Assembly: GCA_013288555.1 (NCBI GenBank)
Contig: JABDBQ010000010.1
Coordinates: 2,030-66,029 of the forward strand
Source of the DNA: Bacteroidota bacterium
GTDB lineage: Bacteria; Bacteroidota; Bacteroidia; CAILMK01
DNA: 64,000 bases
Reading direction: 5' to 3'
Below the pieces are notes generated by a model. The model ran no database searches. It worked only from the letters and a program-made list of their open reading frames with translations, and was not told the origin of the DNA. Below, one piece after another: positions 1-64,000 of this stretch. Position numbers and translations under genes: made by a program. How positions within the stretch are numbered: position 1 is the stretch's first letter; each line of letters begins with the position of its first letter.

Positions 1-252
1 TTTTATGTATTATCAGGTGATGTTATTGTAAATGGCAAAGAATCAAGCGGCAGGGCTTTGTATTTATTTGAAAATGATGGCACGGATATTAATATTGAAG
101 CGAAAACGGATACACGGATTATCTTAGGATCAGGTATTCCTTATAAAGAAAAGATCGTAGCCTATGGTCCGTTTGTAATGAACGATACCACACAGATCAT
201 GCAGGCGCAACGCGATTATCAGATGGGGAAAATGGGTATTTTGATTGATTAA
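1..252 (+). CDS. Pirin family protein, C-terminal fragment (5' end outside window)
   Basis: Frame 1 is open from base 1 (FYVLSGDVIVNGKESSGRALYLFEND...). The tail ...AYGPFVMNDTTQIMQAQRDYQMGKMG resembles the pirin C-terminal cupin region. The M at 58 in the ORF track is an internal TTG. Confidence 0.6.
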   Translation, partial: FYVLSGDVIVNGKESSGRALYLFENDGTDINIEAKTDTRIILGSGIPYKEKIVAYGPFVMNDTTQIMQAQRDYQMGKMGILID

Positions 253-270
253 ATTCTTAATCTTGCATCT

Positions 271-855
271 ATGGAACCCGTTTTTATAGAATCGCAACAG
301 GAATGGCATGACTGGCTGCTTGAAAACCATGCTACTGCATCAGAATTTCAAATAGGATTTTATAAAACCAAAACAAAGAAAAAGAGCATCACCAATGAAG
401 AAGCTTTGGATGAAGCCCTTTGTTTTGGTTGGATAGATGGCGTTGTACGCGGCCTTGATGAATGGACATGGACCAAGCGTTGGACCCCCAGAAAACCCAA
501 AAGCATCTGGAGCCTTAAAAACATCAAAAGAGTTGAAGAATTGAAGACATTGGGCCGTATGCATCCAGCTGGAATAAAGGCTTATGAACTCAGAGAAGAA
601 AAACGCAGCGGTATCTACTCTTTTGAAAGTGAGCCAAAGGAATTCAGTGGCATTTATCTTGAAACATTTGTAGCAAATCCGAAAGCCTGGGAGTTCTTTC
701 TTTCCATGCCCAAATCATATCGAACACCAGCCACGCATTTGGTACTATCTGCAAAGCAGGAAGCTACCAGAATGAAACGTCTTGAAGAGCTGATCAGGGC
801 TTCTGAGATGGGTGAAAGAATTGATTCGTTGAAAAACAGGAGCTGGAAGAAATGA
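271..855 (+). CDS. YdeI/OmpD-associated (bacteriocin-protection) family protein
   Basis: 194 aa. The N-terminal pattern WHDWLLENH...ALCFGWIDGV...KRWTPRKPKSIWS is typical of the YdeI/DUF1801-related family. Confidence 0.6.
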   Translation: MEPVFIESQQEWHDWLLENHATASEFQIGFYKTKTKKKSITNEEALDEALCFGWIDGVVRGLDEWTWTKRWTPRKPKSIWSLKNIKRVEELKTLGRMHPAGIKAYELREEKRSGIYSFESEPKEFSGIYLETFVANPKAWEFFLSMPKSYRTPATHLVLSAKQEATRMKRLEELIRASEMGERIDSLKNRSWKK

Positions 856-888
856 TCAATTATCAATGATCAATAACCAATCGCATAA

Positions 889-1401
889 ATGACAATATTC
901 TCCAGAATCTTATTAATAATGGCCATAGCTGGGTGGCTGTTTTGTTTATTTATACATCTAAGCGCTTTTATTGATCCTGACCTGGCTTTTCAATTATCAT
1001 TTGAAAATATTTACATGTTCAGCGCATTAATTATCATTGCGTTGACAGGTGTAACAGGCCTGAAAAAGTTCATGTCAGGCGCTGAATATTCCTTAATGGG
1101 TAAAGGCAAAATGATCCTACAGTCATTCTCACCCTGGTGGATCATTCCATTATGGATTTTGCATCTGGGTTATTTGGGTTTATTAGCCACTATAGTTGAT
1201 AAAAATAATTACCTGGAACATATGGGTTTCAGCATATTCACAGAGAATTCGATCTTAAAAGGAATTCTGCCGGACTTTATGTTTAAAGAATTTCTTAACG
1301 ACGAGTTGAAAATTTCAACAATATTTACGATGTTGCTATACCTGTTTCCGATATTCGCTTTATATCCGGTAAAACAAACTCAAAAAGAATTAATTAACTA
1401 A
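889..1401 (+). CDS. Hypothetical multi-pass membrane protein
   Basis: 170 aa ORF with several long hydrophobic segments. No family recognised. Confidence 0.45.
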   Translation: MTIFSRILLIMAIAGWLFCLFIHLSAFIDPDLAFQLSFENIYMFSALIIIALTGVTGLKKFMSGAEYSLMGKGKMILQSFSPWWIIPLWILHLGYLGLLATIVDKNNYLEHMGFSIFTENSILKGILPDFMFKEFLNDELKISTIFTMLLYLFPIFALYPVKQTQKELIN

Positions 1402-1422
1402 ATAATAATAAGTTTGAACTGT

Positions 1423-2115
1423 TCAAAACTCTTTTTCAAGCAACCTCATATCGTCCATTAATCTCTGAACTTCAAGCAATACCGTCCCATTATAAATACC
1501 CCTGATATGCTGATGGGAATCTACCAGGATAAAATGCTCAGTATGTAGAAATTCAGTTGAATCAGTACTGAAACCCGGCTCTTTATCAGCGAAATAGGAT
1601 TTGCGGGCAAGTTTATATATTTCATTTTTATTCCCTGTTACAAGATGCCACTGACCGGATGGAACGCCGTATTTTCCTGCATAATATTTTAGTCTCGGCA
1701 CACTGTCAATATCTGGTGTTACGGAAAAAGACAGCAACCCTACCCTGCTCTCGTTTTTGAAACTATCGGAGATCATTTTGAAATGTTTTGTAAGCTTAGG
1801 GCAAATGGATGGGCAACTCGTAAAAAAGAAATCCGCTACATATATTTTCCCAGCATAGGTCTGGTTATTTATACGGTTTCCATCCTGATCCATAACTTTA
1901 AAGGGCGCTATAGTATGCAAAGTATCAATCTGCTTTGCATCTGTCAGCCACAGCGGCGTAAAATCAGGTGTATTATAATAAGGCAGTTTTTGAACCTCCT
2001 GATTCTTTATCCTCTTACAGGAAAAAGAAACAAGGCTAATGTACCCGATCAGTCCAAAGAGACTGGCAGCCTTTAACACCTGTAAGCCCATATTTTCTCC
2101 CGTTTTTAGATTCAT
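1423..2115 (-). CDS. SCO1/SenC family thioredoxin-like copper chaperone
   Basis: Has the FFFTSCPSICP (CxxxC) motif and a downstream conserved His (HTEHFILVD) of the SCO family, plus an N-terminal membrane anchor. The start may be the internal M at 2091. It overlaps the upstream ORF either way. Confidence 0.8.
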   Translation of the reverse strand: MNLKTGENMGLQVLKAASLFGLIGYISLVSFSCKRIKNQEVQKLPYYNTPDFTPLWLTDAKQIDTLHTIAPFKVMDQDGNRINNQTYAGKIYVADFFFTSCPSICPKLTKHFKMISDSFKNESRVGLLSFSVTPDIDSVPRLKYYAGKYGVPSGQWHLVTGNKNEIYKLARKSYFADKEPGFSTDSTEFLHTEHFILVDSHQHIRGIYNGTVLLEVQRLMDDMRLLEKEF

Positions 2116-2632
2116 AATTCACCATGACTGTCCCATCCCGTTTCCACATCCGTTCCATGCCCTTTTCCTGACCGTCTTTATAATTGAAATACTGGTATAG
2201 CTGTCCGTTGTCAAACCAGGTTTTCATATATCCTTCGTAATGATCATCAGCCATTTGTGCCTCAAAACGTTTGTGACCATCCGGATACCATTCTTGGTGT
2301 AATCCTGTTTTTTTTCCGTCGTAATACCAGCGCTCTTCTGCAGGTTTTCCGTTTTCAAACCATCTTTCATACCTGCCTTCTGGCTTTCCATTATAATATG
2401 ATGCGTACAGGAGGGTATCTTTTTGATTCTCTAAAATGAATTGAATGCCTGAAAATGGTTTTTGATGGTATAATAAAATATTATTCTTCTGCACAAACCC
2501 GGAATCTTTTGCCTCAATTTTTATATCCGGAACAGCATAAAAATTATGATTACCGCAAGCGCTCCCTAGTCCTGCAGCAACCATAAACAATATGAAAATG
2601 TGATAATGTGATAATATGCTAATTATCTTCAT
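2036..2632 (-). CDS. MORN-variant repeat (YwqK-like) lipoprotein
   Basis: Repeated G-x-x-x-W-(F/Y)-x-N-G / YKDGQ units (WFENGKPAEERWYYDGKKTGLHQEWYPDGH...). The N-terminal signal ends in the lipobox-like LGSAC. Confidence 0.6.
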   Translation of the reverse strand: MKIISILSHYHIFILFMVAAGLGSACGNHNFYAVPDIKIEAKDSGFVQKNNILLYHQKPFSGIQFILENQKDTLLYASYYNGKPEGRYERWFENGKPAEERWYYDGKKTGLHQEWYPDGHKRFEAQMADDHYEGYMKTWFDNGQLYQYFNYKDGQEKGMERMWKRDGTVMVNYESKNGRKYGLTGVKGCQSLWTDRVH

Positions 2633-2682
2633 TGACTTTCATTTTCAAATCTCCAAATTTTCAAATTTTCAAATAGTTTCAC

Positions 2683-3447
2683 TTATTGACTCACCGTTCC
2701 CGCTGTACCATAAAATCCATCGCCATTCAGATACGGCGCATCAGCAGTGATATGATAGTGGTAAATACCGTTTGGATAATCTGCAGTGGCTCCAAAATGC
2801 CCGTGATAGGCATCCAGGTCACTGGAAGATAATGTTTTACCGTTTTCCTGTGGGCCATATACAGGGAACCCGTCAAGCAAAACACCCAGAAAAGCATCTT
2901 CCCCTTTGTTTTGAGTGAGCCAAAGAGGTTCTACATGATAATGATACATTCCCTGTTGTTGCGGATGACCGTCATACTGGTCGAAACTGTTTTTCTCAGG
3001 ACCTAAAGCTGCGCCACCTGCAGCATATTGATTGAAAAAAGGCACACCATTCAAAGATATACCTATCGGTCCCATCGGAGTAGAGCTATGGGCAGAATTC
3101 AAATCAGGGTTCGCAGGGATTCTGAAAGTAATATTTTGCTGCTCAATCGTGTTGGGTGCCGCTGAAAAACTGCTATTGGTTCCATTATACGCTTCATATA
3201 GCGTACTTGCCCATTGTGTCCCCTTATAATAAACACTCTTATGGTCCGGCAGATCAATAGTAGTGATCACAATAAAATCACCATCTCGTGTGATGCTTTT
3301 GGCACCGTAAATCTTTTTGTATATGGCCGGTATGCTATCAGCACTTGTTGAGTTATTGGTACTCGGGGTTGTAGTTTCATTTTTTTTGCAGGACATGAAG
3401 GCGATCATACCCGCCATAGCTGCAATAATTCCGGTTTTCATTTTCAT
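2683..3447 (-). CDS. YHYH domain-containing lipoprotein
   Basis: Two YHYH motifs (GMYHYHVEP, GIYHYHITA). Signal peptide with a Cys (FMSCKK). Confidence 0.7.
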   Translation of the reverse strand: MKMKTGIIAAMAGMIAFMSCKKNETTTPSTNNSTSADSIPAIYKKIYGAKSITRDGDFIVITTIDLPDHKSVYYKGTQWASTLYEAYNGTNSSFSAAPNTIEQQNITFRIPANPDLNSAHSSTPMGPIGISLNGVPFFNQYAAGGAALGPEKNSFDQYDGHPQQQGMYHYHVEPLWLTQNKGEDAFLGVLLDGFPVYGPQENGKTLSSSDLDAYHGHFGATADYPNGIYHYHITADAPYLNGDGFYGTAGTVSQ

Positions 3448-3523
3448 AATCGTCTGTTTTTAGTGAGTTATAAAAGTATAGACGATATTGATTTTGAAAT
3501 CCTTCGTCAATTGTCTCGAAAAT

Positions 3524-3982
3524 TTATCTGTCATGTGGAGGACCGTCCGGTTGATGCATGAGTTGATGGCTGAGTTCCTGGATCAGATCATCAAAAAGAG
3601 GCTTTTGGTCAGGACGAAGGATACCACGAAGCTTTTGAAAATGCTCGAAAGTAACTGTCTCTTTTTTACTTTCATTCTCTTTTATTTTCAACATGAGTGT
3701 GTTTTTCGATGCCGTATCAACCGGTTCAGATTTCAGCAAATCAAACAAATGCCTATGCAGGTTGGCTGATTGCTCATCAATCTGAACGATCTGTTCATGA
3801 TGCTCATGTTTCAAAACGTCAAATTTTGCCTGCTGACCCGGATCCAGTTTAAGCCTTTCAATGATCATTTTATCAGGCGGTCCCGGATGATGGGGATGGT
3901 TGAACCATAAAAATGCAATAATGCCCAGGTTAATAAGTAAAAGTAATAAGATCAGAACTTTGTAAAAGCTTTCCTTTTTCAT
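3524..3982 (-). CDS. Spy/CpxP-like periplasmic protein ('periplasmic heavy metal sensor' type)
   Basis: N-terminal anchor, helical LxxxQ-type body and His-rich stretches (HPHHPGPP, HEHHEQ, HQLMHQPDGPPHD). A 4-nt overlap with the upstream anti-sigma ORF suggests translational coupling. Confidence 0.5.
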   Translation of the reverse strand: MKKESFYKVLILLLLLINLGIIAFLWFNHPHHPGPPDKMIIERLKLDPGQQAKFDVLKHEHHEQIVQIDEQSANLHRHLFDLLKSEPVDTASKNTLMLKIKENESKKETVTFEHFQKLRGILRPDQKPLFDDLIQELSHQLMHQPDGPPHDR

Positions 3983-4299
3983 AAGGCATCAATTATATTA
4001 TTGTCATTACTCAAGCCATAGTAAGAAGTCAGCTGCTCTATATCTGAATGTTGTAGCTTCTGAATCTGGCGCGATAAAAGGAGAACATTCAGGGATATTA
4101 ACAGAAAAACAATAACGGCTGCAATAGAAACGGTACGTATAGGAACGGTTCTCGCTGTGAGCCCAATAACAGGGTTCCCATTCAATTGCCTTTCGATTTT
4201 ACTATAAACCGATGTAGGAGCATCCGGACGTTCCATCCCTTCCAGGCTGTTCATTACCGCCCCGATCCATTTTTCCATGTTTTGATCCTTTGTATCCAT
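3979..4299 (-). CDS. Putative anti-sigma factor (single-pass membrane protein)
   Basis: 106 aa with one TM segment (VSIAAVIVFLLISLNVLLL). It lies immediately downstream (18 nt) of an ECF sigma gene. The call rests on position only. Confidence 0.4.
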   Translation of the reverse strand: MDTKDQNMEKWIGAVMNSLEGMERPDAPTSVYSKIERQLNGNPVIGLTARTVPIRTVSIAAVIVFLLISLNVLLLSRQIQKLQHSDIEQLTSYYGLSNDNNIIDAL

Positions 4300-4317
4300 T
4301 TTGCAATCTATTAGACG

Positions 4318-4923
4318 TTATATATTTGATTTTCCTTCGGTATTGTCATAATAATTTCCCAAAAGTTTACGAAGATTCTGTTTCGCCCGCTGCAATAATG
4401 ATTCCACAGCTTTTTCACCAATATTCATAATGGCCGCTATTTCCTTTTGTGGCAAACCTTCTACCTGTTTCAGTATAAAGGCCGTTTGCTGGTTTTCAGG
4501 CAGTTTATCCATCGCTTTAAAAAGAATCGAGGCCATTTCTTTGTTTTCCATGAGTACACCCGGATGATCAAAATCTGGTTGATCAAACCGGAGCTGCCCG
4601 GTTTCGGGATTGAACAGATCTGTTAAAAATGCAAATCTTTTCTTTCGCTTACGATGCCTGAGCCTGTCAAGGCATTTGTTTATGGCAATCCTGTAAATCC
4701 ATGTTGAAATCGATGCATCACTACGGAAATTTGCAGCGGCTGAGAAAACTTCCATAAATATATCCTGAACGGCTTCTTCAGCTTCTTCATTGTTTTTCAG
4801 GTAAGAAAGGCAGGTATTGTAAACACGGGATTGAAAAAGGGCATAAAAACGCTGAAAGGCATCCCTGTTACCTTTTGCGATTTCTAATATCAGCGCCTCA
4901 TTTTCTGCCATTTTGTTTATCAA
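4318..4923 (-). CDS. ECF-type RNA polymerase sigma-70 family factor
   Basis: Sigma region 2 (EEAVQDIFMEVF...STWIYRIAINKCLD) and region 4 HTH (LPENQQTAFILKQVEGLPQKEIAAIMNIGEKAVESLLQRA). Confidence 0.85.
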   Translation of the reverse strand: MINKMAENEALILEIAKGNRDAFQRFYALFQSRVYNTCLSYLKNNEEAEEAVQDIFMEVFSAAANFRSDASISTWIYRIAINKCLDRLRHRKRKKRFAFLTDLFNPETGQLRFDQPDFDHPGVLMENKEMASILFKAMDKLPENQQTAFILKQVEGLPQKEIAAIMNIGEKAVESLLQRAKQNLRKLLGNYYDNTEGKSNI

Positions 4924-4985
4924 TCTCTCATGTAACTATAAGTCTTTTTTAACCAAAATTCCAGCATTAAAGAAGTTATCCATTT

Positions 4986-5093
4986 TTAAACCGCAAAGAA
5001 CGCAAGGGCTTCGCAGAGGTAGCAAAGATTAACTTTTATATTATTTTGCACCTTAGCGTACTTTGGGACACCTTTATTTTCTTTGCGGTTTAA
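4986..5093. repeat. 15-bp perfect inverted repeat (TTAAACCGCAAAGAA / TTCTTTGCGGTTTAA) around a 78-bp spacer
   Basis: Arms at 4986-5000 and 5079-5093. The interior carries CGCAAAGAACGCAAG words related to the 21-mers at 44067-44108. It lies in the divergent spacer between the ECF sigma gene and tsaB. Confidence 0.7.
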
Positions 5094-5232
5094 TTTTAAT
5101 TTGTCTCTGGTTTTTTGATGCATAAAATATTCATCCGGCACCTTGGGACTTCTTACGGCGCCAAAAATAGAATAAGTTTTACGAACAATGCCATTTCGGG
5201 ATTCAAAGCGATAGAATTACCTTTGAAGCATC

Positions 5233-5916
5233 ATGATCCCAAATATCTTTTGTATTGATACTTCCCTGGAAGTATGTTCTGTAGCTGTCGGCGAATTTTA
5301 TGCGGAAGAAACCGGGCATAATATCCATTCTTCGAGGCTCAATATGGTTATTGATAAGCTCATGAAATCAGCCGGATTAAATCTTGATGAAATTGATGCC
5401 ATTTGTGTTGACAAAGGGCCTGGGTCTTATACGGGACTACGAATTGGGGTATCAACAGCCAAAGGATTGTGTTATGCCCTTGATAAGCCTTTGATCAGCA
5501 CCAACACCCTGCAAACAATGGCCTATTATTATAAAACTCTTTCAAGTTTAGATAAAGATCAGCTTTTATGCCCAATGATTGATGCACGCCGACTGGAAGT
5601 TTATTATGCCTTGTTCGACAATGACTTAAAATTTTTCAGGGAAACCCAGACGGGTATTATTGATGAAAGTTTTTTAGAGGACATTCTATCCGAAAAACAA
5701 TTATTGTTTTTGGGTAATGGCGCTTCAAAATGCAAACCATTTTTATCCTCGCATCCGAATGCCATTTTCCCCGATCTGGAAATATATCCATCTGCAAAAG
5801 CGATGATGTCCTTGGCAATTCAAAAATATGAACAAAAAGATTTTGAAGATATCTTTAGCTTTGAACCGTTTTACCTGAAAGACTTTTATTTTGCAACACC
5901 GTTGAAGAAGGAGTAA
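5233..5916 (+). CDS. tsaB: tRNA threonylcarbamoyladenosine (t6A) biosynthesis protein TsaB
   Basis: YeaZ/TsaB signature GPGSYTGLRIGVSTAKGL. 227 aa. Confidence 0.85.
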   Translation: MIPNIFCIDTSLEVCSVAVGEFYAEETGHNIHSSRLNMVIDKLMKSAGLNLDEIDAICVDKGPGSYTGLRIGVSTAKGLCYALDKPLISTNTLQTMAYYYKTLSSLDKDQLLCPMIDARRLEVYYALFDNDLKFFRETQTGIIDESFLEDILSEKQLLFLGNGASKCKPFLSSHPNAIFPDLEIYPSAKAMMSLAIQKYEQKDFEDIFSFEPFYLKDFYFATPLKKE

Positions 5917-6022
5917 GAAGTGAGAGGTGAGAAGTAAGAAGTAAAACGTTACACCGAATCATAATAACCAAATTTCAAATTTCAAATCACAAATCACCAA
6001 TCACAAATCACAAATTACAATA
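5904..6022. repeat. Two adjacent heptamer-periodic arrays (RAGWRAG-type words, then YWCAAAT x8)
   Basis: 5904-5945: gaagaag gagtaag aagtgag aggtgag aagtaag aagtaaa. 5967-6022: accaaat ttcaaat ttcaaat cacaaat caccaat cacaaat cacaaat tacaata. Together they span the tsaB stop to the next start codon. Confidence 0.85.
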
Positions 6023-6025
6023 CTT

Positions 6026-6631
6026 ATGCCTCGTCCCCTGAATCTCGCTGAATTTGAAAACGAAACCGAAATTGGGGCATTCACCCTCGATTTCAGGCCG
6101 GGAGACCAGTTTATAGATGCATTTATTCCTGGTTCTATTTATCTGTGCCAGGCATTTGTAGCTTCGGGTTTGCTACTGGAGATCGTTGCCCACGTAGAAA
6201 CTGTCATTGCTGTCACTCCTAAAACAAGGGAAGAATCAGCCATGAAATCTCTTGAAAAACTCGGATATGAAAATGTGGATGGCTGGCTGAAAGGCGGTTT
6301 TGAAACCTGGAAAGAGAGCGGGAATAAAATTGACCTCATCATATCTATTGAAGCCGATGAATTGCTGATGGATATGAAATTTGATGATCCACAGGTGATT
6401 GATATAAGACCAACCGAAGCATTTGAAATAGGCCATCTTGAAAATGCCGAAAACATTCCGATGGAAAACATTCTTTATAACCTGGAAGAACTTCCGAGGG
6501 ACCAAATATTTTATCTTTATTGTGATGACGGTGAATTGTCTATATCGGTGATATCCTGCCTTAAAAGCCAGGGATTCCATAATTTTTATCATGTTACCGG
6601 CGGATACCAGGCGCTGCGGAAATTAATCTAA
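6026..6631 (+). CDS. Rhodanese-like (sulfurtransferase) domain protein
   Basis: The C-terminal half has rhodanese features (IDIRPTEAFEIGHLENAENIP ... YLYCDDGELS active-site-like Cys loop). Confidence 0.65.
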   Translation: MPRPLNLAEFENETEIGAFTLDFRPGDQFIDAFIPGSIYLCQAFVASGLLLEIVAHVETVIAVTPKTREESAMKSLEKLGYENVDGWLKGGFETWKESGNKIDLIISIEADELLMDMKFDDPQVIDIRPTEAFEIGHLENAENIPMENILYNLEELPRDQIFYLYCDDGELSISVISCLKSQGFHNFYHVTGGYQALRKLI

Positions 6632-7263
6632 TGATTCAACCTGCTTATATTCATGACTTGCTGGCCTTTGCGCTGGCTGCGTTATTCATCGTACTGGTTC
6701 CGGGGCCCAACATGACTTACCTGATAACCTGTGCGGCCAGCCAGGGTAAAAAGACCGCCATTTTTGCGTTACTGGGTAGCAATTCAGCTTTGATCATTTT
6801 AGGGGTCTTGACAGGCCTGGGATTAAATACGCTATTACAAGCCGTTCCCAATATCTATTACGCCTTGAAAATCATCGGGGCATTCTATTTCTTCTGGCTT
6901 GCCTTCAAAATGATCCGCAATGGTAAAAAGACAGAAAATGAAAAGATTAAAATAAACAGGATCAGTCCGCTGAGAGCTTATCAGACAGGTTTTCTTACTA
7001 ATGTTCTAAATCCCAAAGCAGTAGTATTTTATATTGCTATTTTTCCGCAGTTTCTTATCCCTTCCTTAGGCCACCTGGCTTTACAGGGAACAGGCCTTGC
7101 ATTGGTCCATGCCCTGGTCAGCTTTATAGTGAATTCAACCATCATTTTCTCGGTAAACCGCGTCGCTGTATTCTTTCATAAAAGCGAAAGAATCAAAACC
7201 ATCAGCAGATGGGGAATCGCCACCATTTTCTCTGCTTTTGCAGTGAGGATATTGGTGAAGTGA
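6631..7263 (+). CDS. LysE/RhtB family amino-acid translocator
   Basis: 210 aa, about six hydrophobic helices. N-terminal VPGPNMTYLI and mid-protein NPKAVVFY motifs are typical of LysE/RhtB. Confidence 0.8.
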   Translation: MIQPAYIHDLLAFALAALFIVLVPGPNMTYLITCAASQGKKTAIFALLGSNSALIILGVLTGLGLNTLLQAVPNIYYALKIIGAFYFFWLAFKMIRNGKKTENEKIKINRISPLRAYQTGFLTNVLNPKAVVFYIAIFPQFLIPSLGHLALQGTGLALVHALVSFIVNSTIIFSVNRVAVFFHKSERIKTISRWGIATIFSAFAVRILVK

Positions 7264-7417
7264 GTATCTTGATATCGAATTTTATATTCACATTAGATGT
7301 AATGAGAAGTGAGAAGTGAAAGGTAAAAAGGAAGCGGGAAGCATTCCCTTAACTTACTTTCTCACAATATTTTCACAATATTGAAGTTAGTTATAAGGTT
7401 CAGGAACAAACAAATTT

Positions 7418-8875
7418 ATGAAAAAACAATTATTGCTGCTTTTTTTATGGCTTTTCGTGGGGGTTGTTTCGGTTCACGCATCAGGAAAACCTATTGTCAT
7501 TCAAGGTCATGTATCGGGTTCAAAGATGGATACCATTTTGCTGCGGTCCCCTGTTGGCATTGTAAATTTTGTTGACTATAACCCTACTGTGCAAACCGTT
7601 GGGAAAGCATATCCCGATACCGGCGGAAATTTCAGGATTATGGTTGACGCAGATCTTGACGGTCAGTATTTTTCATTGATAATGGGTGAGATTTACCCCT
7701 TTAACTATGTATATTTATACCCGGGTGACAGTATTTTTGTTGAGGTCAATGATAAGGAGTCGGTCTATACCGGCGGCGCGGCTTCCGCCGCAGAATATGA
7801 GGACAGCTGTCATGAAAGAAGATATGTAATGGATTTCCAGGCTTTCAAGCGGAAACCTGATGATTTTTACCAATATATTGATAGCGCAGCCGAAAACCAA
7901 AACCATTTTATAGAAAGATTTGCCAAAAAAAATAACTGGGGCCTAAAACGCAAAGAACAAGCTCTGGCAGATGCATATTATTTCTGGAAAGCTGACAAGT
8001 ATAATTATATCACCGTGCATGGATATGCACTCAGGACCAATGAAACGGTGAAAGTGGACCCTGCCTGGTTTAATTTTCTGTCACCCAAAGATCTGAATTG
8101 TGCAACCTGCCTCGGGCTGTCAAATTACTATTCCATTTTACGAAACCTGCCGAGCGTTATTTCAAGCGAAAGATTCTCGCAGCTTACAGTTGAACAAAGA
8201 AAAGAATACCTTGACCGCCAAACCCTCTGGCACATGAAATCCGAAATCAGGATAATTGACAGCCTGTTTTCTGGTGTAAATAAGGAAATAGCTATCGGTA
8301 TGTACTTAGAGGGCGCTTTTTATTCCATAGAGCGGTATAAGAAAGATATCAAAACCTTTGCGCTGCATCAGATGGATTCGCTCATCGCCACCATGAAACC
8401 AGATACATACCATACGGGCCTTTATGCCAGGCTCATGGAAAAGCGCTCCAGGATCATTGACCGTACCAATAGGCCTGCCTACGCTTTCAACCTGCCAGAT
8501 ACCGCAGGCAAAATACACTCTCTCAATGATTTCAAAGGCAAGGTTGTATTGCTCGATTTCTGGGAAGTGGGCTGTGTGCCCTGTATCCATGCCGTGCCCT
8601 ATGCAGATAAGATACAGGACTCTCTGAAAGGAACCGATTTTAAGATGGTTTCGGTATGCTGCCACAGCGATGATAAATACTGGAAGATTTTTATAAATAA
8701 ATTCAATTGGCAAGGGTTGCAGTTGTCGAGCCATGATAAAAGCGAAGAACAATACGGGGTCTCCGGCTATCCTCACTATGTACTGGTAGATAAAAAGGGT
8801 ATTATCCGCGACCCGGATGCCTCTCTGGAAAGCGATGCCCTGAAAATAGAAATTTCGGAATTGCTGAAAAAGTAA
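7418..8875 (+). CDS. TlpA-like thiol:disulfide oxidoreductase with a large N-terminal domain of unknown function
   Basis: Signal peptide. The C-terminal thioredoxin fold has LLDFWEVGCVPC (CxxC) and YGVSGYPHYVLVDKKG. Confidence 0.7.
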   Translation: MKKQLLLLFLWLFVGVVSVHASGKPIVIQGHVSGSKMDTILLRSPVGIVNFVDYNPTVQTVGKAYPDTGGNFRIMVDADLDGQYFSLIMGEIYPFNYVYLYPGDSIFVEVNDKESVYTGGAASAAEYEDSCHERRYVMDFQAFKRKPDDFYQYIDSAAENQNHFIERFAKKNNWGLKRKEQALADAYYFWKADKYNYITVHGYALRTNETVKVDPAWFNFLSPKDLNCATCLGLSNYYSILRNLPSVISSERFSQLTVEQRKEYLDRQTLWHMKSEIRIIDSLFSGVNKEIAIGMYLEGAFYSIERYKKDIKTFALHQMDSLIATMKPDTYHTGLYARLMEKRSRIIDRTNRPAYAFNLPDTAGKIHSLNDFKGKVVLLDFWEVGCVPCIHAVPYADKIQDSLKGTDFKMVSVCCHSDDKYWKIFINKFNWQGLQLSSHDKSEEQYGVSGYPHYVLVDKKGIIRDPDASLESDALKIEISELLKK

Positions 8876-8916
8876 GTGGCGGCAGTGGTTTGAGCCATCT
8901 CTGGTTATTCAAGAGT

Positions 8917-9097
8917 TTCCCACCCCCTACCCCCGCCAGCGAGGGACAGCTTTAACTTGCTTTATCAGGTAATTTGATATTAATATTTCATATCATCTTT
9001 TTGATGGACAAAGAGATATTGCACAAAAATTTAAAAAATGGTGGTTAATAGCTGTCCCTCCCGAGTACTCGGGACAGGGGTTGGTGCTTTCACCAAC
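8917..9097. repeat. MITE-like intergenic structure: two copies of the CCCGA-hairpin element around an AT-rich core, plus a 7-bp stem hairpin
   Basis: A 16/17-bp IR with one mismatch, GAGGGACAGCTTTAAC (8941-8956) / GTTAATAGCTGTCCCTC (9044-9060). Perfect 16-bp palindrome TCCCGAGTACTCGGGA at 9059-9074. Hairpin GTTGGTG-cttt-CACCAAC at 9080-9097. It sits between convergent genes. Confidence 0.6.
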
Positions 9098-9109
9098 AAA
9101 TCCCCATTC

Positions 9110-10390
9110 CTACGTCTTTTGCTTTTTCTTCTTAGCAGCGGGGAACAGCACGTTGTTCAGGATCAACCTGTAGCCTGGACTGTTGGGGTGCAGGCTGAGA
9201 TCAGTAGGCGGATTGTTTACAAAATGCTGGTAGTCTTCCGGGTCGTGGCCGCCATAAAAAGTCCACATGCCTTTGCCGAACTCACCATGTATGTACCTGT
9301 CTTCATTTAGTGCCTTGTTCTGTCCCATCACGGTGACGGTAGGCTTTACATACTGGGCACGGAAAGCGGTAGTCTGTCCCATAAATCCTTTCACGATGCG
9401 CACATGGTCCTGGGTAAGCATGGTGGGTACAGGGTCCCATTTCGCTGAAAACTCAAACAATGTAAAATAATCGCTGGATTGCGGAATGGTGCGTGGCTCT
9501 GGTACATCAATATTCGACTTCACATAACTGTACGGATTTTCATCCACGCTGAAATTCTGAAAAGCAAATGTCTTTGTAAAATCAAGTTTTTTATTGGCAT
9601 TCGGGTCTGCCGGGTCGCCGTCAAAAGGCTCAGCACAAATATCAATACCATCTGCTGCCAAGGCAATATCATAAGAATCAGGTGCAGAACACATGGCAAA
9701 CATATAACCGCCTCCAGCAACAAAATCACGAATCTTTTTGGCTACAGCCAGTTTAAGTTGCGATACTTTCTGGTATCCCCATCTCGATGCAGTGGCTTCA
9801 TCTGCTTTTACGGCAGTCTGATACCATTCAAAATTCTGGTACTGACTCCAGAATTTCCCGAACTGTCCGGTAAAGTCCTCGTGGTGCAGGTGCAGCCAGT
9901 CGTACTCAGGTAATTTATTCTGCAGCAGATCATCATCATATACTACTGTATAGGGTATTTCAGCATATTTCAATACAAGGGTCACCGCATCATCCCATGG
10001 CTGAAACAAAGGTTTACCACCTACCATAGGAGAATACACAGCAATCTTAGGTACTTTTTCCAGTTTGATTACATCCTGGTTCGTAGAAGGATTTTCAATC
10101 TGGTCTTTGATATTATTATACTGGGCATCCGGCATGATCTCGTAAGAAACCCCACGGATATTGCATTCGGCTTCAATGGTAGAAGTCCAGGGAATACCAA
10201 AACTCCCGCCACGGTAGTTGAGCAGCCAATCTGCCGTACCGCCCTTAGATAAAACCCAATAAGTTATCCCGTAGGCTTTCAGGTGGTTTTTCTGCTGGTC
10301 ATCCATAGGTATCAATACCTCAACGGCAAATACTTTGCAGCTGAGAGCCAGGAGTGCCACGAACAAAAGCAGAAATTTTCTCATTGTCAA
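9110..10390 (-). CDS. Secreted conserved protein, possibly class-I glutamine-amidotransferase-like fold; function unknown
   Basis: Signal peptide. The central GGGYMFAMCSAPDSYD resembles a nucleophile-elbow Cys. From memory, relatives in Bacteroidota are often auto-annotated 'asparagine synthetase B'; I do not endorse that name. Confidence 0.4.
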   Translation of the reverse strand: MTMRKFLLLFVALLALSCKVFAVEVLIPMDDQQKNHLKAYGITYWVLSKGGTADWLLNYRGGSFGIPWTSTIEAECNIRGVSYEIMPDAQYNNIKDQIENPSTNQDVIKLEKVPKIAVYSPMVGGKPLFQPWDDAVTLVLKYAEIPYTVVYDDDLLQNKLPEYDWLHLHHEDFTGQFGKFWSQYQNFEWYQTAVKADEATASRWGYQKVSQLKLAVAKKIRDFVAGGGYMFAMCSAPDSYDIALAADGIDICAEPFDGDPADPNANKKLDFTKTFAFQNFSVDENPYSYVKSNIDVPEPRTIPQSSDYFTLFEFSAKWDPVPTMLTQDHVRIVKGFMGQTTAFRAQYVKPTVTVMGQNKALNEDRYIHGEFGKGMWTFYGGHDPEDYQHFVNNPPTDLSLHPNSPGYRLILNNVLFPAAKKKKQKT

Positions 10391-10446
10391 ATACTATTAA
10401 CGCGGGATTTAGAAAATATACACAATTGAAACAAAAATTGTTCCAC

Positions 10447-11919
10447 TTATATCTTTCTCAACAGATTATCCATGTTCAATTCTTCGGCCATGATGGCTTT
10501 AAGCTGGCTGGTATGAATCCGCACCTGCTCCATACTGTCACGATACCGAAGGGTTACGGTTTCATCTTCAAGGGTTTGATGGTCTATGGTAATGCAATAA
10601 GGTGTACCAATGGCATCCTGTCTCCTGTATCTCTTGCCAATGGCATCTTTCTCATCATACTGGCACATGTGGCTGTATTTAAGATCTTCAAATATGGCTC
10701 TTGCTTTTTCGGCAAGGCCGTCTTTTTTCATCAAAGGCAATATGGCTACTTTTATGGGAGCCAGAACTGGCGGTATCTTCATTACAACGCGCACACTGTT
10801 GTCTTCCAGGGTTTCTTCGGTATAAGCATTGCACAGGATCAATAAAAACATCCTGTCGGCACCAATCGATGTTTCCACAACGAATGGTATATAGTTCTGA
10901 TTCAATTCAGGATCAAAATACTGGAGTTTTTTGCCTGAAAATTCCTGGTGACGTTTCAGGTCGAAATCAGTCCTGGAATGCACCCCTTCTACTTCTTTAA
11001 ATCCGAATGGAAATTCATATTCAATATCCAGCGCGGCATTGGCATAGTGCGCCAGCTTGGCATGGTCATGAAATTTATATTTTTCAGGAGCAATGCCCAG
11101 TGACAAATGCCATCTCAACCTCTTTTCCTTCCAGTATTCATACCATTGCAGTTCATCGCCCGGACGGACAAAAAACTGCATTTCCATTTGTTCAAACTCA
11201 CGCATCCTGAAGATAAACTGGCGCGCAACGATCTCATTCCGGAAGGCCTTTCCAATCTGAGCGATACCAAAAGGTATTTTCTGGCGACTGGTTTTCTGAA
11301 CGTTCAAAAAATTGACAAATATACCCTGGGCTGTTTCCGGACGCAGATATACTTCCCCTGCATTTTCAGCCACTGACCCCATTTGGGTAGAAAACATCAG
11401 GTTGAATTGCCTGACATCGGTCCAGTTTTTAGATCCGGTTTCATCTGCGATCTCATTTTCTTCAATAAGGGTTTTTAGCCCCGGAAGATCGTTATTTGCC
11501 AGGCATGCCTCCATTTGCAATTGCAACTGTGTGGCTTTATCGGTTTTGCCTTTGCGTTCGTACTGTAATATCTTATCTTCAATCAGGACATCCGCCCTGT
11601 ATCTTTTTTTGGAATCCTTGTTATCTATCAAAGGATCACTGAAACTGTCCACGTGACCGGAAGCCTGCCATATTTTGGGATGCATAAAAATCGCTGAATC
11701 CAGTCCCACGATATTTTCATGAAGCTGTACCATAGATTTCCACCAGTATTCTTTAATATTTTTTTTGAGTTCAACCCCATTCTGACCATAGTCGTATATT
11801 GCTCCCAAGCCCTCATATATTTCACTGGAAGGAAATACATAGCCATATTCTTTGGCATGAGAAATAACGCGCTTGAACAGTTCTTCGCCTGATAATGTAT
11901 TTTTTTGCTGATTTGCCAT
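10447..11919 (-). CDS. glyQS: Glycine--tRNA ligase (homodimeric class II type)
   Basis: 490 aa. N-terminus ...AKEYGYVFPSSEIYEGLGAIYDYGQNGVELKKNI, class II motifs (YLRPETAQGIFVNF; GIAQIGKAFRNEI) and a C-terminal anticodon-binding domain. Confidence 0.9.
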   Translation of the reverse strand: MANQQKNTLSGEELFKRVISHAKEYGYVFPSSEIYEGLGAIYDYGQNGVELKKNIKEYWWKSMVQLHENIVGLDSAIFMHPKIWQASGHVDSFSDPLIDNKDSKKRYRADVLIEDKILQYERKGKTDKATQLQLQMEACLANNDLPGLKTLIEENEIADETGSKNWTDVRQFNLMFSTQMGSVAENAGEVYLRPETAQGIFVNFLNVQKTSRQKIPFGIAQIGKAFRNEIVARQFIFRMREFEQMEMQFFVRPGDELQWYEYWKEKRLRWHLSLGIAPEKYKFHDHAKLAHYANAALDIEYEFPFGFKEVEGVHSRTDFDLKRHQEFSGKKLQYFDPELNQNYIPFVVETSIGADRMFLLILCNAYTEETLEDNSVRVVMKIPPVLAPIKVAILPLMKKDGLAEKARAIFEDLKYSHMCQYDEKDAIGKRYRRQDAIGTPYCITIDHQTLEDETVTLRYRDSMEQVRIHTSQLKAIMAEELNMDNLLRKI

Positions 11920-11933
11920 GGTGCGAAATTAGG

Positions 11934-11975
11934 CAAAGGTGAGAAGTGAGAAGTAAGAAGTGAGAAGAAAATGGT
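11934..11975. repeat. Heptamer array (GAGAAGT-type words) just upstream of glyQS
   Basis: aaaggt gagaagt gagaagt aagaagt gagaaga aaatggt. Same word family as 5911-5945, 7304-7338 and the reverse complement of 31785-31818. Confidence 0.8.
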
Positions 11976-12080
11976 GAATTTATAAATTGGCATTTGAGAA
12001 AATATTACGATTAACATCATATTAACAATTCTATTTAGATATTAATAATACTTTTGCAGCCAATACAATCAAGTTAAAAG

Positions 12081-14288
12081 ATGAAAAAACGCGCAGCAAC
12101 ATTTTTAATCATACTCTTCTCGGCACATTTTATATATGCAGGCCCCCCCTCTACTTCAGCATTTGCTGATGAAGGTATGTGGTTGCCCCTTTATCTGAAA
12201 AAAATGAATGAAAAAGCGATGAAGGCTGATGGTGCCCGTTTTTCAGCAGATGATGTATATGACATTAACCATACCAGTTTTAAAGATGCTGTCGTAAGAC
12301 TCAATGGCGGTATGTGTACTGCTGAACTGGTAAGCGCTGAAGGATTGATGCTTACCAACCACCACTGTGGTTATGAGAAGATTGCAGAACACAGCGATGT
12401 GACCCATGATTATTTGAAAGATGGTTTCTGGGCCATGAAAAAGTCAGATGAACTTCCCAACCCGGGATTTACAGCTGAAATCCTTCAATACATGGAAGAC
12501 GAAACGGATTTTATCAATAATGCCGTTAAAAACATTAGTTCCGATGATGCTAAAGAAGCCCGTATCAAGGCCATTAAAGACTCGATTGGCAATGCCGCTT
12601 CAAAAGATGGGAAATTTAAGGCCCGCGTAGAAAACTTTTTTGCAGGGAACCAGTATTTCCTCGTTGTTTACCAGGAATTTCAGGATGTAAGGCTGGTAGG
12701 CGCTCCACCTTCATCTATCGGGAAATTCGGTGGCGATGTAGACAACTGGATGTGGCCGCGTCACACAGGGGATTTCAGCGTGTTCAGGATATATGTCGGG
12801 CCTGATGGCAACCCGGTACCATACAGTAAAGATAACGTACCTTATAAACCCAAATACTATTTTCCGATTTCATTGAAAGGAGAGAAAAAAGGTGATTTTG
12901 CCATGGTGATGGGATATCCCGGCCATACCAACCGCTATGCTACTGCTTCTGATTTGGCATATAGCCGCGATGTTGAAAACCCGACAATTATTGATGCTTT
13001 TGAAACGAAATTGGCTGTGATGAAAAAAGCTATGGATGCCGATGAAGCTATAAAAATAAAACTTGCTGAAGACTATGCATCAACAAGCAATACTTATAAA
13101 TATTATGTGGGCCAGGAACTGCTACTAAAACATGGCGCAGGTTTCTCAGCTAAAACAGAAGAAGAAAAAGGATTTACCGATTGGGTAAACAGCGATGCAG
13201 ACCGCAAAAAGAAATATGGGAATGTTTTATCTGGCATTAAAGATGCCAATGACAAGCTGGCTACCATAGAACCTGCATTCAGCTATTTCAATTATGGTTT
13301 TGCAAGTTCTCCTTTATTCGGATACTACAGAACATATAGCCCATTCTTTAAATATACCCGCGAAGGGGCTGCAAAACCGGGCAAAGGAGATCTCGACACC
13401 GCTGCAAAAATGATCACTGATAAAGTAAATGCTTATTTCGCAGGTGGAACCGGTGAAATTGATAAAAAAGCTTTTGCAGCCGCTTTACTCGATATGTACA
13501 ATATGATTCCAGCGGCAAGCAGACCAGACGAACTCACAAAAATTGTTTCAGAAGATAAAAAGGCCGCAACTCCCGAAATAGCTGTAAATGATTTTGTTGA
13601 CAAACTTTATAAAAAATCAATGCTGCTGGATAAGGACAAAGCCAGTTCATTTCTTAAACACCCCAATCTCAAGAAACTAAAAAATGACCCCTTCTATGCT
13701 TTTGAAAGAAGCATGTTGAATTACTATATTAAAAATCTTTTGCCCACTTATTATTCTGTGGAACAAGGCATAGCTGATAACCGTAAATTGTACCTGGCCG
13801 GACTGATGGAATGGAAGAAAGACAAAAATTTCTATCCGAATGCGAATTCTACCTTCAGGGTCACTTATGGTAATGTATTGCCATATATCCCACGTGATGG
13901 TGTTACGTATAAATATTATACCACCTATGAGGGTATCGTTGAAAAGAGCAACCCAAAAGACCCGGAATTCATTGTACCACAAAGGGAACTGGATCTTTTT
14001 GCCAAAAAAGATTTCGGCAGGTACGCACAGGATGATACTTTAAGAATTGATTTCCTGGCCAATACGGATATTACAGGCGGCAATTCAGGTAGCCCTGTTG
14101 TTGATGGTAACGGCAACCTGATCGGACTGGCGTTTGACGGCGACTGGGAATCCATGATTGGTGACCTGGTATTCAATCCTGCAACCAACAGAACCATTTG
14201 CGTAGATATACGCTATGTTCTCTGGGTGATGGATAAATATGCCGGCGCTACCAACCTGATCAATGAGATGAAGATTGTGGAGAAATAA
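12081..14288 (+). CDS. S46 family dipeptidyl-peptidase (DPP7/DPP11 type)
   Basis: Signal peptide followed by DEGMWLP. Catalytic His region TNHHCGY and Ser region TGGNSGSPVVDGNGNLIGLAFDG. Confidence 0.9.
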   Translation: MKKRAATFLIILFSAHFIYAGPPSTSAFADEGMWLPLYLKKMNEKAMKADGARFSADDVYDINHTSFKDAVVRLNGGMCTAELVSAEGLMLTNHHCGYEKIAEHSDVTHDYLKDGFWAMKKSDELPNPGFTAEILQYMEDETDFINNAVKNISSDDAKEARIKAIKDSIGNAASKDGKFKARVENFFAGNQYFLVVYQEFQDVRLVGAPPSSIGKFGGDVDNWMWPRHTGDFSVFRIYVGPDGNPVPYSKDNVPYKPKYYFPISLKGEKKGDFAMVMGYPGHTNRYATASDLAYSRDVENPTIIDAFETKLAVMKKAMDADEAIKIKLAEDYASTSNTYKYYVGQELLLKHGAGFSAKTEEEKGFTDWVNSDADRKKKYGNVLSGIKDANDKLATIEPAFSYFNYGFASSPLFGYYRTYSPFFKYTREGAAKPGKGDLDTAAKMITDKVNAYFAGGTGEIDKKAFAAALLDMYNMIPAASRPDELTKIVSEDKKAATPEIAVNDFVDKLYKKSMLLDKDKASSFLKHPNLKKLKNDPFYAFERSMLNYYIKNLLPTYYSVEQGIADNRKLYLAGLMEWKKDKNFYPNANSTFRVTYGNVLPYIPRDGVTYKYYTTYEGIVEKSNPKDPEFIVPQRELDLFAKKDFGRYAQDDTLRIDFLANTDITGGNSGSPVVDGNGNLIGLAFDGDWESMIGDLVFNPATNRTICVDIRYVLWVMDKYAGATNLINEMKIVEK

Positions 14289-14306
14289 TCAATTTGAAAA
14301 TTTGGA

Positions 14307-14343
14307 AATGAGGCAATTTGAAAATGAATTTCATTGCCTCATT
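14307..14343. terminator. Hairpin between convergent genes (11-bp perfect stem AATGAGGCAAT / ATTGCCTCATT, 15-nt loop)
   Basis: Arms at 14307-14317 and 14333-14343. The right arm overlaps the stop codon of the minus-strand ORF ending at 14339. There is no strong U-tract, so terminator function is inferred. Confidence 0.5.
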
Positions 14344-15790
14344 GTCTTATTGGCTCATTTTCAAATAGTTTTTCAATTTCATTTAGTAACCAGATGGCGT
14401 TGACAACGTTTTTGGTTTCGATCACCGTTTGCTTCAAGGCTTTGATTTTATTATTGTTGTGCCTGCGCTCATAAGGCAGCATGATTTTATACACAAAGGC
14501 TTTCCGGGCAAATTTCAGCAGGTTGCTATATGTATCAAAAGTATCGGTTGAAATAAGTTTGTTCCTGCTGAGATAGGCTTTGAATGTGGTAATTAATGCA
14601 AAAAAAGACTCTTCCTCATCCAGTTCAAAATAGATTTTGAGCAGCATGGACTTAGAATCCAGGTTATAGTAAACGTCCTTAAAATCAACAGATTGCAATA
14701 AGCGGGTTGCTTTTTTATATTCCCTGGTTTCGTAATAATAGTTGGCCAGGTTATACGTATAGGCGTTTTCACGAACTTCTCCGGGCAATTCCGGTTTCAG
14801 CTCATTAATGATCTTATAGGTCCACTCATGATCTCCCAAACGCAAAGCAATAGAAACCATGTTTTTCAAATCCCACTGCAGGTTTTTGTTATTTGCCTTC
14901 ATAAGCCCTATCTCATGCATATATTTATATATATCAAGCAATTCATTGTAAAACTTTGACACACCGCTGTTTACTTTCCTTATACAATAGTTTTGAAGGT
15001 ATCCGTATAGAGACCGTTGTTCGTCCTGTTCAAAAAGTTGAATATGCTTAGTAACGTCATCTTTCAAAACATTAAAATGCTCCATATTATTGGGGTCCTT
15101 GAGCATAACCAGAATACGGTAATAAATTGAAATGGAAGGTATTACGGTATACTTTTCAAAATTTAATTTTACGATTTCCAATAACTCATCCAGCATGTTA
15201 AATTCATAATCTATGGCCAGAATGCGTTTCCGGTTCATCATTTCACAACTGTCCCTGAGTTTGGCAGATAAATAAAAGATATCCAGCTGATCCACTTTTT
15301 TCTGAAGGCTTTCATCCCCTTGTATTCTCGCCTGATCAAGGAAAATTTTATCAGCCTCCGCCTGGTACTGGAATTCTTCATAATAATAATTGCTGTCACG
15401 ATATGGCTTTTGACTGCTCATTTCCAGAATATCTTTTTGGACAACAGAATACAACTCTTCCAGTTGATTGACTCTGATATAATTGAGGAGGTTAAGTTTT
15501 TGATTCCATTGCTGTTCTGTATATTGTTCTTCGCTCAGAAACGTCTCCATTAATCGCAGAGATTTATACATCAGATCAGGAATTCTGCGCTCTTCGAAAA
15601 TTTTACCCGGGTAAAGTTTTGAATAGATCTCTTCTTTCGAAACATTGAATTTTCCCGGACAAATCAATTTTACAAAGCCTGTAATCTCCTCATTTTTATT
15701 AAAATATGGCGATTGCAAAAAGTCAAGAAACCTTAATTGCTGCTGCTTATTCAGCTTTTGAAGCGTTTTATAAAATTTGCTCTGTTCCAT
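14339..15790 (-). CDS. Uncharacterised all-alpha TPR-like cytoplasmic protein (partner A of giant T9SS protein)
   Basis: 483 aa with no signal peptide or TM segment, colinear with paralog 20617-22065. Shared blocks include SPYFNKNEE, KLNLLNYIRVN, FYLSAKLRDSCEMMNRKRIL, DEQRSLYGYLQNYCIRKVNSG and FKDVYYNLDSKSMLLKIYFE. TPR-like NLANYYYET...KKAT. Confidence 0.75.
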   Translation of the reverse strand: MEQSKFYKTLQKLNKQQQLRFLDFLQSPYFNKNEEITGFVKLICPGKFNVSKEEIYSKLYPGKIFEERRIPDLMYKSLRLMETFLSEEQYTEQQWNQKLNLLNYIRVNQLEELYSVVQKDILEMSSQKPYRDSNYYYEEFQYQAEADKIFLDQARIQGDESLQKKVDQLDIFYLSAKLRDSCEMMNRKRILAIDYEFNMLDELLEIVKLNFEKYTVIPSISIYYRILVMLKDPNNMEHFNVLKDDVTKHIQLFEQDEQRSLYGYLQNYCIRKVNSGVSKFYNELLDIYKYMHEIGLMKANNKNLQWDLKNMVSIALRLGDHEWTYKIINELKPELPGEVRENAYTYNLANYYYETREYKKATRLLQSVDFKDVYYNLDSKSMLLKIYFELDEEESFFALITTFKAYLSRNKLISTDTFDTYSNLLKFARKAFVYKIMLPYERRHNNNKIKALKQTVIETKNVVNAIWLLNEIEKLFENEPIRQ

Positions 15791-15952
15791 AAAACAAATA
15801 TAACAATTTTGTGTAATTTTTCAAAATATCATACTTTTTGTAACTTTCATATTATTCATTTTCAATATTTTAATCTTTTTAATCTTTTAATTTTTTAATA
15901 ATGTATTTGTAAACATGAAAATAATGTGTTTTTTCTTCGCTTTCACATTGCA

Positions 15953-15960
15953 AATCTTTG
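15953..15960 (+). promoter_or_regulatory. Candidate Bacteroidota -7 box (AATCTTTG, 7/8 to TAnnTTTG), 26 nt before the ATG
   Basis: Identical octamer at identical spacing upstream of the paralogous gene (22223-22230). It is part of a conserved block, AATCTTTGTATCATGAATTAWTCTAAATG. Confidence 0.3.
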
Positions 15961-15978
15961 TATCATGAATTAATCTAA

Positions 15979-18900
15979 ATGAAAACAACTAACTTTTCAC
16001 TCAATATGAAAGCACAAATCAACCCCACCCGGGCTCGCAGGTTTCAATTAAATCTAGCAGCCATCCTGCTTTTAATTATTCTCTTTAATGGCTTCAAAAC
16101 CCATGGCCAAAAAGTCAAAAACTTTGCCGCCAATCAGCCCTTCCTTTTTGAAGAAAACAAAGGACAGCTAATGGATGAATCCGGGAATACACTTTCAGAC
16201 ATTAAATACTATGGAAAACAGGGAGATGTATACGTATACTGCAAACCCGGCATGTTGAGTTTTGTTTTCACAAAGATTGAAAAGCAAGCAAATGATGTTT
16301 CCGAGGCAACAGGTATGGAAACGGGATCCCCCTTTGGAAAGCATGTCCCGACTTATTCGGGAGGGGCAGGGGGATTTAAGCGCTCTTCCCACGCCGCACT
16401 CCACGCTTCTGTTTCCACTTCACGAATGGACCTCGTTCTCCTTGGCTCCAATCCCACCCCGTTAATCTCCGCCACAGACCAACAGGAATATTATGAAAAT
16501 TTCTATATCAGTGGGGATGCCAATCGCGAAATCACGAATGTACACACCTATAAAAAAGTTATTTATAAAAACATATATCCGAATATCGACATGCTGCTCA
16601 ATATTGCCAATAAAGGCATGGAATATTCCTTTTTGGTACACCCAGGCGGAAAGGTGAATAATATAAAATTGAGATGGGATGGAGCTGAGAAAGAAGAAGC
16701 TCTAAAAAATGGCGGTATCAAATATGCCAATATTTCGGGAAGCATGGAAGAGAGTGCACCGAAGAGTTTTGTGGATGGGAAAACAATTCAGAGCAGGTTT
16801 TTTAAGGACGGAACTCAGTTCAGTTTTAGAGTAGAAAATTATGATAAGAAAAAAGATTTATTAATTGATCCAACATTAGAATGGGCGACGTATTATGGGG
16901 GGAGTAATATTGATGGATCAAATTGCGTATCAGTTGATAAATTAGGGAATATTGCCATTTGTGGTACTACGGTATCAACATCCGGTATTGCTACTACTGG
17001 ATCATTTCAGTCAACATATTTATATTATTCAGGAGGGTCTGCATATGACGCATTTATTGCCACATTCAGTAACGATGGAAAAAGGCGCTGGGCAACATAT
17101 TATGGATCCTATTTTTCGACTTATGGTCTAATGGGACTAGCATTTGACGGATCCGGAAATGTATATCTTGGAGGAAGTACCGATCAACAAAGCAATATTG
17201 CAACTTCTGGCGCTTACCAAACAACAACAAATTATCAGGATGCGTATCTGGTTAAGTTTGATACTAGTGGTTACAGGCTGTGGGGAACATATTTCGGCGG
17301 AAATTATATTACAAATCTTACAGGAGTTGCTACGGATTCCTCAAATAATGTGTATATAACCGGATTAACCAGAAGTACTACTAATATAGCTACAAATGGG
17401 GCCTATCAAACTTCCATGGCAGGAGGGACAAGTTATGGTGATGCTTTTTTGGCAAAATTCAGCTCAAGCGGTTCAATAATCTGGTCGACCTATTTTGGCG
17501 GTTCCAGCGATGACCTGCCATTTTCAGTGTCAGTTGACAGACTTCAGAATATTTATATAACAGGTCAAACTTCCAGTACAAATGGTATTGCTACATCGGG
17601 GGCTTATAGAACTTATTACAATGGAGGTAATCAATGCGATGGCTTTTTAACAAAATTTAATACAAATGGAGGATTGACCTGGTCTACTTATTTTGGTGGA
17701 CTCGGCTCTGAAGGGGCCGGATTTAAAACTGCAATTGATCGCATTGGCAATATTTATTTAACAGGAATTGCAACAAATTCAGGTTTAGCTACTAGCGGCG
17801 CTTTCAAAACTAATTTCAGCGGCAATGGTGAAGGATTTTTAGCAAAATTTAATACTTCAGGTTACCCCAAATGGGTAACCTATTATGATGGAGGGATTGA
17901 AGGCGTGGTAGTAGATGACACAGGAAACATCTTTATAACAGGCGGAACCCAGAGCACAACCGGAATGACTACGAAATATGCATATCAATCCACACCAACC
18001 AACTTATATCTTGCGCAATTTGACAGCTCGGGCTCGCGACTTTGGGGAACTTATTATGGTTGGGTTGGCACTCCAAATTATGATGAAGTTTTTGGAATTG
18101 CCTGTGACAAATGGAACCATATTTATATTACTGGATTTACAACCAATTCATCAGGGATTTCAACTAAGTATAGTTATCAGCCGTCATATGGAGGGGGCGA
18201 GGATGCATTCTTAGCCAGATTCAAGCTTTGGGCTCATAATGATGCTGGGATAGATTCAATTCAAATCCCAAATGTTAACTGTGCTGATAGCTATCAGGTA
18301 AAAGTAGTATTAAAAAATTACGGATTAAATCCCCTGAAAAAGGTTAACATTCGATTGGATATTAATAGCGATTCATCAAAAACATACCCATGGACCGGAA
18401 ATTTGCAAATGGATAGTTCCGCTTTTGTCAACATGGGATATTTCAATTTTAAACCAGGTAAAGATTCAGTTCGTGTATGGACATCAATGCCCAATGGAGT
18501 TATTGATTCTATTCCACAAAATGATTCTGCGATGGTTATTGCTACTGTTAATTCTTTACCGAATGCTTACACCAGAGGCAATCTTACAATTTGTCAGGGG
18601 CCAGACAGTATTCCCATAGGAACAACATCAATTACCGGCCATACTTATTTGTGGACTTCCAAACCTTCGGGCTTTACCTCAAATATTGATGATCCATTTG
18701 TTAAACCAACAAAAACAACTACATATTACTTAACAGAAACGATTACTGCGACGGGATGTTCTGCTACAGATTCCTCAGTAATATCCGTTAATCCTATACC
18801 AACTGCAAATGCTGGAAAAAGCCGATCAATTTGCTATGGTTATGTTGATACCCTTGGCTCATCCGATGTACCGGGTGATACTTACGCATGGTTCGAATAT

Positions 18901-20535
18901 AATAAAGGGAATATATCTTCTTTAAGCAATCCTATAGTTAAACCAACTAAGACAACGAGGTATTACTTATTTGTAACTAATACCTATTCATGTGCTGATT
19001 CAGACTCAGTGACAATTACTGTCAACCCATTACCAACAGCAAATGCCGGTAAAGACACTTTGATATGTGCAGGAGATTCAGTTCAGTTAGGCGCCGAAAG
19101 TATAACAGGAGATAGTTATTCCTGGTCGGTGGGTCCGGATTCCGAATATAGCTCAACTCTTTCAAATCCTGTTGTTTATCCATTAAAACCCACAACCTAT
19201 TATCTCAGCGTAACAAATGTAAATACGGGCTGTAAAGGAAAAGCGACCGTTTCAGTGAAAGTTAACCCGATACCTTATGCAGATATTTATACTACTGATA
19301 GTGTTTTTTGCCTGTCAGATTCACTTACAGTTTATGACTCTGATACACAGTCAGTTTCTCATAAGTGGTACTTTGGAGATGGTGTTTCTGACACTGGTAA
19401 ATATCCGGCAAAGCATCATTACAAATCAGGAGGTGTATACCATATCTGGCTAAAAGTCACAAATACAACAGGTTGTTCTGATTCATCAGAAAAGACTATC
19501 TATGTTGATGGCTCCTGCGTCTGGCCAGGTGATGCCAACTACGATAAAGTGGATAACATCTATGATCTCCTTGCTATAGGTATTGCCTACAACGATACAG
19601 GAAGCAAAAGAACTGATACGACTACCCAATGGTATGCACATCCCTGCGTAGACTGGACTAAAAGTTTTAAATCGGGGGCAAACCACAAACATGCAGACTG
19701 CAACGGTGATGGAAAAGTAGACAGCCTGGACATGGCTGCCATTGTTAGGAATTACAGCAAATCACATTCAAAATCAGGTGGTTCCATCACCAGTGGCAAC
19801 CCTAATGATCCAGAACTGTCTTTATCGATTTCAAAAGACAGTGTGGGCACTTCGGATACTATATCTATAGAGATGAATCTCGGTACAGCCTCAAAATCCC
19901 TTAGCAACATATACGGTATCGCCTTAACAGTCACTTATGATCCGGTAAATACAGGCCGTGCCAAAAGTTTTTCAGCTGATTTTTCAAATTGCTGGATGGG
20001 AACAGTTGGTAAAAACCTGGTCTATCTTATTCATAATGATTCGATAAATGGTGTTATGGATATTGGTATTACCAGGACAGATCATAAGAACATATCAGGT
20101 TATGGTGAAATTGGTAAACTCACGATCATTATGCCGGATAATGTAGGTGGCAAAAGATTAATCAGGAAAGAATTACGATTTGGTTTGGAGAATATCAAGG
20201 CTATTGATAATGTGGAAGATGATATATCATTGTATACAGTTGGGGATTCCGTATTATTTTATGGCTATTCGAGTGGGATAGCGCCTCTAACCAATACTGA
20301 TAATAATATACGTCTCTATCCCAACCCTGCCCAGTCCACGCTGCACTTAGATGCTGGAAAAGAATTAATTTCTGAAATCGGTATATCAGATATGCTGGGC
20401 AGAAATGTAATGACACTCAAATACAACCAGGTAGGGCAAACAGATATGAATATCGGCCGCCTTATTCCGGGTACTTATTTTATATATATTCTTACAGATC
20501 ATGGTTTTGCACGTTCGAGGTTTGTAAAAGAATAA
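15979..20535 (+). CDS. Giant secreted surface protein 1: N-terminal domain + SBBP beta-propeller repeats + CARDB-like + 3 Ig-like modules + PKD + dockerin-like + cohesin-like + T9SS C-terminal sorting domain
   Basis: 1518 aa. Signal anchor LAAILLLIILF. QPFLFEENKGQ N-domain. About 10 repeats of the type GIATSGAYQT...GG.DAFLAKF..SG...W(S/A)TY(F/Y)GG. NDAGI...KNYG (CARDB-like). PTANAGKD..IC.GDS...Y.W modules. YFGDG...GVYHIWLKVTNTTGCSDS (PKD). GDANYDKVDNIYD and DCNGDGKVDSLD loops. C-terminal LYPNPAQSTLHLD...GTYFIYILTD (T9SS type A CTD). Confidence 0.85.
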   Translation: MKTTNFSLNMKAQINPTRARRFQLNLAAILLLIILFNGFKTHGQKVKNFAANQPFLFEENKGQLMDESGNTLSDIKYYGKQGDVYVYCKPGMLSFVFTKIEKQANDVSEATGMETGSPFGKHVPTYSGGAGGFKRSSHAALHASVSTSRMDLVLLGSNPTPLISATDQQEYYENFYISGDANREITNVHTYKKVIYKNIYPNIDMLLNIANKGMEYSFLVHPGGKVNNIKLRWDGAEKEEALKNGGIKYANISGSMEESAPKSFVDGKTIQSRFFKDGTQFSFRVENYDKKKDLLIDPTLEWATYYGGSNIDGSNCVSVDKLGNIAICGTTVSTSGIATTGSFQSTYLYYSGGSAYDAFIATFSNDGKRRWATYYGSYFSTYGLMGLAFDGSGNVYLGGSTDQQSNIATSGAYQTTTNYQDAYLVKFDTSGYRLWGTYFGGNYITNLTGVATDSSNNVYITGLTRSTTNIATNGAYQTSMAGGTSYGDAFLAKFSSSGSIIWSTYFGGSSDDLPFSVSVDRLQNIYITGQTSSTNGIATSGAYRTYYNGGNQCDGFLTKFNTNGGLTWSTYFGGLGSEGAGFKTAIDRIGNIYLTGIATNSGLATSGAFKTNFSGNGEGFLAKFNTSGYPKWVTYYDGGIEGVVVDDTGNIFITGGTQSTTGMTTKYAYQSTPTNLYLAQFDSSGSRLWGTYYGWVGTPNYDEVFGIACDKWNHIYITGFTTNSSGISTKYSYQPSYGGGEDAFLARFKLWAHNDAGIDSIQIPNVNCADSYQVKVVLKNYGLNPLKKVNIRLDINSDSSKTYPWTGNLQMDSSAFVNMGYFNFKPGKDSVRVWTSMPNGVIDSIPQNDSAMVIATVNSLPNAYTRGNLTICQGPDSIPIGTTSITGHTYLWTSKPSGFTSNIDDPFVKPTKTTTYYLTETITATGCSATDSSVISVNPIPTANAGKSRSICYGYVDTLGSSDVPGDTYAWFEYNKGNISSLSNPIVKPTKTTRYYLFVTNTYSCADSDSVTITVNPLPTANAGKDTLICAGDSVQLGAESITGDSYSWSVGPDSEYSSTLSNPVVYPLKPTTYYLSVTNVNTGCKGKATVSVKVNPIPYADIYTTDSVFCLSDSLTVYDSDTQSVSHKWYFGDGVSDTGKYPAKHHYKSGGVYHIWLKVTNTTGCSDSSEKTIYVDGSCVWPGDANYDKVDNIYDLLAIGIAYNDTGSKRTDTTTQWYAHPCVDWTKSFKSGANHKHADCNGDGKVDSLDMAAIVRNYSKSHSKSGGSITSGNPNDPELSLSISKDSVGTSDTISIEMNLGTASKSLSNIYGIALTVTYDPVNTGRAKSFSADFSNCWMGTVGKNLVYLIHNDSINGVMDIGITRTDHKNISGYGEIGKLTIIMPDNVGGKRLIRKELRFGLENIKAIDNVEDDISLYTVGDSVLFYGYSSGIAPLTNTDNNIRLYPNPAQSTLHLDAGKELISEIGISDMLGRNVMTLKYNQVGQTDMNIGRLIPGTYFIYILTDHGFARSRFVKE
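16324..16377 (+). repeat. Nested palindromic element embedded in-frame in giant gene 1
   Basis: GGATCCCCCTTTGGAAAG-CATGTCCCGACTTATTCGGGA-GGGGCAGGGGGATTT. The same element occurs intergenically at 31662-31716 (opposite orientation) and, without the inner 21-nt hairpin, at 58566-58601. Here it encodes ...GSPFGKHVPTYSGGAGGFK... Confidence 0.8.
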
Positions 20536-20567
20536 TTCCTTCCTCCTTTCTTTCATTCTTTCTTTTT

Positions 20568-20601
20568 AAAGGGAATGCCTCCCCCGGCATTCCCTTTTTT
20601 C
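20568..20601. terminator. Rho-independent-type terminator hairpin
   Basis: AAAGGGAATGCC-tccccc-GGCATTCCCTTT followed by a T run. It sits between convergent genes (giant gene 1 and ORF 20617-22065). Confidence 0.8.
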
Positions 20602-20616
20602 TGCAATTGACCCAAT

Positions 20617-22065
20617 TTATTGGGCATCTTCCATCAATTTATCCGTTTCTTTTAAAAGCCAGGCAAGATTGATTACATTTTTCGAACGGGTCAGTTTGTC
20701 ATTCAATGTCCTGATTTTATGAGAACTATGCCTGCGTTGATAGGGAAGCATCGTCTTGAATACAAATGCTTTCCTGGCAAATTTTAAAAGATTGCTGTAA
20801 GCCAGATGGGTATCTGTTGAAATCAACCTGTTTCTGGTGAGAAAAACCTGAAAAGTATTGACAAGGGCAAAAAATGCTTCTTCTTCATCCTGCTCAAAGT
20901 ATATTTTCAGTAGCATCGATTTGGAATCCAGGTTATAATACACGTCTTTAAAATCGACAGAATGAAGAAGAAGGGTCGCTTTTCTGAAATTTTTGGTTTC
21001 GTAATAATAATTGGCAAGATTATATGCGTATGCATTTTCAGACACCTCTTCGGGCAGCCTTGTTTTCAAAGTTTCGACAATGTCTAACGCCCTCTCGTAT
21101 TTGCCAAGTCGCAAAGCCACCGAAACCATGTTCTTAAGTTCCCATTGCAGATTTTTATTATCAGGGTCCATAAGCCCGATAAGCAGCATATGCTCATAGA
21201 TATCAAACAATTCACTATAAAATGCCGCAGCACCGCTGTTTACTTTTCGTATGCAGTAATTTTGAAGATAGCCGTACAGCGAACGTTGTTCGTCCTGGGG
21301 AAATAACCCGATGTTTTGCTGAAATTCTTCCTGCAGCTTTCTGAAATGCCCGGTATCTTCCGGTTCCCTGAGCATGAGCAGGATTCTGAAATATACTGAG
21401 ATGGCAGGATAATCTTTATATCTCTCAAAATCAGCCTTAATGGCTTCAATAAGGTTATTGAGCAGGTGAAATTCATAGTCAATGCTAAGAATCCTTTTTC
21501 GGTTCATCATTTCACAACTGTCTCTCAGCTTTGCCGAGAGATAAAAAAGATCAAGCCTGTCCACTTTTTTCTGGAGGTTTTCATCTCCTTTGATCTGTGC
21601 CTGGTCGAGAAAAATTTTATAGGCCTCCGACTGGTACATGAATTCCTCATAAAAATAATTACTATCCCTGAACTGCTTTTTAGAACTTAACTCCTGTATC
21701 TCCCGCTGCACCACGCTGTTAAGATCTTCCAGTTCATTTACTCTTATGTAATTAAGCAGATTCAATTTGCGATCCCATGTTTGTGTAGCGTATTGTTCTT
21801 CAGTCAAAAATTCTTCGAGCAGCTTGAGTGATTTGTACAAAAGATCATGCAACCTTCTCGCATCAAATGGCTTACCGGGATATAAAAATTCATAGATTTT
21901 TTTTGGATCATGACTTGCTTTGCCTTGCCGGATCAATGCAACAAATTGCCGAACCTCCTCATTTTTATTAAAATATGGAGAATTTAGAAACTCGATATAC
22001 CGCCTTTGACTGACTTTATCCAGTTTGTCATACGTTTTAATAAATTTACTCTGGTCCATATCCAA
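20617..22065 (-). CDS. Uncharacterised all-alpha TPR-like cytoplasmic protein (partner B, paralog of 14339-15790)
   Basis: 482 aa. Colinear with 14339-15790 and roughly two-thirds identical by eye. Same divergent arrangement with a giant T9SS gene. Confidence 0.75.
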   Translation of the reverse strand: MDMDQSKFIKTYDKLDKVSQRRYIEFLNSPYFNKNEEVRQFVALIRQGKASHDPKKIYEFLYPGKPFDARRLHDLLYKSLKLLEEFLTEEQYATQTWDRKLNLLNYIRVNELEDLNSVVQREIQELSSKKQFRDSNYFYEEFMYQSEAYKIFLDQAQIKGDENLQKKVDRLDLFYLSAKLRDSCEMMNRKRILSIDYEFHLLNNLIEAIKADFERYKDYPAISVYFRILLMLREPEDTGHFRKLQEEFQQNIGLFPQDEQRSLYGYLQNYCIRKVNSGAAAFYSELFDIYEHMLLIGLMDPDNKNLQWELKNMVSVALRLGKYERALDIVETLKTRLPEEVSENAYAYNLANYYYETKNFRKATLLLHSVDFKDVYYNLDSKSMLLKIYFEQDEEEAFFALVNTFQVFLTRNRLISTDTHLAYSNLLKFARKAFVFKTMLPYQRRHSSHKIRTLNDKLTRSKNVINLAWLLKETDKLMEDAQ

Positions 22066-22222
22066 AGATATAAAATATTTGTAAACTAACTCACTAAATG
22101 TACAAAATATTTTTGTATTATATTTATTTTCAATGTTATAATATTTACATTCCCTTAAAAATAGTAAAATTTATAATTGTATATGCTATTAAATTGTGTT
22201 TTTATTTCGGATTCATAGTCCC

Positions 22223-22230
22223 AATCTTTG
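22223..22230 (+). promoter_or_regulatory. Candidate -7 box (AATCTTTG), 26 nt before the ATG of giant gene 2
   Basis: Same octamer and spacing as 15953-15960. Confidence 0.3.
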
Positions 22231-22248
22231 TATCATGAATTATTCTAA

Positions 22249-25200
22249 ATGAAAACAACTAACTTTTCACTCAATATGAAAGCGCATATCAAAATCAACC
22301 CTGCCGACAGATTTCATTCAATTCTGAAGGTAGTCCTGTTTCTGATTCTTTTACTTAAAGGATTACAAACCGAGGCTCAATCCGTTAAAAACTTTGCTAC
22401 TACCCAGCCCTTCTTATTCGAAGAAAACAAAGGACAGCTTAGGGATGAAAACGGGAATGCGCTTTCAGATATCAAATATTATGGAAAACAGGGAGGTGTA
22501 TATATATACTGCAAACCTGGCATGCTGAGTTTCGTATTCACCAAGTCAGAAAAAGAGCCAAATGATATTTCAGAGGCAACTGGGATGCCTGTTTCAGACC
22601 TAGGGGTTCACAATCCTGAATCCATACACGGAAATCAGCGCTCTCCGCTCTCCGCTCTTCGCACTTCTATCACCGCCTCCCGTATGGACCTCGTTCTCCT
22701 CAACTCCAACCCCAATCCTTTAATCACCGCCTCAGACCAACAGGAATATTTTGAAAACTTCTATACCATCGGAGATGCAGATCATGGCATCACCAATGTA
22801 CACACCTATAAAACCCTTATATACAAAAATATATACCCGAATATTGACATGCTGCTCAATGTTGCTGAAAAGGGAATGGAATATTCTTTTTTAGTACACC
22901 CCGGCGGAAATGTGAGCGATATTAAACTGAGATGGAATGGCGCAGAGAAAGAAGAAGCATTGAAAAATGGCGGAATAAAATATGCTAATATGTTGGGGAG
23001 CATGGAAGAAAGTGCACCAAAGAGTTTTGCGGATGGGAAAATGATACAAACAAGTATTTTCAAGGAAGCAAAACAATTCAGTTTTAAAGTAGGACGATAT
23101 AATAAGGGAAAAAAACTATTAATTGACCCCACATTGGTCTGGGCTACGTATATCGGTGGACCCAATTCAAATGCTGGTGGAATAAAGTTAGATGCCGCAG
23201 GAAATTTATACATTGCAGGCACTACAACCCTCGACAACTATTTAACTACCTCTGGTGCATACCAAACATCTTATGGTGGGAATAATGATATTTTCCTTGC
23301 AAAGTTTAGCAACGACGGAAAGCGTCTATGGGCTAGTTATTATGGCGGTTCTGATCAGGATCTTGGTGCTGATTTGAATCTGGATATTCATGGAAATATT
23401 TATATTACTGGAAATACTAAAAGCAGTAATGGTATTGCTACTTCTGGCGCATTTAAAACTTCGTATCCCGGAGGATGGTACGATCCGTTTCTTGCAAAAT
23501 TTAGCAATTCGGGCAATCTGATCTGGGCAACTTATTTTGGAGGCTCCAACTATGATGAATCTGCAAGCGTTGGAACCGACTCTTCTGGGAATGTATATAT
23601 TGGAGGCTGGGCAAGCAGCACTAGTGGGATAGCAACATCTGGTGCACAGCAGACTTATCCTCAAGGAGGGGCAGACGCTTTTCTCGCAAAATTTAATAGT
23701 TCTGGCAGTTTAACATGGGCCACGTATTATGGAGGTTCTGGGCAGGATTATTTATATGGAATGAGCACAGATGCTAAAGGCAATTGTTATTTGACAGGCA
23801 CCACAACTAGTAGTAGTGGAATTGCATTTTCGGGATTTCAAAGCAATTATTATGGCGATACTGATTTTAATGGTACTGTTACTTATGGTGGTGATGCCTT
23901 TCTGGCAAAATTTAATAGCTCTGGACGTCTCCAATGGGGAACATATTACGGTGGGAGCGGTGGCGATGATGCTTCAGGTGTGACGACTGACACTAAAGGA
24001 AACGTTTATATAACAGGCTCAACCACCAGTTTAGGCCGAATTGCAACTACAGGTGCTTTTCAAACTTCGCGAAGTGGGGATGCAGATGGTTTTCTAGTTA
24101 AATTTAACAGCTCCGGGTCACGAATTTGGGGAACATATTATGGAGGTAACTGGAATGCTAACTTAGGCGGAATATCTTTGGACTCAAAGGGTAATATTTA
24201 TTGCACAGGATCAACAAATAGTGATAGTGGAATCGCGACAGTAGGAGCATATGAGACTTCAAATAAATCAGGTCACCAAGATATAATTCTTGCGAAATTC
24301 AACAATACCGGGAACCGCATCTGGGCGACTTATTTAGGAGGAAATGGTACTGATGATGCAGGTGAATCGGTAATCGATTCATCAGGTAATCTTTATTTTA
24401 CAGGTTCTAGTCAAAGTACTGACTTAGCAACTTATAATGCATATCAATCCAATATTGAAACTTTTGGTAATTATTTCGGCATAATAGCAAAATTTACACT
24501 TAATACATATCAAAATGACGCAGGCATTTTGCCAACTCTTGATTCTGTTTCATTTTGTAAAACGCAAAATATATTTGTCCGCCTGAAAAATTTCGGCGGT
24601 AAAGACCTTGATTCAGTCAAAGTTGGTTTATCTATTAATCATAAATTTCAAACTAAATATAATTGGACGGGGAAATTGAAACCTGATAGTACAGTTATTG
24701 TTGATATCGGGAGTTTTTCATTCAATACCGGTCATGATACTGTAATTGCCTGGACTTTGAAACCCAATGGATTATTAGATTCACTTCAGGGTAATGATAC
24801 AGCAATTATCAGTCTTACTCAGAAAGCAAATGCTGGCGGCAACTTTACAATTTGTAGTGGTGGTTCTATTAGAATAGGTTCAAATCCTATAAGCGGCCGT
24901 TCATATTCATGGACTTCAATTCCTGCCGGTTTTACGTCTACAATAAGTGATCCCTATGTAAACCCTCATAAGAATACAACTTATTATCTAATTGAGACGA
25001 TTAATGCCACAGGATGTTCCGATACAGATTCATCGTCAGTTGTTTTATTACCGAATGCAAGAGCAAGTTTTTCCTACAAAACCGGATGTGTTGGAGAAAC
25101 TACAATTTTTATAGATTCGAGCTCATTAGCAAAATCCTATTTTTGGTATTTTGGTGATCATTCTGGTTCCTCTGATTCAAGTATGCATCTTTTACATTTG

Positions 25201-26550
25201 TACAATGATACAGGAACTTATTCTGTTTTTTTGAAGGTGACTAATTCTGACGGTTGTTCTGATTCAATTTCAAAAAATATTACACCCAGACCAAAACCTA
25301 AAGCAGAATATTCTTTTAATAATGTTTGTCCGGGTGATAGTATATCTTTTGTAAATAAAAGCTCAAAATCAAATTCCTATTATTGGGATTTTGGAGACGG
25401 AACATCTTCAACCGATTCAACTCCACCAAAACACTTATATTCGAAATTGGGATCTTATGATGTAAGTTTGGTAGTTATTAATTCAGCTAATTGTGCGGAT
25501 TCAATTTCAAAAACGGTTATGATTTCTCCCTGCGTCTGGCCGGGGGATGCCAACTATGATAAAGTTGATAATATCTATGACCTCCTTGCTATTGGAATCG
25601 CTTATAACGATACTGGCTTTAAAAGAACAGATACCACCACGCAATGGTATGCCCATCCCTGTATGGATTGGAGCAAAAATTTTAAATCGGGTGCAAACCA
25701 CAAACATGCTGATTGTAACGGCGATGGAAAAGTGGATAGCCTTGATATGGCTGCCATCGTAAGGAATTACAGCAAATCACATTCAAAGTCTGGTGGTTCG
25801 ATTACAAGCGGCAACCCAAATGATCCTGCTTTATCTTTATCGATTTCCAAAGACAGTGTTGGCACATCTGATACCATCACTGTACAAATGAATCTCGGGA
25901 CGGCCACGAAAAGCATGAGCAATATTTATGGAATCTGCTATACTGTGACGTATGATCCGGTAAATGTCGGCCGTGCCAAAAGCTTTTCAGCAGATTTTTC
26001 AAATTGCTGGATGGGAACAGTCGGTAAAAACCTGGTCTATCTTGTTCATAACGATTCGGTAAATGGGGTTATGGATATCGGCATAACCAGGACAGATCAT
26101 AAGAATGTATCGGGCTATGGCGAAATTGGTAAACTAACCATTATTACACCCGATAATGTGGGTGGCAAAAGGTTAATCAGGAAAGAACTACGCTTCGGCT
26201 TAGAGAATATCAAAGCCATTGATAATGTGGAAGATGATGTATCATTATATATAGTTGGGGATTCCGTATTATTTTATGGCTATTCAGCTGGTATAGCACC
26301 TCAAACTAATATTGATAATAATATACATCTCTATCCCAACCCTGCACAATCCACAATGCACATAGACGCAGGAAAGGAACTGATTTCTGAAATCGGGATA
26401 TCAGATATCCTGGGTAGAAAAGTAATGACCCTGAAACATGATCAGGTCCGGCAAACAGATATGAACATCAGCAGCCTTATTCCGGGCACTTATTTTATAT
26501 ATATTCTTACAGATCATGGTTTTGCACGTTCGAGATTTGTGAAAGATTAA
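22249..26550 (+). CDS. Giant secreted surface protein 2 (SBBP repeats + CARDB-like + 1 Ig-like module + 3 PKD + dockerin-like + cohesin-like + T9SS CTD)
   Basis: 1433 aa. The N-terminal ~290 aa and C-terminal 339 aa are colinear with gene 1. The centre is divergent, with three PKD-like units (FGDHSG...VFLKVTNSDGCSDS; WDFGDGTSS...VSLVVINSANCADS). Confidence 0.85.
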   Translation: MKTTNFSLNMKAHIKINPADRFHSILKVVLFLILLLKGLQTEAQSVKNFATTQPFLFEENKGQLRDENGNALSDIKYYGKQGGVYIYCKPGMLSFVFTKSEKEPNDISEATGMPVSDLGVHNPESIHGNQRSPLSALRTSITASRMDLVLLNSNPNPLITASDQQEYFENFYTIGDADHGITNVHTYKTLIYKNIYPNIDMLLNVAEKGMEYSFLVHPGGNVSDIKLRWNGAEKEEALKNGGIKYANMLGSMEESAPKSFADGKMIQTSIFKEAKQFSFKVGRYNKGKKLLIDPTLVWATYIGGPNSNAGGIKLDAAGNLYIAGTTTLDNYLTTSGAYQTSYGGNNDIFLAKFSNDGKRLWASYYGGSDQDLGADLNLDIHGNIYITGNTKSSNGIATSGAFKTSYPGGWYDPFLAKFSNSGNLIWATYFGGSNYDESASVGTDSSGNVYIGGWASSTSGIATSGAQQTYPQGGADAFLAKFNSSGSLTWATYYGGSGQDYLYGMSTDAKGNCYLTGTTTSSSGIAFSGFQSNYYGDTDFNGTVTYGGDAFLAKFNSSGRLQWGTYYGGSGGDDASGVTTDTKGNVYITGSTTSLGRIATTGAFQTSRSGDADGFLVKFNSSGSRIWGTYYGGNWNANLGGISLDSKGNIYCTGSTNSDSGIATVGAYETSNKSGHQDIILAKFNNTGNRIWATYLGGNGTDDAGESVIDSSGNLYFTGSSQSTDLATYNAYQSNIETFGNYFGIIAKFTLNTYQNDAGILPTLDSVSFCKTQNIFVRLKNFGGKDLDSVKVGLSINHKFQTKYNWTGKLKPDSTVIVDIGSFSFNTGHDTVIAWTLKPNGLLDSLQGNDTAIISLTQKANAGGNFTICSGGSIRIGSNPISGRSYSWTSIPAGFTSTISDPYVNPHKNTTYYLIETINATGCSDTDSSSVVLLPNARASFSYKTGCVGETTIFIDSSSLAKSYFWYFGDHSGSSDSSMHLLHLYNDTGTYSVFLKVTNSDGCSDSISKNITPRPKPKAEYSFNNVCPGDSISFVNKSSKSNSYYWDFGDGTSSTDSTPPKHLYSKLGSYDVSLVVINSANCADSISKTVMISPCVWPGDANYDKVDNIYDLLAIGIAYNDTGFKRTDTTTQWYAHPCMDWSKNFKSGANHKHADCNGDGKVDSLDMAAIVRNYSKSHSKSGGSITSGNPNDPALSLSISKDSVGTSDTITVQMNLGTATKSMSNIYGICYTVTYDPVNVGRAKSFSADFSNCWMGTVGKNLVYLVHNDSVNGVMDIGITRTDHKNVSGYGEIGKLTIITPDNVGGKRLIRKELRFGLENIKAIDNVEDDVSLYIVGDSVLFYGYSAGIAPQTNIDNNIHLYPNPAQSTMHIDAGKELISEIGISDILGRKVMTLKHDQVRQTDMNISSLIPGTYFIYILTDHGFARSRFVKD

Positions 26551-26629
26551 TTCCGGTTTTTTACACATCAAGACAACAAATTTTTGGACATGAATTATCT
26601 AAACAAAACCATCTAACTTTTCACTCTTT

Positions 26630-29600
26630 ATGAAAGTACAAATCAACCCCACCCTGGCACACAGGTTTCATTTAAATCTAATAGCCATTTTGTTATTAGC
26701 TGTTCTTTTTAATGCCTTCAATTCACAGGCGCAAAAGGTTAAAAACTTCAATACTTCTCAGCCATTCCTCTTTGAAGAGAACAAGGGACAACTGATGGAT
26801 GAAAGCGGGAATGCGCTTAGTGATATTAAATATTATGGAAAGCAGGGAGGTGTATATGTGTATTGCAAGTCCGGCATGTTGAGTTTTGTTTTCACAAAGA
26901 TTGAAAAGGGACAAGATGATGTTTCCGAGGCAACAGGTATGGAAACGGAATCCCCCTTTGGAAAGCATGTCCCGACTTATTCGGGAGGGGCAGGGGGATT
27001 TAAGCGCTCTTCGCTCTCCGCTCTTCACACTTCTATCACTGCCTCCCGCATGGACCTCGTTCTCCTTGGCTCCAACCCCACCCCTTCAATCACCGCCACT
27101 GACCAGCAGGAATACTATGAAAACTTCTACACCGGCGGAGATGCGAACCATGGCATCACCAATGTACACACCTATAAAACCCTTACCTATAAAAACATAT
27201 ACCCGAATATTGATATGAATCTGAATGTTGCCAAAAATGGTATTGAATATTCCTTTTTAGTCCATCCCGGAGGCAATGTAAGCGATATAAAATTGCGATG
27301 GAATGGGGCTGAGAAAGAAGAAGCACTGAAAAATGGAGGGATTAAATATGCCAATACGTTGGGAACATTGGAAGAGAGTGCGCCAAAGAGTTTTGTGGAA
27401 GGGAAATTGGTGAAAAGCATATCTGTTAAAAAAGGATTGGAATATAGTTTTGAGGTTGGAGGCTATGATAAAAGAAAAGATTTGGTTATAGATCCGAGTT
27501 TAGTTTGGGGGACCTATTTTGGAGGGTCAACTGAAGAACTAATATATGGAATTACAACTGATAACTTAAAAAATATATATATTATCGGTGAATCTACCAG
27601 CAAAACTGGAATTACAACCACTGGCGCATTTGAAACAAGTACTCCGAGTACTAATAATGGTGCAGTGCTTTTGGCAAAATTTAATGAGAACGGAACACCA
27701 GCATGGGTAACATACTATGCCGGCAACTCTCAAGATTGGGGTCTTGCAATAACTACTGATTATTTAGGGAACCTTTATTTTACGGGCTATACGTACAGTA
27801 GTTCTGGAATTGCAACTAATGGCACTTATCAAACTTCAACCGTAGGAAATGGGTACTCGGATGTGTTTATTGCAAAGTTTAGTACAGATGGAATTCGTAA
27901 GTGGGGCACATATTTTGGAGGGGCAGGAGACGAATTTGGATTTGATATAAAGATGGACGGACATTCTAATCTGTACGTTACAGGAAAAACCAATAGTAAA
28001 TCTAACATTGCAACCAAAGGAGCATTTCAAACCAGTTTTTCAGGAAAGATTGACGCTTTTCTAGCGCGGTTCGATTCAAGCGGTAATTTGAATTGGGCGA
28101 CATATTTTGGTGCTGATAGTACAATTGGTGAAAAAATAGTTTCAGACTTATCAGGAAATGTTTTTCTGTCAGGAGTAACGGATAGTAACAGTGTTATTGC
28201 AACAAAAGGCGCATATCAGACTTCATATGGTGGAGGTAGAAATGATGCATTCATAGCTAAATTCAATAAAAACGGAAATAGAATATGGTCAACATATTTT
28301 GGAGGCAATTGCTGGGAGAGTTTTAATTCTTCTCAAGGAATTGTCGCTGATAAAAAGGGACATTTATATCTAAGCGGTGGGACATGCAGTCAGACAGGAA
28401 TTGCAACTGCTGGCGCATACCAAACCTCAATAGGGGGGGAAATGATGTTTATCTGGCTAAATTCGATACTAGTGGGAAAATAATATGGAGCACTTATTTT
28501 GGGGGACCGAACGCAGATGATGGATCCAATATTATTTTAGATTCATTTAATAATATTTATATTTCAGGATACACTCAAAGTACTTCGGGTATAGCAACAA
28601 CCGATGCATTTCAACCAACATATAGCAGTGGCTATAACAACACCTTTATTGCAAAATTTGATAATAATGGCTCAAGATTATGGGCTTCCTATTATGGTTT
28701 TAGCTGGTGTTATGGAATTGTCTGGTTAAATGATTATCAAATTTTAATCGCTGGATATGCGACAAATACCCCAGGAATCGCTACATCAGGTGCATTTCAA
28801 ACAAAATCAAAAGGCACTTGGAATGGTTTTATTGCGGATATAAATTTTAAAGTCAATAATGATGCAGGCATAAGTTCAATACCTTCCTCTAAAGGTGTTT
28901 TTTGTGGGAATTCTCAACAATTGAAGATATCATTAAAAAATTATGGTAATCATGAATTGGATTCCGTAAAAATTGGATGGTCGGTTAACAGCAAAGTTGT
29001 ATCATCGTATGCCTGGACTGGCAAGTTAAAATCAGACAGTTCAATTTCCGTAACTCTCGGCAGTTTTAAATTCCCAAATGGAACTGACACCATAAAAGTC
29101 TGGACCTATAACCCAAATGGCACTACCGATTCGACTCCGCAGAATGATTCCTCCTTTGCAATTATTACAGTCAATCCTACCCCATCCGCCAATGCGGGAA
29201 AAAACAGATCGGTATGCTTTGGAGTTATGGATACTATTGGCTCTTCATCAGTACCTAACGATGCTTATTTCTGGACTTCAAATCCAACAAGTGTAATTGG
29301 TTCGGTTAGCAATCCAGTAGTTAGTCCTGCTGTCACAACAACTTATTATCTCTACGAAACCAATTCATACGCATGTGTTGGTAAAGACTCAGTAACACTA
29401 ACTGTTAACCCATTGCCAACAGCAAATGCCGGAAAAGACACATTGGTTTGCTTTGGTGATTCGGTTTTTCTTGGCACTAAACCAGATACAGGTTATTCAT
29501 ACAGTTGGTCTTCAAGCCCTTCAGGTTTTAGGTCTATCCTTGCAAATCCCCGCCTAGTTCCAAAGTCCAGCGCTGCATATTATCTCTCGATTACTTCCAA

Positions 29601-30915
29601 TAGTACCGGCTGCACCGGGCTTGATACTGCATATGGTTCCGTCAACCCTCTGCCCCATGCCAGATTTTCAGTATCCGATACTCTTTTTTGTACACAGGAT
29701 TCGCTTGGTTTAATAGATTCATCAACCGGTGCGGTTTCTTATGTATGGACATTTGGGGATGGGACTACCGATACCGGCAAAAATATTCATAAACATCATT
29801 TTACAAAGACGGGCCCTTATCATATCCGGCTTATTGTTACCAATTCATCAGGGTGTTCAGATTCCACGAAAACCTGGGTGTATCCTGATGGTGACTGCGT
29901 CTGGCCCGGTGATGCCAACTATGATAAGGTTGACAATATTTACGATCTCCTTGCAATTGGTATTGGCTATAATAATAGTGAATATAATAGATTGGATACC
30001 ACCACCCAATGGTATGCGCATCCCTGCGAAGACTGGCATAAAAGCTTCAAATCCGGAACAAATTATAAACATGCGGATTGCAATGGCGATGGAATAATTG
30101 ACAGCCTGGATATAGCCGCCATCATACGGAATTACAGCAAATCACATTCAAAGTCCGGTGGTTCTATTACAAGCGGCAACCCGAATGACCCGGCTCTGTC
30201 TTTATCCATATCCAAAGATAGTGTTGGCACTTCAGATACCATATCTGTACAGATGAATCTCGGGACAGCCTCAAAATCCCTCAGCAATATTTATGGCATC
30301 TGTTATACTGTTACGTATGATCCGGTAAATGTAGGCCGCGCCAAAAGCTTTTCAGCAGATTTTTCGAATTGCTGGATGGGAACAGTTGGTAAAAACCTGG
30401 TCTATCTTGTTCATAACGATTCGGTAAACGGGGTTATGGATATCGGCATAACCAGGACAGATCATAAGAATGTATCAGGGTATGGCGAAATTGGTAAACT
30501 CACCATTATTACACCTGATAATGTGGGCGGCAAAAGGTTAATCAGGAAAGAACTTCGGTTTGGTTTTGAGAACATAAAAGCCATTGATAATGTGGAAGAT
30601 GATGTATCATTATATACAGTGGGAGATTCTGTATTATTTTATGGCTATTCAGCTGGTATAGCACCCCAAACTAATACTGATAGTAATATACATCTCTATC
30701 CCAACCCTGCACAATCCATATTGCACATAGACGCAGGAAAGGAACTGATTTCTGAAATCGGGATATCGGATATCCTGGGTAGAAAAGTGATGACTATGAA
30801 ATATGCTCAGGTCCGGCAAACAGATATGAACATCAATAGCCTTATTCCGGGTACTTATTTTATATATATTTTTACAGATCATGGTTTTGCACGTTCGAGA
30901 TTTGTGAAAGATTAA
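26630..30915 (+). pseudogene. Giant secreted surface protein 3, interrupted by a frameshift in a G7 tract (ORFs 26630-28483 and 28384-30915)
   Basis: The two ORFs are contiguous parts of one paralog. At 28433-28439 (GGGGGGG) the frame changes. With 8 G the reading is ...AYQTSIGGGNDVYLAKFDTSGKIIWSTYFGG, a canonical SBBP repeat, giving one 1428-aa ORF. Confidence 0.8.
26956..27010 (+). repeat. Nested palindromic element embedded in-frame in giant gene 3
   Basis: GGAATCCCCCTTTGGAAAGCATGTCCCGACTTATTCGGGAGGGGCAGGGGGATTT, near-identical to 16324-16377. Gene 2 has unrelated sequence at this position. Confidence 0.8.
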
Positions 30916-30944
30916 TTCCTCCCTTCTTTTCCTCCTTTCTTCTT

Positions 30945-30980
30945 AAAGGGAATGCCTGATTGACGGGTATTCCCTTTTTT
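30945..30980 (+). terminator. Rho-independent-type terminator hairpin after giant gene 3
   Basis: AAAGGGAATGCC...GGGTATTCCCTTT followed by TTTTT. Homologous to the hairpin at 20568-20601. Confidence 0.7.
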
Positions 30981-31360
30981 GTGAAACATTTTTAAAAATA
31001 TTTTTGCTTATAACTAAATGAATATAAATAAGATAAAAAATATTTTTGGAAATCACCCACCCAGTTTGGTACTTCACTATATATGTATATAAAAGGCGTT
31101 AGGCATCAGGAGTTAGGAGTTAGAGGCTGGCGCAAACAAATTGAACAAAATCCTCTTAATTCTAAAATCCTGTAAATCCTGATTCAGAAAAATATGAAAA
31201 AGATAAACCTTTGCTTTTTGGCATTCTCGATTGATCCCGAGTGCTCGGGACTGTTATTGTCTGATATTTGTCAATGAATTACGTGTAAATAACTAAATTT
31301 CAATAAGCTAAAAAATGAAAAAATGAATTTCCCTGTTAAAACAGTGAGAACACGTGTGCC

Positions 31361-31447
31361 GCCTGTCCCGCCTGTCCCGCCTGTCCCGACCTCTTCGGGG
31401 ACCTCTTCGGGGACTTATTCTGGGACTTCTTCGGGGACTTATCCGGG
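31361..31447. repeat. Tandem repeats: 9-mer GCCTGTCCC x3, then 12-mer GACYTNTTCGGG x5
   Basis: 9-mers at 31361-31387 and 12-mers at 31388-31447. The units are the two arms of the CCTGTCCCGA-loop-TCGGGA hairpin element amplified separately. ORF 31323-31517 is just their translation. Confidence 0.85.
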
Positions 31448-31661
31448 AAGCCAGAATGCTCAGAATGGCTTTTCCAAAAAAAACAAAACCGGCATAACAC
31501 TATTTGGCAAAGTGTAACCCCGGTTTAAAACTTAAATATTTCATTATCAATATAATATAAAAAATATTATCAGGCCAAAAACAAGAAAAAATGTTACCCT
31601 TAATGCTTGTTTTAAACAGGATGAAACGGTACGCAGGAAGGGTGCTGTGCTAAAACAAAAA

Positions 31662-31716
31662 TCCCCCTACCCTCCCGAGTAATCGGGACAGGCACTTTGG
31701 AAAGGGGGAATCCCTA
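31662..31716. repeat. Nested palindromic element, intergenic copy (opposite orientation to the copies in the giant genes)
   Basis: TCCCCCTACCCTCCCGAGTAATCGGGACAGGCACTTTGGAAAGGGGGAATCCC. The inner hairpin is TCCCGA-GTAA-TCGGGA at 31673-31688. Confidence 0.8.
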
Positions 31717-31830
31717 CTTTCTCCTCATTTGATAATTTCAACATTGTCTCATTGTTTAATTCCCAATTTCAAGTTTCAAATTACATCTCACTTCTTACTT
31801 CTCACCTCTTACTATTACCTTTGCCCTAAG

Positions 31831-33210
31831 ATGAGCGATATACAAAAACCCGGCCTGGCCCGGGGCATGAGAGATTTTGGTGCGGATGAATTGTATGCCC
31901 GTGAGCATATCTTCAGTACCATACGGCAGGTTTATCAGAAATACGGCTTTGGCCCTCTGGAAACCCCTGCCATTGAAAACCTGAGCGTACTTACAGGAAA
32001 ATATGGTGAAGAAGGCGATAAACTGCTTTTTAAAGTGCTGAATTCAGGCCCTTACCTGGATGACATTGATGCCGCTGCCCTGAGCAGTAAAGATTATAAA
32101 AAAATCACCCCGGGCATTACGGAGAAAGGCCTTCGCTATGACCTGACGGTTCCGCTGGCACGCTATGTGGCCATGAATGCACATCAACTGACCTTTCCTT
32201 TCAAAAGATACCAGATCGATAAGGTATGGCGCGCCGATCGTCCCCAGAAAGGGCGCTACCGTGAATTTTATCAGTGCGACGGCGACGTGATCGGCAGCTA
32301 TTCCATGATGTATGATGCGGAGTGCATTCTTATTTTTGATGAGGTGCTGGGAGCATTGGGATTGCCTGATTTTACCATAAAAATAAATAACCGGAAAATC
32401 CTGAGTGGTCTTGCTGAAGCCTGGGGATTTACAGATAAATTCGGTCAGTTTGCCATCGCAATAGATAAATGGGATAAGATCGGCGAAAATGGTGTCGTCC
32501 AGGAACTGGGTTCACGTGGTTTTAGCGAAACCCAGATCCACCAGGTGCAACATCTGTTCAGACTTGCAGGAACCATTGAAGATAAACTTAAAACCCTTGA
32601 TACCTGGTTTGTAAACAGCAAAACAGGTAAAAAAGGAATTGCAGAATTACGCGAATTGCTTTCTTTCCTCGAAACAGTTGCTCCAAAGAAAGCGATATTA
32701 GAACTGGACCTGAAACTGGCCCGTGGACTTGATTATTATACTTCTACCATTTTTGAAGTGGTGCTGAACGAAGTGCAGATCGGCAGTATTGCCAGCGGCG
32801 GGCGCTATGATGAACTCACCGCAGGGTTTGGCTTGCCGAACATGCCAGGCGTTGGGATTTCATTTGGTGCAGAGCGTATCTATGATGTTCTAAAACAGAT
32901 GAACAGGCTACCGCAAAATCATAAAAACAAAGTCAAGGCATTGATCCTGAATGAAGGAAGCGAAAAAGAAAAATCAGGATTTGCACTTCTGGCATATTTA
33001 AGGGGTGAAAATATAGCCGTTGAAATGTACCCTTCAGTAGAGAAATCCGGCAAGCAATATGGCTATGCGGAGAAAAAAGGAATTAATTACGTGATATCGT
33101 TGGCTTCAGGTGAAAACGGTGGCGAAATATCAGTCAAAAACATCATATCCGGGGAAAAACAGAATACAAACTGGGCTGCACTTGCGAGCCTTTTGAATAA
33201 AGAACAATAA
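31831..33210 (+). CDS. hisS: Histidine--tRNA ligase
   Basis: MSDIQKPGLARGMRDF..., class II motifs (KRYQIDKVWRADRPQKGRYREFYQCD; GGGRYDEL; GISFGAERI). I place the start at ATG 31831. The track's upstream extension (31729) runs through heptamer repeat DNA. Confidence 0.9.
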   Translation: MSDIQKPGLARGMRDFGADELYAREHIFSTIRQVYQKYGFGPLETPAIENLSVLTGKYGEEGDKLLFKVLNSGPYLDDIDAAALSSKDYKKITPGITEKGLRYDLTVPLARYVAMNAHQLTFPFKRYQIDKVWRADRPQKGRYREFYQCDGDVIGSYSMMYDAECILIFDEVLGALGLPDFTIKINNRKILSGLAEAWGFTDKFGQFAIAIDKWDKIGENGVVQELGSRGFSETQIHQVQHLFRLAGTIEDKLKTLDTWFVNSKTGKKGIAELRELLSFLETVAPKKAILELDLKLARGLDYYTSTIFEVVLNEVQIGSIASGGRYDELTAGFGLPNMPGVGISFGAERIYDVLKQMNRLPQNHKNKVKALILNEGSEKEKSGFALLAYLRGENIAVEMYPSVEKSGKQYGYAEKKGINYVISLASGENGGEISVKNIISGEKQNTNWAALASLLNKEQ

Positions 33211-33212
33211 TA

Positions 33213-34700
33213 TTGGAAACGATACATTATATCAGTCCTGATCATCTAAGCCTGAAACAATTGGGCGATATCATCTCTCAGAAAAAGAAAATTGCTTTAT
33301 CCCCCGAAAGTATCACACGCATAAATACCTGCAGAACTTATCTCGAAAACAGACTGGCAAATTCTGACGAATCCATTTATGGGATCAATACCGGATTTGG
33401 TGCCATGTGTAATATCAAAATACCCGCTGACGAGCTAAGACAACTCCAGAAAAACCTGGTTATATCACATGCCTGTGGTGTCGGAGAACGTGTTCCTGAT
33501 GATATTGTGAGATTGATGCTGATCCTTAAAGTACAATCGCTTGCCTATGGGCATTCGGGAGTCAGGCTTGAAACAGTACAAAGACTGGTTGATTTTTATA
33601 ACTACAACTGGCTGCCGGTTGTATATCAAAAAGGCTCGCTTGGCGCTTCAGGAGACCTTGTTCCATTGGCTCATCTGAGCTTACCTATTATTGGCAAGGG
33701 CGAATTATCCATTAAAGGAGAGATCAAAAGCACATCTGAACTTTATCATAAAAATGGAATAATACCCATCGAACTGGGTGCAAAAGAAGGGCTTGCCTTG
33801 CTGAACGGCACTCAGTTTATGAGCGCATATGGATGCTGGAACCTGATTCAGGCCTTGAAATATAGTCATCTTGCAGATAGGGCAGCTGCCTTATCCATCG
33901 ATGCGTTTTCATGCAAATTAGATCCTTTTCTTCCATTTATTCATAAAATCAGGCCATTCAGGGGCCAATCAAAAACCGCAGCTGAGATCCTGGAAATCCT
34001 AAAAGGAAGCCAGATAGCGGAAATGCCCAAGCCTCAAGTTCAGGATCCCTACTCATTCAGATGTGTTCCACAGGTACACGGCGCAAGTAAAGATGCTATA
34101 GCACATGTTGTTGATATCTTTGAAACTGAAATCAATTCTGTAACCGACAATCCCAATATTTTCCCTGATGAAGACCTGATATTGTCCGGAGGCAATTTTC
34201 ATGGGCAGCCACTGGCTTTAGGACTTGATTACCTTGCAATGGCATTGGCAGAATTAGGAAATATATCAGAGCGGCGCACCTACCAGTTACTGAGCGGTCA
34301 GCGGGGATTGCCTGAATTTTTAGTTGCAAATCCGGGATTAAACAATGGATTAATGATTCCACAATATGCGGCGGCGGCCCTGGTAAGTGAAAACAAACAA
34401 CTTTGCACACCTGCCTCGGTGGATTCTATCCCTTCAAGTAATGGACAGGAAGACCATGTGAGTATGGGTGCCAATGCGGCAACCAAATGCTATAGAATCG
34501 TTGAAAATGTTAAAAACATCCTGGCCATAGAATGGATGACAGCAGCCCAGGCGGTACATTTCAGAAAGCCAATAACCACTTCTCCCCTGCTTGAAAAAAT
34601 GATTGTGGAGTACCGGGAATCAGTTTCGTTTTTGGAAACAGATCGATATTTGCACCTGGACATTAAAAAGTCAGTAGCTTTTCTGGAAGCTATTGAATGA
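33213..34700 (+). CDS. hutH: Histidine ammonia-lyase
   Basis: MIO-forming GSLGASGDLVPLAHL motif and overall HAL architecture. TTG start 3 nt after the hisS stop. Confidence 0.9.
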   Translation: METIHYISPDHLSLKQLGDIISQKKKIALSPESITRINTCRTYLENRLANSDESIYGINTGFGAMCNIKIPADELRQLQKNLVISHACGVGERVPDDIVRLMLILKVQSLAYGHSGVRLETVQRLVDFYNYNWLPVVYQKGSLGASGDLVPLAHLSLPIIGKGELSIKGEIKSTSELYHKNGIIPIELGAKEGLALLNGTQFMSAYGCWNLIQALKYSHLADRAAALSIDAFSCKLDPFLPFIHKIRPFRGQSKTAAEILEILKGSQIAEMPKPQVQDPYSFRCVPQVHGASKDAIAHVVDIFETEINSVTDNPNIFPDEDLILSGGNFHGQPLALGLDYLAMALAELGNISERRTYQLLSGQRGLPEFLVANPGLNNGLMIPQYAAAALVSENKQLCTPASVDSIPSSNGQEDHVSMGANAATKCYRIVENVKNILAIEWMTAAQAVHFRKPITTSPLLEKMIVEYRESVSFLETDRYLHLDIKKSVAFLEAIE

Positions 34701-34721
34701 AACCCATAAAAAACAAAACTT

Positions 34722-35090
34722 ATGCTCTTAGCTATCAAATGCCTTGTCATTCTTATTATTATCCTGCATACCTACTTCCTTTACCTTGAGATGTTTGCCT
34801 GGAAAACCAGGGGTCCTAAAGTGTTTAAAAATTATTCCAAAGAGTCATTTGAAACCACTAAAACCCTCGCAGGAAACCAGGGATTGTATAACGGTTTCCT
34901 TGCTGCCGGACTGTTATGGTCTTTATGGATACAAGATACAACCTGGGCAAATAATGTAGGGATATTCTTCCTCGTTTGTGTTTTGATCGCCGGTATTTAC
35001 GGGGCAATTACCGTGACGCCGAAGATATTTTTAATACAGGCTTTACCGGCATTAATCGCGCTGATACTGATTTTGATAAGTACAAGATAG
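34722..35090 (+). CDS. DUF1304-like small membrane protein
   Basis: 122 aa, four hydrophobic helices. LEMFAW...GLYNGFLAAGL pattern. Confidence 0.55.
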   Translation: MLLAIKCLVILIIILHTYFLYLEMFAWKTRGPKVFKNYSKESFETTKTLAGNQGLYNGFLAAGLLWSLWIQDTTWANNVGIFFLVCVLIAGIYGAITVTPKIFLIQALPALIALILILISTR

Positions 35091-35102
35091 ATTTCATCCA
35101 TT

Positions 35103-35996
35103 CTACAAATCCTGTTGCTCCGCCGGCTTAACAGTTTGGTTCAGCTTTTTAGGATCGGGATCTGATACACCATTTCCTTTTAAAGAACGAACCAGGATAA
35201 TAATACCGGCTAGAATGAAAGGAATGCTAAGCACTTGTCCCATATTTAGACCGTATTTTGCAACCATATCCACTTCAAACGGCACCTGAACTTCTTTAAA
35301 AAACTCAACAAAAAACCGGATGCTAAAAAGCAAAATCAGGAAAGTGCCGAACAAGATGCCTGGCTTTAAGGTCGCATGTTTGCGATTATATAATATGATA
35401 AGGAAAATAAAAAGGGCAAGGTATAGCAAACCTTCATATATCTGGGTAGGATGATGCGGTTGCAAGAGTTGCAATGGCATCCCTGCATTCTGTGAATCAT
35501 TTGGAAATTTAAATCCCCATGGCAGATTGGTAACGTGTCCATAGATTTCTGAGTTCATCAGGTTACCCATCCTGACAAAAAATCCGCCAATGGGTACCGT
35601 GAGAATGATCCTGTCCAGTATCCAGGAATAAGACCGCACGGGACCTTTTCGACTATAAATATACATAGCAATCAATATGCCCACCGACGCTCCATGTGAA
35701 GCAAGGCCTCCTTCCCATATCTTCAAAATATCTAATGGATGTGCAAAATACCAATCCGGCTGATAAAAAAGAACATGTCCGAGCCTTGCCCCTATGACCA
35801 CGCCAAAAATCATATGCAATGATAGTCGGTCAACATCTTTCACGGGAATATTTTCAGTTTTATAAACATGCTCCATGATCTTGTATCCTACGAGGAAAGC
35901 CATGGCAAAGAGAAGCCCATACCATCTGACGGTAAGAAATCCAAGGTGGAAAATATCAGGGCTCACATTCCAGGTTACAAAGCCAAAATTTGTCAT
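35103..35996 (-). CDS. lgt: Prolipoprotein diacylglyceryl transferase
   Basis: VRWYGLLFAMAF, GARLGHVLFY, GGLASHGA and GRMGNLMNSE(I)YG motifs typical of Lgt. Confidence 0.9.
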   Translation of the reverse strand: MTNFGFVTWNVSPDIFHLGFLTVRWYGLLFAMAFLVGYKIMEHVYKTENIPVKDVDRLSLHMIFGVVIGARLGHVLFYQPDWYFAHPLDILKIWEGGLASHGASVGILIAMYIYSRKGPVRSYSWILDRIILTVPIGGFFVRMGNLMNSEIYGHVTNLPWGFKFPNDSQNAGMPLQLLQPHHPTQIYEGLLYLALFIFLIILYNRKHATLKPGILFGTFLILLFSIRFFVEFFKEVQVPFEVDMVAKYGLNMGQVLSIPFILAGIIILVRSLKGNGVSDPDPKKLNQTVKPAEQQDL

Positions 35997-36111
35997 AATT
36001 GATTTTTATATCGCCCCAAAGATAGGGACAATGATTGATGCTCAATATTCAATAACCAAGGAAAAATATAACTTACCCTTAGAAATGAAATAACAGATTA
36101 AGAATCAATAA

Positions 36112-37200
36112 CTACGAATTGTAGTTCCTTCCCAGCTTTCTCAATACCCTAACATGAGAACCAACAGCCGACCTGAAACTACTATGGCTGTGATAAGGAA
36201 CCCCATATTCTTTGGCGACACTTTCCACGATCGGGCTTATCTCCGGATAATGAATACTACAGATATTCGGAAAAAGATGATGTTCTACCTGGAAATTAAG
36301 TCCGCCTACAAACCAGGTGAGGAGTTTGTTTTTAGGACCAAAATTGGCCGTTGTACGCATCTGGTGAATGATCCAGGCATTTTCCATTTGCCCCACTTCA
36401 TCAGGGATAAGATGCTCGGTTTCTTCCACAACGTGCGCCAACTGAAAAACAATGCCGAGTATAGCTCCCGCTACAAGATGCATCGTCATAAAACCAATAA
36501 TAAACTGCCACCATGTAACATGAACAACCAGCAATGGTATCACAATAAGATAACTATAATAGATAACTTTTCCGATGAGCGTAGTAAACAATTCTTTAGC
36601 CGGATGTTTTCCGCTTTTAGTCCCTACCATCCCTTTGCGTGCAAAACGAACATAATCTTTTAAGAACACCCAGAAAAAACTGGCCAGACTGTATACAGCC
36701 ATAAAATAATACTGCTGGAAACGATGTATTTTCTTATAATCCTGTCTTGGCGAAAGACGCATCATGCTAGTAACTTCAAGATCTTCATCTACTTCGTGGA
36801 TATTTGTATAAGTGTGATGGATTCCGTTATGCGTTATTTTCCACATATAGCCACTACCGCCTATAAGGTCCATCGAGAGGCCGAGCAATTTATTGACCCA
36901 TTTGTGACTTGAATATGCACCATGGAGCGCGTCATGAGCAATAGAAAAACCTATACCGGCTGTGGCTACGCCCATCACTGCACAAAAAAACCACATACCC
37001 CAGATTGGGAGCAAATTAGAAAGGATAAGCGCATATGACCCGAAATAGACCGTAAATATCGTTACGGTTTTCAAAACCATATTGAAATTTGAATTTGTTG
37101 ATTCATTATTGCTTTTAAAATATTGATCAACCCTGGATCTGAGTTCGCTCAGGAAATCCTTACCCTCTTTATTATAGAACTTTATCGCTATTTGCGCCAT
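36112..37200 (-). CDS. Membrane fatty-acid desaturase family protein
   Basis: Three His boxes (HDALHG; HNGIHHTY; QVEHHLFP) and TM helices. Confidence 0.8.
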   Translation of the reverse strand: MAQIAIKFYNKEGKDFLSELRSRVDQYFKSNNESTNSNFNMVLKTVTIFTVYFGSYALILSNLLPIWGMWFFCAVMGVATAGIGFSIAHDALHGAYSSHKWVNKLLGLSMDLIGGSGYMWKITHNGIHHTYTNIHEVDEDLEVTSMMRLSPRQDYKKIHRFQQYYFMAVYSLASFFWVFLKDYVRFARKGMVGTKSGKHPAKELFTTLIGKVIYYSYLIVIPLLVVHVTWWQFIIGFMTMHLVAGAILGIVFQLAHVVEETEHLIPDEVGQMENAWIIHQMRTTANFGPKNKLLTWFVGGLNFQVEHHLFPNICSIHYPEISPIVESVAKEYGVPYHSHSSFRSAVGSHVRVLRKLGRNYNS

Positions 37201-37284
37201 AAGACAATTTTCTCCCCAATTTGTTTACAAAATTATACAATCTTTCTATAACATTCCAAATTTAAACGCCTCTAAATTTAGGTG

Positions 37285-37605
37285 TTATAACTTTGAATTT
37301 TCTTTGTGCCTGTTTTGATCTCTTATTGTTTTCTTCTTCATATTATCAGAAAAAGCTTTTTCAAGGTCAACTCCAGTCTGATTTGCCAGGCAAATAAGCA
37401 CCCAAAGCACATCAGCCATTTCATCTTCCATATTATCAATTTCTCCCTCTTTAAAACTCTGATCTCCAAATTTTCTTGACATAATCCGGGCCAACTCACC
37501 CACTTCTTCCATTAGAATTGCGGTATTGGTAAGTTCAGAAAAATATCTTACCCCAATAGTTTTTATCCAGGAATCAACTTCCTGTTGTGCTTCTTTAATA
37601 GTCAT
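37285..37605 (-). CDS. MazG-like nucleotide pyrophosphohydrolase
   Basis: 106 aa. EEVGELARI...EDEMADVLWVLICLAN is the EExxE/D all-alpha NTP-PPase pattern. Confidence 0.75.
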   Translation of the reverse strand: MTIKEAQQEVDSWIKTIGVRYFSELTNTAILMEEVGELARIMSRKFGDQSFKEGEIDNMEDEMADVLWVLICLANQTGVDLEKAFSDNMKKKTIRDQNRHKENSKL

Positions 37606-37738
37606 AAATGGTATTGCTAAACTCTTCCCGTCGCATTAATATACGTTAAAATCAACTTTTTAGTTTACAAAATCAAAGATAAATAACTCTGTTTTTTCCT
37701 TCCATCCCATAATCGACTTACCCCTTATGACTTATCCC

Positions 37739-38191
37739 TTACTCCTTATTTTTCGAATCAATCTGAATGGTAACCGGTCCGTCATTTTCAAGGCTTATTT
37801 TCATATCCGCTCCGAATATTCCTTTTTTTATAGGCTTACCCACATCTTTTTCAAGGCATAGAATAAATTTTTCATAGAGTGGTATAGCAATATCGGGTTT
37901 GGCAGAACGGATAAATGAAGGACGATTTCCTTTTTTGGTAGAAGCAAACAATGTGAACTGGCTCACAAGTAAAATATCTCCTGACGATTCCTGAATAGAT
38001 AAATTCATTAAGTCATTTTCATCATTAAAAATACGCAGCCTGGCAATTTTTCCGCTTATCCACTCCAGGTCTTCTGTGGTATCCATTTCTTCCCATCCTG
38101 CAAAAACCAGAAAACCTTTTGCTATTGATGATATCTCTTTTCCATCTGCCTTAACACTCGCATAATTAACCCGCTGAATAATAGCTCGCAT
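37739..38191 (-). CDS. dtd: D-aminoacyl-tRNA deacylase
   Basis: MRAIIQRV... start, SQFTL(F)A motif and a C-terminal GPVT(I) motif. 150 aa. Confidence 0.9.
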   Translation of the reverse strand: MRAIIQRVNYASVKADGKEISSIAKGFLVFAGWEEMDTTEDLEWISGKIARLRIFNDENDLMNLSIQESSGDILLVSQFTLFASTKKGNRPSFIRSAKPDIAIPLYEKFILCLEKDVGKPIKKGIFGADMKISLENDGPVTIQIDSKNKE

Positions 38192-38271
38192 GGCTGCAAT
38201 TTATACAATGATCAATTATCAGTGATCAATAATCTTAAAAATCCCTATGTTTACACCTTAATATAAACAGT

Positions 38272-39156
38272 ATGACAAAAAACTTTGTGCCGCTACTTAT
38301 TTTTAATATTTTCATATTCAAATGCTTTGCCCAGGTTCCAACAACTGATATTTACCTACTGGATATGAATACCAAGCATGGAAACTTTGCCTTTACCAAC
38401 GCCCAAAAAATATCTGACTGGAAAGGATATAATAACCAGCCCTATTTTACCCCTGATGGGAAATTTATCTATTATGTTTCCTATCGGAACAAACAGGCAG
38501 ATATATATAAGTATGATATTGGTTCAAAAATGACTGTACAGTTTACCGATACTCCTGAGGATGAATATTCTCCAAAACTGACCCCGGACGGTAATTATAT
38601 AAGTGTGGTGAGAGTGATGAAAGATTCTTCGCAGCAACTATGGGGATTCCCTCTTGAAGGAAGGGCATCAAAACATTTATTGAAAGGGCATGATTCTATC
38701 GGATATTATTGCTGGATGAAAAACAAGATTATTACTGCAAATGTGCCTGAACCAATGAAACTTGAAATAACCGACACAACCCCTGGTTCACCCAACCTTA
38801 CCATGATAAAAAATGTTGGTCGCTCTCTCCAGATTATTCAAAACAAGTTTGTGCTCTTTATCCAGAAACCCGCCAACAAAAAAGACAGTATCAATTCAAT
38901 TTGCCTGTTATTTAAAAATCAGGTTATCCCTTTGGTAGCAACGCTCCCCAATTGTGAGGATTTTGCGCTTGGTGCTAAGAACACCTTATTTATGGGCAAA
39001 AATGGAAAACTTTATAAATACCGGATCGGTAAAGACAAAGAATGGATTGAGGTTGCAGACTTTACAAATACAGAATTCAAGAATTTCTATAGGATTGTAA
39101 TCAACAAAAAAGGCAACAAAATAGCATTTGTAAGCTACCAGGGTAAAAAACCTTAG
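38272..39156 (+). CDS. Secreted hypothetical protein with TolB/PD40-like beta-propeller repeats
   Basis: Signal peptide. Repeated P.(F/L)(T/S)PDG..I.(Y/V)V units (QPYFTPDGKFIYYVS, YSPKLTPDGNYISVV). Confidence 0.45.
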   Translation: MTKNFVPLLIFNIFIFKCFAQVPTTDIYLLDMNTKHGNFAFTNAQKISDWKGYNNQPYFTPDGKFIYYVSYRNKQADIYKYDIGSKMTVQFTDTPEDEYSPKLTPDGNYISVVRVMKDSSQQLWGFPLEGRASKHLLKGHDSIGYYCWMKNKIITANVPEPMKLEITDTTPGSPNLTMIKNVGRSLQIIQNKFVLFIQKPANKKDSINSICLLFKNQVIPLVATLPNCEDFALGAKNTLFMGKNGKLYKYRIGKDKEWIEVADFTNTEFKNFYRIVINKKGNKIAFVSYQGKKP

Positions 39157-39173
39157 CAGCCCGCAACTAGCTG

Positions 39174-40745
39174 TTAATCATCATCACTGTCGTCGTTTGA
39201 ATTCGTTTTGCTGCCAGGTGCAGAAGCAGATTTGTTCATGTTAATAAACTGGTTTGCCTGGTCAAATTGTGGTGCAACAACCATTTTCCCGGTTTTGTCA
39301 ATAAATCCCCATTTTGAATTTTTACTTACCGGAGCCAGGCCGGCATAGAAATCAGCAACTTCATCAAACTGAGGTTTAATAACCATAGTTCCGGTCGTAT
39401 TAATAAAACCCCATTTATCTGAAACACTAACTGCTGCAAGTCCATCATCACTAAAATCACGTGCTTCATCATATTTGGGAGGGATAACTTCTTTACCTGT
39501 TGCATCAATAAAACCATATGATCCATCTTTAACAACCATAGTCAATCCTTTGGTACTGCCCGGGCTTATCTGGTCATATATATTATCGACGATTTTGTTT
39601 CCTGTTTTATCTATTATCCCCCATTTGCGTTCAGGCTGTGCCGGTTGTCCACCTTGTGGTGCTGTAGCTGCTTTCTGGCCAATGCTTACCGCCGCTAATC
39701 CTTTGTCATTAAATGGAGTAGCTTCCATGTAAACCGGTTGAATAACCATTTTTCCGGTTTTGTCGATATAGCCGGTTCTACCACCCTTGCGTACCATAGC
39801 CAGCCCATTACTAAAATGCGATACTTCATCATAAGCAGCAGCAATAACAAGCTTTCCGGTTTTGTCTATAAAACCCCATTTTTTCCCAAACTGGGCATTC
39901 ATCATATCATCATAAAAGTTATCACCAAGGGTGGTGAATGCCTGTGTGGTTAATAATTTTCCAGCCCTATTGATCAAACCAAAACCGCCTTCCTTTTGCA
40001 CGGCGGCAAAATCGCCATTAAAACTGGCGCATGCTAAATAGGTTGCAGGAATAACCATTTTCCCCGCTTTATTGATATAACCCCACTTGCCTTGTTTTTT
40101 TACAATAGCAAAACCATCTGAACTAAAAGGCCAGGCATCATCAAATTGTTCAGGGATCACCATCTTGCCGGAATTATCAATATATCCCCATTTGCCACCC
40201 TGAACTGTATTTTCACCAATAATCTTTCCCCCGTTATTCACCGCGGAAAGACCTTCAGTATAGCTTTTTACAAACTCATATTTAGCAGGAACAACCATTT
40301 CGCCAGACTTATCTGCAAAACCCCATTTGGTGCCTACTTCAACTGTTTTTAGTGGATTACTGAAATTATCTACCTTGTCAAACTGAGCAGGAACAACAAG
40401 CGTTCCTGATTTATCAATAAAACCATATTTACCATCCTTCCTAACGCAGGCTATGCCTTCGTAAAAATTATAAGCCTCTTCGTATTGTGTAGGAATAACT
40501 AGCTGCCCTCCCTGATTTACAAAGCCATACATGTTGTCTTTTTGCACCATGGCCATACCTTCCGTATAGACATCAATATTATCATACTGAACCGGTACAA
40601 ATATTTTTCCATCAATACCAACCAATCCGTATTTTCCGTCTTTCGTTACTTTGGCGGCATAGAATGGTGAGTTATTCTGAGCCGAAACAAGCACAAAATA
40701 AAAAAAACCTGCGGCAAATAAACATAATCGCTTCATAATCAGCAT
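39174..40745 (-). CDS. WG (KWG) repeat-containing secreted protein
   Basis: About 14 tandem ~35-aa units of the type GKWG(F/Y)IDK(S/T)GK.VI...YD. Confidence 0.8.
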   Translation of the reverse strand: MLIMKRLCLFAAGFFYFVLVSAQNNSPFYAAKVTKDGKYGLVGIDGKIFVPVQYDNIDVYTEGMAMVQKDNMYGFVNQGGQLVIPTQYEEAYNFYEGIACVRKDGKYGFIDKSGTLVVPAQFDKVDNFSNPLKTVEVGTKWGFADKSGEMVVPAKYEFVKSYTEGLSAVNNGGKIIGENTVQGGKWGYIDNSGKMVIPEQFDDAWPFSSDGFAIVKKQGKWGYINKAGKMVIPATYLACASFNGDFAAVQKEGGFGLINRAGKLLTTQAFTTLGDNFYDDMMNAQFGKKWGFIDKTGKLVIAAAYDEVSHFSNGLAMVRKGGRTGYIDKTGKMVIQPVYMEATPFNDKGLAAVSIGQKAATAPQGGQPAQPERKWGIIDKTGNKIVDNIYDQISPGSTKGLTMVVKDGSYGFIDATGKEVIPPKYDEARDFSDDGLAAVSVSDKWGFINTTGTMVIKPQFDEVADFYAGLAPVSKNSKWGFIDKTGKMVVAPQFDQANQFINMNKSASAPGSKTNSNDDSDDD

Positions 40746-40904
40746 ACTTTTTTTAGTGTATTACGGAATAAAATTACAACAAACTTTTTGAACAGCAACA
40801 ATGAAATTTTCATAAATTTTTTTTCCGCTCTCTTGCCGGCATCCTTATTTCATATATTACCTCGTAATTTTATAACTTTGAACCGCAACTAAAAATACCA
40901 AGAA

Positions 40905-41393
40905 ATGCCATCATTTGATATTGTAAACAAAATTGATGATCAGACACTTGATAATGCTATCAATAATGCCCGCAAGGAAATTGTGAACCGATATGATTTC
41001 AGGGATTCCAAAACTTCGATTGATCTTGATAAAAAAGGAAAAAGCCTTCACATCATTACTGAAAACGACATGAAGATCAAGGCTATTGAAGATGTACTGA
41101 TGCAACGCCTGGCCAAACAAGGCATTGATCCAAAATCTCTTGACCTGGGAAAAGAACAATATGCCGCAGGCAGTATGGTGAAAAAAGACATCAAACTCAT
41201 AGAAGGCATTGATAAAGAAGTAGCCAAAAAAATCGTTAAGTCAATCAAAGACCTGAAACTAAAAGTGGATCCTTCCATTATGGAAGACCAGGTAAGGGTA
41301 AGTGCCAAAAAAATTGATGATCTGCAAGCTGTGATTTCAGAAATGAGAAAAAGCGATTTTGGAATCCCACTTCAGTTTGTTAATATGAAATAA
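40905..41393 (+). CDS. yajQ: YajQ family (UPF0234) nucleotide/c-di-GMP-binding protein
   Basis: MPSFDIVNKID.Q.LDNAIN...RYDF(R)DS start and 162 aa size are characteristic. Confidence 0.85.
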   Translation: MPSFDIVNKIDDQTLDNAINNARKEIVNRYDFRDSKTSIDLDKKGKSLHIITENDMKIKAIEDVLMQRLAKQGIDPKSLDLGKEQYAAGSMVKKDIKLIEGIDKEVAKKIVKSIKDLKLKVDPSIMEDQVRVSAKKIDDLQAVISEMRKSDFGIPLQFVNMK

Positions 41394-41480
41394 CACTTTT
41401 TTTCCAGGAACTTATTGGTGACAAATCCAAAAAAAGGCATCTTGCTTACGCCTCACCACTTATCACTTACGCCAGATATC

Positions 41481-42488
41481 CTATTTCACCGGGTAATACA
41501 CTTCAGTTATAAGCTTTGTACTGTCTTTTTCGGTCATTGGATCATTAATATAAACTTCCCAGGTAGGACCGTTCATCTGCATATTATGGTCTTTAACATA
41601 TTGATCTAAAACTGCATATACGCTCTTCAATTTTGGATATGGGCCGGTATATTTCACTTTAATCGCTTTTTGGGCTTTCATTTCTACGGCTTTGATTTCA
41701 CCTTCTGATTTTCCTAATTTATCTGTCGGAATTCCGGGATCCATATCCACATTGGCAGGAGAAAATGAATTATAAATTGCAAATGCTGAACCTGCCATAT
41801 TCAACCCTGATTTTTTTACATAATCCATTAGCCTGCCATAGGTTTCCCCATATTTTTTGCTGATTTCAGCGGCAGTGCATTTCACATTTATGGTCAATGC
41901 ATTCATTGGAGTAGTTGTCAATTCTTCAACTTTGATATCGTTCATATTTGTTTGTGGCATTTTTTCAACTATATCTTTCATATTATTTAATCCTTTTTCA
42001 AATTCAGAACCAATCATTTTATCCATCATCATTCCAAAATAATGTGCTATTGGGTTCATACCCATATCTGAGTTCATTGCCCAGGTAACTTTAGTTCCAT
42101 CCGGAGTTTTCAAAAATGTAAAACCTGCTGTTCCTTTTCCATGTTCTTTAAAATCCATATCTGTATTCACAAAACTATCGGGCATGTTATCTGTAATAGT
42201 AAGCGTTCCATTTCCAACACTTCCATTGGTACTGGTCCATGAGTAACTGGCACCTTTACCTGAAGCAGGCCCAGCGTATGTTAATCCCATTTTTGGATCA
42301 ATTTTGTGCCATGGGCTCCAGTTTTCCCAGTTTTTTAACGTATTTACCTGTTCATAAGCCATGTTCACAGGAGCCTTTATGATTATAGATCGCTCAACAT
42401 GTACTTTGGATGGCAGGCAAAAACCGACTATAACAATTAGCAAAATAAGAATGCCCAATATCAGAAGTACTTTTTTCAAGGTTTTCAT
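41481..42488 (-). CDS. SRPBCC (START-like) domain protein with C-terminal GyrI-like ligand-binding domain
   Basis: N-terminal anchor. START/polyketide-cyclase-like first half (NWENWSPW...). The second half ends ...WEVYINDP...TEVYYPVK, typical of GyrI-like/AraC-effector-binding domains. Confidence 0.5.
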   Translation of the reverse strand: MKTLKKVLLILGILILLIVIVGFCLPSKVHVERSIIIKAPVNMAYEQVNTLKNWENWSPWHKIDPKMGLTYAGPASGKGASYSWTSTNGSVGNGTLTITDNMPDSFVNTDMDFKEHGKGTAGFTFLKTPDGTKVTWAMNSDMGMNPIAHYFGMMMDKMIGSEFEKGLNNMKDIVEKMPQTNMNDIKVEELTTTPMNALTINVKCTAAEISKKYGETYGRLMDYVKKSGLNMAGSAFAIYNSFSPANVDMDPGIPTDKLGKSEGEIKAVEMKAQKAIKVKYTGPYPKLKSVYAVLDQYVKDHNMQMNGPTWEVYINDPMTEKDSTKLITEVYYPVK

Positions 42489-42595
42489 AATACGCTTATT
42501 AGATTTTTGCCAAAATTATTAAAAATATGAAATCTGCAAAATGATTTTTAGCAGTCTATTCATATTTTATAATTATTCCGGCACTCACTTATATT

Positions 42596-43996
42596 TCAAT
42601 AATTCTCAGCCTCCCAAGCCGCACTTGGTTCTTTTCTGATGCGCCATTCGGCAGGGTAATGATTGTTGATCCGGCTTCCCAGGTTTTTGGCAAGTCCGAT
42701 ATCGATACCGCTATAAGTTAATATAAACCAGCCATTTGGAATATTTTCCGGAACATCAATATTTTTGCGTTGCATATAATCCAGGGCCTGTTCCAGGTTG
42801 AGCGTAACCCTTTGCATTTTTCCGGAAGCCATCCCGCTCATCACAAGCTCATGATCAGGTATCAGGCTGTTTCGTATAAGTTTCCCCACCAAAGTGCCTG
42901 CTTTTTTTATGTTAAACCTGTCAATAAAATCACAAATATCATGTGCCAGCGCTTCGGGCACAGCGAAAACAAGGTCTCCATCCCGCATCAGGTAAGCATA
43001 GTCATCCTTTTTTTCTGAATATCCTGAAATCGCTTCCAGTTCTGTTTTGTTCAATGCCCTTACCGACTTTCCAAGGCCGCGTCCATTATTTTTATAGGTA
43101 GGGTTTTGCGTGATGCGCATAACTGCCACAAATTGTCCTTCCCCTTTCAGTTTATGGGGATAGCAGTAATATCCTGGTTGTTTTTGTTTACTACCTGTAT
43201 CAATTTCCACGGTTTCGATACCCCATTCTGGATTAACTGCAAGTTCAGCAGGTTCTAATTTTTGCCCGTAATTATTATACAACCAGCTGATATTCTCTTC
43301 GTTTTCTTTCGATTCATAGGTACAGGTAGAATAGATCAATAATCCCCCTGTTTTAATGAGTTCAACAGCATTGGTAAGAATTTCCTTTTGAACCATACTG
43401 CATTGGTTTACAAGACCTTCACTCCATTGCTCCACAGCTTCACGGTCCTTGCGGAACATGCCTTCTCCAGAACAGGGCGCATCAATCATGACCACATCAA
43501 AATATCCTTTATAACCTTCAAAATCCTTTACCCTGTTGTTGGTAATCACATTATTGGCGCCACCCCATTTCACGAGATTTTCATATAATATGGCTGCACG
43601 CTTACCTACAAGTTCATTGCTCACGAGCAGACTGTTTTCAGACATATAAGAAAGGAGTAATGAGCTTTTACCACCCGGAGCCGCACATAGATCCAGTATC
43701 TTCAGGTCGTTGGAAAAGTCGATTGCCTTGGCAAAAAACATCGAAGATGCATCCTGGGCATAATAAGCACCGGCATGATAAAGTGGATCCCATACAAATG
43801 CAGGTCGTTTTTTAAGATAGCGTCCGTAACTGCACCAGGGGATAATTTCTTCTTCATTAAAAAGTTCAGCTCCTTTTTGTGGGTGAATCCTGATCGAAAC
43901 AGGAGCAGGCAATGCCAATTCCTGTTCATAGGAATCAAAATCGGTCTGTCCTATTTTTTCAATTAATCCGGCTGAGAAACGTTTGGGTAAATTCAT
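42596..43996 (-). CDS. RsmB/RsmF (NOP2/Sun) family RNA cytosine-C5 methyltransferase
   Basis: SAM pocket DLCAAPGGKS and catalytic Cys motifs DAPCSGEGMFRK and YSTCT. I place the start at ATG 43996 (MNLPKRF...). The track's extension to 44101 reads through the 21-mer tandem repeat. Confidence 0.85.
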   Translation of the reverse strand: MNLPKRFSAGLIEKIGQTDFDSYEQELALPAPVSIRIHPQKGAELFNEEEIIPWCSYGRYLKKRPAFVWDPLYHAGAYYAQDASSMFFAKAIDFSNDLKILDLCAAPGGKSSLLLSYMSENSLLVSNELVGKRAAILYENLVKWGGANNVITNNRVKDFEGYKGYFDVVMIDAPCSGEGMFRKDREAVEQWSEGLVNQCSMVQKEILTNAVELIKTGGLLIYSTCTYESKENEENISWLYNNYGQKLEPAELAVNPEWGIETVEIDTGSKQKQPGYYCYPHKLKGEGQFVAVMRITQNPTYKNNGRGLGKSVRALNKTELEAISGYSEKKDDYAYLMRDGDLVFAVPEALAHDICDFIDRFNIKKAGTLVGKLIRNSLIPDHELVMSGMASGKMQRVTLNLEQALDYMQRKNIDVPENIPNGWFILTYSGIDIGLAKNLGSRINNHYPAEWRIRKEPSAAWEAENY

Positions 43997-44066
43997 TGGA
44001 GTGTTGTCTGCGCACTTTGCGGTTCTGCTCATTGCCCCGAACCTTAGAGTATGAAAAGAAATCTCA

Positions 44067-44108
44067 CGCAAAGAACGCAAAGATTTTCGCAAAGAACGCA
44101 AAGATGTA
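44067..44108. repeat. Tandem 21-mer x2 (CGCAAAGAACGCAAAGATTTT / CGCAAAGAACGCAAAGATGTA)
   Basis: Read directly from the sequence. Related to the CGCAAAGAACGCAAG... block inside the inverted repeat at 4986-5093. Confidence 0.85.
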
Positions 44109-44142
44109 ACCTGAGTAAAATGATTTCTATCAAATAGACTTC

Positions 44143-45132
44143 TTATTCATACATCAGACTGCATCCCCGGATATCTGCATTGTCAAACCTGCCCAGAATC
44201 TCAGTTTTGCCATCACCCATAATTCTGCCAAGATCCTGTGTTGCAATAAAGCTGCAGGAGTTGACATTGGCAAGGTCAATAATATTCAAACCTCCTGTTT
44301 GCCCGTCCTCAAGATATGCAAAAGGATCGTTGATATCCCGAACCATAAAACGCATCCAGGGAGGTGTTTCAAAGATGCCATCTTTTTTTGAATAAGCCTG
44401 CGATAAAAGCTCTGCCATTCCATATTCTGACATAATTGATTGTGAATGAAATGCTTTATTTAAAGTTTCATGCAATTCCGGCCGGGTTAATTCTTTTCTT
44501 TGCCCCTTCATACCGCCCGTTTCCATGATAATTGCATTCGAAAGATCGGGATGGTATTTCTCTGCAAAATCGAGCAAGGCAAAACTTACTCCAATGAAAA
44601 ATATTTTTTTTCTGCTCTTGAGTAATTGATCCATTTTAGCTAAAAGATCAGCATGATCATAAAGATAAAATCCATTTTCACTTTGCCCGCTCAAGTCCAT
44701 TAGATATTTCGCCATATATACCAGCGATGAATTTTTTCTTTCAAGGTACGATGGCAATAAAGCCAGGAAAATGTAATCAGAAGGATCTCCAAAAAAATGC
44801 CTGAATCCTTTATCTATGCTTGTGTGATACAATTTAATTTCTGTAATAAAGTGCCTTGAAGGTATAGTTGCGGTTGTTCCACTGCTTTCAAATATCATTT
44901 CCGGCTCAGAAGATCCGCATATGATTTTGTGATTTTTAAATAGTTCAATAGGCAGGAAAGGAATTTGTGCAACTTTTTTTACTTCCGGGATATTAATATC
45001 CAAATACTCCAGGTATTGTTTGTAAACAGGATTGAATGTTGCCTGAAATTGAAAAATTTCAATCGTAAGCGAATCAAAACTATCTTTGTTGACAGAAAAT
45101 ATTTTATTGTTCAAAGGCGTTAATAAAGTCAT
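44143..45132 (-). CDS. LuxE/PaaK-like acyl-adenylate-forming (acyl-protein synthetase family) protein
   Basis: 329 aa. SSGTT...HF, ETGGMKG and FDNADIRGCS patterns resemble the LuxE-type acyl-protein synthetase family commonly annotated 'acyl transferase' in Bacteroidota. Confidence 0.5.
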   Translation of the reverse strand: MTLLTPLNNKIFSVNKDSFDSLTIEIFQFQATFNPVYKQYLEYLDINIPEVKKVAQIPFLPIELFKNHKIICGSSEPEMIFESSGTTATIPSRHFITEIKLYHTSIDKGFRHFFGDPSDYIFLALLPSYLERKNSSLVYMAKYLMDLSGQSENGFYLYDHADLLAKMDQLLKSRKKIFFIGVSFALLDFAEKYHPDLSNAIIMETGGMKGQRKELTRPELHETLNKAFHSQSIMSEYGMAELLSQAYSKKDGIFETPPWMRFMVRDINDPFAYLEDGQTGGLNIIDLANVNSCSFIATQDLGRIMGDGKTEILGRFDNADIRGCSLMYE

Positions 45133-45144
45133 TCGGAACCGGGT

Positions 45145-45702
45145 ATGAAAACAGGGTCAAAATTACCTTACTTTTTAAGTATTTCGTTGATTTCAGTCAT
45201 TTCCCTGTTTTTTTCAGGATGCACAAAGATTGAAGTGAACTTCCCAAATACTCCGGTTATTACCTTTAGTTCAGCCACAATTGCCAAAACAATTGATTCA
45301 ACGGGTTTGGTCGATTACAAATTGAAACTTATTATTTCATTCACTGACGGCAACGGGAACATTGGGCTGGGTCCTAGTGATACGACAGGGAGCTATAGAC
45401 CGGCATCTCCTTATTACTATAATCTCTGGGTCGGATATTATGAAGATATAAAAGACAGCTTCATTCATGTCGGGCATAGTTATCCGTTTGGCACCGACAC
45501 TATTAATTATAATGGTCGTATTCCGATCATAACTCCTACCGGAAAAATCAAAGCCATAACAGGTACTATTGAATATGATATTGACCTGGGCTCGGGAACC
45601 AAATCGGGTGTAAATACCATCAGGTTTGATTTTATTTTACTGGACAGAGACCTGAACAAAAGTAATAAAGTAACAAGTATTCCTATTATTCTGCCACCCT
45701 GA
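45145..45702 (+). CDS. Hypothetical lipoprotein
   Basis: Signal peptide with the lipobox-like FFSGC. No family recognised. Confidence 0.45.
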   Translation: MKTGSKLPYFLSISLISVISLFFSGCTKIEVNFPNTPVITFSSATIAKTIDSTGLVDYKLKLIISFTDGNGNIGLGPSDTTGSYRPASPYYYNLWVGYYEDIKDSFIHVGHSYPFGTDTINYNGRIPIITPTGKIKAITGTIEYDIDLGSGTKSGVNTIRFDFILLDRDLNKSNKVTSIPIILPP

Positions 45703-45706
45703 CATT

Positions 45707-46513
45707 ATGAAAAAAAAAGAAATAGTTTCAGAAATATTTAAAAAACGCTCCTTTCTCTGCGTAGGGCTCGACAGCGATATTAATAAGATTCCCAAGCATT
45801 TATTGGATGTAAATGACCCGGTTTTTGAATTTAACCGTAAGATAATTGAAGCCACTCATTCCCACTGTGTAGCCTATAAAATCAATACTGCTTTCTATGA
45901 ATCGAGAGGAGTTAAAGGTTGGGAAAGCATGGAAAAAACCTTACACGCGATACCAAAAGGGGTTTTTACTATTGCTGATGCCAAGAGAGGCGATATCGGG
46001 AATACAGCAAATCATTATGCCAGAACTTTTTTTGAAACACTGCCATTTGATGCAGTAACACTTTCGCCTTATATGGGTGAAGACACTATAAGGCCGTTTT
46101 TAGAATATGAGCATAAATGGGCCATATTATTGGGGCTTACATCAAACCCCGGAGCTATGGATTTCCAGTTTATTAATACAGCAAATGGGAAAAAAGTATA
46201 TGAAGAAGTAATCCGCAAATGTGCGAGCTGGGGCAATCCTGATAATATGATGTTTGTAACCGGAGCCACAAGGGCTGAAATGCTTGAAGAAATCAGGCAA
46301 ATTATTCCTGATCATTTTCTATTGGTCCCCGGTATCGGCGCACAGGGTGGCAGCCTTGAATTGACGTATAAATATGGTGCAAATCAGGAAATTGGAATGC
46401 TTGTAAATTCATCCCGCGATATTATTTTTTCAGATACAACTGAAAATTTTGCTGAAGCCGCTGGAAGGAAAGCGGCTGATATGCAGAGACAGATGAGCGC
46501 TTTGATGGTGTAA
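45707..46513 (+). CDS. pyrF: Orotidine-5'-phosphate decarboxylase (long/type 2)
   Basis: LCVGLDSD, ADAKRGDIGNTA and VPGIGAQGG motifs. Confidence 0.9.
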   Translation: MKKKEIVSEIFKKRSFLCVGLDSDINKIPKHLLDVNDPVFEFNRKIIEATHSHCVAYKINTAFYESRGVKGWESMEKTLHAIPKGVFTIADAKRGDIGNTANHYARTFFETLPFDAVTLSPYMGEDTIRPFLEYEHKWAILLGLTSNPGAMDFQFINTANGKKVYEEVIRKCASWGNPDNMMFVTGATRAEMLEEIRQIIPDHFLLVPGIGAQGGSLELTYKYGANQEIGMLVNSSRDIIFSDTTENFAEAAGRKAADMQRQMSALMV

Positions 46514-46629
46514 AATTGGGAGATGAATTTGTTCAGAACTGGTGCGTTTTTACATTTATTGATACTATAAGACTTTAAATTCCAGCTTCAATTTTATATC
46601 TTCGCAATCTTCATTTTAAAATCCTCGAA

Positions 46630-47949
46630 ATGACTGAAGATTTTCTACACTTCATCTGGAAATATAAAAATTTCGATGCCAGGTACCTGGAAACAATTGA
46701 TGGAAAGGAAATTAAAATCATTAATTCCGGGGAATACAATACCCATTCAGGGCCAGATTTTTTAAATGCCCAGGTCATTATCGGTGGTACCCACTGGGCG
46801 GGTAATATTGAATTGCATCTGAAAACATCAGACTGGACAGCGCACAATCATTCCAGTGATCCGGCCTATGAAAATGTGATTCTTCATGTTGTATTTGATC
46901 ATGATACCCCTACCGCCATACCTGAAAACAGGCCTTTACTGGCTCTCAAACACCGGATTCACTCAAATACACATGCGAAATTCGAAATCCTGAAAAAACA
47001 GCATAATATCATTCCTTGTGAGCCATTCATTAAAGGTGTAAATGATATTATTGTAACAGGATGGCTTGACAGGATGCTCGCCGAACGGCTCGAATACAAA
47101 ACGGATTATATTAAAAAGCTACTGCATCAAAACAAGAATGACTGGGCAGAAACTGCATACCAACTCACAGGAAGAAATTTCGGTTTCAAAGTAAATGCAG
47201 AACCCTTTGAAAAACTGACCCGAATTATTCCTCACAAGATATTAGCCAGGCACAAAAACAATTTCCCGCAAATTGAAGCCATGCTTTTTGGGCAGGCAGG
47301 CTTTTTACAGGAAGTATACACTGATCCTTATCCTGAAGCCCTTAGAAAGGAATACCGGTTCCTGGCAGGAAAGTATAATTTTACTCCAAACCGAAAATCA
47401 GAATGGAAATTTTTAAGATTAAGACCTGGCAATTTCCCTACGATCAGGATTTCGCAATTTGCCGCCTTAATTCATAAATCAGAACATTTGTTTTCTAAAA
47501 TACTGGAAGTGAATGATATCAAAAAAGCCATTTCATTCTTTGATGTTAAAGCCAGCGATTACTGGAAAACGCATTATACTTTTGATACGCCCGCAGCATC
47601 AAAATCTTCAGGCGCGTTAGGGAAAGACAGCATTTATAACCTGCTAATCAATACGGTAGCACCTTTACTATTCAGCTATGGCCATATAAAAAACGAGCCA
47701 AAATATAAAGATGTAGCCATGAATCTCCTCGAAAACTGCCCGAAGGAATTGAATACTATCACCAAATCTAGTGTTAACCTGGGTTTTCAAAATAAAAATG
47801 CTTATGATTCGCAGGCGCTCATTCATCTCAGGAATGAACACTGCAGCAAACAATTATGTTTAACTTGTGGTATCGGGGCAGCGATACTAAAAACAGAAGA
47901 CTCTGGTTTAACCAAAAACAATATTCAATTAACGGGCTTTTTGGCCTGA
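46630..47949 (+). CDS. DUF2851 family protein
   Basis: MTEDFLHFIWKYK...SG.YN.HSGPDF.NA...I.G..W.GN(I/V)E.H.K.SDW..H.H is the characteristic N-terminus. C-terminal C..CLTCGIG. Confidence 0.7.
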   Translation: MTEDFLHFIWKYKNFDARYLETIDGKEIKIINSGEYNTHSGPDFLNAQVIIGGTHWAGNIELHLKTSDWTAHNHSSDPAYENVILHVVFDHDTPTAIPENRPLLALKHRIHSNTHAKFEILKKQHNIIPCEPFIKGVNDIIVTGWLDRMLAERLEYKTDYIKKLLHQNKNDWAETAYQLTGRNFGFKVNAEPFEKLTRIIPHKILARHKNNFPQIEAMLFGQAGFLQEVYTDPYPEALRKEYRFLAGKYNFTPNRKSEWKFLRLRPGNFPTIRISQFAALIHKSEHLFSKILEVNDIKKAISFFDVKASDYWKTHYTFDTPAASKSSGALGKDSIYNLLINTVAPLLFSYGHIKNEPKYKDVAMNLLENCPKELNTITKSSVNLGFQNKNAYDSQALIHLRNEHCSKQLCLTCGIGAAILKTEDSGLTKNNIQLTGFLA

Positions 47950-47994
47950 AACTTGCCTTTTGCTGGTAAATTATTATATATTTGTAACTGATTT

Positions 47995-48225
47995 ATGTTA
48001 GTAATCGATAAAATTAAAGGCTTCTGCGAACTGAGAATGTTCGGCGTTTTATCGCTCATTGGTGAGCGTATGGGTATTGCGACTTCTAAAATCAGGATGT
48101 TTTTTATTTATATTACTTTCCTCGGTTTTGGCTCACCCATATTTATTTACCTTATTGTGGCCTTTGTCATCAACATTGGCAAATATGTCCGCGCACGCAA
48201 AAGAAACCCGGTCTGGGATTTTTAA
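47995..48225 (+). CDS. PspC domain-containing small membrane protein
   Basis: 76 aa. GV...IGERMGI..SKIRMFFI followed by a TM helix. Confidence 0.55.
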   Translation: MLVIDKIKGFCELRMFGVLSLIGERMGIATSKIRMFFIYITFLGFGSPIFIYLIVAFVINIGKYVRARKRNPVWDF

Positions 48226-48265
48226 GTTAATTAGTTGTAAGTAGTTAGTAATTAGTGGTCAGTTA
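48224..48265. repeat. Heptamer array (TNAGTNR x6), left flank of the four-helix-bundle gene
   Basis: aagttaa ttagttg taagtag ttagtaa ttagtgg tcagtta. Reverse complement of the word family at 48650-48698. Confidence 0.85.
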
Positions 48266-48285
48266 AAATCCAAATGAATTAGCAC

Positions 48286-48636
48286 ATGGTAATTCAAAAA
48301 TTTGAAGATATAATTGCCTAGCAAAAAGCAAAGGATTTGGCTAAGGAAATTTATTTAACATTTGGACCTTTAAAAGACTTCGGATTCAGAGACCAGATAA
48401 CAAGGGCCGCAATTTCCATATCAAATAATATTGCGGAAGGGTTTGATAGAGGTAGTAATGCAGATTTTCGCCGATTTTTATATTTTTCACTTGGCTCCTG
48501 TAGTGAAGTTAGATCAATGTTATATGTTGCAGAAGAGTTGAACTATATTAGTTTAGAAAAACGTAATTTATTAATTGAACAAAGCTCAGAAATTTCCAAA
48601 GTTATTAGTGGATTTATCAAATCAATTTCCAAGTAG
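48286..48636 (+). pseudogene. Four-helix-bundle protein (23S rRNA intervening-sequence protein family) with an in-frame TAG at 48319-48321
   Basis: From ATG 48286 it reads MVIQKFEDIIA*QKAKDLAKEIYLTF.... The family N-terminus is normally ...(V/A)WQKA..L...IY, so TGG(Trp)->TAG. The downstream part (track ORF from TTG 48337) has RDQITRAAISISNNIAEGFDRGSNADFRRFLYFSLGSCSEV, the family core. Confidence 0.7.
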
Positions 48637-48649
48637 TCATAACAAATGA

Positions 48650-48698
48650 TTACTAACTACTAACTACTATTTACTGATTACTAACTACTGACTACAAT
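48650..48698. repeat. Heptamer array (YTACTRA x7), right flank of the four-helix-bundle gene
   Basis: ttactaa ctactaa ctactat ttactga ttactaa ctactga ctacaat. Inverted relative to 48224-48265. Confidence 0.85.
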
Positions 48699-50206
48699 TA
48701 AATAATCCTGAACATCCTATCCCACCTGATGGTCTTGTACCATGGCACATCATGATCGAGTGATAACCAGATAATAAGTGGTTTGCCAACGATATGATCT
48801 TCAGGAACAAAACCCCAGTATCGACTATCTAAAGAATTATCCCGGTTATCGCCCATCATGAAATAATAATCCATTTTCATGACATATTCTTTAATGGGTT
48901 TGCCATTCAGCAATACCTGATTTCCAACAAGAGTCAGTGATGGATTTTGTTCATATTCCCTGATGGCTTTTTGATATGTATAATAATTTCTGACTGTCAT
49001 ACGAATATGATCACCTTTGCGGGGAATATAAATCGGGCCATAAAAATCTTTGCTCCAGTCTATTCCCGGATATCCCGGAAATAAACCTGCAGTAGGTGTT
49101 ATGGTCTTTGGGTCAGTAATAATCTGAACATCCTTAATACCCGGCCATGTTTTTAATTCTTTGGCCGCATTGGCTGTCATCAGAATTCTAATGGCATCCA
49201 CTTCACCGGTTGCAGGGTCTGAATCAATACTTCTGAAATCAAGGACAGAATCATTCGCATCAATGCCCAGCTTCCTGAACTTTGCCAGCAGGCCATTTCT
49301 CCTCATATGTTTGGAATGCTGATATTCAGCAATTTCATCACACAGATCATTGTATTCTTCTTTATTAGACCATATTACGCGGTATAATTGTTGCCCATTT
49401 GGAGGATTGCCCAATATCTTTCCATTTATAAATGTTTCCCGGTTCACAATCTGCAAACTATCACCCGGAATGGCAATACATCTTTTAATCAGGTTTTCTT
49501 TTTTATCGACCGGATATCCGGGATTTTCGGCAGGAGCGTTGAATACTACTATATCTCCATTTTTGATTTTTTCCAATCCAGGCAATCGGTAATAGGGTAA
49601 TGATGGCCAGTCTAAAAATGATTGTCCGCCTATAAGCGGCATTGTGTTATGAACCAATGGCAAAGCCAATGGGGTCATTGGAATCCTGGCTCCAAAATTG
49701 ATTTTAGAAACCATTAAATAATCATCCACCTTTAAAGTTTCCTCCATGGATGGAGTTGGTATCGTATAAGCTTCAATGCAGCCAGATCTAATGACCGTTG
49801 CCGCAATCATTGCAAATATTACTGCATCAACCCACTCACGACCCAATGTTCTTACATAGGCCGTCCGAGCATAATCTGGACCATAAAATTTCTCGTTCTT
49901 TGAAAAGCCTAAATAAGGAAAGTATAAAAACCCACCGATTACTGCAAGTCCCTGCTCTGCCAGGCTGAACTTACCAAAGCATTTGGCCATTTCTACAAGA
50001 ATCACAAAGGCAAAAAGAAGGTTAAGCCCCGGCAGGAAAATAAAAATAATCCACCAAAGAGGTTTTTCTATTATCCTGAGGATGGTAATTTCATTATAAA
50101 CAGGGACAAAAGCTTCCCATCCTTTTTTACCTGCTTTCTGGAAAACCTTGTAAAATGCGAGGCCATTCACAATATAGAATAAGGCCAGATAGATGATAAA
50201 TACCAT
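48698..50206 (-). CDS. lepB: Signal peptidase I, long Bacteroidota form with N-terminal multi-pass membrane (DUF5684-like) region, copy 1
   Basis: Catalytic Ser box TIPTPSMEETL, Lys box LIKRCIAIPGD and C-terminal GDNRDNSLDSRYWGFVPEDHIVGKP. Confidence 0.9.
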   Translation of the reverse strand: MVFIIYLALFYIVNGLAFYKVFQKAGKKGWEAFVPVYNEITILRIIEKPLWWIIFIFLPGLNLLFAFVILVEMAKCFGKFSLAEQGLAVIGGFLYFPYLGFSKNEKFYGPDYARTAYVRTLGREWVDAVIFAMIAATVIRSGCIEAYTIPTPSMEETLKVDDYLMVSKINFGARIPMTPLALPLVHNTMPLIGGQSFLDWPSLPYYRLPGLEKIKNGDIVVFNAPAENPGYPVDKKENLIKRCIAIPGDSLQIVNRETFINGKILGNPPNGQQLYRVIWSNKEEYNDLCDEIAEYQHSKHMRRNGLLAKFRKLGIDANDSVLDFRSIDSDPATGEVDAIRILMTANAAKELKTWPGIKDVQIITDPKTITPTAGLFPGYPGIDWSKDFYGPIYIPRKGDHIRMTVRNYYTYQKAIREYEQNPSLTLVGNQVLLNGKPIKEYVMKMDYYFMMGDNRDNSLDSRYWGFVPEDHIVGKPLIIWLSLDHDVPWYKTIRWDRMFRII

Positions 50207-50262
50207 ACGACTTGATTTTAGTTCTTGCCGTTTTCAACGGAAAAAATAAAACAATATTGTAT

Positions 50263-50332
50263 GTCAGGGATCAGGAGTAAGTGATAAGGGGTAAGTCCAA
50301 TACTAATGCCTTTCGCCTTAAGCCTTACGACT
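50263..50332. repeat. Heptamer array (~10 units) between lepB copies 1 and 2
   Basis: gtcaggg atcagga gtaagtg ataaggg gtaagtc caatact aatgcct ttcgcct taagcct tacgact. The first half is the reverse-complement 'sentence' of 37714-37746 minus one unit. Confidence 0.8.
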
Positions 50333-50335
50333 AAA

Positions 50336-51844
50336 TTAAATAACCTTAAACATCCTGTTCCAGCGAACCAGTTTATACCAGGGAACATCATGATCCAATG
50401 ATAGCCAGATAATAAGCGGCTTACCCACAACATGGTCCTCTGGAACAAATCCCCAGTAGCGACTGTCTTCAGAATTGTCACGGTTATCGCCCATCATGAA
50501 ATAATAATCCATTTTCATAACGTATTCTTTAATCGGCTGCCCGTCAAGCATTACCTGGTTGCCAACCAATGTCAGAGAAGGATTGTTTTCATAATCCCTT
50601 ATGGCTTTTTGATAAACATAATAATTGCTTACAGTCATTGGGATATGATCGCCTTTTTTTGGAATATATAAAGGGCCGTAATTGTCTTTGCTCCATTGCA
50701 TTCCAGGAAAATCAGGAAATACCTTTCCGTCCACACTATCTTCTTTAGGTTCTGTCATGACTTGAACATCTTTAATTTCCGACCATGTTTTTAGTTGTTT
50801 GGCGGCATTGGGAGTCATCAGAATTTTCATACCAATCCTTGCTCCCGTCTTAGGATCTATTTCTGGACCACGTATATCCTGTATCCTTTCGCTGGCATCA
50901 ATCCCCAAATCTTTAAATTTCATAAGTTGTCCGCCAATCAGGTATTTGTGTGAAACTTGAAAAGATTCAAGTTCATTATAAAGATCATTATATAGAGTTG
51001 TATCTGACCACAATACTCGATACCCTTCTTCAATATTAGCTGGGTCGGGCAAAATTTTACCATTGACAAATATTGATCTTTCTATAATTTGAATTGAATC
51101 TCCAGGGGCGGCAACACATCTCTTGATATAATAATCCTTTCGGTCTACTGGTCTGCCAAGATTTTCAGCAGGGAAATTAAATACTACCAGGTCATTGTTA
51201 TGTATTTTTTGAAATCCCGGAAACCTGAAATATGGGAGTTGCAACCATGTTACATAAGATGGCCCGCCAAAATATGGCATCATGTTATGGGTAAATGGAA
51301 AACCAATTGGGGTCATCGGAATTCTAGGCCCATATGATAGTTTCGAGACCATAACGTAGTCATCAACCATTAATGTTTCTTCACTTGATGGAGTCGGAAT
51401 AGTAAAGAATTCAAACACAAAAGACCTAATAAATACAATGATCAATACCACACTTAAAAAAGTACCAATCCAATCCAAAGCAGGTGACCGATTATTATTA
51501 ATTTTTGCATATTCAGATCCATAAAAATTTTCATTTGTTGAGAATCCTAAGTAAGGGATATAAATAAATGAAAATAGAACGCCTAAAACATGCTGACCGA
51601 ATTTTAACCTCCCAAAACATTTCAGAAGTTCAACGGCAACCACGACACCAAAAAAATAATTTAGTCCAGGGATAAATAAGAATATTATCCACCAGGCAGG
51701 TTTGCCAACTATCTTTAGCAGAGTAATTTCCCCATAGATTGGAATAAAAGCCTTCCAAGTATTTTCCGACGCCTTTTGATAAATTCTAAAGAGAAGTACA
51801 CCTCTTACGAAATAAATACCAACCAGAAAAATTAGAAATAGCAT
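50336..51844 (-). CDS. lepB: Signal peptidase I, long form, copy 2
   Basis: TIPTPSSEETL, YIKRCVAAPGD, GDNRDNSEDSRYWGFVPEDHVVGKP. Confidence 0.9.
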   Translation of the reverse strand: MLFLIFLVGIYFVRGVLLFRIYQKASENTWKAFIPIYGEITLLKIVGKPAWWIIFLFIPGLNYFFGVVVAVELLKCFGRLKFGQHVLGVLFSFIYIPYLGFSTNENFYGSEYAKINNNRSPALDWIGTFLSVVLIIVFIRSFVFEFFTIPTPSSEETLMVDDYVMVSKLSYGPRIPMTPIGFPFTHNMMPYFGGPSYVTWLQLPYFRFPGFQKIHNNDLVVFNFPAENLGRPVDRKDYYIKRCVAAPGDSIQIIERSIFVNGKILPDPANIEEGYRVLWSDTTLYNDLYNELESFQVSHKYLIGGQLMKFKDLGIDASERIQDIRGPEIDPKTGARIGMKILMTPNAAKQLKTWSEIKDVQVMTEPKEDSVDGKVFPDFPGMQWSKDNYGPLYIPKKGDHIPMTVSNYYVYQKAIRDYENNPSLTLVGNQVMLDGQPIKEYVMKMDYYFMMGDNRDNSEDSRYWGFVPEDHVVGKPLIIWLSLDHDVPWYKLVRWNRMFKVI

Positions 51845-51891
51845 ATTGTTTCCTAATTGTCATTCATAGCCAATCCTGGCAATTTATGTTT

Positions 51892-53412
51892 TTATATAGT
51901 CTTAAACATCCTGTTCCAGCGAACCAGTTTATACCATGGAACATCATGGTCCAGTGATAACCAGATAATGAGCGGTTTACCTACGACATGATCTTCAGGA
52001 ACAAATCCCCAGTAGCGACTGTCTTCAGAATTGTCGCGGTTATCGCCCATCATGAAATAATAGTCCATTTTCATGACGTATTCTTTAATCGGCTGCCCGT
52101 CAAGCATTACCTGGTTGCCAACCAACGTCAGAGAAGGGTTGTCTTCATAATCCCTTATGGCCTTTTGATAAACATAATAATTCCTTACCGTCATCGGGAT
52201 ATGATCACCTTTTTTGGGTAAATATAAAGGGCCGTAATTGTCTTTGCTCCATTGCATTCCAGGAAAATCAGGGAATAACTTGTTGGGATCAGAATTGCTT
52301 CCCATAGGATCTGTCATGATTTTTACATCCTTAATCCCTGACCATGTTCTTAATTCTGTGGCTGTTTTGGAAGTCATCAAAATCTTTAGTGCATTCGGTG
52401 TTCTTACAGTATTGGTCATCGGATCAATATCTCTTCCCCTGATGTCTTGTATCGCCTGGCTGGCATCTATTCCTATGGTCTTGAATTCCGCAAGTTGACC
52501 ATTTTTCGGCATTTTCAGGGTGCGCTCATATTCATCCAATTCGTTTAACAGATCATCAAACTTTTCTTTATCAGACCAAATTACGAGGTATTGTTCTTGT
52601 GCTGTTATAGGTTTTGGCAATTCTTTACCGTTTATTAGTGTCCTGCGGTCTACAATTCTCAATGTATCACCCGGTATGGCAATGCAGCGCTTGATATAAT
52701 TGTCTTTTTTATCAACTGGTCTTCCCAGGTTTTCTGCGGGATAATTAAAAACCACAATATCTCCATTTTTGATTTTCTGGAAACCCGGAAGCCTATAATA
52801 AGGTATATGCGGCCACTCTATATACGATTGTCCGCCTATGATTGGCATCACATTATGAGCCAATGGAAATGCAAGTGGGGTCATCGGTATGCGAGCGCCA
52901 TAATTAATTTTGGAAACAAAAAGATAATCATCCACCATCAGTGTTTCTTCTAATGAAGGAGTCGGTATAGTGTATGCCTCGATATAAAAAGAGCGGATTA
53001 CTGTAGCAGCTATAAGGGCAAAGATGATCGCATCCGTCCATTCGCGGCCAACAGTACGTTTAAAAGCTGTGCGACCATATTCTGCACCAAAAAACTTTTC
53101 GTTTTCAGAAAAACCTAAATATGGAAAATAGATAAAGCCAACGAGTACGGCACAGGCCTGTTCCCATAGTTTGAATTTGCCGAAACATTTGGCCAGTTCT
53201 ACCAATACCACAAAAGCGAAAAGAAGATTGAGTCCGGGGAAAAAAATAAAAATCACCCACCAGATGGGCCTTTCTATGATTTTGAGAATGGTAATCTCAT
53301 TATAAACAGGAATGAAAGCTTCCCAGCCTTTTTTGCCGGCTTTTTGAAATGCCTTGAAAAAAGCAAGGCCATTGACGATATAAAACAGAACCAGGTAAAT
53401 TAGAAAATGCAT
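51892..53412 (-). CDS. lepB: Signal peptidase I, long form, copy 3
   Basis: TIPTPSLEETL, YIKRCIAIPGD, GDNRDNSEDSRYWGFVPEDHVVGKP. Confidence 0.9.
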   Translation of the reverse strand: MHFLIYLVLFYIVNGLAFFKAFQKAGKKGWEAFIPVYNEITILKIIERPIWWVIFIFFPGLNLLFAFVVLVELAKCFGKFKLWEQACAVLVGFIYFPYLGFSENEKFFGAEYGRTAFKRTVGREWTDAIIFALIAATVIRSFYIEAYTIPTPSLEETLMVDDYLFVSKINYGARIPMTPLAFPLAHNVMPIIGGQSYIEWPHIPYYRLPGFQKIKNGDIVVFNYPAENLGRPVDKKDNYIKRCIAIPGDTLRIVDRRTLINGKELPKPITAQEQYLVIWSDKEKFDDLLNELDEYERTLKMPKNGQLAEFKTIGIDASQAIQDIRGRDIDPMTNTVRTPNALKILMTSKTATELRTWSGIKDVKIMTDPMGSNSDPNKLFPDFPGMQWSKDNYGPLYLPKKGDHIPMTVRNYYVYQKAIRDYEDNPSLTLVGNQVMLDGQPIKEYVMKMDYYFMMGDNRDNSEDSRYWGFVPEDHVVGKPLIIWLSLDHDVPWYKLVRWNRMFKTI

Positions 53413-53430
53413 TAAGTTTTTATGTTTAGT

Positions 53431-54162
53431 TTAAAATCCAAATATGTCACTGGCAGTATAAACGCCTTTTTTATCTTTGATGAACTCGCTGGCAATAACT
53501 GCACCAAAAGCAAAACCCTTGCGATTGAAGGCTTCATGAGAGATCTGAATCTCATCAATTTCAGAAGTATATTTCACTTTATGTATTCCCGGGACCCCGT
53601 CTTTGCGGTCGAATACAATTTTTAATAGTTCATTATCTATTGCTTTTGGCAGGTTGATGTCCTGTTTTTGCCACCCTTTTTTCCTATCAATATTCTCAAT
53701 AATTCCATCAGCAAGCGTTATGGCCGTTCCGCTGGGAGAATCAAGCTTCTGTGTATGGTGTACTTCTTCTACTTCCACATTATAATCAGGATAAGAATTC
53801 ATCCATTTTGCAAGGATTTTGTTCATGGCAAAAAGCATATTCACACCCACACTATAGTTGCTGGCATAAACAAGGCTTCCATCTTTTTCGTCGGCCAGCT
53901 GTTTCACGGAATCGAGTTGTTCATACCAACCCGTAGTACCCACTACAACGGGTACTCCTGCCTCAAGGCAAAGACTGATATTTGCAATGGCAGATGCAGG
54001 AGCGGTAAATTCAATGGCAACATCCCCGGTTTTCAGGTCGCCGGGTTTGATGGTATCACGATTTTCCACATCAATTTTCATGACGATCTCATGTCCTCTT
54101 GAAAGGGCTACTTCTTCTATGATATGGCCCATTTTGCCATATCCAAACAATATAATTTTCAA
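53431..54162 (-). CDS. dapB: 4-hydroxy-tetrahydrodipicolinate reductase
   Basis: MKIILFGYGKMG (NAD(P) fold), VVGTTGW and EVHHTQKLDSPSGTA motifs. Confidence 0.9.
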   Translation of the reverse strand: MKIILFGYGKMGHIIEEVALSRGHEIVMKIDVENRDTIKPGDLKTGDVAIEFTAPASAIANISLCLEAGVPVVVGTTGWYEQLDSVKQLADEKDGSLVYASNYSVGVNMLFAMNKILAKWMNSYPDYNVEVEEVHHTQKLDSPSGTAITLADGIIENIDRKKGWQKQDINLPKAIDNELLKIVFDRKDGVPGIHKVKYTSEIDEIQISHEAFNRKGFAFGAVIASEFIKDKKGVYTASDIFGF

Positions 54163-54163
54163 G

Positions 54164-54862
54164 CTACCTGATATTAAATTTAAGCCCGCAAGTTACAACA
54201 GGCTGGTTTCCTAACATAGACAAATTTATAGGCTCTATCCGCATCGACAAATCATTGCTGATATCAAATTCCCTGAGATGTGTGAACACATAGGCATCCA
54301 GGATATTCGCTACATACCATACGGAAGCAATAATGATGGTTAGATCCCTGTTTCGGCGGTAATATTCACGGTTAGCAACAATATCATTGGGGTCTAAAAT
54401 TTTGTTTACTCCCTTGTAGGGATTTCGTGGATCATAAACATCGTAATGATGGTTGTTGGTATCCAGTATGGTAGCAAACCTCAATCTGGCGGCATTTCTA
54501 TAATTAATATAATTGGTATCGTTCCACCAGATAATATAGCCCATAACAGCGAATCCTGCGTATATAATCGGCACATGCCACCATGTATCATGATGCGTTG
54601 CTTGTCCCCAACCTGGTATAATTGCAGATTTTAGGGCAGCTTTATCAGGTTCAGAAAGATGTTTGTGTTTTGGAGCGGCGGTATCCGTTTTAGAAGAATC
54701 TCTGGCAGATGCTGTGGCTACAGAATCTTTTTTTGGATTTTTAAACTGGGCGTTTGCAATAGGTGACGAAACCAATATTAAAAACAAAACTGCGCCACAG
54801 ATTATTATCTTTCTTACATATAGGTTAAAATTCAAACGCCTTTTTATTTTCCTCGTGAACAT
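54164..54862 (-). CDS. DUF5683 domain-containing membrane protein
   Basis: Central AALKSAIIPGWGQ...WW(H)VPIIY core and position immediately upstream of dapB, as in many Bacteroidota. I prefer ATG 54862 (MFTRKIKRR...) to the TTG at 54889 used by the track. Confidence 0.7.
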   Translation of the reverse strand: MFTRKIKRRLNFNLYVRKIIICGAVLFLILVSSPIANAQFKNPKKDSVATASARDSSKTDTAAPKHKHLSEPDKAALKSAIIPGWGQATHHDTWWHVPIIYAGFAVMGYIIWWNDTNYINYRNAARLRFATILDTNNHHYDVYDPRNPYKGVNKILDPNDIVANREYYRRNRDLTIIIASVWYVANILDAYVFTHLREFDISNDLSMRIEPINLSMLGNQPVVTCGLKFNIR

Positions 54863-55064
54863 AATAATGTTTCGGACTATATATTTCAAGCCCGCAAGTT
54901 ACAAACGCTAGGTTTCTCAACATAGGGATATTTACCTGATAATTTTTCTAAGTAAAAAAAACAGAAATAAATCCATGAATAATTTCCTCTCTCACAATCC
55001 TTCATATTTTGTTAACATATTAACTTAATTCTTAGCATTTTTGCTATGAAATAAAATTGAAGTC

Positions 55065-58000
55065 ATGTTCAATAAAATCCTGGTCGCCAACCGTGGTGAA
55101 ATCGCCATAAGAATTTTTCGTGCAGCAACGGAGCTAAACATCAGAACTGTTGCTATTTATACATACGAAGACCGGTATTCACTGCATCGGTATAAAGCAG
55201 ATGAATCATACCAGATCGGATCAGAATCTGAACCGCTGAAGCCTTATCTCGATATGAACGAGATCATCAATGTCGCCCTGCGCGAACATGTTGACGCCAT
55301 TCATCCGGGCTACGGCCTATTGAGTGAAAACGATGATTTTGCCGAGAAATGCCGTGATGCCGGATTGGTCTTTATTGGTCCTACGCCTGAAGCCATGCGC
55401 ATGCTTGGGGATAAGATCCGTGCAAAAAAGGTAGCCAAAAAAGTAAATGTTCCCTGTATTGAAGATAGCAAAGTTTCTCTTACAACCACTGATATTGCGG
55501 TTAAGGAAGCTGATGCAATTGGCTACCCTGTCATTATAAAAGCAGCAGCCGGCGGCGGCGGAAGGGGAATGCGGGTGGTTCATGACGCTGATTCGCTTAA
55601 AAAATTAATCGGGGAGGCCAAAGTGGAAGCCAAGGTTGCTTTTGGCAATGAAGAAGTCTTTCTCGAAAAATACATTCAGTCTCCAAAGCATGTCGAAGTA
55701 CAGATATTGGGAGATAATTATGGCAACCTGGTTCATTTGTTTGAAAGAGATTGTTCGGTACAGCGTCGTTTTCAGAAAGTTGTGGAGGTAGCCCCTGCAG
55801 TTGATCTGAAGCAGGAAACGAAAGACAAACTGTATGAATATGCATTGACTATCTGCAAAGAGGTGAATATGAACAATGCCTGTACGGTAGAGTTCCTCAT
55901 TGACCAGCAAGGCGCCATTTATTTTATTGAAGTAAATCCCAGGATCCAGGTAGAACATACCGTTACAGAAGCCGTTACCGGATTTGATATTGTCAAATGC
56001 CAGATCCTTATAGCACAGGGTTCCAGGCTCGATTCTGAAGAAATAAAAATTAAATCACAGGCAGACATAACATGCCAGGGTGTTGCTATTCAGTGCCGTA
56101 TCACAACCGAAGATGCTGCGAATGGGTTTAAACCGGACTTTGGGACCATCATCGCTTATCGTAATGCCGGTGGACCGGGTATCAGGCTTGATGAAGGAAA
56201 CGCCTATCCCAGTGCTGTGATCTCACCTTTTTTTGATTCGCTGCTTGTCAAAATTACTTCCCTTGGGCGCAGCATGGATGAATCTGCAGAGCGACTGATT
56301 CGCGTTCTGAAAGAATTCAGGATCAGGGGCGTAAAAACGAATGTCAATTTTCTTGAAAATGTATTATCAAATCCTGTTTTCCTTAAGGGCAAAGCCACTG
56401 TAGATTTCATCGATAATCATCCTAACCTCTTCAATTTTGAAAAAAGATTTGACAGGGGTACCAGCGCTTTAAAATATCTTGGCGAGATCATTGTGAATGG
56501 CAACCCTGATGTGAAGAAAGAAATTGAGGATAAAAAATTCAGGAACCCGGTAGTGCCTGATTTTAATCCCTATGCAGTGTTCCCGGAAGGATCAAAAGAC
56601 CGGTTAAACCAGATGGGACGTGAGAAATTCGTTTCATGGATCAAAGATCAGAAACCAGTACTTATTACAGATTGCACCATGCGTGACGCCCACCAGAGCC
56701 TTCTGGCCACTCGTGTAAGAACTATTGACATCCTGAGGGCGGCAGAAGCTTATGCCAAGCGCAATCCAAACGTATTTTCTCTTGAATTGTGGGGAGGCGC
56801 TACTTTTGATGTGGCCCTGCGATTCCTTAAAGAAAGTCCCTGGTTGCGACTAAAGCTGCTTCGGGAAAGGATACCGAATATCCTTTTCCAGATGCTCATC
56901 AGGGGTGCCAATGCGGTAGGATACAAAGCCTACCCGGATAACCTGATCGAAAAATTTATTGAGGAATCCTGGAAAAGCGGCATTGACATATTCCGGATTT
57001 TTGACTCGCTCAACTGGATTGAAGGGATGCGGGTGAGCATAAAAGCCGTTAATGAACGTACTGAAGCCTTATCTGAAGCCTGTATCTGCTATACCGGTGA
57101 TTTTCTGGACCCGGAAAGAAACAAGAAATTTAACCTGAATTATTACCTTGATCTTGCCCGAAACCTTGAAGATGCCGGTACACATATCCTGGGAATCAAA
57201 GATATGTCGGGCCTATTAAAACCCTACCAGGCTGAAATACTGGTTTCAGAATTGAAAAAAGTGATTGATATCCCTATTCATCTGCATACGCATGATACGG
57301 CAGGCATTCAATCTGCAACCTACCTGAAAGCAATAGATGCAGGGGTTGATATTGTGGATGTGGCATTGGCCTCTATGTCGGGACTTACCTCACAGCCCAA
57401 TTTCAATTCCATGGCTGCGATATTAAAAGGCCAGGAACGCGATCCGCGGATGGATATCCATGCCTTAAATGAATTTTCCAACTACTGGGAAATCATCCGG
57501 GAGTATTATTATCCTTTTGAATCAGAACTCAAAGCAGGTACAGCCGAAGTATATGACCATGAAATACCGGGAGGTCAATATTCCAACCTCCTTCCACAGG
57601 CGCGTTCTCTCGGACTGGATGACAAATTTGAAACCATTAAAGAAAACTATGTGGTGGTGAATGAGATGTTTGGTGATATCGTTAAGGTGACGCCTTCATC
57701 AAAAGTGGTGGGCGACATGGCGCTTTTTATGACAGCCAATGGATATACCCGTGATGATATCATGCAGAAGGGCAATGAAATATCGTTCCCGGATTCAGTT
57801 ATTGAGCTTTTCAGGGGAGATCTTGGTCAAAACCCGGGTGGATTTCCACCCGAACTTTCTAAAATGATCCTCAAAAATCAGCAACCCTTTACCGATAGGC
57901 CGAACGCCCACCTGGCACCGGTGGATTTTGAAACAGAATTTGCAGAATTTCAGAAAAAATTTGATGGCGCTCATGATTTCCAGGACTTCCTGTCATATAA

Positions 58001-58499
58001 ATTTTACCCCAAAGTTTTTGAAGAATATGCCGCCCATCTTAAAGAGTATGGCGACGTGCATTACCTGCCTACTCCTGCATTTTTTTATAAATTAAAGCAT
58101 AATGAGGAGATCATTATAGAACTGGCGCCCGGTAAAAATATTCTTGTATACCTGATGCATGAAATAGACGAAATAGAAGGAACAAGAACGGTTTATTTCA
58201 GGTTGAATGGTCAAACCAGACCGGTAGTGGTAAAAGATAAAAACTACAAGTTCCTGAAACCCCAGCGAAAAAAAGCAAGCCTCGAAAATGAAATAGGCTC
58301 ACCACTGCAAGGCAGGATATCCAAAATACTTGTAAAAGAAGGTGATAAGGTGAAGAAAAACACACAGCTCTTTGCCATAGAAGCCATGAAAATGGAAAAC
58401 ACAGTGCTAGCCCTTAAAGATTGTACTATCAAAAAAATATACCTTAAAGACGGAGATCTCCTGGAGCAGGATGATCTTGTGATGGAGGTAGAAGGATGA
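55065..58499 (+). CDS. pyc: Pyruvate carboxylase (single-chain)
   Basis: 1144 aa with three parts. Biotin carboxylase N-terminus (KILVANRGEIAIRIFRA, GGGGRGMR). Carboxyltransferase HxH TIM barrel (DCTMRDAHQS, HLHTHDTAG). C-terminal biotinyl domain (EAMKME). Confidence 0.95.
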   Translation: MFNKILVANRGEIAIRIFRAATELNIRTVAIYTYEDRYSLHRYKADESYQIGSESEPLKPYLDMNEIINVALREHVDAIHPGYGLLSENDDFAEKCRDAGLVFIGPTPEAMRMLGDKIRAKKVAKKVNVPCIEDSKVSLTTTDIAVKEADAIGYPVIIKAAAGGGGRGMRVVHDADSLKKLIGEAKVEAKVAFGNEEVFLEKYIQSPKHVEVQILGDNYGNLVHLFERDCSVQRRFQKVVEVAPAVDLKQETKDKLYEYALTICKEVNMNNACTVEFLIDQQGAIYFIEVNPRIQVEHTVTEAVTGFDIVKCQILIAQGSRLDSEEIKIKSQADITCQGVAIQCRITTEDAANGFKPDFGTIIAYRNAGGPGIRLDEGNAYPSAVISPFFDSLLVKITSLGRSMDESAERLIRVLKEFRIRGVKTNVNFLENVLSNPVFLKGKATVDFIDNHPNLFNFEKRFDRGTSALKYLGEIIVNGNPDVKKEIEDKKFRNPVVPDFNPYAVFPEGSKDRLNQMGREKFVSWIKDQKPVLITDCTMRDAHQSLLATRVRTIDILRAAEAYAKRNPNVFSLELWGGATFDVALRFLKESPWLRLKLLRERIPNILFQMLIRGANAVGYKAYPDNLIEKFIEESWKSGIDIFRIFDSLNWIEGMRVSIKAVNERTEALSEACICYTGDFLDPERNKKFNLNYYLDLARNLEDAGTHILGIKDMSGLLKPYQAEILVSELKKVIDIPIHLHTHDTAGIQSATYLKAIDAGVDIVDVALASMSGLTSQPNFNSMAAILKGQERDPRMDIHALNEFSNYWEIIREYYYPFESELKAGTAEVYDHEIPGGQYSNLLPQARSLGLDDKFETIKENYVVVNEMFGDIVKVTPSSKVVGDMALFMTANGYTRDDIMQKGNEISFPDSVIELFRGDLGQNPGGFPPELSKMILKNQQPFTDRPNAHLAPVDFETEFAEFQKKFDGAHDFQDFLSYKFYPKVFEEYAAHLKEYGDVHYLPTPAFFYKLKHNEEIIIELAPGKNILVYLMHEIDEIEGTRTVYFRLNGQTRPVVVKDKNYKFLKPQRKKASLENEIGSPLQGRISKILVKEGDKVKKNTQLFAIEAMKMENTVLALKDCTIKKIYLKDGDLLEQDDLVMEVEG

Positions 58500-58540
58500 A
58501 TGAATTACCGTTATTTTCAAAGTCGATAAACGCCCACTGG

Positions 58541-58601
58541 AATTAATTGTTCCACTTTCGATTTTCGGGAATCCCCCTTTAGAAAGGGGGCAGGGGGATT
58601 C
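58541..58601 (+). repeat. Repeat unit AATTAAT-N4-CCACTTTCGA-N-GGAATCCCCCTTT-NN-AAAGGGGG(CAGGGGGATT), copy L (downstream of pyc)
   Basis: Contains the hairpin CCCCCTTT-ag-AAAGGGGG and an alternative pairing GAATCCCCC/GGGGGATTC. It may serve as the pyc terminator but has no clear U-tract. Confidence 0.7.
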
Positions 58602-58672
58602 AAGTTGTTATTGAACATTATACTTGTACAAAACCCTATCTTCAATAAAATTATTTATATTTGATTTGAGTT

Positions 58673-59347
58673 ATGAAAAAGGTCCTCATATTATCAACCC
58701 TGTTATTCCTTTCACTCCAAATGAAAGCCCAGAAAAACCAATGGGAACTGGGCATAGAAGGCGGACCAAATTGCGATCTTCTGTTCTCGTTGGTTGAGCA
58801 AAACCCAATTCCTGATTTTAACTATATCTGTGCCATCACCACTGAATATAAAATTGACAGTATTTTTTCGATAAAAACAGGGTTATCGTTTGAAAAAATG
58901 AATTTTTCCGGTTTTGGTGGTTATGAAGTGCCTCCTGTGCTTGACCAGCCAACCTGGAACAGTTTTTCTTATCCTGTTGGCATAGACCTGAATTATCTTG
59001 TAGTGCCTGTGCTTACTAAATTTGAATGGGGAGACAATGCCAAATTCTTTGTAAACGGAGGGCCGTATTTTGCATACTTGGCTGAAGCGCATTATCTTGT
59101 TGCAGACCCGGTCGGCAGCGGAGGAATGCATTATTTTAATTCCAGAATCAGTAATTTTAAACCATACGATATGGGTGCCTCTGCGGGATTTGGTTTTGAT
59201 ATTCCCCTTTTAAAAAAGCTGATATTAGACTGGGAACTGAGGTTCAATTTTGGATTGACCAGGATTATTTATCCGGCTGATAACGCACCATATAACAACC
59301 AATCCGCTAATTTTATTTTGGGATTAAAGTATGCTTTGATAAAATGA
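58673..59347 (+). CDS. Outer-membrane beta-barrel (porin/OmpA-like barrel family) protein
   Basis: Signal peptide and alternating-hydrophobic beta-strand pattern. 224 aa. Confidence 0.55.
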   Translation: MKKVLILSTLLFLSLQMKAQKNQWELGIEGGPNCDLLFSLVEQNPIPDFNYICAITTEYKIDSIFSIKTGLSFEKMNFSGFGGYEVPPVLDQPTWNSFSYPVGIDLNYLVVPVLTKFEWGDNAKFFVNGGPYFAYLAEAHYLVADPVGSGGMHYFNSRISNFKPYDMGASAGFGFDIPLLKKLILDWELRFNFGLTRIIYPADNAPYNNQSANFILGLKYALIK

Positions 59348-59390
59348 TCAATGTAAGGCATCAATGATAAACTTGATGAAACCAAACTTT

Positions 59391-59445
59391 AATTAATAGC
59401 ACCACTTTCGAATACAGGAATCCCCCTTTCCAAAGGGGGAATTCG
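59391..59445 (+). repeat. Same repeat unit, copy R (downstream of the OMP gene)
   Basis: AATTAATAGCACCACTTTCGAATACAGGAATCCCCCTTTCCAAAGGGGGAATTC, about 80% identical by eye to 58541-58601, same orientation. Confidence 0.7.
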
Positions 59446-59479
59446 TAAAGGATCTTTTTAGCTTTTTATCAACTTTATC

Positions 59480-61090
59480 CTATTCCTTAACAATTTTCTC
59501 ACATGCGGTATTGATGCCGCTATGGATTTTCAACATATAAATACCAGCCCTTAAATTACTTAAGTCAAGTCTGCCATTTTCAGAACCAATAACCTGTCTT
59601 TCAATCGTTTTGCCCACTATATCAGCTAACTCAATAAGATCTATTTTTTCAGAACCATTAACTACCAGGAAGTTTTTTGCAGGATTTGGGAAAATATTGA
59701 ATTTAAGATTTAAACCATAAGCAGGATCTATTCCCGATCTGTGCGTAAAATCGTTTTCGCTACGCGGCCGGAGTACATAATCATAAAAATAAGGTAAAGT
59801 ATGATCCTGTTGGTCTTCAATGCCGGTAATATCATAATAGCCTGGTTCTAAAGTTGTCGTACTATGATAAAAAGAAGAATTAAGCAATTCCACCGCGAAA
59901 GAATCCTTACCTCTGAAAGCATAAAATTTATAAGCAAATTCCAGTTCACCCCCATTGTCCCGTTGAATAAAATTATAATGAATTTTATTAAAGGTTATCG
60001 TATCTGGTACATAACAATAAGGCATTGTCACGAGCTCAGATTCATCATTTTCATTGAGGTCATTCACAATCCTGGGAGAAACCGGATGAACCCCACTGGA
60101 CAAAAGATGCGCTTCATAGCCCGCCAAATAGGTCAACCCTCCGCTTTGCTCAATAATCCCCTGTACTTCTACACTATCTCCAACACCGGTAGAAATCGAA
60201 TTCTCGCCGCCTGATATTATAATAGAGCCGGTGGAATCCTGTATGGCAAAATCAATAAATGAATATCCGTTCGTATTCATGTTAGCGGAGGTAGCAACTC
60301 CTTTTAAAATACATGGTGCATTTACAGAATCAGCAACGCCGGTTATGAGATCGAATTTCTTCATATCCCGAATTTTATATGATTTAATATACTGCATCTG
60401 CAGGTCATTTGAATCCCTGACAATTAGTGAATAGCCCCCAATATAAGGCTGGAATTCCTTATTCTGAAATTCGATACCTGTGACGTTAAACCAGCTTGTG
60501 GGTGGTACGTTTCGATAAGTCCCTTTCGCAAGGTATATTTTAAATGTATCTATACCGCTTGAATCAACAGCTTGTAGGATGGGGTATACATTATATGCAG
60601 ACCCATCGCGCCATTGGTAAATATTTATCAATCTAACATGATTAATTTTCAACAGATGGGCCTCGAGGGATTCGGACAATGCTTTTACTGTTTTGGGAAC
60701 CAAAGTAATATTCTGGTGCGAAAAAAAACTGATCGAATCCGTTTCAATGATATCAGCACCAAATTGCTGGATTAATATGCCCTTAACAAAAACACTATCT
60801 CCGGGGACAGGATATGATGAATTGACAGGAAGACTTGAAGAAAAGACAAAAATTGAACCGGTTGTATCCATAACCGAGAAAATACCATAGAAAAAATAAT
60901 AAAAAGAAGGGCTTGTTACAAGTCCTTTCATATAAAACACATGGTTAGTCCCTGCAGAATCGGCAATACCTGTTACAGGGTCCTGCACTCTTATTTGTTT
61001 TATCGTCGATAGCTTTGGCTGCTGAGCGAAAAGAAAATAAGGAGTGGCTGAGATGACTAAGAAAATGAATATCTTAAATGCTGGTTTCAC
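59480..61090 (-). CDS. T9SS type A sorting domain-containing secreted protein, function unknown
   Basis: Signal peptide. C-terminal FPNPAKNFLVV...LDLSNLRAGIYMLKI (Por secretion tail). Two internally similar N-terminal modules (...TGSI(F/I)(V/I)...GDSV.V.G...Q). Confidence 0.7.
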   Translation of the reverse strand: MKPAFKIFIFLVISATPYFLFAQQPKLSTIKQIRVQDPVTGIADSAGTNHVFYMKGLVTSPSFYYFFYGIFSVMDTTGSIFVFSSSLPVNSSYPVPGDSVFVKGILIQQFGADIIETDSISFFSHQNITLVPKTVKALSESLEAHLLKINHVRLINIYQWRDGSAYNVYPILQAVDSSGIDTFKIYLAKGTYRNVPPTSWFNVTGIEFQNKEFQPYIGGYSLIVRDSNDLQMQYIKSYKIRDMKKFDLITGVADSVNAPCILKGVATSANMNTNGYSFIDFAIQDSTGSIIISGGENSISTGVGDSVEVQGIIEQSGGLTYLAGYEAHLLSSGVHPVSPRIVNDLNENDESELVTMPYCYVPDTITFNKIHYNFIQRDNGGELEFAYKFYAFRGKDSFAVELLNSSFYHSTTTLEPGYYDITGIEDQQDHTLPYFYDYVLRPRSENDFTHRSGIDPAYGLNLKFNIFPNPAKNFLVVNGSEKIDLIELADIVGKTIERQVIGSENGRLDLSNLRAGIYMLKIHSGINTACEKIVKE

Positions 61091-61264
61091 TATTGATTTG
61101 ATTCTATTGCAAATGCAAGTTATTGAATTTTTATTCTAATCTGCAAATAGGATTACAGATCGTGATACAAGATAGTTCGGGATTACAAATACGAAGAGTG
61201 GAAGGATATCAAGCATTTAATATTAATTCAAAACATCTACATTTGTTCGCTTTATAGTATTAAA

Positions 61265-62260
61265 ATGAAAAAACTAACTATTATTATCCTGATATCACTA
61301 TTTTGTTTCAAGAGTAAGTTATACGCTCAATTTAAGAATTCTATTAATTCCGAAGGTAGCAATAAAATTCAATATACTGTAGACAGAAATGATCCAGAAA
61401 GTGTTCGTAAATTGAATTTTGAGATATTCCCTGCTTCATTGTATATCGGGCCATGGGCAGGATTATCTTTTAACATTTGCGCTGCAGTAGCTTATGATTT
61501 GGCTCCCCGCCTTTCTTTATTCTGCAATGGCGCTGTAGGTTATAGCAATACATTTCTAAATCAGCATTATGACTTAACGATTCCCCTTAAACCATATGAA
61601 GAAGGCAATGCTGCCGCCGCCTTTTACTTCATTAATAAATCACTTACAGGCCCACAAGCCATCCCTGTTGCGTCGCTTTCTAACGGTAATTATACAACGA
61701 CATACTTTTTCAGAGTTCCCATTAAGCATATCATAAAACTTGGTATTGAAGGAGGCCTTAATTATACAAATTCGATAATCGGCGGATACGGGCCTTCATT
61801 TGGTGGCTACAATATAAATGATCCGAGTCAGAAAAAATACAACTTTCAAACACTTTCATCAGATATTAATTTTTCGGCTTTCGCTACCTTTATTGGACTA
61901 GATTTAACATTAATTCAAGATTACCTTGTTTCTTATAAAGACCCTGACTATCCGATGCCCGAACATAAAGATAGGTCAAATAAATTTAAAGTTTATTTTG
62001 ATTTTCTATTGCCCACAAACGGAACATACTCAAATACTACTTATGTTTCATCCTACTCCAGTATTCCCAATGGTGTCTATAATTTGAATAAATATACAAA
62101 TAATAATTCAAGTGGTCTACGTTTGGGGGTAAACTTTAATTCCTTGAGAACTTTTGGCTTTAGTTTCGGTTCAGAAGTTGGAATCACTCCTGGAGTAGTA
62201 GGCGGCCCAATATATGTGAGATTTAATGTTGGAATGGCTTTAAATTCAGCACCTAGATAA
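61265..62260 (+). CDS. Hypothetical secreted/outer-membrane protein
   Basis: Signal peptide. Gly/Asn/Tyr-rich, beta-strand-like. No family recognised. Confidence 0.4.
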   Translation: MKKLTIIILISLFCFKSKLYAQFKNSINSEGSNKIQYTVDRNDPESVRKLNFEIFPASLYIGPWAGLSFNICAAVAYDLAPRLSLFCNGAVGYSNTFLNQHYDLTIPLKPYEEGNAAAAFYFINKSLTGPQAIPVASLSNGNYTTTYFFRVPIKHIIKLGIEGGLNYTNSIIGGYGPSFGGYNINDPSQKKYNFQTLSSDINFSAFATFIGLDLTLIQDYLVSYKDPDYPMPEHKDRSNKFKVYFDFLLPTNGTYSNTTYVSSYSSIPNGVYNLNKYTNNNSSGLRLGVNFNSLRTFGFSFGSEVGITPGVVGGPIYVRFNVGMALNSAPR

Positions 62261-62339
62261 CCCTATGTTGTTCGTGTCTCCATCCGCTTTCTATTTACTA
62301 CAAGGTATATAGATTAAATCATCAATTAACTATGACTTC

Positions 62340-63635
62340 TTATTTAATATTAAAGATATCTTTTTTATAATTTTTCTCATTCAATACTCCTATGGCCTTA
62401 CTTTTCATTATTATATTTTCGATGATAGAATCTACATTACATTTATTAATGATTGTGCTTAACTTTTGAATATCTTGATTATCAGCTGATACAATTATAC
62501 TTCCAGGTCTTAACCCTATCTTGTATAATTTTGAAGTGAGTTTAACATAAGCAACATACATCTGCTTTTTTTCAAAATTATAATATATGCCAAAATCATT
62601 AAAAGATTGATTTGCTGAATCATTCAATTTATATTTTTCATTTTTCTTAAGGTAAATAATACTCTCTTTCCAATTTATATACATATTAAATTGTTTCATA
62701 AAATCAATGCCGATCAATCCGTCATTAAATATAAATTTTGGACTATACCTATAATTAACATCTGCACCTGTACAATGAATTGCCTCCTGGTCGTAAAATA
62801 TTGAATCTGTTTTTAGATAATATAAAAAGCTATCCTGAAGGGCTGGAGCTCCTTGAAAATCAATAAAAACATTCTTCGCTGTTATATAGGATACTATTTC
62901 GGAATGTGATTTTCGGAATTTATCAAATGCATTCTTATCATTTTTTCCATATTCCACCATTATATCTTCAGAAGCGCCTAAATCCCAAAGGAAATAATTT
63001 TTAACTCCGTTTATTTTAAGAAATACCTCTGGACATTTTTGATTTGGCGTAGATTCAAAAAATAACTGATAGTCGAAATTATCAATTGAATCTCGATTCC
63101 AATGATTATCATATAAGATAATTTTCTGCTTTTGGAAATCAACATAAAAACCGAATTTAGAAAGGAAATCGCTTCCTATTAAACCGCATATTGGTATACA
63201 TGAATAAATAGAATCAGCTTTTAAATCCATTACCATCATATTGGGCTTAGTTATCTTTAAACCATCCAAATTAAAATTAATATTATTTGCAATGTATTGT
63301 CTGGTTTCAGATTCAGAGTATTTCCCAAATCCAGTACTGAAGCCTTTATTGTAAAAATTCTGCGTGTATGGAATATGATTTTCGTCACAAAACTCCTTGG
63401 ATAAAATAGTCATCCCTCCTGTGTCAAAAATAAAATTTGCATCTCTATTAATAGGTGAACCCAATCTTAATGTAACGATCATCTGATCATTTTCCCACCT
63501 GAAATACAAGATTTTTGGATTGAAATTCGAATTGTTTACTACGGTATCACATTCCTTCCTAAACATTATATCCCGCTTAGAACAAGCTAATAAAGATACA
63601 ATTGCAAATATAACAATGAAAAATCTAAGTTGCAT
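62340..63635 (-). CDS. Retropepsin-like aspartic protease family protein (two lobes) with C-terminal PDZ-like domain
   Basis: First lobe FIFDTGGMTIL (DTG), second lobe FLWDLGASEDIMV (DLGA). C-terminal GLRPGSIIVSADNQDI is PDZ-like. Lipoprotein-type signal (LLACS). Confidence 0.55.
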   Translation of the reverse strand: MQLRFFIVIFAIVSLLACSKRDIMFRKECDTVVNNSNFNPKILYFRWENDQMIVTLRLGSPINRDANFIFDTGGMTILSKEFCDENHIPYTQNFYNKGFSTGFGKYSESETRQYIANNINFNLDGLKITKPNMMVMDLKADSIYSCIPICGLIGSDFLSKFGFYVDFQKQKIILYDNHWNRDSIDNFDYQLFFESTPNQKCPEVFLKINGVKNYFLWDLGASEDIMVEYGKNDKNAFDKFRKSHSEIVSYITAKNVFIDFQGAPALQDSFLYYLKTDSIFYDQEAIHCTGADVNYRYSPKFIFNDGLIGIDFMKQFNMYINWKESIIYLKKNEKYKLNDSANQSFNDFGIYYNFEKKQMYVAYVKLTSKLYKIGLRPGSIIVSADNQDIQKLSTIINKCNVDSIIENIIMKSKAIGVLNEKNYKKDIFNIK

Positions 63636-63774
63636 TATTTCTTGTTAAAACCTTTGCACAAAACTAACTATTGAATGAATACACTGACTTACCCCGAGCT
63701 TTTTCTATGACTACTTCTTCCTATTCCTCCAGTCTACAAATCCCCAAGCCCACAGCCTTTAGCCCTCCCAAACC

Positions 63775-64000
63775 TTAATTCTTCTCCAACATGCTCGCCA
63801 GCTTCGATAATTCTTCTTCGTTTTTGAAAGGAATGATGAGTTCGCCGTTGCCTTTGTTCTTTTGACGGATCTTGATCGCACGCTCAATGAGTCCTGAAAA
63901 ACGCTTTTCCCATTCTTTAACGGATTCTGGAATGGCTACGGGTTCTGTTTTTTTACGCGTGGTGACCTGTGATGAGGTTCTGGCTTTTACCAACTGCTCT
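63775..64000 (-). CDS. parB: ParB/Spo0J family partition protein, C-terminal fragment (5' end outside window)
   Basis: The frame is open to the window edge (...EQLVKARTSS...). The tail KNKGNGELIIPFKNEEELSKL resembles the ParB C-terminal dimerisation region (...KGKG.I.I.F....E...I). Confidence 0.55.
   Translation of the reverse strand, partial: EQLVKARTSSQVTTRKKTEPVAIPESVKEWEKRFSGLIERAIKIRQKNKGNGELIIPFKNEEELSKLASMLEKN

Follow-up and report, generated by a model that had tools for sequence, protein, structure and literature searches.

A conserved divergent gene pair of a TPR-like solenoid protein and dockerin-cohesin T9SS cargo in environmental Bacteroidota

Within a window of 64,000 nucleotides (the whole stretch of DNA that was analysed), a two-gene cassette conserved in environmental Bacteroidota occurs twice in tandem between 14339 and 30915. 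One gene, A, encodes a cytoplasmic TPR-like solenoid protein of a new family, and the other, B, read divergently from it across an AT-rich spacer of ~200 bp, encodes a T9SS cargo protein whose C-terminal ~335 aa form a module in which a dockerin-like Ca-binding repeat precedes a cohesin-fold domain, with a T9SS type-A CTD at the end. This A-T9SS cargo pair is apparently undescribed in the literature. We favour, at a probability of about 0.45, the reading that A is dedicated to regulating expression of the cargo operon next to it, without having a known DNA-binding domain. The features of the region are collected in Table 1.

An earlier note on this DNA had reported two minus-strand ORFs of 482-483 aa, each head-to-head with a 1433-1518 aa T9SS protein across an AT-rich spacer. 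Both ORFs exist, but the second reaches 22065 only with a TTG extension, and its likeliest start, the ATG at 22059, makes it a protein of 480 aa. The head-to-head layout was found as reported, with spacers of 188 and 189 bp and a GC content of 0.18-0.19. A1 and A2, which had been judged colinear and roughly two-thirds identical, are indeed 65% identical over 478 residues with zero gaps. Their synonymous divergence has reached saturation, with a dN of 0.26. The A1/A2 duplication is old, and both copies are maintained. The spacers are also homologous (alignment z = 8.7 against shuffles, with 55 of 72 columns identical in the giant-proximal 70 nt). The claim that the duplication took in the whole pair is borne out, and the pair has been inherited together. 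Domain searches identified DUF7948, SBBP, Ig_7/PKD and Por_Secre_tail in the giants B1 and B2. The third giant, on the contrary, is not the single ORF that had been proposed: it is split in two, and the frame switches at a G7 run.

Table 1. Features of the two tandem cassettes and of the third cargo gene
Feature	Positions	Strand	Basis or remark
A1, 483-aa cytoplasmic TPR-like solenoid protein, new family	14339-15790	-	ORF, translation, AF2
Spacer 1, divergent promoter region, GC 0.18	15791-15978	.	Spacer alignment and motif search
A1 -7 box TATATTTG, reverse complement CAAATATA	15795-15802		Ends 4 nt before A1 ATG
TGTGTTTTT in spacer 1	15925-15933		
-7-like box and leader of the giant, AATCTTTGTATCATGAATTA, in spacer 1	15953-15972		
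B1, 1518-aa T9SS cargo	15979-20535	+	Domain searches, AF2, Foldseek
B1 signal peptide		+	
B1 DUF7948	16147-16875	+	
B1 SBBP/Ig/PKD middle		+	
B1 module, dockerin-like	19513-19773	+	
B1 module, cohesin-fold	19816-20283	+	
B1 module, type-A CTD	20311-20532	+	
A2, 480-aa A1 paralogue	20617-22059	-	ORF; M1 conserved in family alignment
Spacer 2, homologue of spacer 1	22060-22248	.	
A2 -7 box TATCTTTG, reverse complement CAAAGATA	22063-22070		Ends 3 nt before A2 ATG
TGTGTTTTT in spacer 2	22195-22203		
-7-like box and leader of the giant, AATCTTTGTATCATGAATTA, in spacer 2	22223-22242		
B2, 1433-aa T9SS cargo	22249-26550	+	Domain searches
B2 DUF7948	22417-23133		
B2 SBBP/PKD middle			
B2 dockerin-like	25528-25788		
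B2 cohesin-fold	25831-26298		
B2 CTD	26329-26547		
B2-B3 gap, 79 bp, without A gene	26551-26629	.	
-7-like box of the gap and B1/B2-homologous leader, AAATTTTTGGACATGAATTA	26578-26597		
B3, third B paralogue, two ORFs (26630-28483, 28384-30915)	26630-30915	+	
B3 DUF7948	26771-27496		
G7 homopolymer, site of B3 frame switch	28433-28439	+	
B3 dockerin-like	29893-30153		
B3 cohesin-fold	30196-30663		
B3 CTD	30694-30912		

The AF2 model of A1 is all-helical, with 25 helices (pLDDT 92.4, pTM 0.82), four short ones forming the N-terminus, and its stacked antiparallel helix pairs build a superhelix, so that at the level of the predicted fold A belongs to the TPR/helical-repeat solenoid superfamily. 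The TPR-like helix motif AYTYNLANYYYETREYKKATRLL pointed out earlier is present in the protein. A profile of A matched PDB sequences through a single consensus-TPR motif (residues ~332-371), and sub-threshold matches to TPR_10, TPR_2 and TPR_1 were obtained in 13-31 of 48 members. Numerous Asn, Tyr, Arg and Asp residues are invariant along the solenoid. As had been stated, the protein lacks a signal peptide or hydrophobic segment: the Kyte-Doolittle 19-residue maxima are 0.85-0.96 in A versus 1.8-1.9 in the N-termini of the giants.

The family is large, comprising 12,030 clusters at 50% identity, with nearly all proteins of ~480 aa (470-490 aa). Searches with Pfam, NCBIfam and PADLOC models returned no match to A, in agreement with the view that this cytoplasmic, TPR-like all-alpha protein lies outside every characterised family. 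Look-ups of the clusters gave neither names nor accessions, a homologue search from a remote member (L047) gave just the names 'hypothetical' or 'TPR repeat protein' and no domain fusions, and tblastn against 72,556 plasmids found no match. The profile and structure searches proposed in the earlier note likewise yielded no known family, since the matches of the AlphaFold solenoid in the PDB (Foldseek) were all TPR, PPR or HAT solenoids of a generic kind. The top ones were NprR and Rap, TPR receptors or regulators, at E 2e-3 or weaker.

We then considered the neighbourhood of A in other Bacteroidota genomes. The upstream gene was divergent in 41 of the 41 homologues having one and carried the C-terminal module in 36 of 40 evaluable cases, versus 3 of 487 background ORFs (Fisher p ~1e-47). 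This divergent synteny spans Chitinophagales, Saprospiraceae, Flavobacteriales/Vicingaceae and Sphingobacteriales MAGs; independent gene calls agree with it, and a reverse look-up from module proteins found A in 2 of 2 evaluable cases. A and the module protein are the only gene families common to the loci, and their identities co-vary (Pearson 0.81; Mantel 0/2000 permutations). In these genomes homologues were co-located with such cargo and divergent from it, as the earlier note would expect, and a functional coupling of A with its cargo, as argued earlier, is strongly backed by synteny conserved across these lineages. Where a divergently transcribed gene pair is conserved, this is recognised as predicting a regulator and its target (Korbel et al. 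2004, cited in PMC4944035). The coupling may well be direct, because reciprocal phylum-wide adjacency, fixed orientation and purifying selection on both genes are hard to explain otherwise. Even in remote A subfamilies (21-31% identity), A is read divergently from operons containing type-A CTD cargo, and some of these subfamilies pair with non-module neighbours, either a lipoprotein-like protein of ~175-194 aa or a DUF7619 protein. A single A gene was also found with arrays of several cargo genes. We rejected A as an immunity protein or mobile-element gene, considering that A is constant while the passengers vary and that nothing transposase-like was seen.

The giant SBBP beta-propeller had been taken as the conserved partner, which our results do not support, as across genomes just the C-terminal ~335 aa is common to the partners. 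B is often only ~360 aa long, consisting of a signal peptide and the module, and its N-terminal passenger is exchangeable between loci; in the window it is DUF7948 followed by the SBBP propeller and Ig/PKD. In the 47 loci of the genome scan, nothing outside the window matched its DUF7948/SBBP segments, and the propeller was therefore discarded as the coupled partner. A close relative fetched separately (L058) does have a DUF7948/SBBP N-terminus.

Por_Secre_tail (TIGR04183/PF18962, the type-A sorting domain) scored above its cut-off in B1, B2 and B3, and the combination of hydrophobic N-termini and a type-A CTD identifies B, and likewise the partners at other loci, as T9SS type-A cargo. The cohesin-fold domain (AF2 pLDDT 83.6) fits the nine-stranded jelly-roll of cohesins and matched type I/II cohesins in Foldseek at E values that lie mostly between 1e-6 and 1e-7 and reach 1e-9, the target-normalised TM being 0.6-0.74; PF00963 is recorded (precomputed) on two module homologues. 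The dockerin-like part has a duplicated EF-hand-like Ca-binding loop followed by a helix, with the motifs VWPGDANNDG and ADCNGDG conserved as GDANNDGxVNxxDLL and ADCNGDGxIxxxDxxAI. Dockerin_1 (cut-off 22.9) gave 34.6 bits in the partner at another locus (L030) and 22.2-22.5, just under the cut-off, in B1 and B2. B thus shares a cohesin fold and a duplicated Ca-binding dockerin motif with cellulosomal and non-cellulosomal cohesin-dockerin scaffoldins, cohesin-dockerin binding by B being putative. Unlike scaffoldins, it combines dockerin and cohesin in one ~260-aa unit directly before the T9SS type-A CTD, its dockerin has a long insert between the two repeats, and the loci have no link to carbohydrate-active enzymes. 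The module is under purifying selection (dN/dS ~0.02-0.14). The modules of the window are 86-92% identical, compared with 65% for A1 and A2; recent gene conversion as the sole cause of this similarity was rejected in view of a dS of 0.5-1.7 and a dN of 0.03-0.1.

In the intergenic regions, a 26-nt block made of the -7 box and the leader is invariant across five spacers, while the A proteins at these spacers are only 65-71% identical. Folding of the conserved B leader gave no structure (z -0.8 to +1.4), and an Rfam search of the whole window returned zero matches. The candidate operator motifs TTGTATTT and TTTATCG showed modest enrichment only, among loci that are phylogenetically non-independent, and the enrichment of AAATACA and TTTATCG in the spacers is suggestive and confounded by ordinary -7 boxes and by locus kinship. 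Scanning for sigma-70 promoters and terminators found no more of them than in shuffles and no fewer, the sigma-70 model being inapplicable to Bacteroidota.

In the reading that we prefer, A would regulate the adjacent cargo operon, and probably its own gene too, by way of either the spacer between the two genes or B's ~45-nt leader, which is conserved and unstructured. The groove of the solenoid, rich in the invariant Asn, Tyr, Arg and Asp residues, may bind a ligand, a peptide or a nucleic-acid strand. Gene B encodes a protein exported by Sec and the T9SS to the surface, where the module may anchor the passenger via the CTD-to-A-LPS pathway and cross-link surface proteins by putative cohesin-dockerin contacts. 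Several observations weigh against a regulator. Pfam at E up to 10 gave no HTH in residues 1-130 of six members, full-length A yielded no DNA- or RNA-binding domain (Pfam and NCBIfam; 48 members for Pfam), and the DNA-binding domain that is the hallmark of classical one-component transcription factors (LysR, AraC, TetR etc.) was not recognised in these searches. In addition, the Foldseek matches are generic, the mean net charge of A is only ~+3.7, and B3 has a promoter-like block without an A gene. A regulatory input tied to the T9SS is known from PorX/PorY/SigP, in which the CTD protein PorA participates (PMC7712824 and PMC12152298). That system differs from A in consisting of a two-component system and an ECF sigma factor for machinery genes that does not lie beside each cargo gene, and the two are unrelated in sequence and fold.

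The main rival explanation gives A the role of a cytoplasmic chaperone or targeting factor dedicated to the module. Its TPR groove would hold the extended nascent dockerin-cohesin-CTD segment in a Sec-competent state and prevent premature cohesin-dockerin self-association. By analogy such a role is conceivable, and we regard it as unlikely. In its favour, what stays invariant in the partner is a protein module and not a promoter, the divergence of A and module co-varies, the invariant residues along the solenoid recall peptide-binding TPR and ARM grooves, and the searches turned up no nucleic-acid-binding domain in A. T3SS TPR class II chaperones (SycD, PcrH, IpgC) are also cytoplasmic TPR proteins dedicated to particular secreted substrates. 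However, they are ~160 aa long with three TPRs, are encoded and co-transcribed in the operon of the substrate and serve a one-step secretion, whereas A has 470-490 aa, is divergent in 41/41 cases and is paired with Sec plus T9SS export. Chaperone genes are normally co-directional with their substrate, and a single A for arrays of several cargo genes, with B3 having none of its own, does not fit a dedicated escort. Locally the divergence of A does not track the module, considering the identities given above for the window, and the non-module neighbours of remote A subfamilies speak against it as well. Moreover, Sec substrates do not usually require dedicated TPR chaperones.

A second alternative is an RRNPP-like cytoplasmic receptor that senses a re-imported peptide derived from the partner, either a linker or the cleaved CTD, CTD cleavage of secreted cargo being established T9SS biology. 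We consider this improbable, and equally so the autoinduction or cell-density loop on the cassette that it would imply. RRNPP receptors of Firmicutes (NprR, PlcR, Rap, PrgX) resemble A in being cytoplasmic, in joining a few N-terminal helices to a long TPR solenoid, which in RRNPP proteins binds an extended ligand, and in having a gene that adjoins one for an exported product. NprR and Rap are the top Foldseek matches, the invariable neighbour of A is secreted and proteolytically processed, and there are invariant Asn residues on the solenoid. The similarity in fold is nevertheless weak and generic (query-normalised TM 0.28-0.37, rmsd 11-17 A), and no RRNPP chains appear in the profile search against PDB sequences. 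A has no detectable N-terminal HTH, the domain that RRNPP receptors (Rap with a three-helix bundle in its place) join to the TPR domain; it is also ~100-130 aa longer and comes from another phylum. Its neighbour encodes a divergent T9SS surface protein of 270-1900 aa in place of a small pro-peptide; a small pro-peptide ORF is absent, with just 50 and 81 bp downstream of A1 and A2, and an Opp-type importer is not linked at the loci. The known RRNPP systems belong to Firmicutes and to phages of Firmicutes; judging by titles and abstracts, none of the three papers in the searchable literature that mention RRNPP together with Bacteroidota seems to describe such a system. Hardly probable either is a cytoplasmic role of A in a post-export need of the module (supply of an anchor or ligand, or modification), or mere co-inheritance through a shared bidirectional promoter: no domain of A proves regulation or chaperoning and its invariant polar residues are equally compatible with a catalytic or ligand-binding site, but A folds as a repeat solenoid for which no enzyme-like match turned up, and the reciprocal phylum-wide adjacency, fixed orientation and strong purifying selection on both genes are hard to reconcile with it.

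In the current description, a Sec signal, a CTD and the shared machinery suffice for T9SS cargo, and to our knowledge dedicated cargo partners are known for type-B CTDs only, namely PorP/SprF-like proteins. We found no description of a cytoplasmic partner of this kind in the searchable literature, consistent with the remark in the earlier note that it is not part of the T9SS cargo paradigm. PorP/SprF-like partners are cargo-specific accessory genes adjoining the cargo gene that they serve, as for SprB with SprF (PMC9143113). A also lies directly beside its T9SS cargo gene. PorP/SprF proteins, unlike A, are outer-membrane beta-barrels, usually co-directional and associated with type-B CTDs, whereas A is cytoplasmic, all-alpha, divergent and paired with type-A cargo. 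Considered tentatively, A may represent a new Bacteroidota-specific class of cytoplasmic solenoids acting in an unrecognised cargo-specific T9SS step, either as a regulator that reads the spacer or leader or as a pre-Sec escort of self-associating modules. If so, thousands of lineages would have a dedicated partner for type-A CTD cargo. The unannotated family of A, linked almost invariably and reciprocally to dockerin-cohesin type-A cargo, makes a concrete candidate for a factor by which environmental Bacteroidota control surface display cargo by cargo, and it gives a sound basis for a new family annotation covering thousands of 'hypothetical proteins'. The module itself appears as a portable surface-anchoring unit with exchangeable passengers that may form cohesin-dockerin surface networks.

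Two minor observations concern the cargo genes of the window. B3 retains the leader and the homologous upstream block while its first ATG is lost, and because of this the true starts of B1 and B2 are probably the second ATG, at 16006 and 22276. The frame shift at the G7 run of B3 may reflect a mutation that made B3 a pseudogene, an error of sequencing or phase switching by strand slippage.

The window carries two copies of a cassette in which the gene of a small cytoplasmic protein (A1, A2) faces that of a secreted giant (B1, B2). A1 and A2 aligned over 478 residues without gaps at 65% identity, in agreement with the earlier description of full-length colinear paralogues about two-thirds identical, and the start of A2 is most likely the Met at 22059 (giving 480 aa), as this Met is conserved in the family alignments. 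The head-to-head layout with homologous AT-rich spacers was equally confirmed: the spacers measure 188 and 189 bp (GC 0.18-0.19) and resemble each other beyond chance (global score z = 8.7 versus shuffles), with 55/72 positions identical in the giant-proximal 70 nt. The A1/A2 duplication is old, with saturation at synonymous sites and a dN of 0.26. A signal peptide or hydrophobic segment is present in the giants and was not found in the sequences of A1 and A2. The third giant, B3, previously read as one gene, is not intact: it consists of two ORFs, and tblastn with B2 placed the switch from frame +1 to +3 exactly at a G7 homopolymer. Decay to a pseudogene, miscounting of the homopolymer during sequencing, or phase variation of a surface protein by strand slippage could each account for it.

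Coordinates of the features discussed (L0xx, A-containing loci of other genomes; all other rows, the window)
Feature	Position	Strand	Remarks
A1	14339-15790	-	483 aa, ORF list
A2	20617-22065	-	as listed ORF
B1	15979-20535		1518 aa, head-to-head with A1
B2	22249-26550		1433 aa, head-to-head with A2
B3	26630-30915		G7 at 28433-28439
-7 box of A, TATATTTG or TATCTTTG	15795-15802; 22063-22070	-	perfect Bacteroidota -7 box
Conserved -7-like box and leader of giants	15953-16005; 22223-22275; 26578-26629
Gene-free stretch	30916-31728		813 bp, after B3
REP-like hairpin TCCCGAGTGCTCGGGA	31235-31250		similar hairpin near 31670
G+C-rich tandem repeat TGTCCCGCC x3.8	31355-31388		813-bp stretch
G+C-rich tandem repeat GACTTCTTCGGG x4.4	31388-31447		813-bp stretch
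WG-repeat protein	39174-40745	-	523 aa
DUF5689-like CTD protein	59480-61090	-	536 aa
Lipoprotein-like partner genes	L045 9354-9875; L047 9373-9903; L056 5352-5936
Tandem arrays	L030 8601-15610; L010 7332-9863		cassette or module genes

The earlier note had called A all-alpha, TPR-like, cytoplasmic and unassignable to any characterised family, and the profile and structure searches that it proposed bear this out. A matched no Pfam, NCBIfam or PADLOC model; among the 48 family members scanned, TPR matches were only sub-threshold and all on one motif, and a profile of A matched only designed consensus TPRs (residues ~332-371) among PDB sequences. The AlphaFold model, computed from a 48-sequence alignment, is confident (pLDDT 92.4, pTM 0.82) and has 25 helices and zero strands. 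Foldseek against the PDB returned nothing better than E = 2e-3; all listed structures are generic solenoids, among which the RRNPP proteins NprR and Rap came first and the DdvA anti-sigma factor, LGN and PPR proteins ranked lower. A is shown to be a TPR-like solenoid of the cytoplasm. A word-indexed homologue search gave 146 matches, every one named "hypothetical", with two or three paralogues together on several contigs. Three of these homologues (P0012, P0014, P0016) share the same 28.7-kb contig. Exhaustive HMMER collected 12,030 50%-identity clusters at E <= 1e-3 and 6,802 at <= 1e-30, with lengths of 445-500 aa in all of the best 150 clusters; the family is very large and uniform.

We then looked at the neighbourhood of A in 47 loci, obtained by a pattern scan in which a single genome stood for each GTDB species. 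The loci belong to Chitinophagales, Saprospiraceae, Flavobacteriales/Vicingaceae and Sphingobacteriales MAGs, and their A homologues share 21-39% identity with A1 over the segment that aligned best. ORFs were called anew and searched with pieces of B1. Similarity of the divergent upstream neighbour was limited to B1 residues ~1176-1515, while DUF7948/SBBP pieces matched only inside the window, bar one weak SBBP match in a non-adjacent ORF of locus L007. With HMMs built from this C-terminal region, all 41 A homologues having an upstream gene in the locus had it on the opposite strand: 34 neighbours carried dockerin-like, cohesin-like and T9SS type-A C-terminal domain (CTD) parts, 2 cohesin-like and CTD parts and 2 no more than the CTD; the module gene lay one or two ORFs away in 2 loci, 1 neighbour was cut by the contig end, and in 2 cases, the most remote A homologues, it was small and lipoprotein-like. 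The cohesin-like part occurred in 3/487 non-adjacent ORFs, all 3 near an A gene (Fisher's test of neighbours versus background, p about 1e-47). The coupling proposed in the earlier note is supported, with another conserved partner than the one it named: what is conserved is the C-terminal module, not the propeller. Moreover, A and B were the only families recurring when ORFs were clustered across loci, the flanks being unrelated; the reverse look-up from module proteins found A divergently upstream in 2/2 evaluable cases (two further proteins lay at contig ends), and independent gene calls with precomputed Pfam agreed with the pairing.

The N-terminal passenger varies: a DUF7948/SBBP giant as in the window in the close relative L058, an Ig/PKD protein in L059, a 1927-aa protein with module in L048. 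Many partners measure only ~360 aa in total, VWPGD... directly following the signal peptide. Remote A subfamilies are also divergent from operons with type-A CTD cargo. In the most remote one (21-24% identity, Saprospiraceae), the divergent partner is a lipoprotein-like protein of ~175-194 aa with no Pfam match, 53% identical between L045 and L047, and followed in L047 and L056 by a T9SS CTD protein of ~975 aa. Tandem arrays of cassette or module genes recur in other genomes as in the window (L030, L010 and the 28.7-kb contig with P0012, P0014 and P0016), so local amplification looks typical of the family. The window also encodes a DUF5689-like T9SS type-A CTD protein with neither dockerin-cohesin unit nor A neighbour, so A is tied to the module and not to every CTD cargo.

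Alignment of 29 partners with B1-B3 showed the module order. It opens with a pair of Ca-binding dockerin repeats, VWPGDANNDGxVNxxDLL followed by ADCNGDGxIxxxDxxAIxxNYG; next comes a domain of ~160 aa that includes the cohesin-like strand "YGxAFxxxYD", and the CTD closes it. Pfam Dockerin_1 was over cut-off in the L030 partner and slightly under it in B1 and B2, and PF00963 (Cohesin) was precomputed on two homologues. For B1 residues 1170-1518, the AlphaFold model (pLDDT 83.6) resembled cohesins of types I and II: E values lay mostly at 1e-6 to 1e-7 and reached 1e-9, with a target-normalised TM between 0.6 and 0.74. The window giants are mosaics, with identities of 51-90% in the DUF7948 region, 20-57% in the SBBP/Ig middle (71% in one window) and 71-98% in the module. 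There, dN is 0.03-0.10 at dS 0.5-1.7: the module is under strong purifying selection, and its similarity is not accounted for by recent gene conversion alone. B is a type-A cargo of the T9SS in which the dockerin-cohesin-CTD unit stays constant and the passengers are exchangeable. Identities of A and module co-vary over 36 pairs (Pearson 0.81; Mantel, 0/2000 permutations), shared phylogeny contributing. In same-genome paralogues such as L005 and L029, identity is about 30% for A and for the module alike, a sign that the pair was duplicated as a unit, as previously proposed for the window, and long ago.

The spacers contain conserved elements. The 26 nt AATCTTTGTATCATGAATTA[AT]TCTAA are invariant in five related spacers, those of L058, L059 and L060 among them, whose A proteins are merely 65-71% identical; the block is a Bacteroidota-type -7 box with its following sequence. 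As B3 keeps the homologous block behind its own -7-like box with the first ATG destroyed, B1 and B2 probably start at the second ATG, the listed starts being 27 nt too early, which implies a conserved A/U-rich leader of ~45 nt, predicted by folding to be unstructured. On the A side, 5/5 of these spacers have a perfect TAnnTTTG box with its end 3-4 nt upstream of the start codon, suggesting that A is transcribed with hardly any leader or none. In the spacers, AAATACA and TTTATCG were 7-mers enriched over other intergenic regions, confounded by -7 boxes and locus relatedness. A CG-containing motif, TTT[ATG][TC]CG[GA]A, is often found twice per spacer in the same orientation (L001, L008, L009, L013, L017, L018, L023, L027, L028, L030), one copy next to the TTGTATTT element upstream of the partner, the other immediately ahead of the start codon of A; its enrichment is only marginal (TTTATCG, 8/37 spacers versus 6/232 controls).

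The two-gene A-B cassette is genuine and ancient, and the link between its genes is reciprocal. That the orientation is strictly divergent, that each cargo array has a single A and that spacer and leader are constrained favours a role of A as dedicated regulator of the adjacent cargo; divergent pairs that are conserved count as a recognised sign of a regulator and its target (Korbel et al. 2004, cited in PMC4944035). The main objection is the missing DNA-binding domain, no HTH being seen in the N-terminal 130 residues, and the chief rival is that A may serve as a cytoplasmic chaperone for the module, which is predicted to self-associate. An RRNPP-like peptide-sensing loop, possible given the Foldseek list, fails on two defining features, as A has neither HTH nor adjacent pro-peptide gene. 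In the literature searched we found no description of the A-B pair or of dockerin-cohesin-CTD modules; the folds are known, and A would be a gene dedicated to partnering a secreted protein.

Elsewhere in the window, a protein with 12 WG-containing beta-repeats (PF14903, E = 2e-135) is encoded, and the rest of the neighbourhood consists of housekeeping genes (GlyRS, Dpp7, HisRS, histidine ammonia-lyase, Lgt, pyruvate carboxylase).

Follow-up and report, generated by a model that had tools for sequence, protein, structure and literature searches.

Probable separate histories of ends and cores in a tandem array of giant T9SS surface proteins from an uncultured soil Bacteroidota

Here we report a tandem array of three co-linear genes that encode giant secreted surface proteins, cargo of the T9SS, in which the two ends and the middle of each gene appear to have followed separate histories. 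The mosaic pattern is real, and we put at roughly three in four the probability that it reflects a modular set of T9SS surface proteins whose ends have been partly homogenised by gene conversion; the ends would then be the younger, partly homogenised parts, and the middles either ancient or imported. Read in this way, the array provides a clean, quantified case of single genes whose parts have decoupled histories, and one that lies beyond the usual examples from pathogens. The host is an uncultured, Chitinophagales-like soil Bacteroidota, and the window (the whole stretch of 64,000 nucleotides that was analysed) derives from a soil-metagenome MAG of 102 contigs that is 67.5% complete; all sequences used in this study are metagenome assemblies. 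The features of the array are collected in Table 1.

Table 1. Features of the array and its flanking genes, in positions of the window.
Feature	Position	Strand	Description
Partner gene 1	14339-15790	-	483 aa; all-alpha TPR-like; divergent from gene 1
Giant gene 1	15979-20535	+	1518 aa; 3 Ig-like, 1 PKD
N block of gene 1	15979-16860	+	leader and DUF7948
Conversion-like tract, N block of gene 1	16297-16387	+	~90 nt, common to gene 3 (26921-27011)
Variable core of gene 1	16861-19515	+	SBBP propeller, CARDB-like, Ig-like and PKD modules
C block of gene 1	19516-20535	+	dockerin-like part, codons 1-82; cohesin fold, 93-254; T9SS type A sorting domain, 263-339
Putatively homogenised 3' tract of gene 1	19756-20535	+	last ~260 codons of the C block
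Intrinsic terminator after gene 1	20568-20603	+	12-bp stem and U run; -19.7 kcal/mol, z -5.7; homologous to gene 3 terminator
Partner gene 2	20617-22065	-	482 aa; divergent from gene 2
Giant gene 2	22249-26550	+	1433 aa; 1 Ig-like, 2 PKD; same part order as gene 1
C block of gene 2	25531-26550	+	last 780 nt at 25771-26550
Gene 2/gene 3 junction	26551-26629	+	gene 2 stop and TTCC fused directly to a degraded version of the 5' leader (~75 nt) that precedes genes 1 and 2
Giant gene 3	26630-30915	+	~1428 aa if unbroken; 2 Ig-like, 1 PKD; no partner gene of its own
G7 run	28433-28439	+	frame of gene 3 shifts here, within a Gly-Gly-Gly stretch of an SBBP blade
C block of gene 3, first 80 codons	29896-30135	+	dockerin-like part; other lineage than genes 1 and 2
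Putatively homogenised 3' tract of gene 3	30136-30915	+	cohesin-like part and sorting domain
Intrinsic terminator after gene 3	30945-30983	+	14-bp stem and U run; -23 kcal/mol, z -5.0

All three proteins share one order of parts: a leader with DUF7948, an SBBP beta-propeller, a stalk of Ig-like and PKD modules, a dockerin-like part, a cohesin-like part and a type A sorting domain. A hydrophobic N-terminal leader, putatively a signal peptide, is visible in the translations (in gene 1, translation may in fact begin at the second ATG, position 16006), and the T9SS sorting domain scores above the curated cut-offs in every gene (PF18962, 32.9-38.9 bits against 27; TIGR04183, 35.7-36.6 bits against 23). 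SBBP blades (PF06739, cut-off 20.5) reach 69.3 bits in gene 1, 127.7 bits over seven stretches in gene 2, and 65.7 and 34.2 bits in the two halves of gene 3. The three C-terminal blocks, of 339 aa each, lie exactly where the first-pass annotation had placed them (19516-20535, 25531-26550 and 29896-30915). Its domain counts agree with ours, which combine motifs and Pfam, for gene 1, for the Ig-like module of gene 2 and for the PKD of gene 3; two were off by one, since gene 2 has two PKD rather than three and gene 3 two Ig-like modules rather than three.

In the structural model of the C block (pLDDT 79) the middle part adopts a cohesin fold, which Foldseek matches to type I and II cohesins of the PDB (E 1e-10 to 1e-7, target TM-score 0.58-0.77, probability 1.0). 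The stretch before it is dockerin-like: it carries two Ca-loop-like D-x-N-x-D-G motifs and three helices (residues 17-78 of the model), and scores 21.8-22.5 bits with Dockerin_1 (PF00404), just below the Pfam cut-off of 22.9, while its sequence matches to PDB dockerins are weak (E 0.2-0.3 over 25 residues). For the C block and the partner protein, PDB searches by sequence otherwise gave no useful matches. The likeness to cellulosomal cohesins and dockerins lies in the fold of one part and in the loop motifs and sub-threshold Dockerin_1 score of the other; the array differs in holding both putative modules in cis in one Gram-negative T9SS cargo protein, at 8-17% identity to known cohesins.

Divergence along the three genes is strongly non-uniform in sliding windows and remains so after proper codon alignment, which bears out the contrast of constant ends with variable cores described in the first-pass annotation. 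The N blocks (~290 aa) share 70-77% amino acid and 74-80% nucleotide identity among the three genes, the next best match to that of gene 1 in the genome being ~50%, and the C blocks share 88-91% and 83-89%, whereas the cores share 42-45% (about 43%) amino acid and 51-55% nucleotide identity, with amino acid values of 42-45% in the propeller and 33-53% in the mid region. At fourfold sites of codons specifying the same amino acid, with saturation at 0.72, the ends differ at fractions of 0.31-0.48 and the cores at 0.66-0.70 (Fisher p 6e-4, 2e-7 and 7e-11); for gene 1 the values are 0.38-0.48 in the N block and a saturated 0.66-0.68 in the core. In the ends pN is 0.01-0.2 and pN/pS about 0.05-0.2, in agreement with the purifying selection that had been proposed to act on them. 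The constant ends have two causes, purifying selection and younger ancestry.

Within the C block, the earlier observation that genes 2 and 3 are closest to each other holds for the last ~780 nt (92.2% identity vs 85%) but not for the first 240 nt, where genes 1 and 2 are closest (83.3% vs 77%); the many synonymous changes that had been ascribed to gene 1 are mostly not special to it, the first third of the block being heavily synonymous-divergent in all pairs. Over the first 80 codons, fourfold sites are near saturation in all pairs and yet the proteins are 80-90% identical, and purifying selection alone suffices for this remaining similarity; here gene 3 is 79% identical in nucleotides to its ortholog in a related species (L035) and 77% identical to genes 1 and 2. 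Over the last 259 codons, fourfold differences are 0.27-0.44 among the paralogs versus 0.66-0.75 to the orthologs of L035 and two further related species (L036 and L038), with gene 1 at 0.44 to genes 2 and 3 and at 0.67-0.73 to these outgroups. Synonymous sites of the C block are saturated against the three outgroup orthologs, and are therefore not constrained.

Phylogenetic trees of the two partitions are incongruent. With outgroups from related species, codons 1-75 join gene 3 to the L035 ortholog (support 99/99) and reject a clade of the three paralogs (AU p=4e-4), whereas codons 81-339 recover (g1,(g2,g3)) with support 96/100 against L035, L036 and L038 and reject the pairing of gene 3 with L035 (p=6e-37), both p-values being optimistic, as the partitions were chosen after the sliding windows had been seen. 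Because the grouping switches within the C block, we infer that its 3' ~780 nt were homogenised by gene conversion. Along part of the genes the paralogs thus resemble each other more than they do their orthologs, and the trees disagree on either side of the breakpoint, the pattern expected of concerted evolution; together with the deficit of fourfold differences in the ends, which in the C block falls at sites unconstrained relative to the outgroups, this supports the earlier proposal that the ends evolve in concert.

Site patterns are heterogeneous in both constant blocks (C block, p 3e-6; N block, p 3e-8). The conversion-like tract that genes 1 and 3 have in common in the N block comprises 39 consecutive concordant polymorphic sites (permutation p <= 2e-4), with exact matches of 63, 38 and 33 nt, and contains an in-frame nested palindromic element that is absent from gene 2 and aligns with intergenic copies of the element. 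The N-block tree recovers the clade of three paralogs weakly (84/91), and the ortholog grouping is barely rejected there, with p 0.10 (DNA) and 0.03 (protein). As a separate observation, the N block of the protein P0121 from a sister strain has the gene 1 or gene 3 residue at seven of nine differing sites; this fits conversion, but equally derived point changes in the window copy, and it was not counted as evidence.

The cores are not mutual best matches in the genome, and their best matches elsewhere reach 50% identity in the genome and 51-53% among 5.8 billion proteins, so that, with no donor closer than ~50%, recent import of a cassette from a sequenced source is unsupported. The tree of 22 propeller paralogs from the same genome is a star in which common descent of the three cores is not rejected (AU p 0.22); because it is star-like, rapid divergence of the cores in place is compatible with it. 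Independent support for the cassette-like arrangement suggested in the first-pass annotation comes from L036 and L038, syntenic positional orthologs in two species whose housekeeping proteins are 86-94% and whose partner proteins are 85% identical. These keep the flanks and replace only the propeller, with cargo identities of 77% (N), 49% (propeller), 73% (mid) and 75% (C) in amino acids and fourfold differences at 75/102 sites in the propeller versus 195/384 in the flanks (p 5e-5). In the third related species, L035 combines this leader and C block with a beta-helix head. At closer range, the gene 2 propeller is 100% identical over 465 aa to P0121 of a near-identical strain whose partner gene differs by ~2%; P0001 and P0121 are encoded on one 33,953-bp JGI contig of this sister strain, for whose DNA no match turned up when metagenome contigs were scanned with exact words.

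Genes 1 and 2 are each accompanied by a TPR-like partner gene. Partner gene 1 matches no family in Pfam or NCBIfam; the AlphaFold model of partner 2 is an all-alpha solenoid (pLDDT 94), for which the PDB offers no more than weak matches to TPR, NprR and Rap structures. The two partners are 65% identical in amino acids and differ at 52 of 80 fourfold sites (0.65), near saturation, and in the tree of the family partner 1 groups with orthologs of other species and not with partner 2 (for the partner locus scan a narrower alignment was used, the broad partner-family alignment being too diverse). The nearest C-block genes of the same genome, genes 1 and 2 included, each adjoin an unannotated, confidently folded TPR-like partner, and four distant MAGs, as well as three contigs of that genome (C41, C36 and C35), also have pairs of a partner with C-block cargo bearing other heads. 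An exchange by conversion between the two partner genes was considered but is not supported: differences between the window and L034, a contig from an independent run, are clustered, yet do not match the states of partner 1 (13/37 for L034, 14/37 for the window).

That the three ends form clades against other species, that no donor was found for any core and that the propeller tree is compatible with a common origin of the cores would also accord with recent duplications of whole genes whose cores then diverged very rapidly in situ, driven by diversifying selection or by targeted hypermutation, with neither conversion of the ends nor import of modules. SBBP repeats moreover set an identity floor near 45%, which masks the true distance between cores. 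We nevertheless regard such a history as unlikely, since synonymous sites are saturated in the cores and not in the ends, the partners of units 1 and 2 match the cores in age without forming a group of their own, and the dockerin-like part of gene 3 falls with that of another species. Hypermutation in particular is at odds with the unchanged gene 2 propeller in the near-identical strain, and no reverse transcriptase or recombinase was found among the ten flanking genes scanned, the neighbours being housekeeping genes. A diversity-generating retroelement was also rejected: positions 14000-31500 hold no template repeat with adenine-specific mismatches, and core divergence is saturated at all site classes.

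The first-pass annotation had treated gene 3 as one continuous protein. Its open frame is in fact broken at the G7 run into two frames, 26630-28483 and 28384-30915, and save for this single frameshift the 4.3-kb frame is intact; the protein collection (5.8 billion proteins) holds no second copy of the gene from other samples. Gene 3 is either a very recent pseudogene that was switched off at the G run or the victim of an assembly error. At its junction with gene 2, which is without a terminator (-3.7 kcal/mol, z +0.7), gene 3 retains neither its first start codon nor a promoter region of its own, and it probably rides on the gene 2 transcript. An automated terminator scan missed both of the real hairpins listed in Table 1, and a sigma-70 promoter scan, with a consensus ill-suited to Bacteroidota, returned 60 sites versus 62 in shuffled sequences.

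Could both the mosaic tracts and the frameshift stem from short-read metagenome assembly, through jumps from one similar copy or strain to another? We consider this quite improbable. The longest exact repeats between gene copies are only 47-63 nt, and a 780-nt tract of low divergence with scattered differences is unlike a collapsed repeat; L034 contains the 3' end of gene 1, partner 2 and the 5' end of gene 2 in the same order at 98.0% identity, and the pattern of ends and cores recurs in independent assemblies of other species. On the other side stand the fragmented and incomplete state of the source MAG, the fact that L034 breaks exactly at the repeated gene ends, and a 921-aa protein of the sister strain that ends in odd sequence near residue 906. 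The most improbable account invokes selection only, acting on old duplicates without any exchange of sequence, whose ends stay constant as secretion and anchoring domains tolerate few amino acid changes: the very low pN/pS of the ends agrees with it and it is sufficient for the first 80 codons of the C block, but it is contradicted for the 3' 780 nt by the low fourfold differences among paralogs relative to the outgroups, as well as by the strongly supported switch of topology inside the block, the 39-site concordant run of genes 1 and 3 and the saturation of the partner genes of the duplicated unit.

Returning to a mosaic with partly converted ends, the following history is probable. The unit of partner gene and cargo gene was duplicated long ago; synonymous sites have reached saturation in the partner genes as well as in the cores. 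A cargo-only copy, gene 3, would have been added behind gene 2 by unequal recombination, as suggested by its fusion to the gene 2 stop through the relic of a 5' leader. The last ~780 nt, encoding the cohesin-like part and the sorting domain, were later homogenised by gene conversion in all three genes, with genes 2 and 3 as the latest pair to exchange sequence, and the ~90-nt tract of the N block is common to genes 1 and 3. Purifying selection alone holds what similarity the ends have besides, above all that of the dockerin-like first 80 codons. Judging by their domains, the ends may be kept alike for a shared machinery of export, sorting-domain recognition and surface attachment, possibly including cohesin-dockerin docking between paralogs, whereas propeller and stalk may carry different binding specificities and be exchanged or retained as whole modules, the conserved flanks serving as putative recombination handles.

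A recombination mosaic is a familiar pattern for bacterial surface-protein families. In the Bab paralogs of Helicobacter pylori (BabA, BabB and BabC), inter-locus gene conversion likewise gives rise to chimeras, and one copy is switched by a frameshift in a repeat tract (PMC4552749). However, these are outer-membrane beta-barrel adhesins encoded at dispersed loci of a host-adapted pathogen, with a CT dinucleotide repeat as the switch, whereas the array consists of tandem genes of a soil bacterium for T9SS cargo built from propeller, Ig and PKD modules, its conversion is old, and the G7 run is a putative switch at most. Closer in secretion route are the gingipains and HagA of Porphyromonas gingivalis, T9SS cargo of a Bacteroidota in which domain rearrangement and allelic exchange have produced mosaics unrelated to strain phylogeny (PMC5266723). 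Those proteins are proteases with haemagglutinin or adhesin repeats, and their variation is documented between cultured strains; in the array the variable part is the SBBP propeller with its Ig/PKD stalk, and the constant part the dockerin-like, cohesin-like and sorting block, beside a TPR-like partner gene. With the LipL53-type SBBP lipoproteins of Leptospira (NF047494) the array has in common the SBBP repeat, through partial matches (E 8e-29 and 2e-44); it differs from these lipoproteins in having DUF7948, a stalk, a cohesin-like block and a T9SS sorting domain, and its scores of 100.6 and 152.2 bits, against the 400-bit cut-off of this equivalog model, place it outside the LipL53 family.

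A bolder extension, which we regard as doubtful, is that whole heads (SBBP propellers or beta-helices) are exchanged across the lineage by way of the flanking handles (leader and DUF7948 upstream, stalk and cohesin-like/sorting block downstream), and that paralogs with different heads dock to each other on the cell surface by means of the dockerin-like and cohesin-like modules that each holds in cis, with the dedicated TPR-like partner controlling or tending them, as a modular, re-loadable T9SS display in environmental Bacteroidota. If the C block does mediate docking between paralogs, its uniformity would be explained and a cellulosome-like principle of assembly would be added to T9SS surfaces. 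In practical terms, short-read assemblies break at arrays of this kind, which can also lead ortholog calling and dN/dS scans astray. The array points to a large, unstudied family of cargo proteins: at 67% completeness its own genome contains more than 20 DUF7948/SBBP cargo genes, and the block of dockerin-like part, cohesin-like part and sorting domain occurs in about a dozen genes of that genome.

The three tandem giant genes (genes 1-3) encode T9SS cargo and form a true mosaic, a reading that is well supported and a pattern that is already known. Both a MAFFT alignment of the proteins and the codon alignment threaded onto it bear out the co-linear constant ends and variable cores proposed by the first-pass annotation, which had also placed the C block (the last 339 aa) at exactly the right coordinates. 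Divergence along the genes, which that annotation's mosaic would have required to be other than uniform, is strongly non-uniform: amino acid identity is 70-77% in the N block (leader and DUF7948; 74-80% at the nucleotide level), 42-45% in the propeller and 33-53% in the mid region (51-55% for both combined at the nucleotide level), and 88-91% in the C block (83-89%).

The domain order given by Pfam and NCBIfam is DUF7948, SBBP beta-propeller repeats, Ig_7, PKD, a sub-threshold Dockerin_1 and a T9SS type A sorting domain. By motif and Pfam counts, Ig-like and PKD modules number three and one in gene 1, as the first-pass annotation had it, one and two in gene 2, and two and one in gene 3, its PKD count for gene 2 and its Ig-like count for gene 3 each being off by one. 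An AlphaFold model of the C block, built from an alignment of 13 family members (pLDDT 79), has three parts: a helical segment (1-82), a beta-sandwich (93-254) resembling type I and type II cohesins in the PDB (E 1e-10 to 1e-7, target TM-score up to 0.77), and the sorting domain (263-339). The C blocks (19516-20535 and two others) carry, in cis and just ahead of the T9SS sorting domain, a segment resembling dockerin and a module with the cohesin fold, an arrangement not found described in the titles and abstract openings covered by a quick literature search.

Coordinates of the genes and repeated elements at the giant-gene locus
Feature	Position	Strand	Remarks
Partner 1	14339-15790	minus	483 aa
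Giant gene 1	15979-20535		1518 aa
Partner 2	20617-22065	minus	482 aa
Giant gene 2	22249-26550		1433 aa
Giant gene 3	26630-30915		two frames: 26630-28483 and 28384-30915
Genes 1/3 concordant run (conversion-like tract)	16297-16387 (gene 1), 26921-27011 (gene 3)		
Nested palindromic element	16324-16377 (gene 1), 26956-27010 (gene 3)		in frame, DUF7948 loop
Nested palindromic element	31662-31716, 58566-58601		intergenic copies

The five large genes are flanked by an S46 peptidase gene and hisS/hutH, and the two partners are TPR-like genes divergent from genes 1 and 2. The sole disruption in the 4.3 kb of gene 3 is a frame shift at a seven-G run (28433-28439) within a Gly-Gly-Gly segment of one propeller blade. 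Directly after the gene 2 stop and TTCC lies a degenerate version of the ~75-nt leader found upstream of genes 1 and 2, its first ATG changed to ACA, and no folding structure was found in the gap between genes 2 and 3; genes 1 and 3 are each followed by a strong terminator hairpin and U run, the two hairpins being homologous. The array is likely to consist of two units, partner 1 with gene 1 and a terminator, and partner 2 with genes 2 and 3 and a terminator, in which gene 3 would be cotranscribed with gene 2.

Partner homologs led to the outgroups, three syntenic loci of related species (L035, L036/L037 and L038), where a single partner and a single cargo gene lie beside YicC, Gmk, CTP-transferase and OMP genes. 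In Nei-Gojobori windows the ends showed pN of 0.01-0.2 and pS mostly of 0.4-0.75; they are under strong purifying selection, and most of their length is not a recent copy. Selection and age were separated using the third positions of fourfold-degenerate codons encoding the same amino acid in both genes. At these sites the cores differ at 0.66-0.70, with 0.72 expected at saturation from base composition, the N block at 0.38-0.48 and the C block at 0.31-0.48 (ends versus cores, Fisher p 6e-4, 2e-7 and 7e-11 for the three gene pairs), the lowest values being 0.18 for genes 1/3 (codons 76-150) and 0.24 for genes 2/3 (last 200 codons). As a control for constraint, these sites in the C block from codon 81 to the end were compared with the L035, L036 and L038 orthologs, from which the window genes differ at 0.66-0.75, versus 0.27-0.44 among the three paralogs. 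Partner 1 and partner 2 differ at 52/80 sites (0.65), and since the partners belong to the duplicated unit, the ends are younger than the unit containing them. The partner tree places partner 1 with the L036 and L038 orthologs (SH-aLRT 90) and not with partner 2, so the unit duplication dates from roughly the time of those species splits.

Trees of two C-block partitions conflict. Over C-block codons 1-75 (dockerin-like), gene 3 is joined to the L035 ortholog (support 99/99) and a three-paralog clade is rejected (AU p 4e-4), while codons 81-339 (cohesin-like and sorting domain) give gene 1 outside genes 2 and 3 (96/100) and reject gene 3 with L035 (p 6e-37); the partition was picked after sliding windows, which makes these AU p-values optimistic, but the effect is large despite the post hoc choice. 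The whole N block discriminates weakly, with a three-paralog clade at 84/91 and ortholog grouping marginally rejected. Site patterns are heterogeneous along both blocks (chi-square p 3e-6 for the C block, 3e-8 for the N block), and genes 1 and 3 share 39 consecutive concordant polymorphic sites, a run unmatched in 5000 permutations. This tract includes an in-frame nested palindromic element absent from gene 2, with the pattern AATCCCCC...TCCCGA-loop-TCGGGA...GGGGGATT.

All sequences are metagenome assemblies, and the mosaic could in principle be an assembly artefact; against this, exact between-copy repeats are at most 63 nt, the homogenised tract spans 780 nt with scattered differences, unlike a collapsed repeat, an independent contig of a close strain (L034, 98.0% identity) has the same order of gene 1 3' end, partner 2 and gene 2 5' end, and the ends-versus-core pattern recurs in unrelated assemblies. 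L034 differs from window 20490-22304 at 37 sites, and their strong clustering (20645-21367 has none, 21368-21499 has 13 and 22136-22155 has five) suggests between-strain recombination imports.

The cassette-like reading of the first-pass annotation gains independent evidence of module replacement from the positional orthologs of two related species (L036:10001-14518 and L038:6001-10524), in which only the ~450-aa propeller has been replaced. Their housekeeping proteins are 86-94% and their partners 85% identical, and the cargo shows 77% amino acid identity in the N block, 49% in the propeller, 73% in the mid region and 75% in the C block, with identity changing abruptly at either border of the propeller and fourfold differences of 75/102 in the propeller versus 195/384 in the flanks (p 5e-5). 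The L035 cargo keeps the leader (MKTTNFSL...), stalk and C block, and a beta-helix-like head, also found on contigs C41 and C36 of the source genome, replaces DUF7948 and the propeller. From these replacements, heads and ends have had decoupled histories across the family. This second head type (L035:5963-9811, minus strand; C41 and C36 cargo) begins QL(K/S)G(N/T)YTIDP..., is a parallel beta-helix by appearance and is joined to that leader, stalk and C block; the C36 gene has two copies of this head.

The three window cores may be either imports or merely ancient. DUF7948/SBBP genes number more than 20 in the source genome, about 12 genes have the same type of C block, and the three propellers are not mutual best matches within it, that of gene 2 being closest to a gene on C1 (50%) and that of gene 3 to one on C83 (45%). 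In a tree built from 22 propellers, which is star-like and unresolved, a common origin of the three is not rejected (AU p 0.22), and no close core donor was found among 5.8 billion proteins. The propeller does not seem hypermutable over short time scales, because it is identical across 465 aa between gene 2 and its ortholog in a near-identical sister strain (P0121), while the partner region adjoining gene 2 is ~2% different on L034, a contig from another run. P0121 diverges from gene 2 over its last ~15 residues (~906-921) and ends at 921 aa; either structural variation or an artefact of the contig end could account for this.

The nearest parallel overall is the Helicobacter pylori Bab paralogs, which have near-identical termini and a divergent middle, with inter-locus gene conversion and repeat-tract frameshift (PMC4552749). 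Among T9SS cargo, the closest are Porphyromonas gingivalis surface proteins, with domain rearrangement and allelic exchange (PMC5266723). Two parts go beyond this known pattern, with suggestive evidence: the exchange of entire heads on a cohesin-bearing block that stays constant, and the conserved partner. The partner matched no Pfam or NCBIfam family, and none of its 165 homologs has an annotation beyond hypothetical or TPR-repeat protein; it models (pLDDT 94) as an all-alpha, TPR-like solenoid with weak similarity (E about 4e-3) to TPR proteins of the NprR and Rap types. Divergent pairs of partner and cargo with the dockerin-like, cohesin-like and sorting-domain end also occur on C41, C36 and C35 of the source genome and, combined with other heads, at four loci of distant MAGs, including one with two cargo genes in tandem. 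Across the window, C41, C36, C35, L035, L036, L038, L040 and L042-L044, the ~480-aa partner is always divergently paired with C-block cargo, whatever its head.

The window covers bases 2030-66029 of contig C10 in the source genome (2.84 Mb, 102 contigs, 67.5% complete), for which the genome set compared contained no relative of the same genus. Among public runs, only a soil metagenome of 2019 contains the window sequence; distant relatives of one window gene occur in MAGs of Chitinophagales, Saprospiraceae and Bacteroidia. Elsewhere in the window, 39174-40745 (minus strand) encodes a 523-aa protein of 12 WG-containing beta repeats (PF14903, E 2e-135).

What the first reader, a model, noticed from the sequence alone, without database searches (positions are those of the whole stretch)
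16324..16421. Intergenic-type palindromic element plus a weak heptamer tract sit in-frame inside giant genes 1 and 3 but not gene 2
Gene 1 (16324-16377) and gene 3 (26956-27010) contain GGA(A)TCCCCCTTTGGAAAG-CATGTCCCGACTTATTCGGGA-GGGGCAGGGGGATTT. This is the same nested palindromic element found in non-coding DNA at 31662-31716 and, in shorter form, at 58566-58601. Here it is translated as ...(E)SPFGKHVPTYSGGAGGFK..., in a loop between conserved blocks of the N-terminal domain (...DVSEATGM | insert | RS.LSAL..S...SRMDLVLL). The flanking codons are conserved in gene 2, but the insert is replaced by unrelated sequence 12 nt shorter (PVSDLGVHNPESIHGNQ). Immediately downstream all three genes carry a 7-bp periodic tract: gcgctct tcgctct ccgctct... 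at 27013-27054 and 22638-22679, more degenerate at 16380-16421. Several frames on both strands stay open across this region, as the shadow ORFs 16262-16465, 16195-16404, 26886-27218 and 26723-27028 show. This looks like repeat DNA captured into a coding loop. The strong hairpin in the mRNA could also affect translation or stability.
Basis: seen in the sequence. Interest (0 to 1): 0.6.

Follow-up and report, generated by a model that had tools for sequence, protein, structure and literature searches.

The report
Hairpin repeats translated inside surface-protein genes
A 55-base nested hairpin repeat, otherwise found mostly between genes, is read in frame as a floppy loop in two giant secreted proteins of a soil Bacteroidota bacterium, and the same loop holds different hairpin repeats in dozens of related genes, much like the palindromic elements that invade genes in Rickettsia.

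Summary
An inverted copy is intergenic at 31659-31714 and a short form at 58570-58600.

The element is a composite. The outer module is C5-loop-G5-CA-G5 (AATCCCCC..GGGGGCAGGGGGATT). A small hairpin, here called "PAL" (TCCCGA-N4-6-TCGGGA), is nested inside it. PAL has 111 loci in this genome, and 77% lie in the 12% of the genome without long ORFs. The outer family has about 28 copies, 9 of them in genes. None of the intergenic copies is a fragment of the gene family.

An AlphaFold2 model places the insert in a disordered loop (pLDDT <50) between two strands of the DUF7948 N-domain.

- At least 12 of about 19 paralogues in this genome carry some palindromic module at this loop, and so do about half of the homologues from other metagenomes.
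- Gene 2 is not "unrelated" there. It holds a decayed copy of a third palindrome (GTAGGGGTTCAA-N4-TTGAACCCCTAC) found across many phyla.
- The heptamer tract is a conserved tail. It also occurs as an intergenic array next to such a module.

Best reading: Rickettsia-palindromic-element (RPE)-like selfish repeats tolerated in a permissive loop that acts as a landing pad with turnover. A role for the hairpin is untested.

The parts
15979..20535 (+). Gene 1: 1518-aa secreted giant protein (signal peptide, DUF7948, SBBP beta-propeller repeats, Ig_7, PKD, dockerin-like, T9SS Por_Secre_tail)
   Evidence: ORF, translation, Pfam
16323..16377 (+). Composite nested palindrome (subtype A2), in frame in gene 1. 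It encodes (T)GSPFGKHVPTYSGGAGGF(K).
   Evidence: It lies in the pLDDT<50 loop of the AlphaFold2 model.
16346..16362 (+). Nested PAL core hairpin TCCCGA-CTTAT-TCGGGA, encoding VPTYSG
   Evidence: 111 loci genome-wide.
16380..16421 (+). Degenerate heptamer-derived tail (RSSHAALHASVS), still within the disordered loop
22249..26550 (+). Gene 2: 1433-aa paralogue
22591..22636 (+). Decayed copy (13 of 26 arm positions still pair) of a third palindrome family (GTTTCCGAT-GTAGGGGTTCAA-N4-TTGAACCCCTAC-ATCGGAAAC). It encodes VSDLGVHNPESIHGN.
   Evidence: It is unique within this genome. The core is found across phyla.
22639..22659 (+). Heptamer tract CGCTCTC CGCTCTC CGCTCTT (RSPLSAL) in gene 2
26630..30915 (+). 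Gene 3: paralogue split into two ORFs (26630-28483 and 28384-30915) by a frameshift in a G7 run near 28433-28439
26947..27001 (+). Composite nested palindrome (subtype A2), in frame in gene 3. It differs from the gene-1 copy at 1 of 55 positions. The PAL core is at 26970-26986.
27005..27025 (+). Heptamer tract CGCTCTT CGCTCTC CGCTCTT (RSSLSAL) in gene 3
31659..31714 (-). Intergenic subtype-A2 copy in inverted orientation, 15 nt upstream of the TTG start at 31729. Its PAL core is at 31673-31688.
58570..58600 (+). Intergenic short form without PAL: AATCCCCC-TTTAGAAA-GGGGG-CA-GGGGGATT
   Evidence: The same module occurs in more than 117 contigs of other genomes.
31235..31250 (.). Solitary intergenic PAL hairpin TCCCGAGTGCTCGGGA
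31355..31447 (+). Arm-iterated PAL array: (TGTCCCGCC)x3.8 followed by (GACTTCTTCGGG)x4.4, intergenic
9059..9074 (.). Intergenic PAL hairpin in a type-B-like context (ctgtcccTCCCGAGTACTCGGGAcagggg)

Best explanation
The element is a nested, non-autonomous palindromic repeat. It resembles REP elements and the intrastrand-triplex motif (BoxC, also called TM), and it carries a smaller hairpin element nested inside.

Shown: the outer module is C5-loop-G5-CA-G5. A 17-21-nt PAL hairpin (TCCCGA-loop-TCGGGA) sits inside it. Both kinds multiply mainly in intergenic DNA of this Bacteroidota genome, and both kinds of module occur in other genomes. The composite lies in frame, without stops, in a long hypervariable loop between two beta-strands of the DUF7948 N-terminal domain of T9SS-secreted giant proteins.

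Inferred: it is translated as a Pro/Gly/Ser-rich linker (..SPFGKHVPTYSGGAGGF..), in the way Rickettsia palindromic elements are translated, and it persists because the loop tolerates almost any sequence.

Inferred: once a palindrome was present in the loop, it became a landing pad. Later hairpin elements inserted into resident ones or replaced them. Local gene conversion between paralogues moved them around. Unselected copies decayed. On this view gene 2 keeps the older palindrome plus the heptamer tail, and genes 1 and 3 now carry the A2 composite in front of the same tail.

The mobilising enzyme is unknown. I see no evidence that the hairpin has a function for the host gene.
For: Repeat family independent of the genes:
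- 111 PAL loci, 85 of them outside long ORFs, although only 12% of the genome is outside long ORFs.
- About 28 outer-module copies: 19 long, of which 8 are genic, and 9 short, of which 1 is genic.
- BLAST matches at the intergenic copies stop at the element ends. No intergenic copy coincides with a tblastn hit of the DUF7948 domain.
- The short module is found in more than 117 contigs from several phyla. PAL counts run from 0 to 96 in 30 relatives.

In-frame copies in unrelated genes:
- ispG, as a 39-nt perfect palindrome.
- nuoM, where the hexapeptide is absent from 5 orthologues in same-family genomes.
- Two CHU_C domains, a Y1-transposase-like gene and a membrane protein.

Permissive loop:
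- In the AlphaFold2 model (pLDDT 79, pTM 0.74), residues 64-101 of the construct, which cover the insert and the tail, have pLDDT <50 and no secondary structure. They lie between strands 52-62 and 103-115.
- Loop length ranges from about 0 to 50 aa among homologues.

Reading frames stay open for 1183-1518 codons in six carriers.

Turnover:
- At least four module kinds occupy the same loop.
- Nucleotide identity among paralogues is 86% in the element against 68-70% in the coding flanks.
- Monophyly of the carriers is rejected.
- A type-B carrier nests among A1 carriers with support 99/97.
- Gene 1 and gene 3 are 0.90-0.93 identical in the 180 nt around the element against about 0.8 elsewhere.
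- PAL sits at two different positions in the outer module: A1 after GGGGGCA, A2 before GGGCAGGGGGATT.

A second loop of the same domain carries antisense PAL (PNKSGQAG) in three paralogues.
Against: - There is no transcript or peptide evidence that the insert is translated. No RNA runs were found.
- No empty-site polymorphism or target-site duplication was seen, so mobility is inferred from distribution alone.
- Intact copies of the gene-2-type palindrome in four homologues have different but perfectly complementary outer arms (CCGAT/ATCGG, CCAAT/ATTGG, CTGAT/ATCAG, CTTGGT/ACCAAG). The element is also better conserved than its coding flanks. Both facts would equally fit selection for the hairpin itself.
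- The paralogue tree is poorly resolved (9 of 18 inner branches open), and gene conversion can mislead it.
- The genome is a 67.5%-complete draft, so the counts are lower bounds.
Confidence: 0.72

Rival explanations
1. The palindrome is kept in these genes because the DNA or RNA hairpin does something for them. It could be a recombination or double-strand-break hot spot that drives exchange among the roughly 24 surface-protein paralogues. It could be an mRNA structure that slows ribosomes about 110 codons in, after the signal peptide has emerged. The repeats would then be domesticated, not mere passengers.
For: - The same loop holds a palindrome in about half of 102 homologues from many metagenomes.
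- 18 of 26 loops have a perfect stem of 6 bp or more, against 24% of control windows. 7 of 26 have 9 bp or more, against 0 of 639.
- Four intact copies keep perfect 15-22-bp stems through changes on both arms that alter amino acids, D to N and R to W.
- The element is 86% identical among paralogues against 68-70% for the flanks.
- A local patch of high identity between genes 1 and 3 surrounds the element.
- Intrastrand triplex motifs are reported as sources of genomic instability (PMC4666352).
Against: - The palindromes at the site are unrelated in sequence.
- The same elements sit in intergenic DNA and in loops of unrelated genes, near C-termini and in a second loop.
- Decayed copies are tolerated (gene 2, L054, L058).
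- Several paralogues and orthologues have no palindrome or almost no loop (C20, L005).
- The boundary between constant and variable parts of genes 1-3 lies near residue 300, not at the element.
- Perfect arms are also expected if a core element inserts into the loop of an existing hairpin. That is the pattern of the cross-phylum copies.
Confidence: 0.14
2. There was one ancient insertion in the ancestor of the gene family. All copies in the paralogues are inherited vertically. The differences among them are ordinary divergence, with no repeated insertion or replacement.
For: All genic type-A copies lie at the same loop in the same orientation and frame. The short form encoding SPFxKGAGGF is at this loop in homologues from other organisms.
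Against: - The element is far more similar among paralogues than the flanks are.
- The module kinds cannot be aligned with one another: A, B, the gene-2 type and the VET type.
- The PAL position differs between A1 and A2.
- The AU test rejects monophyly of the A1 carriers (p = 0.004) and of all A carriers (p = 3e-6).
- The nearest outside orthologues, L001 and L002, lack the element.
Confidence: 0.08
3. The insert is not part of the mature protein. Either the ORFs start downstream of it, or the hairpin is bypassed or removed as in T4 gene 60 or the mitochondrial byp elements, or these genes are pseudogenes.
For: Gene 3 carries a frameshift further downstream. Paralogue C21 also appears frameshifted. 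The hairpin is stable at -27 kcal/mol.
Against: - The signal peptide and the first four strands of the DUF7948 fold lie upstream of the insert. The Pfam match and the model run through it.
- The insert is in frame and free of stops in every carrier. There is no stop after a take-off codon.
- Six carriers keep ORFs of 1183-1518 codons.
Confidence: 0.03
4. The intergenic copies are decayed fragments of this gene family and not an independent repeat.
For: 8 of the 19 long copies are inside DUF7948 genes.
Against: - There is no flank homology at any intergenic copy.
- Copies lie in unrelated genes.
- The short module and the PAL-type hairpin occur in many other genomes and phyla.
Confidence: 0.02

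Closest known systems
Rickettsia palindromic elements (RPE; Ogata et al. 2000 and 2002, as summarised in PMC10969869 and PMC3733652)
   Same: Both are dispersed palindromic repeats found between genes and in frame inside ORFs that remain open. Both are read as extra peptide segments at positions compatible with the protein fold.
   Different: RPEs are about 100-150 bp and specific to Rickettsia, and each copy sits in a different gene. Here the units are 17-55 nt, nested inside one another, and found in Bacteroidota and beyond. Many different units pile into one loop of one paralogous family.
Intragenic REPs with GTAG or CGTC tags, and the REP/REPIN-RAYT system (PMC3733652, PMC3116915)
   Same: Both are short G+C-rich stem-loops. 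Most copies are intergenic, and a minority lie in frame in known genes, encoding 20-30 amino acids.
   Different: These elements have no GTAG or CGTC tag. The two good Y1-transposase genes of this genome are flanked by a different hairpin (ATCCC-GTTA-GGGAT), not by these elements.
BoxC / PIT / intrastrand triplex motifs (TMECO; PMC4666352)
   Same: The short form has the same three-block layout: pyrimidine run, loop, purine run, short spacer, second purine run. It is highly conserved and widespread among bacteria.
   Different: The blocks are 5 nt (8 with the AAT/ATT ends), not the 9-nt CCCTCNCCC blocks. TMECO is reported as always intergenic, whereas these copies are also coding and carry nested hairpins. 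Triplex formation was not tested.
Small dispersed repeats (SDR) of Nostoc and other cyanobacteria (Elhai et al. 2008, Genome Res 18:1484; cited from my own knowledge, not read here)
   Same: Both are very small repeats that are found nested inside other repeats and hairpins and occasionally inside genes.
   Different: The phylum and the sequences differ. I did not verify the comparison against the paper.

Membership tests
Rickettsia palindromic elements (RPE) | Dispersed palindromic repeat family with copies in frame inside ORFs that stay open | tested here: met
Rickettsia palindromic elements (RPE) | Element size of about 100-150 bp and membership of the RPE-1 to RPE-10 sequence families of Rickettsia | tested here: not met
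   The units are 17-55 nt, the host is Bacteroidota, and there is no Rfam or other match. Size and taxon are as given in PMC10969869.
Rickettsia palindromic elements (RPE) | The element-encoded peptide is present in the expressed protein | not testable with these tools
   No RNA runs were found. No proteomics is available.
REP / REPIN-RAYT | Conserved GTAG or CGTC tetranucleotide at one end of the stem-loop | tested here: not met
   The flanks read ..CCTG/ACTTG-TCCCGA.. and AATCCCCC.., with no such tag.
REP / REPIN-RAYT | A RAYT (Y1 transposase) gene flanked by the same repeats | tested here: not met
   There are 6 PF01797 matches. The two strong ones are flanked by ATCCC-GTTA-GGGAT hairpins, not by PAL or type A.
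BoxC / PIT / intrastrand triplex motif | Three consecutive blocks: pyrimidine run, loop, complementary purine run, short loop, mirror purine run | tested here: met
   The short form is AATCCCCC-TTTAGAAA-GGGGG-CA-GGGGGATT. The layout is as described in PMC4666352.
BoxC / PIT / intrastrand triplex motif | TMECO consensus CCCTCNCCC-N3-6-GGGNGAGGG-N3-GGGNGAGGG | tested here: not met
   The blocks are C5/G5/G5 with a different sequence.
BoxC / PIT / intrastrand triplex motif | Forms an intrastrand triplex in vitro | not testable with these tools
   This needs CD or NMR on oligonucleotides.
MITE | Terminal inverted repeats plus target-site duplications, 70-300 bp, derived from an IS element | tested here: not met
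   The elements are 17-55 nt. The genic copies have no consistent direct duplication at their ends. No parent IS was identified.
Programmed translational bypass (T4 gene 60, byp elements) | A coding gap out of frame or containing stops, with matched take-off and landing codons | tested here: not met
   The insert is in frame and stop-free in all carriers.
DUF7948 / SBBP / T9SS cargo proteins (the host genes) | PF25778 N-domain, SBBP repeats and a Por_Secre_tail C-terminal sorting domain above the Pfam cut-offs | tested here: met

The most novel reading that the evidence does not exclude
The DUF7948 loop may be a natural record of a class of structure-targeting mini-elements that insert into the loops of existing hairpins. 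The candidates are PAL (TCCCGA..TCGGGA), the cross-phylum GTAGGGGTTCAA..TTGAACCCCTAC core, and the C5/G5/G5 modules.

Such elements would nest in and replace one another, would be spread across bacterial phyla, and would be moved by enzymes not yet linked to any repeat. In this genome the candidate enzymes are small GIY-YIG nucleases beside PAL-bearing tRNA-Asp pseudo-copies and DUF559 nucleases flanked by related modules.

Alternatively, or in addition, the palindromes may be kept perfect by arm-to-arm copying or by selection, and may act as break or recombination hot spots that diversify surface-protein paralogues.
Probability: 0.25. Interest if true: 0.8.

Novelty: new variant of a known kind. 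Interest (0 to 1): 0.55.

Why it matters
In-frame palindromic repeats are textbook for Rickettsia, and they have been listed for some REP families. My literature searches found no description of them for these Bacteroidota elements or for DUF7948/T9SS proteins.

This case adds three things:
- A single protein loop has been hit or overwritten by several unrelated hairpin elements across many species. That gives a built-in time series for how such elements arrive, nest and decay.
- Two of the modules are conserved almost to the letter across phyla. That argues for horizontal spread by a dedicated, still unknown machinery.
- There is a practical warning for annotation. Pro/Gly-rich "linkers" and shadow ORFs in Bacteroidota surface proteins can be translated repeats.

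If the hairpins prove to promote recombination or pausing, they would bear on how large adhesin-like families diversify.

Tried and rejected
- Rfam. There was no match in the whole window at gathering thresholds, and none at E <= 1 around the element.
- Expression. No RNA run holds the stretch.
- Population heterogeneity. Only assembled contigs of two soil metagenomes were available. They break at the repeat, as de Bruijn assemblies do, and show no empty-site or copy-number variants.
- RAYT association. It was looked for and not found.
- DUF559 association. The DUF559 genes of this genome are flanked by related but different C-run/G-run modules, not by type A itself. The link to this element is therefore by analogy only.
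- Origin of the gene-2 segment within this genome. BLAST finds no other copy. The answer came from homologues elsewhere.
- Fold of the N-domain. No PDB match reached E <= 0.001. There were only weak hits to beta-sandwich domains of glycoside phosphorylases and GH92 enzymes.
- Heptamer tract as a phase-variation switch. I considered this because 7 is not a multiple of 3. There are only 3 copies and no length variants, so I do not claim it.
- A remnant of the gene-2-type palindrome (GGAAAC) in front of the gene-1/3 element. I considered this but rejected it, because intergenic type-A copies have a similar left extension (RAAGGG-AATCCCCC).
- The repeated GTTTCCGA between the VSEATG codons and the left arm of the gene-2-type palindrome. 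I noted it, but I could not fit it to a target-site duplication.
Full report
**1. What is there**

The window is C10:2030-66029 of a 2.84-Mb draft genome with 102 contigs and 39.7% G+C. The genome is rated 67.5% complete and is the only species of its genus among the genomes searched.

Genes 1, 2 and 3 are at 15979-20535, 22249-26550 and 26630-30915. They encode paralogous giant proteins with a signal peptide, a DUF7948 N-domain (PF25778, E = 1e-40 to 1e-46), SBBP beta-propeller repeats, Ig_7, PKD, a dockerin-like segment and a T9SS Por_Secre_tail. This is a Bacteroidota architecture. The nearest hits in named genomes are a "Bacteroidota bacterium" MAG and an uncultured Chitinophaga.

The two copies differ at one base.

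A nucleotide alignment shows conserved flanks. Genes 1 and 3 have a 66-nt segment there and gene 2 a 54-nt segment. The inverted copy at 31659-31714 and the short form at 58570-58600 are both intergenic.

**2. Anatomy**

The element is a composite. The short form reads AATCCCCC-TTTAGAAA-GGGGG-CA-GGGGGATT, that is, C-run, loop, G-run, CA, second G-run. The long forms carry a second hairpin nested inside, (C)TG-TCCCGA-CTTMTT-CGGGA, which I call PAL.

PAL sits at one of two positions:
- Subtype A1: after GGGGGCA.
- Subtype A2: before GGGCAGGGGGATT. Genes 1 and 3, the copy at 31659 and most other intergenic long copies are A2.

As RNA the composite folds at -27.3 to -27.7 kcal/mol. The z-score against dinucleotide shuffles is only -1.7 to -1.8, because the segment is G+C-rich. 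No Rfam family matches.

**3. The genome-wide family**

PAL (TCCCGA-N3-8-TCGGGA) has 111 loci in this genome. The reversed control pattern has none.

On a crude ORF map (2207 ORFs covering 88% of the genome), 85 of the 111 PAL loci lie outside ORFs. Several of the 26 "in ORF" cases are upstream of the true start, for example C52 and C49.

The outer-module family has about 28 copies:
- 19 long copies, 8 genic (all in DUF7948 genes) and 11 intergenic.
- 9 short copies, 1 genic and 8 intergenic.

BLAST matches at the intergenic copies end at the element. No intergenic copy coincides with a tblastn hit of the DUF7948 domain.

In-frame copies also occur in unrelated genes:
- ispG has a 39-nt perfect palindrome read as KVVNPEKIGIDNF.
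- nuoM has the hexapeptide VPSTRD.
- A membrane protein and a Y1-transposase-like gene (VPTYSG just before the HUH motif) each carry one.
- Two giant paralogues on contig C8 carry one in the same loop of their CHU_C sorting domain, one with the short form and one with a PAL composite.

The nuoM hexapeptide is absent from the orthologues of five genomes of the same family. This is the cleanest empty-site evidence I obtained.

**4. Where the insert sits in the protein**

I built an AlphaFold2 model of gene-1 residues 41-309 on a 22-sequence alignment. It has mean pLDDT 79 and pTM 0.74.

Residues 64-101 of the construct (NDVSEATGMETGSPFGKHVPTYSGGAGGFKRSSHAAL) have pLDDT <50 and no secondary structure. 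They lie between strands 52-62 and 103-115, and the flanking blocks score 92 and 97. So both the element peptide and the heptamer-tract peptide sit in a disordered connection.

In the alignment this connection ranges from almost nothing (paralogue C20, locus L005) to about 50 residues.

The signal peptide and four strands of the fold lie upstream of the insert, so the ORFs cannot start downstream of it.

**5. The loop is a hot spot, not a single capture**

The genome has about 24 DUF7948 paralogues. For the roughly 19 whose loop can be read, the loop after (V/I)SEATG holds the following:

| Loop content | Paralogues | Peptide |
|---|---|---|
| A2 composite | genes 1 and 3 | SPFGKHVPTYSGGAGGF |
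| A1 composite | C77, C1_90743, C1_94560, C4_36670, C56, C21 | ESPFxKGxPVPTSSGGGF |
| Type B with PAL (ctgtccc-TCCCGAGTACTCGGGA-cgggggtagggggtgg) | C2_54057, C43 | LSLPxxRDGGRGWKN |
| G-run short form | C1_23879, probably C83 | (not listed) |
| Degenerate remains | C4_51205, C19 | (not listed) |
| Nothing recognisable | four paralogues | none |

Type B also has intergenic copies, paired about 132 nt apart.

A second loop, between YYENYYT and GDAxHGIT, carries antisense PAL in C4_36670, C21 and C1_23879. The last is an arm-iterated version read as PNKSPNKSGQAGQAG.

Among the type-A carriers the element is 86% identical in nucleotides. The conserved coding flanks are 68-70% identical and the adjacent linkers 62-66%.

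On a tree built without the loop columns:
- The type-B carrier C2_54057 nests with three A1 carriers (support 99/97).
- Genes 1-3 group with outside orthologues L001 and L002, which lack the element.
- The AU test rejects monophyly of the A1 carriers (p = 0.004) and of all A carriers (p = 3e-6). It does not reject a gene 1 + gene 3 pair (p = 0.39).

There are caveats. Half of the inner branches are unresolved, I named the groups after seeing the first tree, and gene conversion can distort such trees.

Gene 1 and gene 3 are 0.90-0.93 identical over 16219-16398 and about 0.8 on either side. This fits a short conversion tract that carried the element.

**6. Homologues elsewhere, and what gene 2 really has**

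A search of the protein collection with the N-domain returned 143 proteins at E <= 1e-20. The metagenome scan found 525 relatives, of which the best 80 were kept as loci with DNA.

Their loops show the same phenomenon with different elements:
- SPFxKGAGGF, which is the short form; for example L042 reads AATCCCCCTttcaaagggggcAGGGGGATT.
- LSPAGGGRGWKN.
- A VET-type palindrome; L081 reads GTAGAGACAGGG-catg-CCCTGTCTCTAC.
- PAL nested in yet another module (L060 and L061, ..ALVPTYSGGDLG).
- A frequent type read as VSDVGVQNxEPLHRK.

At DNA level this last type is a 46-nt palindrome. L051 and L079 have perfect 21-bp stems: GTTTCC(G/A)ATGTAGGGGTTCAA-N4-TTGAACCCCTACAT(C/T)GGAAAC. Gene 2's "unrelated" segment (22591-22636, VSDLGVHNPESIHGN) is a decayed copy of it, with 13 of 26 arm positions still pairing. 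It has no other copy in this genome.

The 28-nt core of this palindrome occurs exactly in more than 120 contigs. These come from Saprospiraceae, Ignavibacteria, Deferribacteres, Nitrospirae, Planctomycetes, candidate phyla and others. It usually has variable but complementary outer arms and is sometimes part of arm-iterated arrays.

The short form occurs exactly in more than 117 contigs. These come from many Bacteroidota and from Myxococcota, Desulfobacterota, Spirochaetota and others.

By regular expressions on the protein loops, about 50 of 102 anchored homologues (this genome's own paralogues included) show an element-type signature.

In 26 loops with DNA, 18 have a perfect stem of 6 bp or more, against 24% of same-length control windows from the same genes. 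7 have 9 bp or more, against 0 of 639 control windows.

**7. The heptamer tract**

In each gene the tract is weak: 3.1-3.4 copies and a TRF score of 37-41. It is still not an accident.

- Paralogue C21 has (CGCTCTC)x3 perfect, directly after its element.
- An intergenic locus (C13, between a NifU-like gene and a purM-like gene) has CGCTCTC x5 directly after ..GGGGGCAGGGGGTGG, the end of a palindromic module.
- Only 12 perfect heptamer x3 runs exist in the whole genome. Two of them are this unit.
- The encoded RS(S/P)LSAL(R/H)xS(I/F)S recurs in homologues from other organisms, mostly behind the gene-2-type palindrome. L051 uses the same codons, CGCTCTT CGCTCTC CGCTCTC.

I read the tract as a low-complexity "word" tail of the kind that accompanies these modules in intergenic DNA. 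Other homologues have purine-rich versions, RERETE...

The older arrangement appears to be the gene-2-type palindrome plus the tail. Gene 2 keeps it in decayed form. In genes 1 and 3 the A2 composite replaces the palindrome in front of the retained tail. This ordering is inferred.

**8. How it most likely works**

Shown:
- The family is dispersed and mainly intergenic.
- It is nested.
- In-frame, stop-free copies lie in a disordered loop and in loops of unrelated proteins.
- Several unrelated modules occupy the same site.
- The carriers are not monophyletic.

Inferred:
- The copies are translated as flexible Pro/Gly/Ser-rich linkers and are tolerated.
- New hairpin elements insert preferentially into, or replace, resident hairpins. 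The supporting pattern is PAL nested inside larger modules and core palindromes with variable complementary outer arms.
- Short gene-conversion tracts spread the elements among paralogues.
- Copies decay where nothing renews them.

The enzyme is unknown. Y1 transposases are not associated with these elements. The DUF559 genes here are flanked by related C-run/G-run modules. Small GIY-YIG ORFs lie beside tRNA-Asp pseudo-copies that carry PAL in the variable loop. These follow leads from earlier notes of this scan, which I checked only in part.

**9. The main rival**

The main rival is that the hairpin is maintained for a function. The best arguments for it are that the four intact gene-2-type copies have different but perfectly complementary outer arms and that the element is better conserved than the flanks.

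Both facts are also expected if each copy is a recent insertion into a pre-existing local hairpin, or if the two arms are copied from one another. Against a function stand the variety of palindromes at the site, the tolerated decayed copies and the palindrome-free paralogues. I give this rival about 0.14.

**10. Comparison with what is known**

The behaviour is that of Rickettsia palindromic elements (PMC10969869, PMC3733652) and of the intragenic REPs listed by Di Nocera et al. (PMC3733652). Membership of either family fails on size, sequence, the GTAG/CGTC tag and RAYT association.

The short form has the three-block layout of BoxC/PIT/TM motifs (PMC4666352). It does not match the TMECO consensus, and TMECO is reported as always intergenic.

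I therefore file this as a new variant of a known kind.

The genome is an incomplete draft, so all counts are lower bounds. No expression data exist.

Noticed in passing
window 28430-28442: Gene 3 is split by a frameshift inside a run of seven G (ATAGGGGGGGAAATG). The upstream frame reads ..AYQTSIGG and the downstream frame reads GGNDVYLAKF. One contig of run X2 shows the same G7. This could be homopolymer slippage (phase variation), a pseudogene or an assembly error.
   Followed up: partly
loci L119-L238; window 22591-22636: The 28-nt palindrome GTAGGGGTTCAA-N4-TTGAACCCCTAC is conserved to the letter in more than 120 contigs from very different phyla. It often has variable but complementary flanking arms, as if inserted into the loops of existing hairpins or terminators, and it is sometimes part of arm-iterated arrays. 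I know of no description of it.
   Followed up: partly
window 31355-31447; genome C2:116460-116560; C19:30596-30667: There are 'arm-iterated' hairpins: the left half-arm is repeated n times, (TGTCCCGCC)n, and then the right half-arm n times, (GACTTCTTCGGG)n. The same structure is read in frame as PNKSPNKSGQAGQAG in paralogue C1_23879.
   Followed up: partly
genome C58:9000-9560: Two tRNA-Asp-like pseudo-copies carry a PAL hairpin in the variable loop, and ARAGORN does not call them. Each lies next to a small ORF that I judged GIY-YIG-like by eye. An intact tRNA-Asp lies at 9772-9846.
   Followed up: partly
genome C1:107031-107606 and C81:3199-3339: Y1-transposase-like genes (PF01797) carry a PAL hairpin in frame (VPTYSG) immediately before the HUH motif (MSNHVHL).
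   Followed up: no
genome C12:5850-5866 (ispG) and C38:7542-7557 (nuoM): PAL hairpins lie in frame in the housekeeping genes ispG and nuoM. In ispG the whole 39-nt stretch AAAGTTGTCAATCCCGAAAAAATCGGGATTGACAACTTT is a perfect palindrome. The nuoM hexapeptide is missing from five same-family orthologues.
   Followed up: partly
genome C8:12651-12680 and C8:65035-65100: Two giant paralogues with CHU_C (T9SS type B) sorting domains carry different palindromic modules at the same loop of that domain (IPLAPLKGGIPS versus IPLASRAIGTGSPKGEEA). This is a second hot-spot loop in another protein family.
   Followed up: partly
genome C29:6640-6720, C70:4600-4660, C26:8340-8400 and others: At many intergenic PAL copies the sequences on the two sides are direct repeats of a short 'word' (TTGATCATT.., TTTGCACA.., TTAGCACA..), not inverted repeats. 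This hints at target duplication or at the word-repeat tails noted elsewhere in this genome.
   Followed up: no
genome C13:38860-39060, C13:40478-40640, C32:12099-12260, C32:14622-14780: Type-B modules occur as inverted pairs about 132 nt apart (ccaccccctaccccc..|..gggggtagggggtgg), like a small MITE-type unit of about 170 nt.
   Followed up: no
window 14339-15790 and 20617-22065 (minus strand): Two paralogous ORFs of 482-483 aa lie head to head with giant genes 1 and 2, so the unit that duplicated was a divergent gene pair. I did not examine them.
   Followed up: no
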